Source: Nemertoderma westbladi (taxonomy: Eukaryota; Animalia; Xenacoelomorpha). Taken from it: a stretch of DNA of 61,056 bases. The stretch is taken from positions 1 to 61,056 of the forward strand of contig JAUCBJ010000159.1 in assembly GCA_032718475.1 (NCBI GenBank), written 5' to 3'. Below the pieces are notes generated by a model. It worked only from the letters and a program-made list of their open reading frames with translations. It was not told where the DNA came from and searched no databases. Of the stretch, positions 1-61,056 are shown piece after piece. The stretch's first letter is position 1. Each line of letters starts with the position of its first letter. Both the position numbers and the translations under genes were made by a program.

Positions 1-759
1 TGTTCATCATCATGCGGCGTTCAATGTAGTCTGTCCTAAAAAAATATTAACAATAATTCAGATAGATTAATTAATTAGTACAAACGAATAGTAATAGTAT
101 CTTAACTTATAGTTTTAAAACATATTTATATTGCGTATAATTTACACAATATAATTTATAAATATCTTCCCAAAACTAAGAACTAGAAATATTATCGGAA
201 CCTCTACAACAGTTTTATTAAACGGCCGTCGTCATATCCAGAACATCAAACTTTCTTATAAGCGACTTGTAATTGAATTGATTCCAGACCGTAAATTAAT
301 CTCTCCAACACAATGAATGTTGTTTATTGTGATTTCATAAGTTTAACTCTCGGTGTCGTCTATAGCGGAGGGGCTAAGGCAATATAACAATCCTTGAGTT
401 CTTATTGGTCAGCAACAACTGGGATGGGGGGGTTCTTATTGGTCAGCAACAACTGGGAGGGGAGGGGGGGGGGGGGGGGTGAAGTTAAGAATTAATTAAT
501 TTCGTAAAAAAAGTTAAAGTAAATGGATAAATAAATATTGTTCTTTATAAAAACTTGTGTAAGTCGCGTTGTAATTAACGAAAGTTAATGATTTTTAGCT
601 CATTTAAAAGCCACACATTTCAGCATTATAAATATGTAAGTAAATCGTATTAAAACACAATGGAAGTTACTCTTTAAAGCGATTTAATATAAAATGGCAT
701 CGTAATCTGATGGCGTTGTGATTACATAGCGCCGTACGGCCCAACTTTTTCTCAACTAG

Positions 760-867
760 TTGTGTTTCAAATTTCAAGCAATATGTTAAAGATTTGTAGA
801 AAAATTTGGGGGGGGGGGGGGGGGTTCCGCCGTGTCATCAGAAACTGACACTATATAAAGGGTCATG
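760..867 (-). mobile_element. Terminus of a CATGACC-type (P-superfamily-like) DNA transposon; second copy ends at 12519
   Basis: Reverse complement reads CATGACCCTTTATATAGTGTCAGTTTCTGATGACACGG...AAATTTTTCTACAAATCTTT, closely matching 27403 onward (CATGACCCGTAATATATTGTGTCATTTTCTGATGACATGG...AAATTTTTCTACAAATCTTT). Confidence 0.6.
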
Positions 868-1545
868 GTGTATTTGAATATAGATGCTTGAAGTTAAAGA
901 CTAAGAAAAATATAAGGTTAATTATAGTAAGTTTATTTTGACAAAAGCTTGAAGATTAAATATATGCACACTAACATATTCATTGAAAGGCCAACACATT
1001 AATCTGTAATACAGCATTACCTTGTACCTACATCATTCATTCAGTACTCTACTATGGCCTACATGTTAAATAAATATGATTTATTGTACCGATATATATT
1101 ATTATATTAAAATATAATATAATATATTATTTTAATATTAATTTATCATTATATGGGAAAACATTTACAAAATAATTGTAGTAATTCAACATGATTTTTA
1201 ACAAAGAAATACAAATAAAAAATATTAAATAAAATAACCAATTACCTAAAGCATCAAAGATCCTCTTACACCGAAATAAAACTGATGCTGTTATTAATTC
1301 CTTTTAAATTATTAATATTTAAATTCATATAAAACAACATTCTCGTAAATATAATATATTTCAATAGGCCAATAATTTTATAATTCCAAATTTCCATGAT
1401 TCCGCAAAGATAAATAAATAAAACTAGATGGCGACACGTAAAATACGCAGCTACTCACACAAACAATCACAATTAATTATAATTGACTATTAAGATGGGG
1501 GGGGGGGGGGGGGGGGGTGACTAATTAACTAAAACTCCTGACGAT

Positions 1546-1735
1546 TTGTTCACATTCCGGACGAGTTGTTCACATTCCGGACGAGTTGTTCACATTCCGG
1601 ACGAGTTGTTCACATTCCGGACGAGTTGTTCACATTCCGGACGAGTTGTTCACATTCCGGACGAGTTGTTCACATTCCGGACGAGTTGTTCACATTCCGG
1701 ACGAGTTGTTCACATTCCGGACGAGTTGTTCACAT
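1546..1735. repeat. 20-bp minisatellite (TTGTTCACATTCCGGACGAG) x~9.5
   Basis: Perfect tandem units with no spacers. Confidence 0.97.
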
Positions 1736-2095
1736 ACAACATCCTGTCTGGACAAGTTGTTTTGCTTCAGATAATTTTTTCTCGCGGTGGCTGTTCAGGG
1801 CCACCATAAATAATATTATAAGTTTCCCTTAATAAATATAATTATTCAAATCTAAATTCAGACTAAATAATAAATTAATTAATCCGCATTGAGAAGCAGC
1901 GAACTAGCTCTGTAAATGGAATGAAAGCAAAATGATTGAAATTAGATTATTAAATTAAATTACTGCGAAAATAAAGTCTCACAATCCCGATTCGCAGCGA
2001 AAATAATAGCAAAACAATAGGGATGCGAGTGTAGATGCGATATTCTGATACATTGTATTTTGTTTATATGGAAATAATTAATTGTTCGCGTGAAA

Positions 2096-2752
2096 TTAAA
2101 GTCCTTGTACGATAAATCCGCTCTCCTCGTCTTCATTAAACCCGGAATAGTTTTCGGGGGATTTTCCCAAGCCGTTGCTGTCGCCCTGGGCAACCATCGA
2201 GGCCGGCGGACTCCCGGAAGCCAGACTGAGGTCTGTCGGGGCCTGCACCGGGGCTGGGCTAGTCGCCTTGGAAACGAGAGAGAGGGCTTTCTTAGCCGCG
2301 GGGAATATGGTACGCAAGCGAGCGGCTTTCTGAGAGTTGCGGAACAGTTTCCCGGTTGAGACTAAATCAAGAACGTCGTTGTACGGCGTAGCCAATCGGA
2401 GTTTCTCTTGGAAGGCGGGGCTAAACTGCAGACAGATGGTGTCCAAGCGGGCCTTCGTTAGAGTGCCCTTCTTCCGCTCCAGGATTATCGTCCGCACGTA
2501 CTCGGCTTCCTCTCGCTGGCCCTCCCGGTCCGACGTGATGTAACTGATGAGTTCCGCGTACCGCGCGATGTGGCAGTTCCTCGCGTGGATCTTGAGATGG
2601 TCGTCGCGTTGGAAGGACTTTGTGCAGGCGCGGCAGGCGAACGGTGGGATTCCCGTGTGCTCCCGGTAGTGGCGCACCAAGTGGTTAAATCCCGAGCCAC
2701 GAACATACACTGATCTGATATAACAACCTGAGTAAATAAAATAAAATAACAA
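2096..2752 (-). CDS. C2H2 zinc-finger protein, probably the terminal exon of a spliced gene (218-aa ORF)
   Basis: [34 protein letters not shown]: end of one finger, a TGEKPF-like linker and one full finger. GC-rich island in AT-rich DNA. Acceptor-like TTTTATTTACTCAG near 2729 on the minus strand. Confidence 0.7.
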
Positions 2753-3999
2753 GTTAAACCATTATTGTAGTAAGTCTAGCTACGTATACTAATGAATATT
2801 ATTATGTACGGGATTATTATAATAAATTTACCTGTAATAACAATGGATGGCGTCGTCCCTGGGCCCGTAACACTTTAATATAATCGATTAATGAACGGCC
2901 ATTAATTATTCTAATGCGACTTAACAACCAAGAAACACAGCAGTATTACTGTTATTGACAACACAATATAAAGTAATTATATGGAATGTCTGGCCCCTGC
3001 CTTTGAATAAATACCACGAGCACCATGCTGAATGCAAACTGAAACAAGTACGCTTCGGTCACGTAGGCCTGATTAGGATGATATGAGAACAGCTCAACAG
3101 AGAACAATGGGGTATTGACATATTGGTTGGTTGATTAGTTCTACAGGAAGGACCTGTATGTGTATTGTATTGAATAAGCGGCCGGCGAGGCGGGACCCCT
3201 ACAACTAACTGCATACCTTGATTGTATAAACTAAATTGATTGGATTTGGCTATCCCAATAACTATAGTAACTGTATGAGAAGTCGTATTAATTTTGCTTT
3301 GCGATTCTGAATGATGAAGTGATTCTCTCTTTTAAGCTGTTATTTAGGTGAAAAAAAGCATAAGAATAGGACGTAAATAAATGCTTGATATTTTCACTTA
3401 ATTAATAGCAGAAATGTTTTGGAATTGAAGTTAATAATTTTTGTAGATTATAGCTTGCAGAAATGTGTGAAATAAATTTTTGAAAGTCAAAGAAATTTTT
3501 GTGAAAGTGTCTTTTAAAAATGTGTCTAAAGCAGCCAATGGGTATTGGTGAATTGACATTATGTTTTTTTTGCAATATCGCGCCATAGAATAACATGGAG
3601 TAACTATGGCAATACCATGGTAAGGGCCAGTCCGGTCGCATATAATTAATAATTGTCTCTAGCGGCATACCCCCCCCGGCCGTCTTTCTGTAGCGTCTCT
3701 AGCGGTCGAAGTCAATTCGTACTGTGCCGCATGGTGGTGTATGACACTATTCCTATTGTACAATTAATAAGGGGAAGGGAGGGGATATTATTTCTTAGAA
3801 GATAATAATGCATAGTGTGGGACGTAGGTAATATTGTGATAGCTGTATCTTGGGTTCTCGTGGATGAAAAATGCTGATTTAAAGTTCTTTAGATTCACTG
3901 TAAATTGATCTTTCTATTCATACCAAGAACTAACAATCAGAATCAAGAATAACCTTATTTGAAAAATATATTATTATATATGCTGTGTTATGCAATGCC

Positions 4000-5433
4000 A
4001 TTGGTTTCAATGTCGATTACAATATCAATATCGGTTACTGGTATTGGTATCGATATTGGTTATTGATTTCAATATTGGTATTGGTATTGGTTATTGGTTT
4101 CAATATCGATTACAATATCAATATCGGTTATTGGTATTGGTATTGGTATCGATATTGGTTATTGATTTCAATATTGGTATTGGTATTGGTATTGGTATTG
4201 GTTATTGGTTCCAATATCGATTACAATATCAATATCGGTTATTGGTTATTGGTATTGGTATCGATATTGGTTATTGATTTCAATATTGGTATTGGTATTG
4301 GTATTGGTTATTGGTTTCAATATCGATATCAATATCAATATCGGTTATTGGTATTGGTATTGGTATCGATATTGGTTATTGATTTCAATACTGGTATTGG
4401 TATTGGTATTGGTATTGGTATTGGTATTGGTATTGGTATTGGTATTGGTATTGGTATTGGTATTGGTATTGGTATTGGTATTGGTATTGGTATTGGTATT
4501 GGTATTGGTATTGGTATTGGTATTGGTGTTGGTATTGGTATTGGTATTGGTATTGGTTATTGGTTTCAATATCGATTTCAATATCAATATCGGTTATTGG
4601 TATTGGTATCGATATTGGTTATTGATTTCAATATTGGTATTGGTATTGGTTATTGGTATTGGTATTGGTATTGGTATTGGTATTGGTATTGGTATCGATA
4701 TTGGTTATTGATTTCAATATTGGTATTGGTATTGGTATTGGTATTGGTATTGGTATTGGTATTGGTATTGGTATTGGTATTGGTATTGGTTATTGATTTC
4801 AATATCGATTACAATATCAATATCGGTTATTGGTATTGGTATCGATATTGGTTATTGATTTCAATATTGGTATTGGTATTGGTTATTGATTTCAATATCG
4901 ATTACAATATCAATATCGGTTATTGGTATTGGTATTGGTATCGATATTGGTTATTGATTTCAATATTGGTATTGATATTGGTATTGGTTATTGATTTCAA
5001 TATCGATTACAATATCAATATTGGTTATTGGTATTGGTATCGATATTGGTTATTGATATCAATATTGATATTGGTATTGGTATTGGTTATTGATATTGGT
5101 ATTGGTATTGGTTATTGGTATCGATATTGGTTATTGATTTCAATATTGGTATTGGTATTGGTATTGGTTATTGGTTTCAATATCGATTACAATATCAATA
5201 TTGGTTATTGGTATTGGTATCGATATTGGTTATTGATTTCATATTGGTATTGGTATTGGTATTGGTATTGGTATTGGTATTGGTATTGGTATTGGTATTG
5301 GTATTGGTATTGGTATTGGTATTGGTATTGGTTATTGGTTTCAATATCGATTACAATATCAATATCGGTTATTGGTATTGGTATCGATATTGGTTATTGA
5401 TTTCAATATTGGTATTGGTATTGGTATTGGTAT
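4000..5433. repeat. Complex (GGTATT)n microsatellite with interspersed CAATATCGATA-type modules
   Basis: Long pure GGTATT runs (e.g. 4393-4556) separated by recurring TTCAATATCGATTACAATATCAATATCGG units. Confidence 0.95.
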
Positions 5434-8400
5434 TCCGGACAGTATTTTGGACAGTTTTGCCCGGAAATCCGGGCATTTTGCCCTGAAATCCGGGCATTTT
5501 GCCCTGAAATCCGGGCATTTTGCCCTGAAATCCGGTCATTTTGCCCGGAAATCCGGGCATTTTGCCGGATTTTTGGATGTCCGAGCATTCTAGTGCCCGG
5601 GAATCCGGACATCCGGGCGACTTTGGAATGGACAAATAGGGGGACAGACAAGTTTAATGGACGCCCGGATTTACAAAATTCCGGACAGTATTTTAGACAA
5701 CCTTGCCCGGAAATCCGGACATTTTGCCGGATTTTTGGATGTGGTATCCGGGCGACTTTGGAACGGACAAATAGTCGGACAGACAAGTTTAATGGACGCC
5801 CGGAATTACAGAATTCCGGACAGTATTTTGGACAACTTTGCCCGGAAATCCGGGCATTTTGCCCATAAGCCCGGGCATTTTGCCCGGAAATCCGGGCATT
5901 TTGCCGGATATTTGGATTTCCGGGCATTCTAACGCCCGGGCATCCGGGCGACTTTGGAACGGACAAATAGTCACACAAGTTTAATGGACGCCCGGAATTA
6001 CAGAATTCCGGGCATTTTGCCGGATATTTGGATTTCCGGGCATTCTAACGCCCGGGCATCCGGGCGACTTTGGAACGGACAAATAGTCGGACAGACAAGT
6101 TTAATGGACGCCCGGAATTACAGAATTCCGGACAGTATTTTGGACAACTTTACCCGAAATCCGGGCATTTTGCCGGATTTTTGGATTTCCGGGCATTCTA
6201 ACGCCCGGGCATCCGGGCGACTTTGGAACGGACAAATAGTCGGACAGACAAGTTTAATGGACGCCCGGATTTACAGAATTCCGGACAGTATTTTGGACAA
6301 CTTTGCCCGGAAATCCGGGCATTTTGCCGGATATTTGGATTTCCGGGCATTCTAACGCCCGGGCATCCGGGCGACTTTGGAACGGACAAATAGTCGGACA
6401 GACAAGTTTAATGGACGCCCGGAATTACAGAATTCCGGACAGTATTTTGGACAACTTCGCCCGGAAATCCGGGCATTTTGCCGGATTTTTGGAATTCGGG
6501 GCATTCTAACGCCCGGGCATGCGGGCGACTTTGGAACAGCCAAATAGTCGGACAGACCAGTTTAATGGACGCCCGGATTTACAGAATTCCGGACAGTATT
6601 TTGGACAACTTTGCCCGGAAATCCGGGCATTTTGCCGGATTTTTGGATTTCCGGGCATTCTAACGCCCGGGCATCCGGGCGACTTTGGAGCGGACAAATA
6701 GTCGGACAGACAAGTTTAATGGACGCCCGGATTTACAGAATTCCGGACAGTATTTTGGACAACTTTGCCCGGGAATCCGGGCATTTTGCCCGGAAATCCG
6801 GGCATTTTGCCGGACAAATAGTCGGACAGACAAGTTTAATGGACGCCCGGATTTACAGAATTCCGGGCAGTATTTTGGACAAATTTGCCCGGAAATCCGG
6901 ACAATTTGCCGGATTTTTGGATGTCCGGGCATTCCAGTGCCCGGGCGTCCGGATATCCGGGCGACTTTAGAACAGACAAATAGTCGGACAGACAAGTTAA
7001 ATGGATGCCCCGATTTACAGATTTCCGGGCAGTATTTTGGACAACTTTGCCCGGAAATCCGGACATTTTGCCGGATTTTTGGATGTCCGGGCATTCCAGT
7101 GCCCGGGCGTCCGGACTTCCGGGCGACTTTGGAACGGACAAATAGTCGGACAGACAAGTTAAATGGATGCCCGGATTTACAGATTTCCGGGCAGTATTTT
7201 GGACAAATTTGCCCGGAAATCCGGACATTTTGCCGGATTTTTGGATGTCCGGGCATTCCAGTGCCCGGGCGTCCGGACTTCCGGGCGACTTTGGAACGGG
7301 CAAATAGTCGGACAGACAAGATAAATGGATGCCCGGATTTACAGATTTCCGGGCAGTATTTTGGACAAATTTGCCCGGAAATCCGGACATTTTGCCGGAT
7401 TTTTGGATTTCCGGGCATTCCAGTGCCCGGGCGTCCGGACATCCGGGCGACTCTAGAATGGACAAATAGTCAGACAGACAAGTTAAATGGACGCCCGGAT
7501 TTACAGATTTCCGGGCAGTATTTTGGACAAATTTGCCCGGAAATCCGGACAATTTGCCGGATTTTTGGATGTCCGGGCATTCCAGTGCCCGGGCGCCCGG
7601 ACATCCGGGCGACTTTGGAACGGACAAATAGTCGGACAGACAAGTTAAATGGACGCCCGGATTTACGGAATTCCGGGCAGTATTTTGGTCAAATTTGCCC
7701 GGAAATCCGGACATTTTGCCGGATTTTTGGATGTCCGGGCATTCCAGCGCCCGGGCGTCCGGACTTCCGGGCGACTTTGGAACGGACAAATAGTCGGACA
7801 GACAAGTTAAATGGACGCCCGGATTCACGGAATTCCGGGCAGTATTTTGGAGAAATTTGCCCGGAAATCCTGAAAATTTGCCGGATTTTTGGATGTCCGG
7901 GCATTCCAGTGCCCGGGCGTCCGGACTTCCGGGCGACTTAAGAACGGACAAATAGTCGAACAGACAAGCTTAATGGACGCCCGGATTTACGGAATTCCGG
8001 GCAGTATTTTGGACAAATTTGCCCGGAAATCCGGACAATTTGCCGGATTTTTGGATGTCCGGGCATTCCAGTGCCCGGGCGTCCGGACTTCCGGGCGAAT
8101 TTGGAACGGACAAATAGTCGGACAGACAAGTTAAATGGACGCCCGGATTTACGGAATTCCGGGCAGTATTTTGGACAAATTTGCCCTGAAATCCGGACAA
8201 TTTGCCGGATTTTTGGATGTCCGGGCATTCCAGTGCCCGGGCGCCCGGACATCCGGGCGAATTTAGAACGGACAAATAGTCGAACAGACAAGTTTAATGG
8301 ACGCCCGGATTTACGGAATTCCGGGCAGTATTTTGGACAAATTTGCCCGGAAATCCGGAAAATTTGCCGGATTTTTGGATGTCCGGGCATTCCAGTGCCC

Positions 8401-10940
8401 GGGCGTCCGGACTTCCGGGCGACTTAAGAACGGACAAATAGTCGAACAGACAAGCTTAATGGACGCCCGGATTTACGGAATTCCGGGCAGTATTTTGGAC
8501 AAATTTGCCCGGAAATCCGGAAAATTTGCCGGATTTTTTGATGTCCGGGCATTCCAGTGCCCGGGCGTCCGGACTTCCGGGCGACTTTTGAACGGACACA
8601 TAGTTGAATTTACGCCCGGATATACAGAATTCCGGACAGTATTTTGGACAACTTTGCCCGGAAATCCGGGCATTTTGCCGGATTTTTGGATTTCCGGGCA
8701 TTCTAACGCCCGGGCATCCGGGCGACTTTGGAACGGACAAATAGTCGGACAGACCAGTGTAATGGACGCCCGGATTTACAGAATTCCTGACAGTATTTTG
8801 GACAACTTTGACCGGAAATCCGGGCATTTTGCCCGGAAATCCGGGCATTTTGCCCGGAAATCCGGGCATTTTGCCGGATTTTTGGAATTCGGGGCATTCT
8901 AACGCCCGGGCATCCGGGCGACTTTGGAACAGCCAAATAGTCGGACAGACAAGTTTAATGAACGCCCGGAATTACAGAATTCCGGACAGTATTTTGGACA
9001 ACTTTGCCCGGAAATCCGGGCATTTTGCCGGATTTTTGGATTTCCGGGCATTCTAACGCCGGGGCATCCGGGCGACTTTGGAACGGACAAATAATCGGAC
9101 AGACAAGTGTAATGGACGCCCGGATTTACAGAATTCCGGACAGTATTTTGGACAACTTTGCCCGGAAATCCGGGCATTTTGCCCGGAAATCCGGGCATTT
9201 TGCCGGATAATTGGATTTCCGGGCATTCTAACGCCCGGGCATCCGGGCGACTTTGGAACGGACAAATAGTCGGACAGACAAGTTTAATGGACGCCCGGAA
9301 TTACAGAATTCCGGACATTATTTTGGACAACTTTGCCCGGAAATCCGGGCATTTTGCCGGATATTTGGATTTCCGGGCATTCTAACGCCCGGGCATCCGG
9401 GCGACTTTGGAACGGACAAATAGTCGGACAGACAAGTTTAATGGACGCCCGGAATTACAGAATTCCGGACAGTATTTTGGACAACTTTGCCCGGAAATCC
9501 GGGCATTTAGCCGGATTTTTGGATTTCCGGACATTCTAACGCCCGGGCATCCGGGCGACTTTGGAACGGACAAATAGTCGGACAGACAAGTGTAATGGAC
9601 GCCCGGATTTACAGAATTCCGGACAGTATTTTGGACAACTTTGCCCGGAAATCCGGGCATTTTGCCCGGAAATCCGGGCATTTTGCCGGATAATTGGATT
9701 TCCGGGCATTCTAACGCCCGGGCATCCGGGCGACTTTGGAACGGACAAATAGTCGGACAGACAAGTTTAATGAACGCCCGGAATTACAGAATTCCGGACA
9801 GTATTTTGGACAACTTTGCCCGGAAATCCGGGCATTTTGCCGGATTTTTGGATTTCCGGGCATTCTAACGCCGGGGCATCCGGGCGACTTTGGAACGGAC
9901 AAATAATCGGACAGACAAGTGTAATGGACGCCCGGATTTACAGAATTCCGGACAGTATTTTGGACAACTTTGCCCGGAAATCCGGGCATTTTGCCCGGAA
10001 ATCCGGGCATTTTGCCGGATAATTGGATTTCCGGGCATTCTAACGCCCGGGCATCCGGGCGACTTTGGAACGGACAAATAGTCGGACAGACAAGTTTAAT
10101 GGACGCCCGGAATTACAGAATTCCGGACATTATTTTGGACAACTTTGCCCGGAAATCCGGGCATTTTGCCGGATATTTGGATTTCCGGGCATTCTAACGC
10201 CCGGGCATCCGGGCGACTTTGGAACGGACAAATAGTCGGACAGACAAGTGTAATGGACGCCCGGATTTACAGAATTCCGGACAGTATTTTGGACAACTTT
10301 GCCCGGAAATCCGGGCATTTTGCCCGGAAATCCGGGCATTTTGCCGGATAATTGGATTTCCGGGCATTCTAACGCCCGGGCATCCGGGCGACTTTGGAAC
10401 GGACAAATAGTCGGACAGACAAGTTTAATGGACGCCCGGAATTTCAGAATTCCGGACAGTATTTTGGACAACTTTGCCCGGAAATCCGGGCATTTTGCCG
10501 GATTTTTGGATTTCCGGGCATTCTAACGCCCGGGCATCCGGGCGACTTTGGAACGGACAAATAGTCGGACAGACAAGTTTAATGGACGCCCGGTTTACAG
10601 AATTCCGGACAGTATTTTGGACAACTTTGCCCGGAAATCCGGGCATTTTGCCCGGAAATCCGGGCATTTTGCCCGGAAATCCGGGCATTTTGCCGGATAT
10701 TTGGATTTCCGGGCATTCTAACGCCCGGGCATCCGGGCGACTTTGGAACGGACAAATAGGCGGACAGACAAGTTTAATGGACGCCCGGAATTACAGAACT
10801 CCGGACAGTATTTTGGACAACTTTGCCCGGAAATCCGGGCATTTAGCCGGATTTTTGGATTTCCGGGCATTCTAACGCCCGGGCATCCGGGCGACTTTAG
10901 AACGGACAAATAGTCGGACAGACAAGTTTCATGGATGCCC
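5434..10940. repeat. CCGG-rich satellite array with 154-, 162- and 175-bp monomers
   Basis: Recurrent GGGCGACTTTGGAACGGACAAATAGTCGGACAGACAAG unit. The ORF track shows a 54-aa (162-bp) period at 6.9-8.6 kb and 154/329/483/812-bp offsets elsewhere. Confidence 0.97.
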
Positions 10941-10960
10941 ACATTTGCCAAATTACGGGC

Positions 10961-11372
10961 AAACACAACGTTTTTTGATATTTTATGAGATTTTAGGTAT
11001 TTTTTATTGAAAAAGCAGACATAACTATTCCCAGTCCGTTTCTGTAACATTTAGAGAAAAGTTCACTTGTGATACTTCTTTTAGTGTTAAATTAACAGCA
11101 GATTCCAAATACAGTAAGCGTTTTTACATATAATTTGTAGTTCTCGCGATATTTGGGTTCAAACACAACGTTTTTTTGATATTTTATGAGATTTTAGGTA
11201 TTTTTTATTGAAAAAGCAGACATAACTATTCCCAGTCTGTTTCTGTAACATTTAGAGAAAAGTTCACTTGTGATACCTCTTTTAGTGTTAAATGAACAGC
11301 AGATTCCAAATACAGTAACCGTTTTTAAATATATTTTGTTCTTATGAAGATATTGGGGTTCAAACAAAACGT
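10961..11372. repeat. ~200-bp AT-rich tandem duplication
   Basis: AAACACAACG at 10961 and 11161, AAACAAAACG at 11362, with near-identical sequence between. Confidence 0.85.
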
Positions 11373-13197
11373 CTTTGAGATGAATTCGAAAAAATACAGT
11401 TATGTAACTTGGATAAGAATTTATAATTATTTGTAATGTCAACAACTGATATAACCCAAATATTTGAAACACACAGTTATATAACTTAATATCAGTTCAG
11501 TTAAAAACAGTTAAATCACCATTATTGTGTCCATAATTAATTAATTAGATCTAATTAATATAAATTATCAATCGCGAGTGACCAATACACATTGATTTTT
11601 CAACATGGTAGAAACCCATTCCTAGGCAGTGTGTGGAGTATTAGCGGCGTTGTTCATCATCATGCGGCGTTCAATGTAGTCTGTCCTAAAAAAATATTAA
11701 CAATAATTCAGATAGATTAATTAATTAGTACAAACGAATAGTAATAGTATCTTAACTTATAGTTTTAAAACATATTTATATTGCGTATAATTTACACAAT
11801 ATAATTTATAAATATCTTCCCAAAACTAAAACTAGAAATATTATCGGAACCTCTACAACAGTTTTATTAAACGGCCGTCGTCATATCCAGAACATCAAAC
11901 TTTCTTATAAGCGATTTGTAATTGAATTGATTCCAGACCGTAAATTAATCTCTCCAACACAATGAATGTTGTTTATTGTGATTTCATAAGATTAACTCTC
12001 GGTGTCGTCTATAGCGGAGGGGCTAAGGCAATATAACAATCCTTGAGTTCTTATTGGTCAGCAACAACTGGGATGGGGGGGTTCTTATTGGTCAGCAACA
12101 ACTGGGAGGGGAGGGGGGGGGGGGGGGGGTGAAGTTAAGAATTAATTAATTTCGTAAAAAAAGTTAAAGTAAATGGATAAATAAATATTGTTCTTTATAA
12201 AAACTTGTGTAAGTCGCGTTGTAATTAACGAAAGTTAATGATTTTTAGCTCATTTAAAAGCCACACATTTCAGCATTATAAATATGTAAGTAAATCGTAT
12301 TAAAACACAATGGAAGTTACTCTTTAAAGCGATTTAATATAAAATGGCATCGTAATCTGATGGCGTTGTGATTACATAGCGCCGTACGGCCCAACTTTTT
12401 CTCAACTAGTTGTGTTTCAAATTTCAAGCAATATGTTAAAGATTTGTAGAAAAATCTGGGGGGGGGGGGGGGGGGGTTCCGCCGTGTCATCAGAAAATGA
12501 CACTATATAAAGGGTCATGGTGTATTTGAATATAGATGCTTGAAGTTAAAGACTAAGAAAAATATAAGGTTAATTATAGTAAGTTTATTTTGACAAAAGC
12601 TTGAAGATTAAATATATGCACACTAACATATTCATTGAAAGGCCAACACATTAATCTGTAATACAGCATTACCTTGTACCTACATCATTCATTCAGTACT
12701 CTACTATGGCCTACATGTTAAATAAATATGATTTATTGTACCGATATATATTATTATATTAAAATATAATATAATATATTATTTTAATATTAATTTATCA
12801 TTATATGGGAAAACATTTACAAAATAATTGTAGTAATTCAACATGATTTTTAACAAAGAAATACAAATAAAAAATATTAAATAAAATAACCAATTACCTA
12901 AAGCATCAAAGATCCTCTTACACCGAAATAAAACTGATGATGTTATTAATTCCTTTTAAATTATTAATATTTAAATTCATATAAAACAACATTCTCGTAA
13001 ATATAATATATTTCAATAGGCCAATAATTTTATAATTCCAAATTTCCATGATTCCGCAAAGATAAATAAATAAAACTAGATGGCGACACGTAAAATACGC
13101 AGCTACTCACACAAACAATCACAATTAATTATAATTGACTATTAAGATGGGGGGGGGGGGGGGGGGGGGTGACTAATTAACTAAAACTCCTGACGAT

Positions 13198-13367
13198 TTG
13201 TTCACATTCCGTACGAGTTGTTCACATTCCGGACGAGTTGTTCACATTCCGGACGAGTTGTTCACATTCCGGACGAGTTGTTCACATTCCGGACGAGTTG
13301 TTCACATTCCGGACGAGTTGTTCACATTCCGGACGAGTTGTTCACATTCCGGACGAGTTGTTCACAT
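13198..13367. repeat. 20-bp minisatellite x~8.5 (second copy)
   Basis: Same unit as 1546-1735, one unit shorter. Confidence 0.95.
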
Positions 13368-13727
13368 ACAACATCCTGTCTGGACAAGTTGTTTTGCTTC
13401 AGATAATTTTTTCTCGCGGTGGCTGTTCAGGGCCACCATAAATAATATTATAAGTTTCCCTTAATAAATATAATTATTCAAATCTAAATTCAGACTAAAT
13501 AATAAATTAATTAATCCGCATTGAGAAGCAGCGAACTAGCTCTGTAAATGGAATGAAAGCAAAATGATTGAAATTAGATTATTAAATTAAATTACTGCGA
13601 AAATAAAGTCTCACAATCCCGATTCGCAGCGAAAATAATAGCAAAACAATAGGGATGCGAGTGTAGATGCGATATTCTGATACATTGTATTTTGTTTATA
13701 TGGAAATAATTAATTGTTCGCGTGAAA

Positions 13728-14384
13728 TTAAAGTCCTTGTACGATAAATCCGCTCTCCTCGTCTTCATTAAACCCGGAATAGTTTTCGGGGGATTTTCCC
13801 AAGCCGTTGCTGTCGCCCTGGGCAACCATCGAGGCCGGCGGACTCCCGGAAGCCAGACTGAGGTCTGTCGGGGCCTGCACCGGGGCTGGGCTAGTCGCCT
13901 TGGAAACGAGAGAGAGGGCTTTCTTAGCCGCGGGGAATATGGTACGCAAGCGAGCGGCTTTCTGAGAGTTGCGGAACAGTTTCCCGGTTGAGACTAAATC
14001 AAGAACGTCGTTGTACGGCGTAGCCAATCGGAGTTTCTCTTGGAAGGCGGGGCTAAACTGCAGACAGATGGTGTCCAAGCGGGCCTTCGTTAGAGTGCCC
14101 TTCTTCCGCTCCAGGATTATCGTCCGCACGTACTCGGCTTCCTCTCGCTGGCCCTCCCGGTCCGACGTGATGTAACTGATGAGTTCCGCGTACCGCGCGA
14201 TGTGGCAGTTCCTCGCGTGGATCTTGAGATGGTCGTCGCGTTGGAAGGACTTTGTGCAGGCGCGGCAGGCGAACGGTGGGATTCCCGTGTGCTCCCGGTA
14301 GTGGCGCACCAAGTGGTTAAATCCCGAGCCACGAACATACACTGATCTGATATAACAACCTGAGTAAATAAAATAAAATAACAA
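13728..14384 (-). CDS. C2H2 zinc-finger protein, duplicate copy
   Basis: Translation identical to 2096-2752. Confidence 0.7.
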
Positions 14385-15014
14385 GTTAAACCATTATTGT
14401 AGTAAGTCTAGCTACGTATACTAATGAATATTATTATGTACGGGATTATTATAATAAATTTACCTGTAATAACAATGGATGGCGTCGTCCCTGGGCCCGT
14501 AACACTTTAATATAATCGATTAATGAACGGCCATTAATTATTCTAATGCGACTTAACAACCAAGAAACACAGCAGTATTACTGTTATTGACAACACAATA
14601 TAAAGTAATTATATGGAATGTCTGGCCCCTGCCTTTGAATAAATACCACGAGCACCATGCTGAATGCAAACTGAAACAAGTACGCTTCGGTCACGTAGGC
14701 CTGATTAGGATGATATGAGAACAGCTCAACAGAGAACAATGGGGTATTGACATATTGGTTGGTTGATTAGTTCTACAGGAAGGACCTGTATGTGTATTGT
14801 ATTGAATAAGCGGCCGGCGAGGCGGGACCCCTACAACTAACTGCATACCTTGATTGTATAAACTAAATTGATTGGATTTGGCTATCCCAATAACTATAGT
14901 AACTGTATGAGAAGTCGTATTAATTTTGCTTTGCGATTCTGAATGATGAAGTGATTCTCTCTTTTAAGCTGTTATTTAGGTGAAAAAAAGCATAAGAATA
15001 GGACGTAAATAAAT

Positions 15015-18000
15015 GCTTGATATTTTCACTTAATTAATAGCAGAAATGTTTTGGAATTGAAGTTAATAATTTTTGTAGATTATAGCTTGCAGAAATGTGT
15101 GAAATAAATTTTTGAAAGTCAAAGAAATTTTTGTGAAAGTGTCTTTTAAAAATGTGTCTAAAGCAGCCAATGGGTATTGGTGAATTGACATTATGTTTTT
15201 TTTGCAATATCGCGCCATAGAATAACATGGAGTAACTATGGCAATACCATGGTAAGGGCCAGTCCGGTCGCATATAATTAATAATTGTCTCTAGCGGCAT
15301 ACCCCCCCCGGCCGTCTGTCTCTGCTGCCTCTAGCGTCCGAAGTCAATTCGTACTGTGCCGCATGGTGGTGTAAAACACTATTCCTATTGTACAATTAAT
15401 AAGGGGAAGGGAGGGGATATTATTTCTTAGAAGATAATAATGCATAGTGTGGGACGTAGGTAATATTGTGATAGCTGTATCTTGGGTTCTCGTGGATGAA
15501 AAATGCTGATTTAAAGTTCTTTAGATTCACTGTAAATTGATCTTTCTATTCATACCAAGAACTAACAATCAGAATCAAGAATAACCTTATTTGAAAAATA
15601 TATTATTATATATGCTGTGTTATGCAATGCCATTGGTTTCAATGTCGATTACAATATCAATATCGGTTATTGGTATTGATATCGATATTGGTTATTGAAT
15701 TCAATATTGGTATTGGTATTGGTTATTGGTTTCAATATCGATTACAATATCAATATCGGTTATTGGTATTGGTATTGGTATCGATATTGGTTATTGATTT
15801 CAATATTGGTATTGGTATTGGTATTGGTATTGGTATTGGTATTGGTATTGGTATTGGTTATTGGTTCCAATATCGATTACAATATCAATATCGGTTATTG
15901 GTATTGGTATCGATATTGGTTATTGATTTCAATATTGGTATTGGTATTGGTATTGGTTATTGGTTTCAATATCGATATCAATATCAATATCGGTTATTGG
16001 TATTGGTATTGGTATCGATATTGGTTATTGATTTCAATACTGGTATTGGTATTGGTTATTGGTTTCAATATCGATATCAATATCAATATCGGTTATTGGT
16101 ATTGGTATCGATATTGGTTATTGATTTCAATATTGGTATTGGTATTGGTATTGGTATTGGTATTGGTATTGCTATTGGTATTGGTATTGGTATTCCGGAC
16201 AGTATTTTGGGCAGTTTTTGCCCGGAAATCCTAGTGCCCGGAAGTCCGGACATCCGGAAATCCGGAATTTGCCCGGAAATCCGGACAATTTGCCGGATTT
16301 TTGGATGTCCGGGCATTCCAGTGCCCGGGCGTCCGAGCTTCCGGACGTCCGGGCGACTTTGGAATGGTCAAATAGTCGGACAGACGGATTTTTTGGATGT
16401 CCGGGCATTCTAGTGTCCGGACGTCCGGGCGACTTTTGAATGGTCAAATAGTCGGACAGACGGATTTTTGGATGTCCGGGCATTCTAGTGTCCGGGCATC
16501 CGGACGTCCGGGCGACTTTGGAACGGTCAAGTTGTCGGACAGACAAGTTAAATGGACGCCCGGATTTATAGATTTCCGGGCAGTATTTTGGACAAATTTG
16601 CCCGGAAATCCGGACAATTTGCCGGATTTTTGGATGTCCGGGCATTCCAGGGCCCGGGCGTCTGGACTTCCGGGCGACTTTGGAACGGACAAATAGTCGG
16701 ACAGACAAGTTAAATGGACGCCCGGATTCACGGAATTCCGGGCAGTATTTTGGACAAATTTGCCCGGAAATCCGGACAATTTGCCGGATTTTTGGATGTC
16801 CGGGCATTCCAGTGCCCGGGCGCCCGGACATCCGGGCGAATTTAGAACGGACAAATAGTCGAACAGACAAGTTAAATGGACGCCCGGATTTATAGATTTC
16901 CGGGCAGTATTTTGGACAAATTTGCCCGGAAATCCGGACAATTTGCCGGATTTTGGATGTCCGGGCATTCCAGTGCCCGGGCGTCCGGACTTCCGGGCGA
17001 CTTTGGAACGGACAAATAGTCGGACAGACAAGTTAAATGGACGCCCGGATTCACGGAATTCCGGGCAGTATTTTGGACAAATTTGCCCGGAAATCCGGAC
17101 AATTTGCCGGATTTTTGGATGTCCGGGCATTCCAGTGCCCGGGCGTCCGGACTTCCGGGCGAATTTGGAACGGACAAATAGTCGGACAGACAAGTTAAAT
17201 GGACGCCCGGATTTACGGAATTCCGGGCAGTATTTTGGACAAATTTGCCCTGAAATCCGGACAATTTGCGGGATTTTTGGATGTCCGGGCATTCCAGTGC
17301 CCGGGCGCCCGGACATCCGGGCGAATTTAGAACGGACAAATAGTCGAACAGACAAGTTTAATGGACGCCCGGATTTACGGAATTCCGGGCAGTATTTTGG
17401 ACAAATTTGCCCGGAAATCCGGAAAATTTGCCGGATTTTTGGATGTCCGGGCATTCCAGTGCCCGGGCGCCCGGACCGTACTTGTACTTGTACTTGTACT
17501 TGTACCTGTACTTGTACTTGAGCTTGATATTTTCACTTAATTAACAGCAGAAATGTTTTGGAATTGAAGTTAATAATTTTTGTAGATTACTTACTCGAGA
17601 AATGTGTGAAATAAATTTTTGAAAATCAAAGAGATTTTTGTGAAAGTGTCTTTTAAAAATGTGTCTTAAGGCAGCCAATGGGTATTGGTGTATTGACATT
17701 ATGTTTTTTTTGCAATATCGCGCCATAGAATAACATGGAGTAACTATGGCAATACCATGGTAAGGGCCAGTCCGGTCGCATATAATTATTAAATGTCTCT
17801 AGCGGCATACCCCCCCCGGCCGTCTGTCTCTGCTGCCTCTAGCGTCCGAAGTCAATTCGTACTGTGCCGCATGGTGGTGTAAAACACTATTCCTATTGTA
17901 CAATTAATAAGGGGAAGGGAGGGGATATTATTTCTTAGAAGATAATAATGCATAGTGTGGGACGTAGGTAATATTGTGATAGCTGTATCTTGGGTTCTCG

Positions 18001-21000
18001 TGGATGAAAAATGCTGATTTAAAGTTCTTTAGATTCACTGTAAATTGATCTTTCTATTCATACCAAGAACTAACAATCAGAATCAAGAATAACCTTATTT
18101 GAAAAATATATTATTATATATGCTGTGTTATGCAATGCCATTGGTTTCAATGTCGATTACAATATCAATATCGGTTATTGGTATTGATATCGATATTGGT
18201 TATTGAATTCAATATTGGTATTGGTATTGGTTATTGGTTTCAATATCGATTACAATATCAATATCGGTTATTGGTATTGGTATTGGTATCGATATTGGTT
18301 ATTGATTTCAATATTGGTATTGGTATTGGTATTGGTATTGGTATTGGTATTGGTATTGGTATTGGTTATTGGTTCCAATATCGATTACAATATCAATATC
18401 GGTTATTGGTATTGGTATCGATATTGGTTATTGATTTCAATATTGGTATTGGTATTGGTATTGGTTATTGGTTTCAATATCGATATCAATATCAATATCG
18501 GTTATTGGTATTGGTATTGGTATCGATATTGGTTATTGATTTCAATACTGGTATTGGTATTGGTTATTGGTTTCAATATCGATATCAATATCAATATCGG
18601 TTATTGGTATTGGTATCGATATTGGTTATTGATTTCAATATTGGTATTGGTATTGGTATTGGTATTGGTATTGGTATTGCTATTGGTATTGGTATTGGTA
18701 TTCCGGACAGTATTTTGGGCAGTTTTTGCCCGGAAATCCTAGTGCCCGGAAGTCCGGACATCCGGAAATCCGGAATTTGCCCGGAAATCCGGACAATTTG
18801 CCGGATTTTTGGATGTCCGGGCATTCCAGTGCCCGGGCGTCCGAGCTTCCGGACGTCCGGGCGACTTTGGAATGGTCAAATAGTCGGACAGACGGATTTT
18901 TTGGATGTCCGGGCATTCTAGTGTCCGGACGTCCGGGCGACTTTTGAATGGTCAAATAGTCGGACAGACGGATTTTTGGATGTCCGGGCATTCTAGTGTC
19001 CGGGCATCCGGACGTCCGGGCGACTTTGGAACGGTCAAGTTGTCGGACAGACAAGTTAAATGGACGCCCGGATTTATAGATTTCCGGGCAGTATTTTGGA
19101 CAAATTTGCCCGGAAATCCGGACAATTTGCCGGATTTTTGGATGTCCGGGCATTCCAGGGCCCGGGCGTCTGGACTTCCGGGCGACTTTGGAACGGACAA
19201 ATAGTCGGACAGACAAGTTAAATGGACGCCCGGATTCACGGAATTCCGGGCAGTATTTTGGACAAATTTGCCCGGAAATCCGGACAATTTGCCGGATTTT
19301 TGGATGTCCGGGCATTCCAGTGCCCGGGCGCCCGGACATCCGGGCGAATTTAGAACGGACAAATAGTCGAACAGACAAGTTAAATGGACGCCCGGATTTA
19401 TAGATTTCCGGGCAGTATTTTGGACAAATTTGCCCGGAAATCCGGACAATTTGCCGGATTTTGGATGTCCGGGCATTCCAGTGCCCGGGCGTCCGGACTT
19501 CCGGGCGACTTTGGAACGGACAAATAGTCGGACAGACAAGTTAAATGGACGCCCGGATTCACGGAATTCCGGGCAGTATTTTGGACAAATTTGCCCGGAA
19601 ATCCGGACAATTTGCCGGATTTTTGGATGTCCGGGCATTCCAGTGCCCGGGCGTCCGGACTTCCGGGCGAATTTGGAACGGACAAATAGTCGGACAGACA
19701 AGTTAAATGGACGCCCGGATTTACGGAATTCCGGGCAGTATTTTGGACAAATTTGCCCTGAAATCCGGACAATTTGCGGGATTTTTGGATGTCCGGGCAT
19801 TCCAGTGCCCGGGCGCCCGGACATCCGGGCGAATTTAGAACGGACAAATAGTCGAACAGACAAGTTTAATGGACGCCCGGATTTACGGAATTCCGGGCAG
19901 TATTTTGGACAAATTTGCCCGGAAATCCGGAAAATTTGCCGGATTTTTGGATGTCCGGGCATTCCAGTGCCCGGGCGCCCGGACCGTACTTGTACTTGTA
20001 CTTGTACTTGTACCTGTACTTGTACTTGAGCTTGATATTTTCACTTAATTAACAGCAGAAATGTTTTGGAATTGAAGTTAATAATTTTTGTAGATTACTT
20101 ACTCGAGAAATGTGTGAAATAAATTTTTGAAAATCAAAGAGATTTTTGTGAAAGTGTCTTTTAAAAATGTGTCTTAAGGCAGCCAATGGGTATTGGTGTA
20201 TTGACATTATGTTTTTTTTGCAATATCGCGCCATAGAATAACATGGAGTAACTATGGCAATACCATGGTAAGGGCCAGTCCGGTCGCATATAATTATTAA
20301 ATGTCTCTAGCGGCATACCCCCCCCGGCCGTCTGTCTCTGCTGCCTCTAGCGTCCGAAGTCAATTCGTACTGTGCCGCATGGTGGTGTAAAACACTATTC
20401 CTATTGTACAATTAATAAGGGGAAGGGAGGGGATATTATTTCTTAGAAGATAATAATGCATAGTGTGGGACGTAGGTAATATTGTGATAGCTGTATCTTG
20501 GGTTCTCGTGGATGAAAAATGCTGATTTAAAGTTCTTTAGATTCACTGTAAATTGATCTTTCTATTCATACCAAGAACTAACAATCAGAATCAAGAATAA
20601 CCTTATTTGAAAAATATATTATTATATATGCTGTGTTATGCAATGCCATTGGTTTCAATGTCGATTACAATATCAATATCGGTTATTGGTATTGATATCG
20701 ATATTGGTTATTGAATTCAATATTGGTATTGGTATTGGTTATTGGTTTCAATATCGATTACAATATCAATATCGGTTATTGGTATTGGTATTGGTATCGA
20801 TATTGGTTATTGATTTCAATATTGGTATTGGTATTGGTATTGGTATTGGTATTGGTATTGGTATTGGTATTGGTTATTGGTTCCAATATCGATTACAATA
20901 TCAATATCGGTTATTGGTATTGGTATCGATATTGGTTATTGATTTCAATATTGGTATTGGTATTGGTATTGGTTATTGGTTTCAATATCGATATCAATAT

Positions 21001-21964
21001 CAATATCGGTTATTGGTATTGGTATTGGTATCGATATTGGTTATTGATTTCAATACTGGTATTGGTATTGGTTATTGGTTTCAATATCGATATCAATATC
21101 AATATCGGTTATTGGTATTGGTATCGATATTGGTTATTGATTTCAATATTGGTATTGGTATTGGTATTGGTATTGGTATTGGTATTGCTATTGGTATTGG
21201 TATTGGTATTCCGGACAGTATTTTGGGCAGTTTTTGCCCGGAAATCCTAGTGCCCGGAAGTCCGGACATCCGGAAATCCGGAATTTGCCCGGAAATCCGG
21301 ACAATTTGCCGGATTTTTGGATGTCCGGGCATTCCAGTGCCCGGGCGTCCGAGCTTCCGGACGTCCGGGCGACTTTGGAATGGTCAAATAGTCGGACAGA
21401 CGGATTTTTTGGATGTCCGGGCATTCTAGTGTCCGGACGTCCGGGCGACTTTTGAATGGTCAAATAGTCGGACAGACGGATTTTTGGATGTCCGGGCATT
21501 CTAGTGTCCGGGCATCCGGACGTCCGGGCGACTTTGGAACGGTCAAGTTGTCGGACAGACAAGTTAAATGGACGCCCGGATTTATAGATTTCCGGGCAGT
21601 ATTTTGGACAAATTTGCCCGGAAATCCGGACAATTTGCCGGATTTTTGGATGTCCGGGCATTCCAGGGCCCGGGCGTCTGGACTTCCGGGCGACTTTGGA
21701 ACGGACAAATAGTCGGACAGACAAGTTAAATGGACGCCCGGATTCACGGAATTCCGGGCAGTATTTTGGACAAATTTGCCCGGAAATCCGGACAATTTGC
21801 CGGATTTTTGGATGTCCGGGCATTCCAGTGCCCGGGCGCCCGGACATCCGGGCGAATTTAGAACGGACAAATAGTCGAACAGACAAGTTAAATGGACGCC
21901 CGGATTTATAGATTTCCGGGCAGTATTTTGGACAAATTTGCCCGGAAATCCGGACAATTTGCCG
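15015..21964. repeat. 2508-bp composite tandem repeat, ~2.8 units (AT-rich head + (GGTATT)n + 162-bp CCGG satellite + (GTACTT)n)
   Basis: Units start GCTTGATATTTTCAC at 15015, 17522 and 20030. ORFs repeat at exactly +2508 (15622/18130/20638). The third unit is truncated at 21964. Confidence 0.96.
17478..17520. repeat. (GTACTT)n microsatellite at the unit junction; also 19986-20028
   Basis: About 7 hexamer units between the satellite end and the next unit head. Confidence 0.9.
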
Positions 21965-22161
21965 AGAATTCCTGACCTGACCATGGTGGACAGCCCATGA
22001 CTTTCTTGAGACGCATCCTAAAGGACAATGGCCTTGAAGATGCGGATGATCTAGCAAATGTCGTGGGTGATAGGGAGTTGTGGCGGTGCAATTTTGTTGA
22101 CAAGCCGGCACAGCATTCTTAAAAATGCAGCTGCAATGCAGCATGCCGATCCTAGTAGTAA
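21965..22161 (+). mobile_element. 5'-truncated non-LTR retrotransposon 3' end (RTE-like)
   Basis: Translates GQPMTFLRRILKDNGLEDADDLANVVGDRELWRCNFVDKPAQHS*, resembling the G(R)P..T......D.G........DR..WR C-terminus of RTE-type ORFs. Short 3' UTR with a TAGTAGTAA tail. Confidence 0.6.
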
Positions 22162-22746
22162 CCTGGAGCAAGCGAATTCCAAACGGACTCTAGAATATCC
22201 ACCTTCATATTGAAGTCATTCTTCATTCGACCTTCTTCATCAGCGGCATCAACTAAACCCAACTGTAATACCGTATTTGATTGACTGCCATATGTATCCG
22301 CTAGAATATTGGAAATAGTTGCCTCATTACAACCCATATTTTTAAGCTTAGCTTTATCTCGTTGCTGTAGGTGGTCTAAACAGTATAAATTATTGGACTC
22401 GGTGAAAACTGATGATACACCATTAATAGTGGCAGCATCTATATCATGGCCAATCCGTGGAATAGCTTTAAGAGATGATTTCGCAGCTACAATTTCAATC
22501 GCGAATCTTTTGTAGGTGTCGCTGTCCTTTTGGAAATGGGAACATCTCGGTCCAGGGAATTCTGGGTGAGTTCCATTCTTGTTGTTGAGAGATAAATTCG
22601 GATGAGATCTATCAGTTAAGTAAAGTCCATCCACGACTTCAAAAGTAGTGTCAATTCTCAGCAGGCCGTTTTGTTTAACACAAAAACGTTCCAAATCGAT
22701 CAATATTTGATCACTGTACAGAATAATCATATTCTTTAGGCACAAT
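22152..22746 (-). pseudogene. MULE/Mutator-like transposase, catalytic-domain fragment
   Basis: Motifs IDTTF, IGHD and LYCLDH fit the MULE D..D..CxxH pattern. Joins 25772-26065 in frame (..DYPDLC|LKNMIILY..) once the insertion is removed. Confidence 0.7.
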
Positions 22747-23839
22747 CATGACCTACTATATATACGACCATGAAAGCTGCATTCTACCTACTAAATTTAG
22801 TAGGCACACGTTTTTCATCATATTTAAAGGATTTTATAATAAAAGTCTTCTAGAACATTTTTTATGATTCATTTCAATAGTCAAGTATTATAATTTTGAA
22901 ACAACTTATTTTAATAGCTATTTTTATATATTATTGGTAAATGCCAGTTCCACTTCGTTGGTGCGTACCTACGCCATCTCCTGGAATATTGTGTCTTAAT
23001 TCAGTGACTTGGCCACCAATTATTATTCTACAAATCTTAACGCGTCAGAATATTTATTTTCGCTTTTAATCCTTAATTAACTACAAGCGTTTGAAAAGTG
23101 TTTTATTGAGTCTATTTAATTAATTACTATCTATTAGGACACAGTTTTTATCACATTATTTTTAGAGTGTTCTACAGTAGATTGTTTAGCAATTAAATAG
23201 CCTCGAGACGATGCTAAAACTTGCCACTTCCGGATGCTAATATTCCACCCAATTTCATTAAGATTCAGAGGGGGGTTGGGTTGCACTGAATTAAGACATA
23301 AAAAATATCTTGTATTTTGATATTATTTTTTGTTATTTATGATAGCTAGTGTTTTTTCCAAGTTGTACAGTATATATTGCTATTATAAATTAAATTAGCT
23401 AAATTGAAATTTTTGGTAGTTTCCCAATCTCTGATTAGATTATATTATTTAAAGTTTTTTGGTATGTGATAGATTGGTCTTTCAATTGACCATAGCTAGT
23501 GTTTTTTTAAACATTGTGTTTTTTAGCAAATTAATGAAGAAGGACAAAAGCAAATAAATAGTTAATAATTGGTTAATCTTGTGGAATGTTTATTGTTTAT
23601 AATGTTTATCCATAATAATAATGAGTACCGGTAAACTACAGTTCTATAATTTAGCTACAGTATTATTGTACTGTATATACATGACGCTGACGCAGTTGGA
23701 ATTCTTTTACTGAAGATTCTCTCAATGTCTGGGAGTGGGCTTTGGATCGATTATTTACAAATATGTTTACGAGAGAGCGAAAAAGTAATTCTTAGTTCGG
23801 TATGGGAAGGACAACTGATTAGGTACTTAGGGATAATTG

Positions 23840-24350
23840 TCACATAGTTTGGTTAGAGTCGAAATTACTGCTTTGCGGAACTGAAGGTTTTTTTTCAAGC
23901 AAATCTTCAACGGTCATTAAAGTTTTAAACGTTTCTTCAACAAATGCGCATAACTGTCTTGTGAGTCTTCTCATGTCAAGCAAACTGTGGTAAAGTGAGT
24001 TGGTAACAGTTTCTTTTTGTAAAACGGCCGCACAGTTTTGACACCCTTTCCTTTGTTGATAATTTTGTGGGTAACAAAACCCAAAACGCATGTTAGAATG
24101 TCACGTGTGTCTAAATCAAGATCAATTTCATTTCGACTTTCTGCAGCAATGCAAATTGATTCGTAATCATTTTCTGGTTCACCACTTGATACAACTTCAT
24201 CAACGTCGATATTTTCTTTAATCAGGGATCGGAGCTGGGACATGGTTTTTTGTTTGTGAGGTTTCTTTGAGACTGACAAAGAAATCGACCTCAGCACATT
24301 TGTCGGTAACACGAGAATCGCCGCTCTAATGGATCTGTTTGTAATCTACC
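23840..24350 (-). pseudogene. P-element transposase C-terminal remnant
   Basis: Minus strand gives GRLQTDPLERRFSCYRQMC*GRF..VSLKE, ILTCVLGFVTHK and GCQNC, with stops and frameshifts. Parallels FSKYRQMSGGRFLVSLRE in ORF 51919-52440. Confidence 0.75.
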
Positions 24351-25269
24351 GGTCATCAATCTTCTGCAAGATCAGCAACTGCTCGATTTGTTGAAAAAAA
24401 AATTTCTATTTAGCTAATTTAATTTACAATAGCAATATATACTGTACAACTTGGAAAAAACACTAGCTAGCATAAATAACAAAAAATAATATCAAAAATA
24501 CAAGATATTTTTTACGTATTAATTCAGTGCAACCCCCACCCCCCTCTGAATCTTAATGAAATTGAGTGGAATATTAGCATTCGGAAGTGGCAAGTTTTAG
24601 CATCGAAAATTGAAATCGAAAATAAATATTCTGACGCACCCAGTATGGATGAGGGAGGTAAAACAATATATATTTCAAATTTCATGCAATCGCATTAAGA
24701 TTTGTAGAATATTAATTGGTGGCCAAGTCACTGAATTAAGACACAATATGCCCAACGAAGTGGAACTGGCAATTACCAATAATATATATAAATAGCTAGT
24801 AGTAAAATAAGTTGTTTCAAAATTATAATACTTACTATAATACTTATTAATTATTAATAATTAATTAATTAATTAATTAATTATTAATAATACTTATTAT
24901 AAATATAAAATTAAAGTTAAATAAAAGATAAAGTTACAGGATTATAACTCTAAATATTTTTAAGTTATGTCCAATATCGTCGAAATGGTCCATTAAGTAA
25001 TATTTTCAAAGTTTTCTTCATCATCTGATCAAAATATTCTAGTTGCATTTTCATATCTCTAAATAGGTACAATAGTCCTACAGTAAGTTATTAGTTTATT
25101 AATTATTTACTATTTATACTGTAATTACGTTTTATAATAAATTGTTCTGTACCATCTTTATCGTTGAGTCGGACATTGTCACGCTCTCGGTAAAGTTGTA
25201 CATGTACATAGTGTAATTACGTTTTATATTGGTTTTAGGTTAGCGTAGTGTAATATTGTATTTGTAACC

Positions 25270-25420
25270 AAGTAACATAAAGGACCCCCTTGGAAATAAG
25301 CTGCAAAGCTTTAGGGGTAATCCTATATTGTATGTTGGACAATACCTTTATACCGGTACATTGTTTGGTGTATTTGTTATTGTTTTTACATAATGTATAA
25401 ATAAATCTATCTATCTATAT
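25270..25420 (+). mobile_element. Probable L2/CR1-type LINE 3' tail inserted in the right arm of the foldback element
   Basis: GGACCCCCTTGGAAATAAG...GCTTTAGGGGTAATCC stem-loop, then AATAAA and a (TCTA)n tail. Lies in the segment absent from the left arm. Confidence 0.45.
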
Positions 25421-25771
25421 CTTTCTTTCTCCATTATAGATGATGCTCGTGCAACTTTTTTTATAGATAATAATTCCTTCTAAAAAGTTTATTGACTCGC
25501 ATTTCTCAAGACATTATCCCCAATTTTCGGCACTATTGTAATTTTCATTTGAGTCCAATAATATAACAATATAAATTGTATAATATGTATAAATTGTATA
25601 ATATTGAGTCCAATATTAAATACTTACTATTGAATTGAATCATAAAAAATGTTCTAGAAGACTTTTATTATAAAATCCTTCAAATATATGAAAAATGATT
25701 TTAAAAACGTGTGCCTACTAAATTTAGTAGGTAGAATGCAGCTTTCATGGTCGTATATTTAGTAGGTCATG

Positions 25772-26373
25772 GCACAAATCAGGATAGTCATGAACAAGAG
25801 ATAAGAGTTTTTCTATCTGTGACTTTAGTGCCACTGCTGTATTAATGTCACACGAATCGTCTGAATCTCTAAATCTTTGTGAAATGTTGTGCAATTGTTT
25901 TAAATTTCGCGGCTGTAAACTCGCCGATTCAACAATCATTATATTGTTTTCAGATGAAACAGTATCATACGCCTTTGATGCCGAGATTCCAGAAATAATC
26001 ATGTCGGAACAAACCTTTAGCACTTCGGTGTCTGTTCTGTAGTATGCTGAAGTTGAAGGTAGCATTGCCGTGTCTTGGCATCACGAAGTTTTCCGAATTT
26101 GTCTTCAGCTGCACGTTCACTCCCAACAGGAATATCATTATCAATTGAAATATTAATTGTGTTATTCATATCACAATCCGACCATATATAAGCCAATAAG
26201 TAGTATTTTTCATCTGTTTCTAAAGGAGCATTTCTTACTGATGCTATGAGATTTGTAAACTTATTGGCTTCGTTGCGACGGTACGTCCGCTCTAGAATAT
26301 AAACATCGTTGATGGGAACATCACATTTGGAATATTTAGCTCCAATACCAACTGTTCCAGTTGTCCGTTCCAT
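25772..26373 (-). pseudogene. MULE-like transposase, N-terminal part (frameshifted)
   Basis: ORFs 26017-26373 and 25745-26065 overlap in different frames. PRNLKQ motif. Continues in frame into 22152-22746 across the TSD. Confidence 0.65.
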
Positions 26374-26537
26374 ACGTTCCGGATTTCAGTTTGGGAGAGG
26401 CCAGCAGTCAAAGTAAGGGGGGGGGGGGGGGAAGGGGGGAACCGAGGCCAGATACATTGGAGGGGGGGGGGGGGGGGGGGGTGTCAGTAGGGGTCGGTAT
26501 TGCATTATATCATCTACTTATACAGTAGCTCTTTGTA

Positions 26538-26741
26538 GGTGATTCTTAGGTCATGCTAGGTCATTCTTGCATTCTATCATTTCCTCATAGCTCATTCTAG
26601 GTCGTTCTAGATCATTCTAGGTCATTTTTGCATTCTATCATCTCCTCATAGCTCATTCTAGGTGATTCTTAGGTCATTCTAGATCATTCTAGGTCATTCT
26701 AACTCATTCTAGATCATTCTAGGTCATTCTAGCTCATTCTA
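26538..26741. repeat. 10-bp (TCATTCTAGR) degenerate tandem repeat
   Basis: Repeated GTCATTCTAG/ATCATTCTAG/CTCATTCTAG. Confidence 0.85.
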
Positions 26742-27952
26742 CTTTTTAACATGTAGGCCCTACCGTGTAATGCTGATACAATTGCCCTGCAATCTAAATC
26801 ATCCTTCATTCTATATCAGTACAGCAGTATATTTATCTTTCCATTCCTACATAGGTCTATTATGAAAATCATTTCATCCCTTTTTTCATTAGGGTAGGGA
26901 GGGCCTACTACTGTACTAGAAACAATTTGGTTGAATCTCTAAACACGCGTTTTGGTTTTCTCAGTCTTTCTAAATTTTGATACAAATTTGATTTTTCTTC
27001 TGTCACGCCGTTCTCAAACTTTAATGCACCCTTGCCTGCTTGCTGCCTTGTGGTTATGTTCTGTTCACCTTGTCAAATATTATTATGTTTAGTTCCATTT
27101 GAGCCTTTGAAGCATGTGATTGTTTAGTTTTGTTTAAGCCTATACCAGTCTGCCAGTACGGTATCTGTTACAAAAGATAAATATTATTTAAATAAAATAT
27201 ACAATACGATCGGGGGACTTACACCGTACAACTACAGTACAAGGGACCGCACAACATACCCTACTGTGCCGTAGCTTTATGATTGTCATTTATTAATAAT
27301 AATTACAGTAATATTTTATTTGTACAGTAATATCAAAGTTAACATACATAATAATACAATAAATAGTAGTACCGGTACATCAGTACACCATGCATGAACG
27401 TGCATGACCCGTAATATATTGTGTCATTTTCTGATGACATGGACACCCACAAATTTTTCTACAAATCTTTATCACATTTTACTTGAAAAACAGACTACAC
27501 CATGGAATACTAAATATAGACGGAACCGCATTAGTGTTATTTTTTCGGCCCCGATATTTTTTTCAATAAAGTGGAAGTATATGCCATAGAAACCCCAGAA
27601 AAAAAATTTAAGCAAATTCGACCGGAGCGTTCTCGAGATATAATTCGTCAAAGTTTTCATATTTGGCAACAAGAAATGCAGTGTTGGGGGCGATTTAATC
27701 TTATTTGCGATATATTTCTATGGCAACAAGTAGTAGTGTCATTATTCTTGAACTGCGCTGTTGTAATATTGATGGGTTGGTTTTCAACAATATTATTATT
27801 ACCACAACTAGCTACAGCTGCACTATTTTAAAACAATATTTTAACCGATAATTTTTCGATTACAATTAACCAGTACATCGCGGTAACCTTTAGTCTCTAC
27901 ACAGTAGGGTCTTCATTACTTCACTGGCTACACATAGTGAACTATCTACATC

Positions 27953-28067
27953 ATGCCACGTACTTGTTTAGTATGCAAGTCAAAAGACCATTTGCACCGG
28001 TTTCCTATTGATGTTGCTGTTTGCAATGAATGGAAACAAGCGATTCGTCAGGGGCTGAATACGCCAG
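27953..28067 (+). CDS. THAP/P transposase exon 1 (N-terminal half of the THAP domain)
   Basis: MPRTCLVC...HRFP......W; donor CAG|GTAAG at 28067/28068, phase 1. Confidence 0.85.
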
Positions 28068-28145
28068 GTAAGGATTTTATTATTATATCACGCATAAAAT
28101 GTTCTATGACATGTTATATATTTGGTACTACCGGTACCGGTACAG

Positions 28146-28777
28146 GGCATTACTATGGTATGTATAACCATTTTTTCAAATTTTGTAAATTACATTTATA
28201 TATTAATTTCATTATTAATATTATTATTTATATTAATTTATAAAAAATTATGTTCTAGAACAAATATTTTTTTGTTCTAGAACATTTAAAAAAAAAATCG
28301 GGATTTTATATAAAACGCATGGAATCGTTCTAAAACGTGTTTAAAATCAATAAAAAAATTTTGGAAATTTTTTTTTATTGATTGTAATTTTTAACGTTTT
28401 GCACGTTTTAAAACGATTCCATGCGTTTTAAATAGAAACAATACGTTTTCTAAAAAACGTTCAAGAACAAGAAATATTTTTTCTAGAACATAATTTTTTA
28501 TAAATGAATAATAGCTAAGTTCTGGAACATTTTCTATACAAATAGTAATAAGAACTAGGTACTACAAACTATTTATGGAGGGCGGAAGTAGGATGTTGTA
28601 ACCAGTGTTGAAATTACTAGCTAAACCTACCTAAAACACTAGCTACCATAAAAAAACATATCTACTAATGTTCTAGAACACGTATCAATAATAACAATCA
28701 TAATATGAGTTCAGAAAATATAAAGAAAATGTCATATTAAAATATTGGAAAATGGTTATACATACCATAGTAATGCC
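28146..28777. mobile_element. MITE (Merlin- or Mutator-like) in the transposase intron
   Basis: TIR GGCATTACTATGGTATGTATAACCATTTT / AAAATGGTTATACATACCATAGTAATGCC; 9-bp direct repeat CCGGTACAG at 28137-28145 and 28778-28786; internal inverted arms 28240-28340 vs 28400-28505. Confidence 0.85.
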
Positions 28778-29751
28778 CCGGTACAGTAGTATGGTATGTG
28801 TTGTGTAGGCCTATATCCATGGTACAGCAAATTTAAAAAATGTGTATGTCTTTTTATTTGGTTTTGTTGCATTTTATTATGTTCTAGAACATTGGTGATT
28901 GTTCTAGAACCTTAGTATTCATTTTTTCTGACATCTAGTAGTATTTTTTTCACTAGCTAGTATTTTTGAAAATAAAAAAAATAATATTTTATTTAGTGTT
29001 TTTTTAATATTGGAAAACATTCTAGAATCAATGTTTTCACATTTTTTTATAATTTCAAAAAATAATAGCTAGTTAAAAAAACGGCTATCCGTATGCCACA
29101 TGCGTATGTGTGTATATTCCTTAATCATTGTTACTATGGCTTCAATATTAGTTATAGAACACCATATAAAAGTTATTTAACAATTCTAGAATAAAATAAA
29201 AAATAAAATGATCTAGAACATATAGCTAATTATTTTTTAATTTTAAATTAGCTAGTAATTAAAAAAAAATCAGATTTCAACTTTTAACAATTTATTGCCA
29301 AATATTTCAACATTTTTATAGTTTCAAAAGATGCTCGCTCGTAAAAAAAAAACACTTGCTACCATAAATACAACATATCTACTTATGTTCTATAACACTT
29401 TCCAATAATAAAAATCGAAAAAATAAAAATTTAAATTTAGAAAATGGTCACACAAGCTACACCTATGTTATAAAAATACTAGCTACCTTAAAAATTGCTA
29501 GATACCTGAAACTATAACATTTATAACACTAAATTTAATACCAAATTTTTAAAAATTTTTTTTAAATACTACCGATAGTTATTTAGAAATTATAAATTAG
29601 CTAATAATACAAATTTTTTGAACATTTAATTGATTATTGATTCGAGTTTTTGTATTCAGTAGTAATTAGTTTACATTGCAATGTGAAATAGAAATACTGG
29701 CACGGGCGGAACTCTAGCCATATAAACTATTTTAGATTATTTTTTCGTTAG

Positions 29752-31163
29752 GTCGAGAATTCGATTACGATAAAGATCGAATTTGTAAAGTTCACTTCGA
29801 GCCGAAGGATTTTATGATGAACAGAAATTTGCAGTTTCGAAGTTCCAATCTCAAAAAGGAATCAATTCCATCAATATTTACATTGGTTGGGCCATTACCA
29901 TCCCCACTACGAAAGTCACCAACTAAACGAAAAGTTGATCCAACACTATACAACCTACTCGAAAATAGAAAATTAGTTGAAGAAGACAAATTGGAGTGGC
30001 AGTTGGGAAATATAAAGAAATGGATTGAAGACGAGGATGTTTTTAAGAATAGAGAGGTACATGCGTGTAGGTGTGATGTTGAAAGTGAAGATGGAATTAT
30101 GATTTATGAAATTTCCCCCGAAAATCTAAAACTGAATTACTTCCTTAAGATCTCAACGACGTACTTTATTGTTTCTCAAAATACCTCTAAAATACCCCTC
30201 GTTAATTTTACCTATTTACCACGTAACAAAAGTGGGTATAATAAAGTTCAGAAGAAAAGTGTTTTGCTTAGGCTAATGAATGAGGTCAAGTTTCATTCAT
30301 TGCCTAATTTTGACTCAGATTTCATGGAATTTCTAGACGAGTACCGCAATTATAAAAAGATAGGAATATACCCCAAGAATATCATTAGAAAGTGTCTTAT
30401 GCTACGTTATAAAAGCAGGAATGGATATAAAGAGCTCTTGAAGCTGATGCCGAACCTACCCAGCATTTCATTCTTTGAAAAGTTGACAAGAGGTGATGTA
30501 AAAGTTTATACACTTCTAAAGAGCATTGGTATGGATCAGAATGTTGTAATATACGCGGATGAAATTTACTTACAGAGAGAATCAATATTTAGTGCAGGAG
30601 GTATTATTGAATCACCAAAGACCCTGCTGGATATTATGGTAAGAGCTCTAAGTGGGGGAAATGGAATAATTGTCAAGTCAGTGCCATGTTACGATACATT
30701 AACTGGAGACATGTTGATAAAAGAATTCAAGGAAGTTGTGAAACATTTAAAAGAGGCCGAGTTTCAGCCACGAGTGTTTGTTACTGATGGCCTTTCAGTT
30801 AATGTCAATGCTTACTCAAAGATTATATATGAACCAGAGCTTTGTGATATAATTCCGTTGTTTGATTATAATCACCTCATGAAGAATACACGAAATAACT
30901 TATTTAACACCGGCATTTTTTATCCTCCTGAATTTAAGTGGAGTTATATGAATGACGTATTTCAAATAGGAGCAAATGCTAAAGTGTCGATGTCTGATGT
31001 TCGTATGGTGTATCAGATGGATACAGAGAGAATTAATTGTGATTCTTCAGTCAATCTGCGAAAAGCCCACAAGCTGACATATGCAACAATCAACGTTGGA
31101 AAGCGGAAGCAAAACACCCAGCTTATGCTCAACCTGTACCATGATAGTACTATCGATGCCCTC
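29752..31163 (+). pseudogene. THAP/P transposase exon 2, 5' part (cut by the LTR insertion)
   Basis: Acceptor TTTTTCGTTAG at 29751, phase-compatible with exon 1. Gives RICKVHF...LKKESIPSIF (THAP end), then YADE, VTDG, FDYNHLMKNTRNN and KQN motifs of P transposases. Confidence 0.9.
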
Positions 31164-32372
31164 TGTAAAAGCTTTTGTGGGATAACTGATTCGTTTGCCT
31201 TGTTGGCCAGTTCCCCCCCCAGTCGCTAGAATACTCTCAAAAGGGATCTATAGCTAAAAATAGTGCAAGTTACCAGCTTATTGGCTGATTTGCTGTACGC
31301 AGGCATCTGGGCTCTGTTTAATCGGCCAACAAGCCTAGGGAGGTTGCGTCATAGCCTTGTTTTTGTATCTCCCAATAGAATTTGAGTTAGCCTTGATTTT
31401 GACCTATCACAGAGCTACTGAACTGAAATTTTCCTATCTCACTGCTCTTTCTCTGTGTTGAACGGGAGCTTCGTGGAATAAGGGAGTTGGTATCCTCGTA
31501 TAGAGCAGTAGTCACGAGTTTTTCAAAGCCACGAAAGAACGGCTTTGTAGTGTTTTATGTTTTCTGCTTTTTAGCTCAACACTAGTAGGTTTAATTATAA
31601 GGACATATATCCTTTAACTGCAATTACGCATTTAACTCGCATTTGACGCACCTGACTGATTGTCTTAACTCAAAACAAACTGGCACGATTGATCTGTGAA
31701 TACTGCATACTGCTATTTGTTGTCGGTTATTCATTATATTGGTTGATGAATTATTATATTGGAATAACGAGAAATAACCCCGACACCCAATATTCTTGAT
31801 ATACCGAAGGTAAGAGAGAAAGGTTACCAATAACGATTGTGACTTATGTTAAAGTGGTTTGAAGTGAATCTAATGTTATTTGATAGACCCTACATGAGTC
31901 AGTCTGTGTTCCTTTTATATGTGACTAAAATCAGTGAAGATTGGCAGATTAGTGTGCAGTATTGTGCAGCATTGTGTACGAGTGAGTCTGTTAAAGAAGC
32001 ATTTCCTAAAGAATGCGCCATATATGTGAATTATAATTAAGCCATATCGTTGTGAGTAGTTTAAGTCATAACTCTGTTTATATAGATAAAGCGCCACGTC
32101 CTAAAGGAACTGTTAATATTCCCGAAGGTGAATAATATTGTCAGAGATTATATAATACTGTCAGTCGAATAATACATTAGGCTTACATAGCAATAAAATT
32201 AAACCGTCGAACCCAATCTCCCGGGAATATCCAGCGGGTGAATGGTCGCGCACAGATTGGTTTCGACTAGTGTAGTGAATCAAATACTTGTCATAGGCTA
32301 AAAAGCGATTTAATATCTAGAAGACATCTTAATTTGGCGGGTTAAACTGCCAAAGGTCTGAAAGCGCGAACA
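31164..32372 (+). repeat. 5' LTR (1209 bp)
   Basis: TGTAAAAGC...GCGCGAACA. By eye it differs from the 3' LTR only by one C in a homopolymer and T31619/A51151. Confidence 0.95.
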
Positions 32373-32383
32373 TTAAAGGATAT
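32373..32383 (+). promoter_or_regulatory. Putative primer-binding site, non-tRNA type (TTAAAGGATAT)
   Basis: Directly abuts the 5' LTR, lacks TGG, and is the exact complement of ATATCCTTTAA at 31607-31617 in the LTR. Confidence 0.55.
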
Positions 32384-32439
32384 TGCTTCTTTATTGCAGT
32401 AAGCAATAAAGTTGAAAGTACCGGTCAACCGGTAAACCT

Positions 32440-34500
32440 GAACCGGTACATCTGTAGGTCAGTAGGCCCAACTGCCAGAACCGGTACTGCCGTAGGTCCG
32501 TAGGTCCAACTGCCAGAACCGGTACTTCTGTAGGTCCGTAGGCCTAGCTGTCCTAACCGGTACTTCCGTATAAGTACATTAGTATTATTCGATTTGATTG
32601 TTGTATACCGGTAGGCTGTTTAAGGGATTAGGGATTGATCACCCCTTATTCCTTTATATGGTTTACTTATTTCTGTCAAGTTTTATTTGTTTGTAGGCCA
32701 GTATTGAACAGAAGGCGTGTAAGCCTGATCAGATTGTACAGACAATTTGTAGGCTGAGCTGTTGTCTGATTGCTGTTAAGTCTGAACGGATTGCAGTGTG
32801 TGTAGATCACCTGTCCGATTAAGTACGGTTAGGAAGTAGGGGCAGCGAATGCTGTAAGGTAAACCCCCAACTAAAGAATAAGTCGTACTACTGGGTTAGA
32901 ACGCATACTCCCTAATCATTTCGGAGTCTGCATGTCCTGTAGTTTATTTAGGCTTGAGAGTAGTCTGCCATCGTTGAGTCTGTACTTTGTTTGTGTAAGT
33001 CTGTACGGGTAGCGTATAATATTTATTTAAATAATTCGTAGGCTGGATAGTTGTCTGGCTGTTATTAGGTCTGAACGGATTGCAGTGTGTGTAGATCATT
33101 TGTCCGATTAAGTACGGTTAGGAAGTAGGGGCAGCGAACGCTGTAAGGTAAACCCCCAACTAAAGAATAAGTCGTACTACTGGGTTAGAACGCATACTCC
33201 CTAATCATTTCGGAGTCTGCATGTCCTGTAGTTTGTTTAGGCTTGATAGTAGTCTGTCAGTGTTCGGTCTGCATTTTGTTTGAGTAGTTTGTACGCGTAG
33301 CGTAATATTTATTATTCAGAGTTTATGCGATTATCCGCAACATTCATTCCCCAAGTTTGTTCCTACAGTAATTGTGTTTGTTATACATACCGCTATAGTT
33401 AAATTAACCCCGGTACTACACGGGCTGCTTGGCGTAGGTAAAGACTGGTGATTTTGTGCATCGGTCACTCCAGCAGATGCCGTGGTTCTTTTAGCTGTTC
33501 AAGTATATTTAACTACTGATTATCTGTTATACAAGTACTCGTACCTAATTTAGGGTTTAGTGTACAGTACTTTCCGAAGTAATTAGTGTAGACATTATAT
33601 TTGTGTTGTAAAGTGGTTGATAGGCACTTTCGATTAGCTCTATTAACTTCTAGGTAGGAACACTCCGTGATACATAACGTAGAACCTATAGCGATACGGC
33701 TATAGGTCGTCAGGCGGTGGTATTTTTCTATCTGGACAACGCAGTGTATTTACTACTACTTATTATTTCAAATACCGTAGTACCCTGTCCGTTGTAATAA
33801 CCAGTTTTCTGACCCTTTGTTAGGCTGGTTTGTAGACTTCTTGTAAAATTACCCTAAAAATTCGTATTTTGTGTTTTTTGTAAATTTTTGTGTTTATTTA
33901 GAGATTGTCATCTCACCCGAATTGTACGTAATTTGTAGTATTAAGTAACTTAGGTAAATTAGTATTATTTGTTTTAGTGTCCTATAAGTAACACTTCACT
34001 GAAAGCGCACCGCTTTGTGTAGTGATTACTCCCCAGAAATAATAACATTTATTTCAAACATTGACTAAACCCATTAAAACGGGTATATATATATTATAAA
34101 TCAAATCTAACGATTTATAAATAGTAGGCCTACCATACAACCATTAGGTCTTAATATCAGTTGGATTACTGCTCAAATAACGGTAGTAAAGTAAGTAAAG
34201 TAACCAAGTAACCCTAAAATACAGAAATTCAATTATTTAAAATAATTGACATACCGGTATTTACGATAGGCCTATTATCTTTATTTCTATAAATTTAGGC
34301 TGAAATTATACCGGTACTTTATAATTAATTCTAGTCCAGAATTATAATTATATATACTACAAAACTGTAAGCTGTATACCGGTATTCCCGATAGGCCTAT
34401 TATATATTTATATACATTTGTGCTAAAATTATACCGGTATTCTGTGATAAACCTAGTCTGTAATAATACTTATATATACTATAAGCATACCGGTATTTAA
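32440..34500. repeat. Repeats in the 2.26-kb leader: 38-bp x3.5 (32440-32570), 289-bp x2 (~32745-33315) and ATACCGGTA-containing units (34250-34500)
   Basis: GAACCGGTAC at 32440, 32478 and 32516; TCTGAACGGATTGCAG at 32781 and 33070. Confidence 0.85.
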
Positions 34501-34630
34501 TATATTATATATATCACGCTACACTGAGTAGCAGTATCGGTAATTAATTACTAGGCTAGCAGTTAATACTGAATTACTAGACTTGCTTAGACTGTAATAT
34601 AGCAGTAGGCATTCAACTGTACTCACAAAT

Positions 34631-37600
34631 ATGTCTGATACTAAGCAGAACCTGTCAGACAGTCTATTAGATGTAACTATCTGCGACTCAGATAGAGGTG
34701 TAGAACCCTCTAGTCGTAAGTTCAGTTCACCTCCCACTGTGAGGAAGGTCATCCCTCCAGTAGTAATAACAGAACCTAGGCTAGTCCAACATCGTAGGTC
34801 TATCATAGGCACTCGAGCTCAGGTCAAGCGGGACCAAGAAGCAGCGGAACAGCAACAACCCGCGAGTCAAGAACTTATTCCTCAGCGGCCCAGCAGCTCC
34901 AGTAGTGAGGATACTGTAGAGCTGACACCCGAGCGCGGAGCAGAGATGACGGATGCGGTTTATACGGATCCCCTTCTCATCCTTCCTGCAGCCGTACTCA
35001 CTAGGTTATTGATCGCGGTGGAAGAACACCAGATCGATTGGGCGAGAAGTCAACGGACAACTAGAGATAGTTACGCGGGATACACGAGTGAAGAACTGAA
35101 GTCCATTGTCGAGTCGCAATGGAACTTTCCCGGACCCGGACTCCCGTTTGATTTATCAGAAGCTGCCTGGGAAGACATACACCGGATGGGAGTAGCCAAG
35201 GAAACCATCGATCCAGCTGTATGGAAGAGGTCCGCAGCCGGATACGCACAGGGATTCTTCAGCTCTATGGAGCGAGTAGAAAGACAACTGTTTAAACAAC
35301 CTCAAGGACCTCAAGAGCAGGGACAGCTGCTTTATCAAGTTAGAGAAAGAGTTCTGCGAATTAGGCTAATCTTATCCGCCTTTGAGGAGGCTTCTAAAAG
35401 AAGACAAGACACTTCGTTGCAAGTTGCCGTAAAGACTTGGCTTCAAAGGGTGAGACGCCAGGTTCAAGGAGCAGCTCAGTGGAAAGCTCAGTTGGAGGAG
35501 CGCTCAACACATGGAGAATCGACGGACGCTACTTTTTCCCAAGTGGAAAGTGAAGCGACGGCAGAGAAACCGCATAAGAAGGATGCCATTGATATCTATC
35601 TGTCAGACTATCAGCGTTTTTTGGGAGATGAAGAGTTGAGGAGAAGGCTAGAGGGACTTAGCCCTAATAGTGAAGGAGCCAAACTTGTGTTGGATGCGAT
35701 TGATGTGGATAGGTTAGCGGCGAACCAAGCTAAATTCGATGAACAACTCCGCATCGCTAGAGAAAAGGAAGAACAAGTAAGGAAAAAACGTATAGAAGAT
35801 AGAAAGACAGCAGCAGCGGCAGTGGCAGCGGCAGAAGCGGAAAGAAAGGCAGCAGAGGCAGCGGCAGAGGCAAAAGCGGCAGCTGCAGCCGTAGAAGCGG
35901 AAAGGAAAGCGGCAGCGGCAGAGGCAAAAGCGGCAGCTGCAGCCGTAGAAGCGGAAAGGAAAGCGGCAGCGGCAGAAGCGGAAAGAAAGATAGCAGTGGC
36001 AGAAGCAGAACGGAGGGCATCTGAAGAGACAACCCAACTAGAGTTGGAAAATCTTCAAGAGAGGCAAGATAACTTTAATAAACAGTTAACAGCTAGTAAT
36101 ATGCAGATGATGAATCGATCTACTCCCAAACGACAAGGTTATACATCATCTGAGGAAGGCGATACCACCGACACTGAAGGCGGAGGAAATCGATCCCGCC
36201 TAAGCAGACGTAAAAGAACATTCCACCGTCAGAAATTGCCTGATTTGCCTCCAGCTGTTAGAAGGCAACTAAATAACACCAACTTAGAGAGTACAGAACC
36301 CACAGACCAAATAATTACAATAGAAAGACTCCCTACTATAGTAGATGAGCCTGAAATAAGTAGGCCTGTTCTTGAAATCACCCCTTCGGTAATAGATACA
36401 CCTGTGCTCCCTGAAGCTACCTATAAATTCCCTCTGCATAGCACTAAGCTACCTGTGCCCCGTAGAACTGCCCAGGAGACAGTTCAGGTCCTGGACCCCG
36501 AGCGAAATATTCCAAATTTGTCGCCCGTTGTCCCTCGTCTGCCCGCTACGACGTTGGCGGATCCCGTTTCGGCGGTTGATTGGGTAGACGAGAGACGGCG
36601 GGGGATGGATATTCTCCTAGGAGAGATGAAGGAGAATCGGATACGCTCTTCCCAACAGGTCCGAGAGTTGGAAGGGACTGTCCAACATTTAAAAGGAACA
36701 GTGAGGGAAAGTAAGTTAGAGTTGCAAGAAGTGCAGCAAAGTATCGCGTTAGAACGCGATAAATTAGTAAATTTACAAAAGGGTATACCACCACCCCCTG
36801 TAACAATGTGTCAACCCGTTAGGTCTGAAGTATCTCATGCGCAAGGTGTGGAGCCTACACGCATTTATACTGCTAGCGAAGTAGAAACTCCTATAGTGAA
36901 CCCTATTAAGGGTAATTATAGACCTGTTGATAATGATATTCCCTATAGAACTGATCATAATCCGAGAAATTTATATACCGATAATTCGATATTAAATAAC
37001 ACGATGGCCCAAGAAAGTTTTACGCGTCAAATGGCTAGAACCGAAGCCCGGCAAGCGGTAAAGGTTGGAGAGATCGTCAAGTTCAATGGAGATGAGATGA
37101 AATGGTTACCTTTTAATGAATATTACAAAGATAACATACAGAACTCTGTACTATCTAATGGAGAAAAACTTAGATACCTCATCGAGTGCTTGGAAGGATC
37201 TCCCAAGTTAATGGCGTTAAAGTTTATTGGACATCCAGACGGATTAAGACAAGTTTGGGATACACTAAACATCAGGTATGGTAATAGGAATAATATCGCT
37301 GGGTACTTGTATGCAAAGTTAGTAGCGCCCCGAAAGTTTATTAGTAGCGGAATTATCGAGTTTTCCGATGAGATCCAGGAGATCTGCAGACAATTAGATT
37401 GGCTAGGTAAGTCTCATGAGTATCAGAACACTATGGTTATTAGAGCAGTGGCTTCTACTTTACCTAAAGGTGGAGTAGGTACACGCTGGGATAAGAAAGT
37501 GTTATATATGATGGAACAACAACGGCGAGACCCTACCATGGCTGATCTCATGTCATTCCTAGATGGAGAAGTGAAATTACAGCTCCTGAAACTGTCCAGA

Positions 37601-40600
37601 GAGAAGACACCGGAAAGCAAGGTAAGTGAAAAACCCGTCTCTAGGAGAAAGGTAACACCAGTATGTTATACAGACGACGGTGAAAGCCAGACTTCTCAAG
37701 GAGAAGATAGCGGGAAAGACACGGATAGATCTTATTACGTGAATAAAATGCCTAAAGATCAGGTAAGTAAATTCAAGTCTCGAACAAATGACAGGAGGGA
37801 ACAGGTAAGAAAAACTCCTCCCACGTCTCCCAAGAGAATTCAGGTGAGAAAGCCCGAAGAAAAGGCAAGTGTACACAATGTGACTCAAAATAAGGTAAGT
37901 AACATCAAACCGAAATGTGCGCTGTGCGACGGGACCCACCATTTGAATAGGTGTGATGAATTTCTAAAGAAATCATTAACAGAGAGACGCGAAGTCATGT
38001 GGGATAAGCGGTTATGTTATAATTGCCTCAGACAAGGACACCAACGGCGAACCTGTTTCTCTGACATAAGGTGTGCAAAGTGTGGTGCGAAACATCATAT
38101 CTTGTTGCACGCTGAATTCGATCGAAATAGTCCGAATCAGGTAAGTGATTCCGAGCTACATGTCCAATTCAGTGATGTGAACGACACTGATCAATCTGAG
38201 ATGGAAGGATTCTATACAGACGAGTTCTCCGACGAAAACGAATCCTGTTACATGATAAATACCGCAGTGTATCGAGCACTCACATATGAAAAGGATCCAG
38301 ATAACGACTTTACTCTAACTACTTCTGAGCGACAACCATCTTGGAAAGAGCCATCTTCCAATGTAGGGATCCGAGAGTTTCCTGTGGTGCAAGTAAGGGT
38401 TCACGGACCTAAGAGGAGTTATGTAGTGAACGCCCTCCTGGACTCCGGCAGCACAGGAACATTCATCGATAAAGAGTTAGCCGAAGATATATTTGCTGGA
38501 CAACCCAAGTTCCAAACTAAGCTCAACATGTCAGGCATTATGCAAGTTTGGAAATCTACAATAACACCTGATTATTATGTAGGAGCGTTGTCCACCCCCC
38601 AAGACGAACTAGGAGAACACAGCATAAGGTCAGTGAAAATGGTGGCTATAAAGAACTTCGCTACTACTCAAGCAGACCTTTATAATTGGGACGAGGATGA
38701 GAGCATCCAACATCTTAACATACCTCGATTCCAGACTGAATATCCTGGAGTGCAAATACTCATCGGCCAAAACGCGCATGAGGCGCTGGAGACGTTAGAG
38801 AAACGGCCTGCTCAACCGCAGCCCCTACAGACCTATGCGGTGAGAACTAGAGTAGGTTGGTACTTTACTGGCCCTTCCCGTAGAACACTCCGAGAAAGAC
38901 TACCGCCGGAGAGCGTATGCCAGGTGAGTGAATGGGAAGATGATACCAGTGAGGGAGACAACTCAACTGAGGGAATTCCATACTCCTCAGATAATGACGA
39001 CGTTCACCAGCTTTTTGATGAGGAGAATACCATCGATCTCCTTAAGGAAAACGAGGCTTGGCAAAACCAAGTAAACTTATGTCAACTTCTCTATCCATCT
39101 GAACGAGAAGCTTATAACGACGAGTTAAATGACGTCATTGAGCGTTGTAATGCCAAGACTCGAGATGAACATGCTGTACGATTCTTTACGCAAGAGGCGG
39201 TAGAGCCCAATTCCTACGATAAAGCCTTGTCGGTGGAAGAGGAAAGGGCCAAGCAGATCCAAGAGACGACTACACGTTTCATCAAAGATCAAGGTAGGTA
39301 TGAAGTCGGTTTACCTTTTCGCAAGAGAGAACCGAAGTTCATCAATAACAGACCCCTGGCGGAAAAAAGAATCGCGCAACTCCATCGACGCCTTACAGCT
39401 AATTCTTCAGCTAAAGCAATGTATCAAACACAGCTGGAAAAATTTATTAGTAAGGGATACGCGGAGAGGGTACCGGAAGAAACACCTGTGACTGAAAGAA
39501 CGTATTATTTAACTCACCATTACGTTCCTAAACCCGGTAAACCAAATGAAGTGAGAGTAGTGTTTGATGGCTCCGCTCTTTACATGGGTCAATCCCTTAA
39601 CTCTGAATTGTTACCCGGACCCAACTTGCTTCAATCTTTGTTGGGAATTCTTTTAAGATTGAGACAATATTCGATTGCTTTCGCCTCCGATATAGAAGGC
39701 ATGTTCTTACAAGTCAAGGTGTTAGATAGGGATCGAGATAGTCTACGATTTCTGTGGTGGCCCGAAGGAGACCTCAACCAGAAACCGGTGGAGTACTGGA
39801 TGACCATCCAGGCCTTTGGGATAATCTCAAGCCCTTCCAACGCCTGTTCGGTAGTGCGTACTACTGCAGAGGACAACAGAGAGGCCTTCTCTAAGGAAGT
39901 GATCGACAACATCAAGAGAGACATATACATGGACGACAATCTGAAGTCCCTTCCATCAGTTGAGGAAGCCATTGAGGTCGCTAAGGGAACGGTAGAGTGC
40001 TTAAAAAGAGGTGGGTTTCGATTAACCAAATTCACCAGCAACTCCCGTGAGTTTCTGGAGTCGATCCCTGCGGAAGATCGCGGAGCGAAAGATCTCGATT
40101 TGATCAAAGATGATCTGCCAGAAACCAAGACACTCGGCTTGAAATGGGACACAGAGAGAGATATCCTGTTTTTCCAACTAAAACAGCGAGATAATCCTGT
40201 TCGAACCAAACGGATTTGCTTAAGTATACTGAGCACTTATTTCGATCCATTGGGATTTATTAGCCCAGTTATATTGATTGCTCGTAGTTTGGTACAACAA
40301 ATGTGGCTTGAAAACCACTCATGGGACGATCCACTTAAGGGGGAATTATTGAAGCAGTGGATGAAATGGGAAGATTCTCTGCCAGATATCGAGGATTTTA
40401 TAATTTCCCGTTCATATTTTGGTCATGTTCTCCCTACGTATTCCTATCAACTCCATGTGTTTGGAGACGCCAGCGATATGGGAATCGGTATAGTAGCCTA
40501 CCTAAGAGTGGAAACTCCGGATGGAATCAAAGTCGCCTTGGTTACTTCTAAGGCATTAATCAACAACAAGTTGAAAGTTCCTCGAGCGGAGTTAAAGGCG

Positions 40601-42811
40601 GCTCTATACGCTATAGCCATCGGCCGGAATGTAACTGAACAGATTGACTATACATTAGAGAAAACTGTCTATTGGACCGACGCTTTACTCGTGTTAGAGT
40701 ATATAACCAATGAAGTCTGTCAGTTCAGCGTCTTCGTTACCAACAGGGTAGCCATCATACTTAGTCGCACGACGATGGACCAATGGAGACATTGCCCCGG
40801 AACGATTAACCCAGCAGACATCGCTTCCCGGGGAGCGACTCCAAAGGAATTGGTAAATACTCCCGAATGGTTAGGAGGACCCGACTTTCTCTACAGAGAA
40901 GAAGAAGAATGGCCTCCCCATCTCACAACAGCAGAGATCAGACAGGCCAAGGGAGCGGAGAAAGTTAAACCCAAAACTCGAGCGAGTAAATCGAAGTTGT
41001 TTAAACCTGCGGTTGATCTATCTGTATTATTTACTTCCGGAGAGGATGCTTTGGATCAGAAACCCACCGCCACGACGAAAGAAGTCTTGGAAATCCGTGA
41101 CAAGGATTGGAAATCTAGAATACCAGATATCGCGCAAGGACTCTCACCTCTCTTGCAGAGAGCGATACGTCACTACAGTTCCTGGAATCGACTCTGTAAA
41201 GCTGTCACCTATTTAAAACGATGTTTTCATCATCGTTACTCCGGGACAAAGCCCAATAGTGATGATGCTCCATCAACATCTGCACGAGTCCATGTTGTTA
41301 AAGATCTTCCACAATACAAGGTATCCGACAGGTTTCTAAAGGAGAAGATCAGCTACCAGGAGCATGATGAAACCAACAAACAGATGCTGAGACTCCTACA
41401 ATGCTATGAGGATTCCGATAAGTATTTCCTGTTGTTAAGAAATCCGCAGATGCGCTTAAGGGATCGCTTCTCTAGTACCATGATAGATGGGTTAATACGT
41501 GTTGGAGGTCGGCTCACCAACGCCCCGTTATCCTTTGACACTAAATTTCCCATACTCATTAGAAATCTTGATATACAAATCAAGATAATTGTGGATGTTC
41601 ATAGCAAACTGTATCATGCTGGTAGAGAACGAGTTCTGAGCGAAATTCGAACTCGCTACTATTTTTATAAACCTCGTAGGGCTCTGAACCAAGTTCTTAG
41701 GAATTGTATACCCTGTAGGAAAGCATTCAGTAGGCCTTTGACACAGCGAGAGGCAGAATTACCTAGGGAAACAGTAAGCTTCTATGAACCACCCTTTACT
41801 AATACCGGTGTGGATTTATTTGGCCCTATTGAAGTATATCGTGCCCGGACTATAGTCAAGAGATGGTGTGTCATCTTCGTTTGTATGACTTGTAGAGCTA
41901 TCCACCTCGATATGGTAAACGATCTCTCCACCAACAGCTTCGTGTTGAGTTTACGACGACAGATCGCTCGCTTCGGAACCAGTAACACGATGAGATCGGA
42001 TAAGGGAACGAACTTCATTGGCGCCAACAACGAAATTCAAGCTTACGTAAAGGACTGGAACAAAAGACAGGTGGACGATCAGCTAAGGATAACAGCGTCT
42101 AGCTGGACCTTCAACGCCGCCGACGCCCCTTGGTGGGGAGGAAGTTGGGAGAGATTGATTAGGAGCGTGAAGACTGCGTTCCATTTTATTGTGCCCTGTC
42201 GCGCTTATCTCACCGACGAACTATTGCGGACGTTAATGGAGGAAATCGCCGCCTATCTCAACGAAAGACCGCTTATGCCAGTCTCTTCAAATCCTGATTC
42301 CCTGGAAGCGCTAACACCCGCGCACTTTCTACTGAAGAAGCCCGTAGCCATGCTCCCACGATCAGAGATCACCGACGGAGACGAGTACTGCCGTCGAACC
42401 TGGCAACTTATGCAGTTGCTATCCCGTCGTTTCGCTGACCATTTCGAGAAACATTACCTGCCCACTCTACAACTTCGAACTAAGTGGTTTGCGCAGCAAG
42501 AAAACGTCAGCGCTGGAAACATGGTGCTTATTGTGGACCCCGATCTCCCACGTAAGCGATGGCAAACGGGACGTATCATCGAGACTTATATCTCGAGCGA
42601 TGGTTTGGTGCGATCAGTAGAGCTCGTCGTCATGCGGCGGAACTTTAAGAAACCAGGGATAGTCTTTGAGACTCAACAGCTCAATCGCCCAGTGGGACGT
42701 TTATGTTTACTGGAAAGAGACAGAGAGCTCTCCGGAAACTATGGAAGGCAAGAAACTCTTCCCACGACCACTTCCCTAATCCAACCGACATCTAGGGACT
42801 CCCCAACTTAA
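34631..42811 (+). CDS. BEL/Pao Gag-Pol polyprotein (2726 aa, intact)
   Basis: Capsid-like KFNGD..W..F; three knuckles (CALCDGTHHLNRC, CYNCLRQGHQRRTC, CAKCGAKHHILLH); protease LLDSGS; RT DIEGMFLQV and YMDD; Pao RNase H FGDAS..PRAEL..WTDA; integrase HHCC, VDLFGP, SDKGTNF, WERLIRSVK. Confidence 0.97.
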   Translation: MSDTKQNLSDSLLDVTICDSDRGVEPSSRKFSSPPTVRKVIPPVVITEPRLVQHRRSIIGTRAQVKRDQEAAEQQQPASQELIPQRPSSSSSEDTVELTPERGAEMTDAVYTDPLLILPAAVLTRLLIAVEEHQIDWARSQRTTRDSYAGYTSEELKSIVESQWNFPGPGLPFDLSEAAWEDIHRMGVAKETIDPAVWKRSAAGYAQGFFSSMERVERQLFKQPQGPQEQGQLLYQVRERVLRIRLILSAFEEASKRRQDTSLQVAVKTWLQRVRRQVQGAAQWKAQLEERSTHGESTDATFSQVESEATAEKPHKKDAIDIYLSDYQRFLGDEELRRRLEGLSPNSEGAKLVLDAIDVDRLAANQAKFDEQLRIAREKEEQVRKKRIEDRKTAAAAVAAAEAERKAAEAAAEAKAAAAAVEAERKAAAAEAKAAAAAVEAERKAAAAEAERKIAVAEAERRASEETTQLELENLQERQDNFNKQLTASNMQMMNRSTPKRQGYTSSEEGDTTDTEGGGNRSRLSRRKRTFHRQKLPDLPPAVRRQLNNTNLESTEPTDQIITIERLPTIVDEPEISRPVLEITPSVIDTPVLPEATYKFPLHSTKLPVPRRTAQETVQVLDPERNIPNLSPVVPRLPATTLADPVSAVDWVDERRRGMDILLGEMKENRIRSSQQVRELEGTVQHLKGTVRESKLELQEVQQSIALERDKLVNLQKGIPPPPVTMCQPVRSEVSHAQGVEPTRIYTASEVETPIVNPIKGNYRPVDNDIPYRTDHNPRNLYTDNSILNNTMAQESFTRQMARTEARQAVKVGEIVKFNGDEMKWLPFNEYYKDNIQNSVLSNGEKLRYLIECLEGSPKLMALKFIGHPDGLRQVWDTLNIRYGNRNNIAGYLYAKLVAPRKFISSGIIEFSDEIQEICRQLDWLGKSHEYQNTMVIRAVASTLPKGGVGTRWDKKVLYMMEQQRRDPTMADLMSFLDGEVKLQLLKLSREKTPESKVSEKPVSRRKVTPVCYTDDGESQTSQGEDSGKDTDRSYYVNKMPKDQVSKFKSRTNDRREQVRKTPPTSPKRIQVRKPEEKASVHNVTQNKVSNIKPKCALCDGTHHLNRCDEFLKKSLTERREVMWDKRLCYNCLRQGHQRRTCFSDIRCAKCGAKHHILLHAEFDRNSPNQVSDSELHVQFSDVNDTDQSEMEGFYTDEFSDENESCYMINTAVYRALTYEKDPDNDFTLTTSERQPSWKEPSSNVGIREFPVVQVRVHGPKRSYVVNALLDSGSTGTFIDKELAEDIFAGQPKFQTKLNMSGIMQVWKSTITPDYYVGALSTPQDELGEHSIRSVKMVAIKNFATTQADLYNWDEDESIQHLNIPRFQTEYPGVQILIGQNAHEALETLEKRPAQPQPLQTYAVRTRVGWYFTGPSRRTLRERLPPESVCQVSEWEDDTSEGDNSTEGIPYSSDNDDVHQLFDEENTIDLLKENEAWQNQVNLCQLLYPSEREAYNDELNDVIERCNAKTRDEHAVRFFTQEAVEPNSYDKALSVEEERAKQIQETTTRFIKDQGRYEVGLPFRKREPKFINNRPLAEKRIAQLHRRLTANSSAKAMYQTQLEKFISKGYAERVPEETPVTERTYYLTHHYVPKPGKPNEVRVVFDGSALYMGQSLNSELLPGPNLLQSLLGILLRLRQYSIAFASDIEGMFLQVKVLDRDRDSLRFLWWPEGDLNQKPVEYWMTIQAFGIISSPSNACSVVRTTAEDNREAFSKEVIDNIKRDIYMDDNLKSLPSVEEAIEVAKGTVECLKRGGFRLTKFTSNSREFLESIPAEDRGAKDLDLIKDDLPETKTLGLKWDTERDILFFQLKQRDNPVRTKRICLSILSTYFDPLGFISPVILIARSLVQQMWLENHSWDDPLKGELLKQWMKWEDSLPDIEDFIISRSYFGHVLPTYSYQLHVFGDASDMGIGIVAYLRVETPDGIKVALVTSKALINNKLKVPRAELKAALYAIAIGRNVTEQIDYTLEKTVYWTDALLVLEYITNEVCQFSVFVTNRVAIILSRTTMDQWRHCPGTINPADIASRGATPKELVNTPEWLGGPDFLYREEEEWPPHLTTAEIRQAKGAEKVKPKTRASKSKLFKPAVDLSVLFTSGEDALDQKPTATTKEVLEIRDKDWKSRIPDIAQGLSPLLQRAIRHYSSWNRLCKAVTYLKRCFHHRYSGTKPNSDDAPSTSARVHVVKDLPQYKVSDRFLKEKISYQEHDETNKQMLRLLQCYEDSDKYFLLLRNPQMRLRDRFSSTMIDGLIRVGGRLTNAPLSFDTKFPILIRNLDIQIKIIVDVHSKLYHAGRERVLSEIRTRYYFYKPRRALNQVLRNCIPCRKAFSRPLTQREAELPRETVSFYEPPFTNTGVDLFGPIEVYRARTIVKRWCVIFVCMTCRAIHLDMVNDLSTNSFVLSLRRQIARFGTSNTMRSDKGTNFIGANNEIQAYVKDWNKRQVDDQLRITASSWTFNAADAPWWGGSWERLIRSVKTAFHFIVPCRAYLTDELLRTLMEEIAAYLNERPLMPVSSNPDSLEALTPAHFLLKKPVAMLPRSEITDGDEYCRRTWQLMQLLSRRFADHFEKHYLPTLQLRTKWFAQQENVSAGNMVLIVDPDLPRKRWQTGRIIETYISSDGLVRSVELVVMRRNFKKPGIVFETQQLNRPVGRLCLLERDRELSGNYGRQETLPTTTSLIQPTSRDSPT

Positions 42812-42939
42812 TATCGTTCGGAGTGGGCGTGTGACTCTATTATTTTATATTATTTTATTATTTTTTACATTTATGTATGTATTACTATGTAATTTTATTA
42901 TAATCGTTTTATTTAATTTAGTAGAATATTATTTAGCGA

Positions 42940-45558
42940 TTATTTTGTAGAATAGTGCAATATATTCGTGTTTATTACGTAAATAACTTGTCTTAATCCG
43001 TCTGGATGTCCAATAAACTTTAACGCCATTAACTTGGGAGATCCTTCCAAGCACTCGATGAGGTATCTCAGTTTTTCTCCATTAGATAGTACAGAGTTCT
43101 GTATGTTATCTTTGTAATATTCATTAAAAGGTAACCATTTCATCTCATCTCCATTGAACTTGACGATCTCTCCAACCTTTACCGCTTGCCGGGCTTCGGT
43201 TCTAGCCATTTGACGCGTAAAACTTTCTTGGGCCATTGTGCTATTTAATATCGAGTTATCGGTATATAAATTTCTCGGATTATGATCCGGTCTATAGGGA
43301 ATATCACTATCAACAGGTCTATAATTACCCTTAATAGGGTTCACTATAGGAGTTTCTACTTCGCTAGCAGTATAGATGCGTGTAGGCTCCACACCTTGCG
43401 CATGAGATACTTCAGACCTAACGGGTTGACACATTGTTACAGAGGGTGGTGGTATACCCTTTTGGGTGTTTACTAATTTATCGCGTTCAAGCGCGATACT
43501 TTGCTGCACTTCTTGCAACTCTAGCCTACTTTCCCTCACTGTTCCCTTTAAATGTTGGACAGTCCCTTCCAACTCTCGGACCTGTTGGGAGGAGCGTATC
43601 TGATTCTCCTTCATCTCTCCAAGGAGAATATCCATCCCCCGCCGTCTCTCGTCTACCCAATCAACCGCCGAAACGGGATCCGCCAACGTCGTAGCGGGCA
43701 GACAAGGGACAACGGGCGACAAATTCGGAATATTTCGCTCGGGGTCCAGGACCTGAACTGTCTCTCGGGCAGTTCTACGGGGCACAAGTAGCTTAGTGCT
43801 ATGTAGAGGGAACTTATAGGTAGTCTCAGGGAGCACAGGTATGTCTATCACCGAAGGGGTGATTTCAAGAACAGGCCTAATTATTTCAGGCTCATCTACT
43901 ATAGTAGGGAGTCTTTCTATTTTAATTATTGGGTCTGTGGGCTCTGTACTACCCAAGTTGGTGCTATTTAGTTGCCTTCTAACAGCTGGAGGCAAATCAG
44001 GCAATTTCTGACGGTGGAATGTTCTTTTACGTCTACTTGGACGAGATCTATTTCCCTTGCCTTCAGTATCGGTGGTATCGCCTTCCTCAGATGATGTATA
44101 CCCCTGTCTCTTGGGAGTAGATCGACTCATCATCTGCATATTGCTCGCTGTTAACTGTTTATTGAAGTTGTCCTGCTTTTCTTGAAGAATTTCCAACTCT
44201 AGTTGGGTTGCCTCTTCAGATGCCCTCCGTTCTGCTTCTACCACTGCCTCTGCTGTTGCCAGTGCCGCCTTTCTTTCTGCTTCGGCCGCTGCCTCTGCCG
44301 CTGCCTCTGCCGCTTTTGCCTTGGCCGCTGCCGCCTTTCTTTCTGCTTCTGCAGCTGCCACTGCTGCTGCTACTGCCGCTGCCTTTCTGTCTTCTATACG
44401 TTTTTTCTTTACTTGTTCTTCCTGTACCTTAACGACGCGGAGTTGTTCATCGAATTTAGCTTGATTAGCCGCTAACCTATCCACGTCGATGGCGTCAAGC
44501 ACACGCTGTGCTCCTTCACTATTAGGGCTAAGTCCCTCTAGTCTTCTCCGCAACTCTTCATCACCTACAAAACGCTGATAGTCTGACAGATAGATATCAA
44601 TGGCATCCTTCTTATGCGGTTTCTCTGCCGTCGCCTCACTTTCCACTTGGGAAAAAGTAGCGTCTGTTGATTCTCCATGGGTTGATCGCTCCTCTAGCTG
44701 AGCTTTCCACTGAGCAGTTCCTCGAACCTGGAGATTCACTCTTTGAAACCAAGTCTTTACGGCAACTTGCAACGACGTGTCTTGCCTTCTTTTAGAAGCC
44801 TCCTCAAAGGCGGATAAGATTAGCCTAATCCGCAGAACTCTTTCTCTAACTTGATAAAGCAGCGATCCCTGCTCTTGAGGTCCTTGAGGTTGTTGAAAAA
44901 GTTGCTTTTCTATTCGCTCCATAGAGCTGAAGAATCCCTGTGCGTATCCGGCTGCGGACCTCTTCCATACAGCTGGATCGATGGTTTCCTTGGCTACTCC
45001 CATCCGGTGTATGTCTTCCCAGGCAGCTTCTGATAAATCAAACGGGAGTCCGGGTCCGGGGAAGTTCCATTGCGACTCGACAATAGACTTCAGTTCTTCA
45101 CTAGTGTATCCCGCGTAGTTATCTCTAGTTGACCGTTGACTTCTCGCCCAATCAATCTGGTGTTCTTCCACCGCGATCAATAACCCAGCGAGCACGGCTG
45201 CAGGAAGGATGAGAAGGGGATCCGTATAAACCGCATCCGTCATCTCTGCTCCGCTCTCGGGTGTCAGCTCTACAGTATCCTCACTACTGGAGCTGCTGGG
45301 CCGCTGAGGAATAAGTTCTTGACTAGCGGGTTGTTGCTGTTCCGCTGCCTTTTGGTCCCGCTTGACCTGAGCTCGAGTGCCTATGATAGACCTACGATGT
45401 TGGACCAGCCTAGGTTCTGTTATTACTACTGGAGGGATGACTTTCCTCACAGTGGGAGGTGAACTGGATTTACGACCAGACAGTGGTACGTCTCTATCTG
45501 AGTCGCAGATAGTTACATCTAATAAACTGTCTGACAGGTTCTGCTTAGTATCAGACAT
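42940..45558 (-). CDS. Antisense truncated Gag paralog (858 aa homologous to the Gag N-terminus + 14-aa new tail)
   Basis: Collinear with residues 1-875 of the Gag-Pol, with many substitutions but no stop or frameshift. Homology ends at 42985 (HPDGLRQV|IYVINTNILHYSTK*). Confidence 0.85.
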   Translation of the reverse strand: MSDTKQNLSDSLLDVTICDSDRDVPLSGRKSSSPPTVRKVIPPVVITEPRLVQHRRSIIGTRAQVKRDQKAAEQQQPASQELIPQRPSSSSSEDTVELTPESGAEMTDAVYTDPLLILPAAVLAGLLIAVEEHQIDWARSQRSTRDNYAGYTSEELKSIVESQWNFPGPGLPFDLSEAAWEDIHRMGVAKETIDPAVWKRSAAGYAQGFFSSMERIEKQLFQQPQGPQEQGSLLYQVRERVLRIRLILSAFEEASKRRQDTSLQVAVKTWFQRVNLQVRGTAQWKAQLEERSTHGESTDATFSQVESEATAEKPHKKDAIDIYLSDYQRFVGDEELRRRLEGLSPNSEGAQRVLDAIDVDRLAANQAKFDEQLRVVKVQEEQVKKKRIEDRKAAAVAAAVAAAEAERKAAAAKAKAAEAAAEAAAEAERKAALATAEAVVEAERRASEEATQLELEILQEKQDNFNKQLTASNMQMMSRSTPKRQGYTSSEEGDTTDTEGKGNRSRPSRRKRTFHRQKLPDLPPAVRRQLNSTNLGSTEPTDPIIKIERLPTIVDEPEIIRPVLEITPSVIDIPVLPETTYKFPLHSTKLLVPRRTARETVQVLDPERNIPNLSPVVPCLPATTLADPVSAVDWVDERRRGMDILLGEMKENQIRSSQQVRELEGTVQHLKGTVRESRLELQEVQQSIALERDKLVNTQKGIPPPSVTMCQPVRSEVSHAQGVEPTRIYTASEVETPIVNPIKGNYRPVDSDIPYRPDHNPRNLYTDNSILNSTMAQESFTRQMARTEARQAVKVGEIVKFNGDEMKWLPFNEYYKDNIQNSVLSNGEKLRYLIECLEGSPKLMALKFIGHPDGLRQVIYVINTNILHYSTK

Positions 45559-47842
45559 GACTATGTATACCGTTGAATGTCTACTGCTGTATTACAGTCT
45601 GAGTAAGTCTAGTAACTCAATATTACCTACTAGCCTAGTAATTAATTACCGGTACTGCTACTCAGTGTAGCGTGATATATATAATATATTAGAATACCGG
45701 TATACTTATAGTATATATAACTATATAAGTATTATTACAGACTAGGTTTATCACAGAATACCGGTATAGTTTTAGCACAAATATATATAAATATATAATA
45801 GGCCTATCTGAATACCGGTATACAGCTTACAGTTTGTAGGATATATAATTCTGAAATAGAATTAATTACAAGTACCGGTATAATTTCAACCTAGATTTAT
45901 AGAAATAAAGATAATAGGCCTATCGTAAATACCGGTATGCAGTTTACACTTATAGTGTATATATATAAGTATAATTACAAACTAGAATTAATTACAAGTA
46001 CCGGTATAATTTCAGCCGAAATTTATAGAAATAAAGATAATAGGCCTATCGTAAATACCGGTATATCAATTATTTCAAATAATTGAATTTCTGATACTTT
46101 AGGGTTACTTGGTTACTTTACTTACTTTATTACCGTTATTTGAGCAGTAATCCAACTGATATTGAGGCCTAATGGTTGTATGGTAGGCCTACGATTTATA
46201 AATCGTTAGATTTGATTTATAATATATATATACCCGTTTTAATGGGTTTTGTCAATGTTTGAAATAAATGTTATTATTTCTGGGGAGTAATCACTACACA
46301 AAGCGGTGCGCTTTCAGTGAAGTGTTACGTACAGGACACTAAAACAAATAATACTAATTTACCTAAGTTACTTAATACTACAAATTACTTACAATTCGGG
46401 TGAGATTACAATCTCTAAATAAACATAAAATCTTACAAAAACACAAATACGAATTTTTTAGGGTAATTTTACAAGAAGTCTACAAACCAGCCTAACAAAG
46501 GGTTAGAAATCTGATTATTACAGCGGACAGGGTACTACGGTATTTGAAATAATAAGTAGTAGTAAATACACTGCGTTGTCTAGATAGGAAAATGCCACCG
46601 CCTGACGACCTATAGCCGTATCGCTATAGGTTCTACGTTATGTATCACGGAGTGTTCCTACCTAGAAGTTAATAGAGCTAATCGAATGTGCCTATCAACC
46701 ACTTTACAACACAAATATAATGCCTACAATAATTACTTCGGAAAGCACCGTACACTAAACCCTAAATTAGGTACGAGTACTTGTATAACAAATAATCAGT
46801 AGTTAAATATACTTGAACAGCTAAAAGAACCACGGCATCTGCTGGAGTGACCGATGCACAAAATCACCAGTCTTTACCTACGCCAAGCAGCCCGTGTAGT
46901 ACCGAGGTTAATTTAACTATAACGGTATGTATAACAAACACAATTACTGTAGGAACAAACTTGGGGACTTGAATGTTGCGAATAATCGCATAAACTCTGA
47001 ATAATAAATATTACGCTACGCGTACAAACTACTCAAACAAAATACAGACCGAACACTGACAGACTACTATCAAGCCTAAACAAACCACGGTATATGCAGA
47101 CTCCGAAATGATTAGGGAGTATGCGCTCTAACCCAGTAGTGCGACTTATTCTTTAGTTGGGGTTTACCTTACAGCATTCGCTGCCCTTACTGCCTAATCG
47201 TACTTAATCGGACAGATGATCTACACACGCGGCAATCCGTTCAGACTTAATAACAGCCAGACAACTATCCAGCCTACAAATTATTTAAATAAAATTATAC
47301 GCTACCTGTACAGACTTACACAAACAGAGTACAGACTAAACGATGGCAGACTACTCTCAAGCCTAAATAAACTACAGGACATGCAGACTCCGAAATGATT
47401 AGGGAGTATGCGCTCTAACCCAGTAGTGCGACTTATTCTTTAGTTGGGGGGTTTACCTTACAGCGTTGCTGCCCCTACTTCCTAACCGTACTTAATCGGA
47501 CAAGTGCTCTACACACACTGTAATCCGTTCAGACTTAACAGCAATCAGACAACAGCTCAGCCTACAAATTGTCTATACAATCTGATGAGGTTTACACGCC
47601 TTCTGTTCAATACTGGCCTACAAACAAATAAAACTTGACAGAAATAAGTAAAAATCTCAATAAAAAACCAGGGCTGCAGTCCCTGATTAATTATTAAGGC
47701 CTACTGGTATATAATAATCAAAATCGAATAATACTGCTGTAGGTACCGGTCCGGATGATCAGGCAGTCAGGCCTACTGGTTACCGGTCGACCGGTACTTT
47801 CGACTTTATTGCTTACTGCAATAAAGAAGCTATATCCTTTAA

Positions 47843-49085
47843 TGTTCGCGCTTTCAGACCTTTGGCAGTTTAACCCGCCAAATTAGAATGTCTTCTAGAT
47901 AATAAATCGCTTTTTAGTCTATGACAAGTATTTGATTCACTACACTAGTCGAAACCAATCCGTGCGCGACCATTCACCCGCTGGATATTCCCGGGAGATT
48001 GGGTTCGACGGTTTAATTTTTATTGCTATGTAAGCCTAATTTATTATTCGACTGACAGTAATATATAATCTCTGACAATATTATTTACCTTCGGGAATAT
48101 TAACAGTTCCTTTAGGACGTGGCGCTTTATCTATATAAACAGAGTTATGACTTAAACTACTCACAACGATATGGCTTAATTATAATTCACATATATGGCG
48201 CATTCTTTAGGAATTGCTTCTTTAACAGACTCACTCATACACAATGCTGCACAATACTGCACACTAATCTGACAATCTTCACTGATTTTAGTCACATATA
48301 AAAGGAACACAGGCTGACTCATGTAGGGTCTATCAAATAACATTAGATTCACTTCAAACCACTTTAACATAAGTCACAATCGTTTATCTGTAACCCTTCT
48401 CTCTTACCTTCGGTATATCAAGAACATTGGGTTTCGGGGTTGTTTATCGTTATTCCAAATATAATAATTCATCAACCATATTATGAAGAACTGACGGTAA
48501 ATAGCAGTATAAAACAACAACTGAACACTGATTGTTACGAGTTTGCAATGTTTCAGCAGTCAGCATGTATGATCAGTCAGCAGTCATCAGGTATGTTAAA
48601 TTGCAGTTAAAGGATATATGCCCTTTATAATTAAACCTACTAGTGTACGACTAAAAAGCAGTACAGCACAAAATACTTCTAAGCCGTTCTTTCTTTGGCT
48701 CAAGACTGAATGAAAACACTGCACATAGGCATTGCGTCATTTCTCGGAAATTTTCTGTACAAGGAGCCACAAAAACGCTCTCATTGGCTGACTGAACTGA
48801 GAGACGCCGTAGAACAAAGGAAATCAACACGTATGAATGTCAGCTGTTAACCGTAGTCATAGTAACTACTGTTCAAGAGTAGCTATCACCCCTTTGCGTC
48901 ACGAATTGCCATAGAATCACAAAATATGCCTTTCACAGTACACATACGGAGGAAATAGGTCTTAGATCCTCTAAAAACACCGATACAGCAATAATACGGT
49001 CTCTTACACTTATTAAATCAACTACAGAGTATTTTAATGTAAAAGATAATAAAAATAACGGGGCAATTCAGCAAAGGCTTTTACA
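47843..49085 (-). repeat. Internal inverted LTR variant (1243 bp)
   Basis: Minus strand starts TGTAAAAGCCTTTG (49085) and ends GCGCGAACA (47843). The 3' two-thirds is similar to the outer LTRs; the 5' third is diverged. Confidence 0.88.
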
Positions 49086-49153
49086 CCTAGGAGCTACAGC
49101 CCTCCTCGTAAAGTGGCTCGCCCCAAAGAGAAAAGGACTCTTGCTAGCCTTAA

Positions 49154-50577
49154 CCCTATTACCACTGGGGTGTTTTGACCATTAGCACCACTGGGGGGGG
49201 GGGGGGGGGGGGCGATTCGGCCCACCCACTATATTTTTGTAGTCGTCCAATGAAATCCTACAAAATTTGGGCTGTTGGTGAAACAACTATAGATGAACAC
49301 TACCAAACCTTAAAAAATTAAAATTTCATAAGCAGGGACTCATAATTTTGATGAAAAATAAAAGTAGTCCCAGGACAAAATTACAAAATTTTTCGTTTTC
49401 TAAAAACTAATAGTGTGGCAGTGTTGGCTAGATTTAGTAGGTTTTTCAAGACGCTGAATCGAATGTGATTATATTCCACTTCCAAAAATTGAAGTGGATG
49501 CTATTTTTCGTGCACCTAAGAAGTGGGCGTGGCACTTCAAATTTTGAAAAATTAGATATTCAGAAAATGCCCCTAATTTTTTTATTTCAACGCATCTTTA
49601 TGGGTTTTCTAGACCGCTGAATCGATTGAAAGTAATATAGAAGCCTGAAGACTGAGTGGTTCGCCATTTTTGGTGCACCAAAATTAGGGCGTGGCACTTC
49701 AAATTTTGAAAAATACGAGATTCGGAAAATAAACCAAAATTGAAATTTTAACGAATTTATATAGGTTTTCCAGATCGCTGAATCGATTGAAAGTAATATA
49801 GAAGCCTGAAGACTTAGAAGTTAGCCATTTTTTGAAATCAGAACTTTAGTGTTTTTTCCGAATAAAGTTATTTTGAAAATTTGAAGTACCACGCCCTAAT
49901 TTTGGTGCTCCGAAAATTACGTACACAAAGGATTTGAGGCTTCTATATTACTTTCAATCGATTCAGCGCTCCAGAAAACCTATAAAATTAATTTGAAATC
50001 AAAACTTTAGTGAATTTTCCGAATCTCGTATTTTTCAAAATTTGAAGTGCCACGCCCTAATTTTGGTGCACCAAAAATGGCGAACCACTAAGTCTTCAGG
50101 CTTCTATATTACTTTCAATCGATTCAGCGCTCCAGAAAACCTATAATAATGCTTTGCAAATCAAAACTTTAGTGTATTTTCCGAATATCGTATTTTTAAA
50201 AATTTGAAGTGCCACGCCCTAATTTTGGTGCACCAAAAATGGCGAACCACTACACTTACATACTTGTATAGAGCATTAGAGTGATCCAAACCAATAAAAA
50301 TAAATAAAAATAGCCCAAACATAAATAATTACAAAATCACGAATGACTTTGTAAAATTCGAAAATTTCAAAAAATTTGGTGCTGGAGACCAAATTTTGAG
50401 GTGGCACCCACATCGAAAAGTAGAAATCCAATTGCAACGGCGTTTATTGCAAAAGATGCGGCATTAAATTTGGCTAATTCTCACAAAAAATTGGGCCGGT
50501 ACGTAATGTGGTTGCATAGTTACAGCAACTAAAAACTATGAAGGGGCCGATTCGGCCCCCCCCCAGTGGTAATAGGG
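49154..50577. mobile_element. piggyBac-like MITE (1424 bp)
   Basis: TTAA at 49150-49153 and 50578-50581; TIR CCCTATTACCACTGGGG; internal ~170-bp subrepeats arranged as an inverted set (49440-49850 vs 49870-50250). Confidence 0.9.
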
Positions 50578-50696
50578 TTAAGAAACTGCGTAAACGCCGT
50601 CCGCGCAAGAAAGACTAACTGTTTAGAGTATTTTTATATTTTAGAAACTGTGATTTTGTATATTTTATAGACTTAAATCCCATTTTCTGGGAGCGG

Positions 50697-51904
50697 TGTA
50701 AAAGCTTTTGTGGGATAACTGATTCGTTTGCCTTGTTGGCCAGTTCCCCCCCAGTCGCTAGAATACTCTCAAAAGGGATCTATAGCTAAAAATAGTGCAA
50801 GTTACCAGCTTATTGGCTGATTTGCTGTACGCAGGCATCTGGGCTCTGTTTAATCGGCCAACAAGCCTAGGGAGGTTGCGTCATAGCCTTGTTTTTGTAT
50901 CTCCCAATAGAATTTGAGTTAGCCTTGATTTTGACCTATCACAGAGCTACTGAACTGAAATTTTCCTATCTCACTGCTCTTTCTCTGTGTTGAACGGGAG
51001 CTTCGTGGAATAAGGGAGTTGGTATCCTCGTATAGAGCAGTAGTCACGAGTTTTTCAAAGCCACGAAAGAACGGCTTTGTAGTGTTTTATGTTTTCTGCT
51101 TTTTAGCTCAACACTAGTAGGTTTAATTATAAGGACATATATCCTTTAACAGCAATTACGCATTTAACTCGCATTTGACGCACCTGACTGATTGTCTTAA
51201 CTCAAAACAAACTGGCACGATTGATCTGTGAATACTGCATACTGCTATTTGTTGTCGGTTATTCATTATATTGGTTGATGAATTATTATATTGGAATAAC
51301 GAGAAATAACCCCGACACCCAATATTCTTGATATACCGAAGGTAAGAGAGAAAGGTTACCAATAACGATTGTGACTTATGTTAAAGTGGTTTGAAGTGAA
51401 TCTAATGTTATTTGATAGACCCTACATGAGTCAGTCTGTGTTCCTTTTATATGTGACTAAAATCAGTGAAGATTGGCAGATTAGTGTGCAGTATTGTGCA
51501 GCATTGTGTACGAGTGAGTCTGTTAAAGAAGCATTTCCTAAAGAATGCGCCATATATGTGAATTATAATTAAGCCATATCGTTGTGAGTAGTTTAAGTCA
51601 TAACTCTGTTTATATAGATAAAGCGCCACGTCCTAAAGGAACTGTTAATATTCCCGAAGGTGAATAATATTGTCAGAGATTATATAATACTGTCAGTCGA
51701 ATAATACATTAGGCTTACATAGCAATAAAATTAAACCGTCGAACCCAATCTCCCGGGAATATCCAGCGGGTGAATGGTCGCGCACAGATTGGTTTCGACT
51801 AGTGTAGTGAATCAAATACTTGTCATAGGCTAAAAAGCGATTTAATATCTAGAAGACATCTTAATTTGGCGGGTTAAACTGCCAAAGGTCTGAAAGCGCG
51901 AACA
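50697..51904 (+). repeat. 3' LTR (1208 bp)
   Basis: Direct repeat of 31164-32372, preceded by purine-rich GGGAGCGG and followed by the TSD CCCTC. Confidence 0.95.
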
Positions 51905-51909
51905 CCCTC

Positions 51910-52942
51910 AGATGGTATTTGGGTGGTGGCACAGAGAACTTCCATAATGACACAGCTGATTACTTCCGTGTTATTAGACTCTTCTGGGAGTTTATGAACT
52001 GTAAACATAATACGTCTAATCCTTACACAAGAACACTCAGTCGTTATGACAGTGAGCGGCAAAGTTTCCTTCAAACCTTCCTTGACTGGCTGACAAGGTG
52101 GAAGTCTTCAAATAAAGCAGGGTTCACTTCGCAGACATTTTCAGCGCTCATACTAACAGTTGCTAACACAATTAAGGTCCTAGATTTGGTCTTCAACAAA
52201 CTCGAATACCAATTGTTTAACCTGGCAGTCCTTGGAGACGATGAAATTGAGTTACATTTCAGCAAATATCGCCAGATGTCGGGAGGTCGCTTCCTTGTAA
52301 GTCTGCGGGAAGCCACTAACTCAAACAAGATAATTCAAATCAAAGCAGCTCTACAATCCAACCAAGATGTCATTGACTGCCTTGATAAAACTAATAGTGA
52401 AGATATACGACCAATAATTACAAAACTATCAACAGGATGATGATTTTGATATATTCGACGACGAATCTCTATTGATTATTTCAGACGTGGCTGGATGGGC
52501 AGTTCAGTCAATTCCTAATTAAGATGCGTTGTGTTCATGTACCAGATGCGATCTAAAAGATAAATCCCAATCAAGTTCCACGAATATTCGCTACATTTCG
52601 TTTCGTGACAGAGGGGGATTGTGTTTTCCGAGTGATGGATTTGTACATCTTTGCTGCAATATATTTCACATATTGAAAAAATCATATCCCTTGGTAAACA
52701 ACAAGAACAAAGCGAGTCCAACATTACATAGACTACTAGTAAACGAAATAGACACCACTGAAGTTGTCTGCTCTGAACACAGCGAGAAATTCAAACCAAA
52801 ATTACTACAAAAACTGGTAAACGTTTTCCTTAAGGCTGAGGCTAGTCACATGAAAGAAATTATTGATGAACAGGAAATGTATAAAACGGGACTGAATGGA
52901 TTTAAAGCGCCACAGTTATACAAGAGAAAACGGATTCTTTAG
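51910..52942 (+). pseudogene. THAP/P transposase, 3' part (frameshift near 52435 and an in-frame TAA near 52520)
   Basis: FWEFMN, FLDWLTRW, DEIELHFSKYRQMSGG (catalytic E region), then in another frame DVAGWAV, CTRC and RGGLCFPS. Confidence 0.9.
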
Positions 52943-54291
52943 TCAGATATTAATCAAAATAACATCCATATTCGAAGAGACGGTAACAATACCTGCAATA
53001 TCCTACTGTAAAGTTTGTGAATCAATCATAATCCGACCTTCTCACCAAAACAGTAAACTCTAAGTAAGCGAATATATTGCAGTATCGATCTCTTATAACC
53101 GGTGAGGCAGAAAACAGTCTACGAGCAGACAAACTTCGATAAAACAAAATCCCGCGCAGCGAATCCTAAAATCAGGCTGACTCACTGACGGACTAAGGGG
53201 CTCGTATACTTTGCCGCGGTGTGATTTATATGGTTGGGCGAAAGAGACGCTAGCTAGGTACAGAGGCAGAGATTTGGAGATGTCTAACTAGCGGGCAAAG
53301 CACAGTAAGGACGAAAGTTAATTTTATATATTTTGAGGTTTAAATAATTTCTAACGCGCGTGTGTTAATTCTGAACGGTCAAAAACAGTTTTGCTCCTTC
53401 ACATATATAATTACTGGGTACAGTGTGCATTTTACGAAATATTCTAATTTTGTAACTTGTAGGTCCAATACTCACGAATGATAAGGTTCCTTCCCCTCTT
53501 GCGTATTTCCAGGACTCAAATTCAGGCATAAGGTTAATGCTACGCCCAGAATTCGGCAATTTTAATTTACCAGGCCCCTAATACTAAGAAGAAATGTGTT
53601 AGTTTACTACAGTAGGCGTACTGTTACTAATAGCTATCCTGGCGTCCTATCTAGAATTTTAGTCACCTAGGTAGGCTGGGTAACTTCCTATCAGGACGTT
53701 GGCGGGGACACCGCCAACGTTAGTATATGTTAGTGCAACGTTCAGATGTTAGTATATCCCTAATAGCCTCAATTTATTTGCGCCTAGTTGTAAACTGCCC
53801 TACCGCCTGAACGGTACAATCCCAATTCAGGTGAAACACGGCAACCCTCCTAGCCTACAAGTTCTAATGCAATGGACACCGTTGTACTACAAATAGTCAC
53901 AGACGCACCTGCACTTAGCAAGAGTTAGGCGTACAGTTTGCTGCACCCTACCAATGTGTATGCTTCGTACCGGTGTGCCTACGTCCTATCTGCGTACTAG
54001 TATCTCTGCCTGCGCTCTCCCCCCGTAGGAATGTGAAGGTCTACTGTGGTTTTTTCCTGAATTAAGACAGTACAGTCCCTAAGATGTAATTTTAGGCTTA
54101 CAGCGTGTCACTACTTCTACCTTTTGATCTTTGGTCTTACGCTTAGGTAGCAAGGCGTCGAACGCTGTCTAACCTTTCAGGCGATGGGCGAATAACTGAG
54201 GTGGTATTGCGGGTTGTCTCCTTTCTACATTCCCCCGATGTTCTCGTTCATTGCTGCGGCCCGATCTCTAGCCGGCCATCCTGTTCCTAAG

Positions 54292-54683
54292 TGTGTTCAC
54301 CGTAGTGAATCATGGTAAAACAGATAGAAAAGGCTGATGTGACAAGTATTTCTAAACTTTTATTACAAAATCAAACAATAACTATTATACAATAAACAAT
54401 GTAATCTGAAATACTGAGATTGATTGAGAGATTGAGAAGAAGTAAACTAATGAACGAAATCGCACCTTTTTTATACCAAATTTGTGCCGCAATCAATCGA
54501 GAAAATTCTCGATTGTTCTATAGGTTCTAACAGGTTTTTAAAGATAGCTATTGGTCCAGCTAATATATAACTTGCACGACATTGGTTACAATCTAATAAC
54601 TGCAGTCTCATTGGTTAATCTAGGTACAGACAAATGCAATTTAATTTGTAGCGGTCAATTTAAATGAGTTGAAATTCTGCACA
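54292..54683 (-). mobile_element. Probable LTR (392 bp) of an unrelated element, with degenerate internal sequence extending toward ~53000
   Basis: Minus strand has TGTG...CACA ends, three CCAAT boxes, TATAAAAAAGG and then AATAAA, in LTR order. No partner LTR seen. Confidence 0.5.
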
Positions 54684-54766
54684 AAAAATAATTCGCACTT
54701 ACTAGGATTCGAACTCAATACCTACTACGCATATAATTTCCAACGCTCTACCAACTGAGCTAGGGC
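54684..54766 (-). ncRNA. tRNA-derived Pol III unit (SINE head or tRNA pseudogene)
   Basis: A box TAGCTCAGTTGGTAGAGCG, B box GAGTTCGAATCC and a T-run terminator. Anticodon and acceptor stems do not pair well. Confidence 0.65.
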
Positions 54767-55320
54767 TGGGGTAAGATAGCCTGATTGGAGGGGGGAAGAA
54801 AAAATGACAACAAAGGAGGAAAAAGAGGGGCAAGAGAAAAGGGGAAAGAAAGGGAAGGATAAAAAGGGAAAGGACGGAAAGGAAAGAAAAAGACAAGAAA
54901 GTTATCGATCTTAGCTTACAAGTATCCCTATCTCAACCTCGTGTCTGTCGGTCTGTTTGTCTGACGGTATGTCGTATGTCGGTCTAATCTTTGGTCTCAA
55001 TTAAATCACGCAGTTTCTGGCGTCGCACAATTTCGTGGTCCGCCGCTAGGTGGTGCTAAATATATTGTCATCTAGGCTTACTAACTCACTCTCGTGCAGC
55101 GCGAAAGCCCACCCCACGCCCACGTGTTGCGTTAAAAAAAGAGAACAATGGCGAAAGGGAAAGAAAATAAAAAAGAGGGTTTGAAATTAAGAGAAAATAA
55201 AAATTGGAATAATACACACATTTCTTTGCTTTTAATAATTAGTAGATAAATATTTATTGATTAAATACTGTAAATGCAGCATTACACAATTTAACTGCAG
55301 TGAAACGTTTATGTAATTAA

Positions 55321-55383
55321 ATAACGGTATACCTTCTTTTCGTGCCATTATGTTAAATGGCACGAAAAAAGGTATACCGTTAT
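55321..55383. other. Near-perfect ~28-bp hairpin; second copy at 58028-58090
   Basis: ATAACGGTATACCTTCTTTTCGTGCCATT-atgtta-AATGGCACGAAAAAAGGTATACCGTTAT. Confidence 0.9.
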
Positions 55384-55799
55384 ACACGACGTTATATTGA
55401 ACTTATATTAGCTATTATAATAAATTGAGCTATTACTGTATAAAAACGTAGGTCCTTCCTAAATTACAGAATATTATTATACTGTAATATAAAAAAAACT
55501 ATTTACATACGGTAAAATTGAACATATGTTAAAATTGTACATCGGTAAACTTGCAATATAATAAATTATATACGATACTTTGTGTAGTATTTTGCTGATC
55601 AGAGTGGCCTGTAACACAAGTATAAGTAACTTAGTTGTTACACGAACGAACGTTGGTAGTGCGTGTAAATTAAGCCACAAAACTGTAAAGTTATGGGATC
55701 AAACACTGAAAAGTTATGTAGCCTACAGGTAGCGTTACTTACGCAGTAACATGCGCTCTCCCTTTTGACGTTCATAAAGATAGATAATCGATAGGTCAT

Positions 55800-56794
55800 C
55801 TGTCATCAAATACTCCCCGTTCCCCAATCGTTCCCCACAGCGATGTTCCGATGTACTTGTTCATCTGGTGCATCATGTTCGGCGGTAAAATATCGGTGAC
55901 AACTGGGCACCGCCACTTCCCCTTTATAGCCACATTTGGCCCCAAACCAAATTATATCAATTTCGTTTCGGCTCTAAGCATTCTTGCCGCTAAAATAATA
56001 CTGTCTTTCTGAGCCTGGGGAAGATGTGGTGGAGGTGTCGTTCGTAATTCTTCAATGCCCTCTGTGAGTACAGCTGGGGCGATATTTACCTCAGCGACAG
56101 GTGGTTCACGATGAAAGGCTGTTGTAGCAGCTCTTGATGTCCCCTGGACACGAGTTACCCCAAGTCATTGATCTACGTCAGCGGAATGTTTATTCTCAGT
56201 TCCATAATTAGACGCCAGGCTGCGCTTCTTCTGCCTGTCAAGTAACCAGTTCTTGGCTAAAGCAGAAGAAACTGAAACAAGGTAGTCGGAACCTTGTCTC
56301 TTATGGCAACCTGGGTACATTCTTCAAAAGTCTTTTGGTACAAGGACATAGCCTTATCGACCATGGCTCTACCTGATACAGTTGCCAGAATGGATTGAAA
56401 TACACTAAGCCATATTTCCTCCATATCCGGATTGAAATTTGGTGGAGCCGTTTGACCAGTACCAACCCGATTCCGGCTTTGCTGTACATTTCTCATTGAG
56501 GCCTTGCCGACAGCGTCCGGCGCAGGATCTGTCTGCCACTTAAATGTTGGAGGTGGAGGTGGAGGGGGGGGGGGGGGGGGGGGGGGTTCCTGTAGGTAGT
56601 AATGTCATTGCAGGGACACTAATAGGTGTGGTTTGTACAGTAGGTGTCTCACCAGTAGTTGTTTGTACAATATGTGTTTCGTCAGTTTGTTTGTATAGTT
56701 GGTGTTTCGCCAGTGTAGTTGTTTGTACAGTAGGTGTTTTGTCAGTAATTGTTTGTAAAGTTGGTGTTTCGTCAGTAGTTGTTTGTTGACACAT
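55800..56794 (-). pseudogene. Degenerate coding remnant: Thr-rich 30-bp repeats, poly-Pro, then a non-repetitive segment; duplicated at ~58506-59500
   Basis: ORFs 56540-56794 and 56257-56496 can be joined by a frame change in the G homopolymer (PPPPTFKWQTDP..MRNVQQ). Family not recognised. Confidence 0.35.
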
Positions 56795-59700
56795 TGATGA
56801 CTCATTGCTGGGTCTGCTGTGTTAAGTCAAATGTATACAGAGTACAGCAGGGTGGCAGGCTGGTAACCAATAACCAAGCCTTGACCTGGTGGCACCTACT
56901 ACCAGTACAAGTAACCCACATAATGGAGTCTACAGTATGTGCTTGGCTTCCCAGAGAGAGAGATAGACACTGGTTGGTTATGTACAATACAAGGCCGCTG
57001 TCCACTGCGTCAAGATACAATGAAGCAAGTTCTATGCAGCTATGCTTAGATGTAGGGTCACATACTTTATGATATTATACACCACACAACTCATTATTTA
57101 CATGTTTGTTTGATTTAAACAAGAATGCAAATTAAAAATATTCAAATGGAGCATTCACATATTTTTTGTTAATTTTTTTCCGTAATGAAATACTTAGTTA
57201 CGTCTGAATTTATTATTAATTCATAGTACAATCCATTCTCGGCGTCCCATTTCAATTACAAACAGCTTATGAATTCTCAATTAGCCAATCACAGGCCTCT
57301 GTTACTAAGTTGGATTTAAGATGGAATTCCCTAGCTAGCTAAGTGGAACAACCAATCAAACGTGTCTCTGCCTGGGACGTACCTTAGCCTTCTGCCTAGG
57401 ACGGACCTCAGCTTAGCCTAGGACGCACCTAGGACGCACTTCAGGGCCAACTGTTTTTGGTCTGTTTTTGGGCTGGGGTAAGATAGCCTGATTGGAGGGG
57501 GGAAGAAAAAATGACAACAAAGGAGGAAAAAGAGGGGCAAGAGAAAAGGGGAAAGAAAGGGAAGGATAAAAAGGGAAAGGACGGAAAGGAAAGAAAAAGA
57601 CAAGAAAGTTATCGATCTTAGCTTACAAGTATCCCTATCTCAACCTCGTGTCTGTCGGTCTGTTTGTCTGACGGTATGTCGTATGTCGGTCTAATCTTTG
57701 GTCTCAATTAAATCACGCAGTTTCTGGCGTCGCACAATTTCGTGGTCCGCCGCTAGGTGGTGCTAAATATATTGTCATCTAGGCTTACTAACTCACTCTC
57801 GTGCAGCGCGAAAGCCCACCCCACGCCCACGTGTTGCGTTAAAAAAGAGAACAATGGCGAAAGGGAAAGAAAATAAAAAAGAGGGTTTGAAATTAAGAGA
57901 AAATAAAAATTGGAATAATACACACATTTCTTTGCTTTTAATAATTAGTAGATAAATATTTATTGATTAAATACTGTAAATGCAGCATTACACAATTTAA
58001 CTGCAGTGAAACGTTTATGTAATTAAATAACGGTATACCTTCTTTTCGTGCCATTATGTTAAATGGCACGAAAAAAGGTATACCGTTATACACGACGTTA
58101 TATTGAACTTATATTAGCTATTATAATAAATTGAGCTATTACTGTATAAAAACGTAGGTCCTTCCTAAATTACAGAATATTATTATACTGTAATATAAAA
58201 AAAACTATTTACATACGGTAAAATTGAACATATGTTAAAATTGTACATCGGTAAACTTGCAATATAATAAATTATATACGATACTTTGTGTAGTATTTTG
58301 CTGATCAGAGTGGCCTGTAACACAAGTATAAGTAACTTAGTTGTTACACGAACGAACGTTGGTAGTGCGTGTAAATTAAGCCACAAAACTGTAAAGTTAT
58401 GGGATCAAACACTGAAAAGTTATGTAGCCTACAGGTAGCGTTACTTACGCAGTAACATGCGCTCTCCCTTTTGACGTTCATAAAGATAGATAATCGATAG
58501 GTCATCTGTCATCAAATACTCCCCGTTCCCCAATCGTTCCCCACAGCGATGTTCCGATGTACTTGTTCATCTGGTGCATCATGTTCGGCGGTAAAATATC
58601 GGTGACAACTGGGCACCGCCACTTCCCCTTTATAGCCACATTTGGCCCCAAACCAAATTATATCAATTTCGTTTCGGCTCTAAGCATTCTTGCCGCTAAA
58701 ATAATACTGTCTTTCTGAGCCTGGGGAAGATGTGGTGGAGGTGTCGTTCGTAATTCTTCAATGCCCTCTGTGAGTACAGCTGGGGCGATATTTACCTCAG
58801 CGACAGGTGGTTCACGATGAAAGGCTGTTGTAGCAGCTCTTGATGTCCCCTGGACACGAGTTACCCCAAGTCATTGATCTACGTCAGCGGAATGTTTATT
58901 CTCAGTTCCATAATTAGACGCCAGGCTGCGCTTCTTCTGCCTGTCAAGTAACCAGTTCTTGGCTAAAGCAGAAGAAACTGAAACAAGGTAGTCGGAACCT
59001 TGTCTCTTATGGCAACCTGGGTACATTCTTCAAAAGTCTTTTGGTACAAGGACATAGCCTTATCGACCATGGCTCTACCTGATACAGTTGCCAGAATGGA
59101 TTGAAATACACTAAGCCATATTTCCTCCATATCCGGATTGAAATTTGGTGGAGCCGTTTGACCAGTACCAACCCGATTCCGGCTTTGCTGTACATTTCTC
59201 ATTGAGGCCTTGCCGACAGCGTCCGGCGCAGGATCTGTCTGCCACTTAAATGTTGGAGGTGGAGGTGGAGGGGGGGGGGGGGGGGGGGGGGGTTCCTGTA
59301 GGTAGTAATGTCATTGCAGGGACACTAATAGGTGTGGTTTGTACAGTAGGTGTCTCACCAGTAGTTGTTTGTACAATATGTGTTTCGTCAGTTTGTTTGT
59401 ATAGTTGGTGTTTCGCCAGTGTAGTTGTTTGTACAGTAGGTGTTTTGTCAGTAATTGTTTGTAAAGTTGGTGTTTCGTCAGTAGTTGTTTGTTGACACAT
59501 TGATGACTCATTGCTGGGTCTGCTGTGTTAAGTCAAATGTATACAGAGTACAGCAGGGTGGCAGGCTGGTAACCAATAACCAAGCCTTGACCTGGTGGCA
59601 CCTACTACCAGTACAAGTAACCCACATAATGGAGTCTACAGTATGTGCTTGGCTTCCCAGAGAGAGAGATAGACACTGGTTGGTTATGTACAATACAAGG

Positions 59701-60351
59701 CCGCTGTCCACTGCGTCAAGATACAATGAAGCAAGTTCTATGCAGCTATGCTTAGATGTAGGGTCACATACTTTATGATATTATACACCACACAACTCAT
59801 TATTTACATGTTTGTTTGATTTAAACAAGAATGCAAATTAAAAATATTCAAATGGAGCATTCACATATTTTTTGTTAATTTTTTTCCGTAATGAAATACT
59901 TAGTTACGTCTGAATTTATTATTAATTCATAGTACAATCCATTCTCGGCGTCCCATTTCAATTACAAACAGCTTATGAATTCTCAATTAGCCAATCACAG
60001 GCCTCTGTTACTAAGTTGGATTTAAGATGGAATTCCCTAGCTAGCTAAGTGGAACAACCAATCAAACGTGTCTCTGCCTGGGACGTACCTTAGCCTTCTG
60101 CCTAGGACGGACCTCAGCTTAGCCTAGGACGCACCTAGGACGCACTTCAGGGCCAACTGTTTTTGGTCTGTTTTTGGGCTGAGCTACTGAACCACTTGAA
60201 TAATAGGCGTACAAATAGAAATAGCAATACAAATGAGGACTCAATGTAATCTTTAACAAGTTAATTCGAATAAAATAAAAATTTTGAAAATCCACGGCAT
60301 TTAGGGAATATAATTCTATAATCCATCTCTTTCAAAACTGCCTGGCACTGG

Positions 60352-60606
60352 CCTGTCGTCTCTACTACCACTGCCACCCTGGCTGTTGTTTCTACTATCA
60401 CTGCCACCCTGGTAGTTGTTTCTACTACCACTGCCACCATGGCTGTTGACTCTACATCCATTGCCACCCTGGCTGTTGTTTCCACTACCTACCACGTTGC
60501 AATCATGGCTGTTGTTTCTACTACCACTGCCACGTTGCCACCCTGGCTGACATCTTTACTACCACTGCCACCCTGGCTGGTGATTCTACAACCACTGCCA
60601 CCTGGA
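60352..60606. repeat. 30-bp minisatellite (TCTACTACCACTGCCACCCTGGCTGTTGTT)
   Basis: Period-30 units, clear at 60361, 60391 and 60421 and decaying after. Confidence 0.85.
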
Positions 60607-60690
60607 GACTCTGCCAGCAATCAGAATAATAGGAGAATCGCCACTCGTATCTTGACAATCACCACTACTAGTGACAGCTATACATCTTTG

Positions 60691-60756
60691 GAAATGGGGT
60701 GTCCAGTACTTGGCAGTACTGCTGAAGAGGCCTAAAGCCGGCCGAAACGCCGTTTC
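60691..60756 (+). ncRNA. Type III hammerhead ribozyme
   Basis: GGTG-TC (cleavage predicted after 60703); stem I CAGTAC/GTACTG with loop TTGGCA; core CTGAAGA; stem II GGCC/GGCC with loop TAAAGCC; GAAA; stem III CGCC pairing with GGTG, extended by GAAAT/GTTTC. Confidence 0.88.
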
Positions 60757-60768
60757 TATTAATGGTTT

Positions 60769-61056
60769 TGTAAGAGCTTTTGTGGGATAACTGATACGTT
60801 TGCCTTTGCTGGCCAGTTCCCCCCCAGGCGCTGGAATACTCTAAAAAGGGTTTCCTAACTGTATATATATTCCCCTCGCCCGCAAGGTACCTTTACAGGT
60901 GTTTTAACGGACATAAAAATCATTCTGCTATATACGTGTTTTAGCGGACATGGTAAGACAAAAAACTTGTAATGCACCAACCACCTTTCACAGCTTAGCC
61001 GTGATGATTCATATTACGACATCTAGCAGCTGGTTGCTGACATGGAAACAGCCATT
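60769..61056 (+). mobile_element. Start of another LTR related to the BEL/Pao family (runs off the window)
   Basis: TGTAAGAGCTTTTGTGGGATAACTGATACGTTTGCC...GAATACTCTAAAAAGGG matches the first ~80 nt of the LTR at 31164, then diverges. Confidence 0.8.

Follow-up and report, generated by a model that had tools for sequence, protein, structure and literature searches.

Self-priming of reverse transcription is established for the retrotransposon Tf1, in which the mRNA's initial 11 bases act as primer after a cut by RNase H (accessible parts of PMC7175516 and PMC4600332), and it has been predicted for Tcn1 and for the TAR group of copia elements (accessible part of PMC6317226). For the Belpaoviridae, the ICTV describes an 18-nt primer-binding site (PBS) at which host tRNA-Arg or tRNA-Gly acts as primer (PMC8742986). 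The searchable literature, outside which lie subscription journals, Repbase Reports, and GyDB, yielded no report of self-priming or of a splice-built primer in BEL/Pao elements. The Caenorhabditis elegans element Cer7 may have an element-encoded tRNA primer, a point on which our literature look-up gave no confirmation. The term "PBS" is absent from the accessible main text of three BEL/Pao surveys (PMC554778, PMC3118150, and PMC2774666), PMC3601003 states that Bel/Pao LTRs were left out of its models, and the accessible parts of PMC12451622, PMC13524379, and PMC8672886 hold nothing further on BEL/Pao priming.

Here we describe an element in a 61,056-nt stretch of DNA (the window) that, like Tf1, Tf2, and Tj1, the Tf1/sushi elements, and Tcn1 as these are portrayed in the accessible sources, has no tRNA site and carries an LTR-adjacent PBS that is the complement of 11 nt in the RNA of its own LTR. 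The Tf1 group belongs to Ty3/gypsy, whereas Pol of the window element is of the BEL/Pao type and not chromovirus related; by analogy, the element likely works like Tf1 without being a member. TAR, Houba, and Osr-1, which are Ty1/copia elements, are alike in that self-priming was predicted from sequence alone, but they are plant copia elements, and an intron-built primer is not mentioned in the accessible part of PMC6317226. The likeness to the Belpaoviridae lies in the domain set and its order, the LTRs, and the 5-bp target duplication; in contrast to the ICTV description (PMC8742986), the window lineage lacks the 18-nt tRNA PBS. Our main reading, to which we assign a probability of roughly 0.55, is that in this BEL/Pao lineage the PBS pairs with the element's own LTR and that the element's RNA likely serves as its own primer, through a segment that is probably internal and not the first bases. 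Compared with Tf1, the primer would thus likely be internal, placed at a predicted splice junction in most relatives, and accompanied by a second short helix.

Results

Architecture and class of the element

The composite element is about 20.7 kb long, and its outer LTRs (31164-32372 and 50697-51904), both TG...CA, are flanked by CCCTC. Its main features are as follows.

31159..31163, + strand: target-site duplication CCCTC, second copy at 51905-51909
31164..32372, + strand: 5' LTR, TG...CA, 1209 nt
34631..42811, + strand: single gag-pol open reading frame (ORF) with DUF1759, Peptidase_A17, Integrase_H2C2, and DUF5641
42940..45591, - strand: truncated gag of a sister subfamily, inverted, 805 of 893 aligned columns identical
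47843..49085, - strand: the inverted copy's LTR, with a candidate primer at 48607-48618
50689..50696, + strand: purine-rich tract 5' of the 3' LTR, likely the polypurine tract (PPT)
50697..51904, + strand: 3' LTR, copy of the primer motif at 51139-51149

The ORF runs from an ATG at 34631 to a stop at 42811. All four of its domains score above their Pfam cut-offs, and LLDSG and YMDD motifs lie between the LTRs in the order expected for Pao-type gag-pol (PR-RT-RH-IN). The presence of these four domains in one ORF makes this a BEL/Pao element, as the first-pass annotation had it, and the LTRs and the target-site duplication agree with this. Since membership rests on Pol, loss of the tRNA site marks a variant lineage.

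The element is young, and its outer LTRs are 99.8% identical. They differ by one substitution (31619), which had been noted before, and at 31213, where a run of C contains a 1-nt indel that the first-pass annotation missed. We considered the substitution as a mark of the priming site and rejected it: in reverse transcription both LTRs derive from one minus-strand LTR, so the position is uninformative on priming.

The primer-binding site and its complement

The sequence that abuts the 5' LTR, TTAAAGGATAT (32373-32383), is the exact reverse complement of 31607-31617, just as the first-pass annotation had stated, and the inverted copy keeps this relationship over 12 nt (47831-47842 against 48607-48618). 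In public contigs of the family, most copies carry an A at 32384, which extends the pairing to 12 pairs. TGG is absent from the first 13 nt past either LTR end, outer or inverted, and the 18-nt PBS for a host tRNA 3' end, which must begin with TGG, is not found there. The arrangement, a PBS complementary to about 11 nt of the own LTR without a tRNA site, is that of Tf1/sushi elements. Exact LTR complements of at least 11 nt occur at 4 of the 10,498 positions of the internal region, which puts the chance of one at the LTR-adjacent position at about 4e-4. The features concerned are given below.

32373..32383, + strand: PBS, without TGG, abutting the LTR
31607..31617, + strand: candidate primer, complementary to the PBS without mismatch; where a copy has A at 32384, 31606 makes a 12th pair
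47831..47842, - strand: PBS of the inverted copy, 12 nt
31577..31622, + strand: near-invariant island with the candidate primer, 43/46 identical between the two window copies
31597..31603, + strand: predicted distal helix arm (RNAduplex), pairing with 32388-32394 past a short internal loop and overlapping TTATAA
31623..31700, + strand: hypervariable stretch at the 3' side of the primer, 47/78 identity, many contig continuations

The motif is contiguous in all three LTRs of the window, so that the complement is not split by a splice site here, and no intron-type break within it was seen among the loose ends listed for the public contigs. ARAGORN found no tRNA within the window, and nothing in Rfam exceeded a family cut-off between 31100 and 52000.

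The motif lies in a conserved block with diverged borders, as had been noted: identity between the two window copies is 43/46 in the island, 47/78 just downstream, and 36/44 just upstream. Likewise, in public family contigs from four runs, 31577-31620 shows no substitution at a frequency of 1% or more, the only variant being a 1-nt insertion after 31598, and over the next few bases after 31622 the summed contig depth drops by a factor of more than 100, with many different continuations beginning there. The bases TTATAA(A)G at 31595-31601 form a possible TATA box, from which a start would fall past the motif; this counts against our main reading, but the predicted distal helix can account for the TATA-like bases at 31597-31603. 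A hairpin at 32388-32411, directly 3' of the PBS, competes with the distal helix.

Two further complements were seen. An 11-nt match between leader and LTR (32582-32592 against 32165-32175) starts exactly at the first putative splice acceptor described below, and its leader side is retained in the inverted copy; it may be due to chance. The window's putative splice junction also matches 32381-32389 over 9 nt, but in the outer copy only; this was dropped as support because most copies carry an A at 32384.

Self-complementarity and covariation among relatives

Scans of metagenome and genome collections by Pol alignment gave 100 loci. A readable LTR end allowed 31 of these to be scored, 11 of them TGG and 20 non-TGG; 17 more were scanned as a held-out set, and the remaining 52, among them the duplicates L029 and L076, were left unscored. 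The labels TGG and non-TGG were set by eye, as were about 14-15 of the LTR ends (13 non-TGG ends and those of the TGG controls L057 and L042). The same test was applied throughout, with an offset of 0 to 7 nt and a complement that was either contiguous or formed across any predicted junction. Together with the two window copies, the 20 relatives make up 22 non-TGG elements; these fall into some 14 family groups and thus do not amount to 22 independent cases.

Pairing of at least 10 nt with the own LTR was found in 20/22 non-TGG elements versus 0/11 TGG elements, and pairing of at least 11 nt in 18/22 of the former. When leaders and LTRs were swapped between families (n = 444), 11 nt was never reached and 10 nt was reached four times. 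Where the LTR end was fixed by a second LTR (or, in the inverted copy, by homology), at least 11 nt paired in 8/9 cases. The 20 different 11-mers all begin 0 to 5 nt past the LTR end. When positions were scanned without bias in 11 of the hand-set cases, the assumed site came out on top, alone or in a tie, in 10. The weaker cases are L086, with one mismatch, and L037, with 9 nt. In the held-out set, the junction match of L002, 11 nt long and 2 nt past the LTR end, ranks first among 445 positions. L047 is a possible case (10 nt); the other 15 loci, most of which have a partial LTR and one of which (L097) contains a run of N, gave no match of at least 10 nt right after a CA. A scan of viral_contigs returned one weak locus.

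Covariation between PBS and LTR among relatives, a check proposed with the original observation, is strong: in columns 1 to 11, 237 of 242 cells are Watson-Crick pairs with 20 distinct 11-mers, compared with 2/22 in column 12, so that the pairing ends sharply at base 12. PBS bases past the junction pair with exon 1 in 82/84 cells and with the intron end in 25/84, and compensatory changes were found in 6/8 sister pairs. On a tree from a quick search under a mixture model, which covered 40 of 72 rows, a single change suffices between the TGG and the self-complementary type. The window element falls on the self-complementary side with an SH-aLRT value of 97 as the deepest and longest branch; with a branch length of 1.67 and at most 42% identity its placement is unsure, and FastTree left it unresolved. 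L002, from a neighboring group that was unlabelled on the tree, subsequently proved self-complementary. Judged by these sequences, self-complementarity of the PBS is a trait of the lineage and not a peculiarity of the window element. The named relatives that fall in the self-complementary clade are those of sea urchin, zebrafish, and mussel.

Two side observations concern the sample. L010 carries PBS-like sequence in several tandem repeats within its leader (1060-1190), and L079-L100 are animal-type BEL/Pao elements in records labelled bacterial, most of which look like host contamination of assembled bins.

Predicted introns and geometry in relatives

For 16 of the 20 relatives, the best complement results when exons are joined across a predicted GT-AG intron in the LTR; it is contiguous in the other 4 and in both window copies. 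L086, counted among the 16, ties at 8 nt and pairs at 10/11 positions. In these junction cases exon 1 contributes only 3 to 8 nt of the 11-mer. In L043, one LTR piece has its acceptor exactly where the other LTR carries the joined form, a coincidence that suggests real splicing. TATA-like boxes were found in 8/20 relatives at 49 to 243 nt upstream of the motif or donor, and none at 25 to 35 nt. A poly(A) signal lies 0 to 58 nt past the primer end in 12/20.

Upstream of the 11-mer a second short helix is predicted, with a mean of -6.3 kcal/mol versus -4.2 in swaps (3 of 20,000 permutations). In L006, L082, L088, L091, and L093, a bulge of some 3 nt often comes after the 11-bp core, and then a helix of roughly 4-5 bp. 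This shape is reminiscent of a nuclease recognition structure and might fix the length of 11 nt. Since the second helix needs RNA 5' of the 11-mer, a strict rule of the first 11 nt fits poorly. Taken together, the junction-spanning 11-mers, the TATA spacing, and the second helix suggest that the primer is likely an internal segment.

A putative intron and a predicted mask in the window

The window element differs from its relatives in that 574 nt separate the motif from the AATAAA downstream and the putative intron leaves the motif uncut. The place of this intron before the poly(A) signal is nonetheless that of the relatives' introns.

31810..32190, + strand: putative LTR intron, donor AAG|GTAAGA (predicted; the best donor in both copies), acceptor 32164 or 32190
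32019..32058, + strand: predicted mask (anti-primer) within the putative intron, pairing with 31574-31610
32192..32197, + strand: likely poly(A) signal AATAAA

Between the two copies the putative intron is identical at 346/355 positions, which is unusual for an intron. The wider block that includes it (31810-32425 against 48407-47790) is about 97% identical, above the value for gag, beside an unrelated U3; this pattern would fit either a mosaic LTR or a strong structural constraint. The public family data are contigs, and absence from them of a joint of 31809 to 32165 or 32191 is not evidence.

The pairing of island and mask is predicted at -27.5 kcal/mol in the outer copy and -24.0 in the inverted one, and the strength of its 34-nt core was matched by 0/2,674 outside windows and 2/150 shuffles. 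The mask was recognized post hoc and comes without compensatory change, and some subfamilies, seen as loose ends of contigs, differ at 32031-32040; for these reasons we treat it as a lead only.

Folding predictions depend on the start of the RNA. In unspliced RNA starting at or before 31576, the primer is found in the mask helix (P = 0.83) and hardly with the PBS (P = 0.00 to 0.01). Starts at 31590-31606 give a probability of primer-PBS pairing of 0.86 to 0.94 in the outer copy, or 0.86 to 0.98 with the equivalents in the inverted copy included; for unspliced RNA from 31606 it is 0.92 (outer) and 0.95 (inverted). Removal of the intron raises this probability from 0.01 to 0.92 for a start at 31576 in the outer copy; in the inverted copy it goes from 0.00-0.33 up to 0.27-0.98. 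Starts at 31517-31545 in the outer copy leave the primer helix at 0.00, spliced or not. A spliced template would cost the LTR its intron, and we therefore favor a scheme in which a short unspliced 5' end would prime in cis and the mask would hide the copy in the 3' LTR.

Discussion

The PBS of the window element and its relatives, 0 to 5 nt past the LTR, pairs over 11 nt with a segment of the LTR and covaries with it across families. In most relatives this segment exists as such only after joining of exons, which would require removal of an LTR intron; in the window it is contiguous. We infer that the RNA starts some 10 nt or more upstream of 31607 and that its fold-back forms the core of 11 to 12 bp and the short second helix. 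In Tf1-type systems, according to the accessible sources, the primer must be released by cutting. Here, likewise, cleavage immediately 3' of 31617, with the element's RNase H as the probable enzyme, would release a 3' end from which U5 is copied. Copying of the primer during plus-strand synthesis may rewrite the PBS in each cycle, which would account for the exact covariation. Finally, RNA that contains the whole island, such as the copy in the 3' LTR, is predicted to hide the primer in a helix with 32019-32058, and this copy would not compete if so masked.

Possibly, the lineage couples its primer to splicing in two ways, by exon joining in most members and by an intron-locked helix here, from which splicing or a short 5' end would release the primer in this deep-branching family; we hold this joint reading only tentatively. 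In contrast, we are rather confident that the primer derives from the element in some form, be it an internal segment, the first bases of the mRNA, or a segment supplied by a 3' LTR or a second transcript.

Among the alternatives, the closest is the strict Tf1 geometry put forward in the first-pass annotation, with a start at 31606-31607, the first 11 to 12 nt as primer, and a mask that only hides the 3' LTR copy. The folding of unspliced RNA from 31606 into the primer helix is consistent with it, as are the length of 11, which equals that in Tf1 (accessible part of PMC7175516), and the extent of the invariant island, which spans about 30 nt on the upstream side of the motif and 5 nt on its downstream side. 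An intron-less LTR joint is likewise not seen in the family contigs, whose silence is not evidence. For the window family a start at 31606-31607 may, by these folds, apply. However, there is no TATA box at -30, the distal helix at 31597-31603, common to relatives, needs RNA upstream of 31606, and the 11-mer of 16 relatives extends beyond exon 1 across a predicted intron. What stands of the Tf1-like proposal is the lack of a tRNA-type site and the self-complementarity, and it was likely right on where the primer comes from; its use of the first 11 or so nt of the mRNA is not supported, as the junctions, the TATA spacing, and the second helix in relatives speak against it, and we consider the strict geometry unlikely.

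Distinctly unlikely, in our view, is that the pairing serves as a regulatory RNA structure (in translation, packaging, or a dimer switch) and that something else primes, for instance a fragment of a host tRNA or another small RNA. Long-range leader pairings are common in retroelements, which speaks for such a function. Half-molecule tRNA primers, moreover, are described for copia lineages (accessible part of PMC6317226). It is difficult to see, however, why 20 different 11-mers would then match only their own LTR, start 0 to 5 nt past it, and stop at 11 bp, and relatives of the TGG type lack such pairing.

Alternatively, the island may be a core promoter, with a TATA box at 31595 and a start near 31625. 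The motif would then lie in U3, and the primer would come from 3' LTR RNA or from an LTR transcript in trans, possibly unmasked by splicing. The inverted copy and a share of the contigs indeed read TATAAAG (through the insertion after 31598), divergence starts near where such a start would fall, and removal of the putative intron raises the predicted primer-PBS pairing in both copies. But TATAAG, a weak box, is the commoner form in runs X1 and X3, and the TATA-like bases are accounted for by the distal helix. In addition, a cut of the 3' LTR in U3 would remove the copy of R needed for strand transfer unless a second RNA supplied it. We consider this origin of the primer very improbable. A chance match in AT-rich sequence, to which the three other internal-region positions that reach 11 nt might point, can practically be dismissed given the fixed position at the LTR end, the conservation in both copies, the generality in the lineage, the swaps, the covariation, and held-out L002.

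If the primer is indeed the element's own RNA, this would likely be a new variant, as judged from sequence, in a superfamily thought to be tRNA primed. BEL/Pao would become the third LTR superfamily with self-priming, through a widespread lineage that has named relatives in zebrafish, sea urchin, and mussel. Such a lineage would escape silencing by tRNA fragments directed at the PBS and would be overlooked by tools for which a tRNA PBS is a requirement. Formation of the primer at a splice junction would link reverse transcription to host splicing, a link that we did not find in print, and the length of 11 nt in common with Tf1 may point to a general rule of reverse transcriptases.

The surroundings of the priming region deserve brief mention. 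Between the end of the ORF and the 3' LTR (42812-50696) lie an inverted partial sister element, comprising LTR, leader, and the 5' half of gag at about 91% identity, and a MITE. Given the 99.8% identity of the outer LTRs, either the arrival of these pieces was very recent or the composite moved as a single RNA; in the latter case, a 19.5-kb RNA with an inverted repeat of about 5 kb would be a possible source of double-stranded RNA. The sequence at 49150-50581 is a noncoding element bounded by TTAA, with perfect terminal inverted repeats of 21 nt and palindromic internal repeats, which we take to be piggyBac-like from its TTAA/CCC ends. The composite interrupts an ORF (29736-31163 and 51910-52440) whose frame is kept on both sides; it has a weak THAP match (E = 0.0024, below the cut-off) and presumably resembles a P-element-type transposase. 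An 82-nt piece at 60769-60850 is 91% like the LTR start and then diverges, as would the LTR of another subfamily. Large tandem and segmental repeats occupy 1-22000 and 54763-60181, among them arrays with a period of about 160 nt, near-identical duplications of 2.5 kb and 2.7 kb, and a 4.5-kb duplicate.
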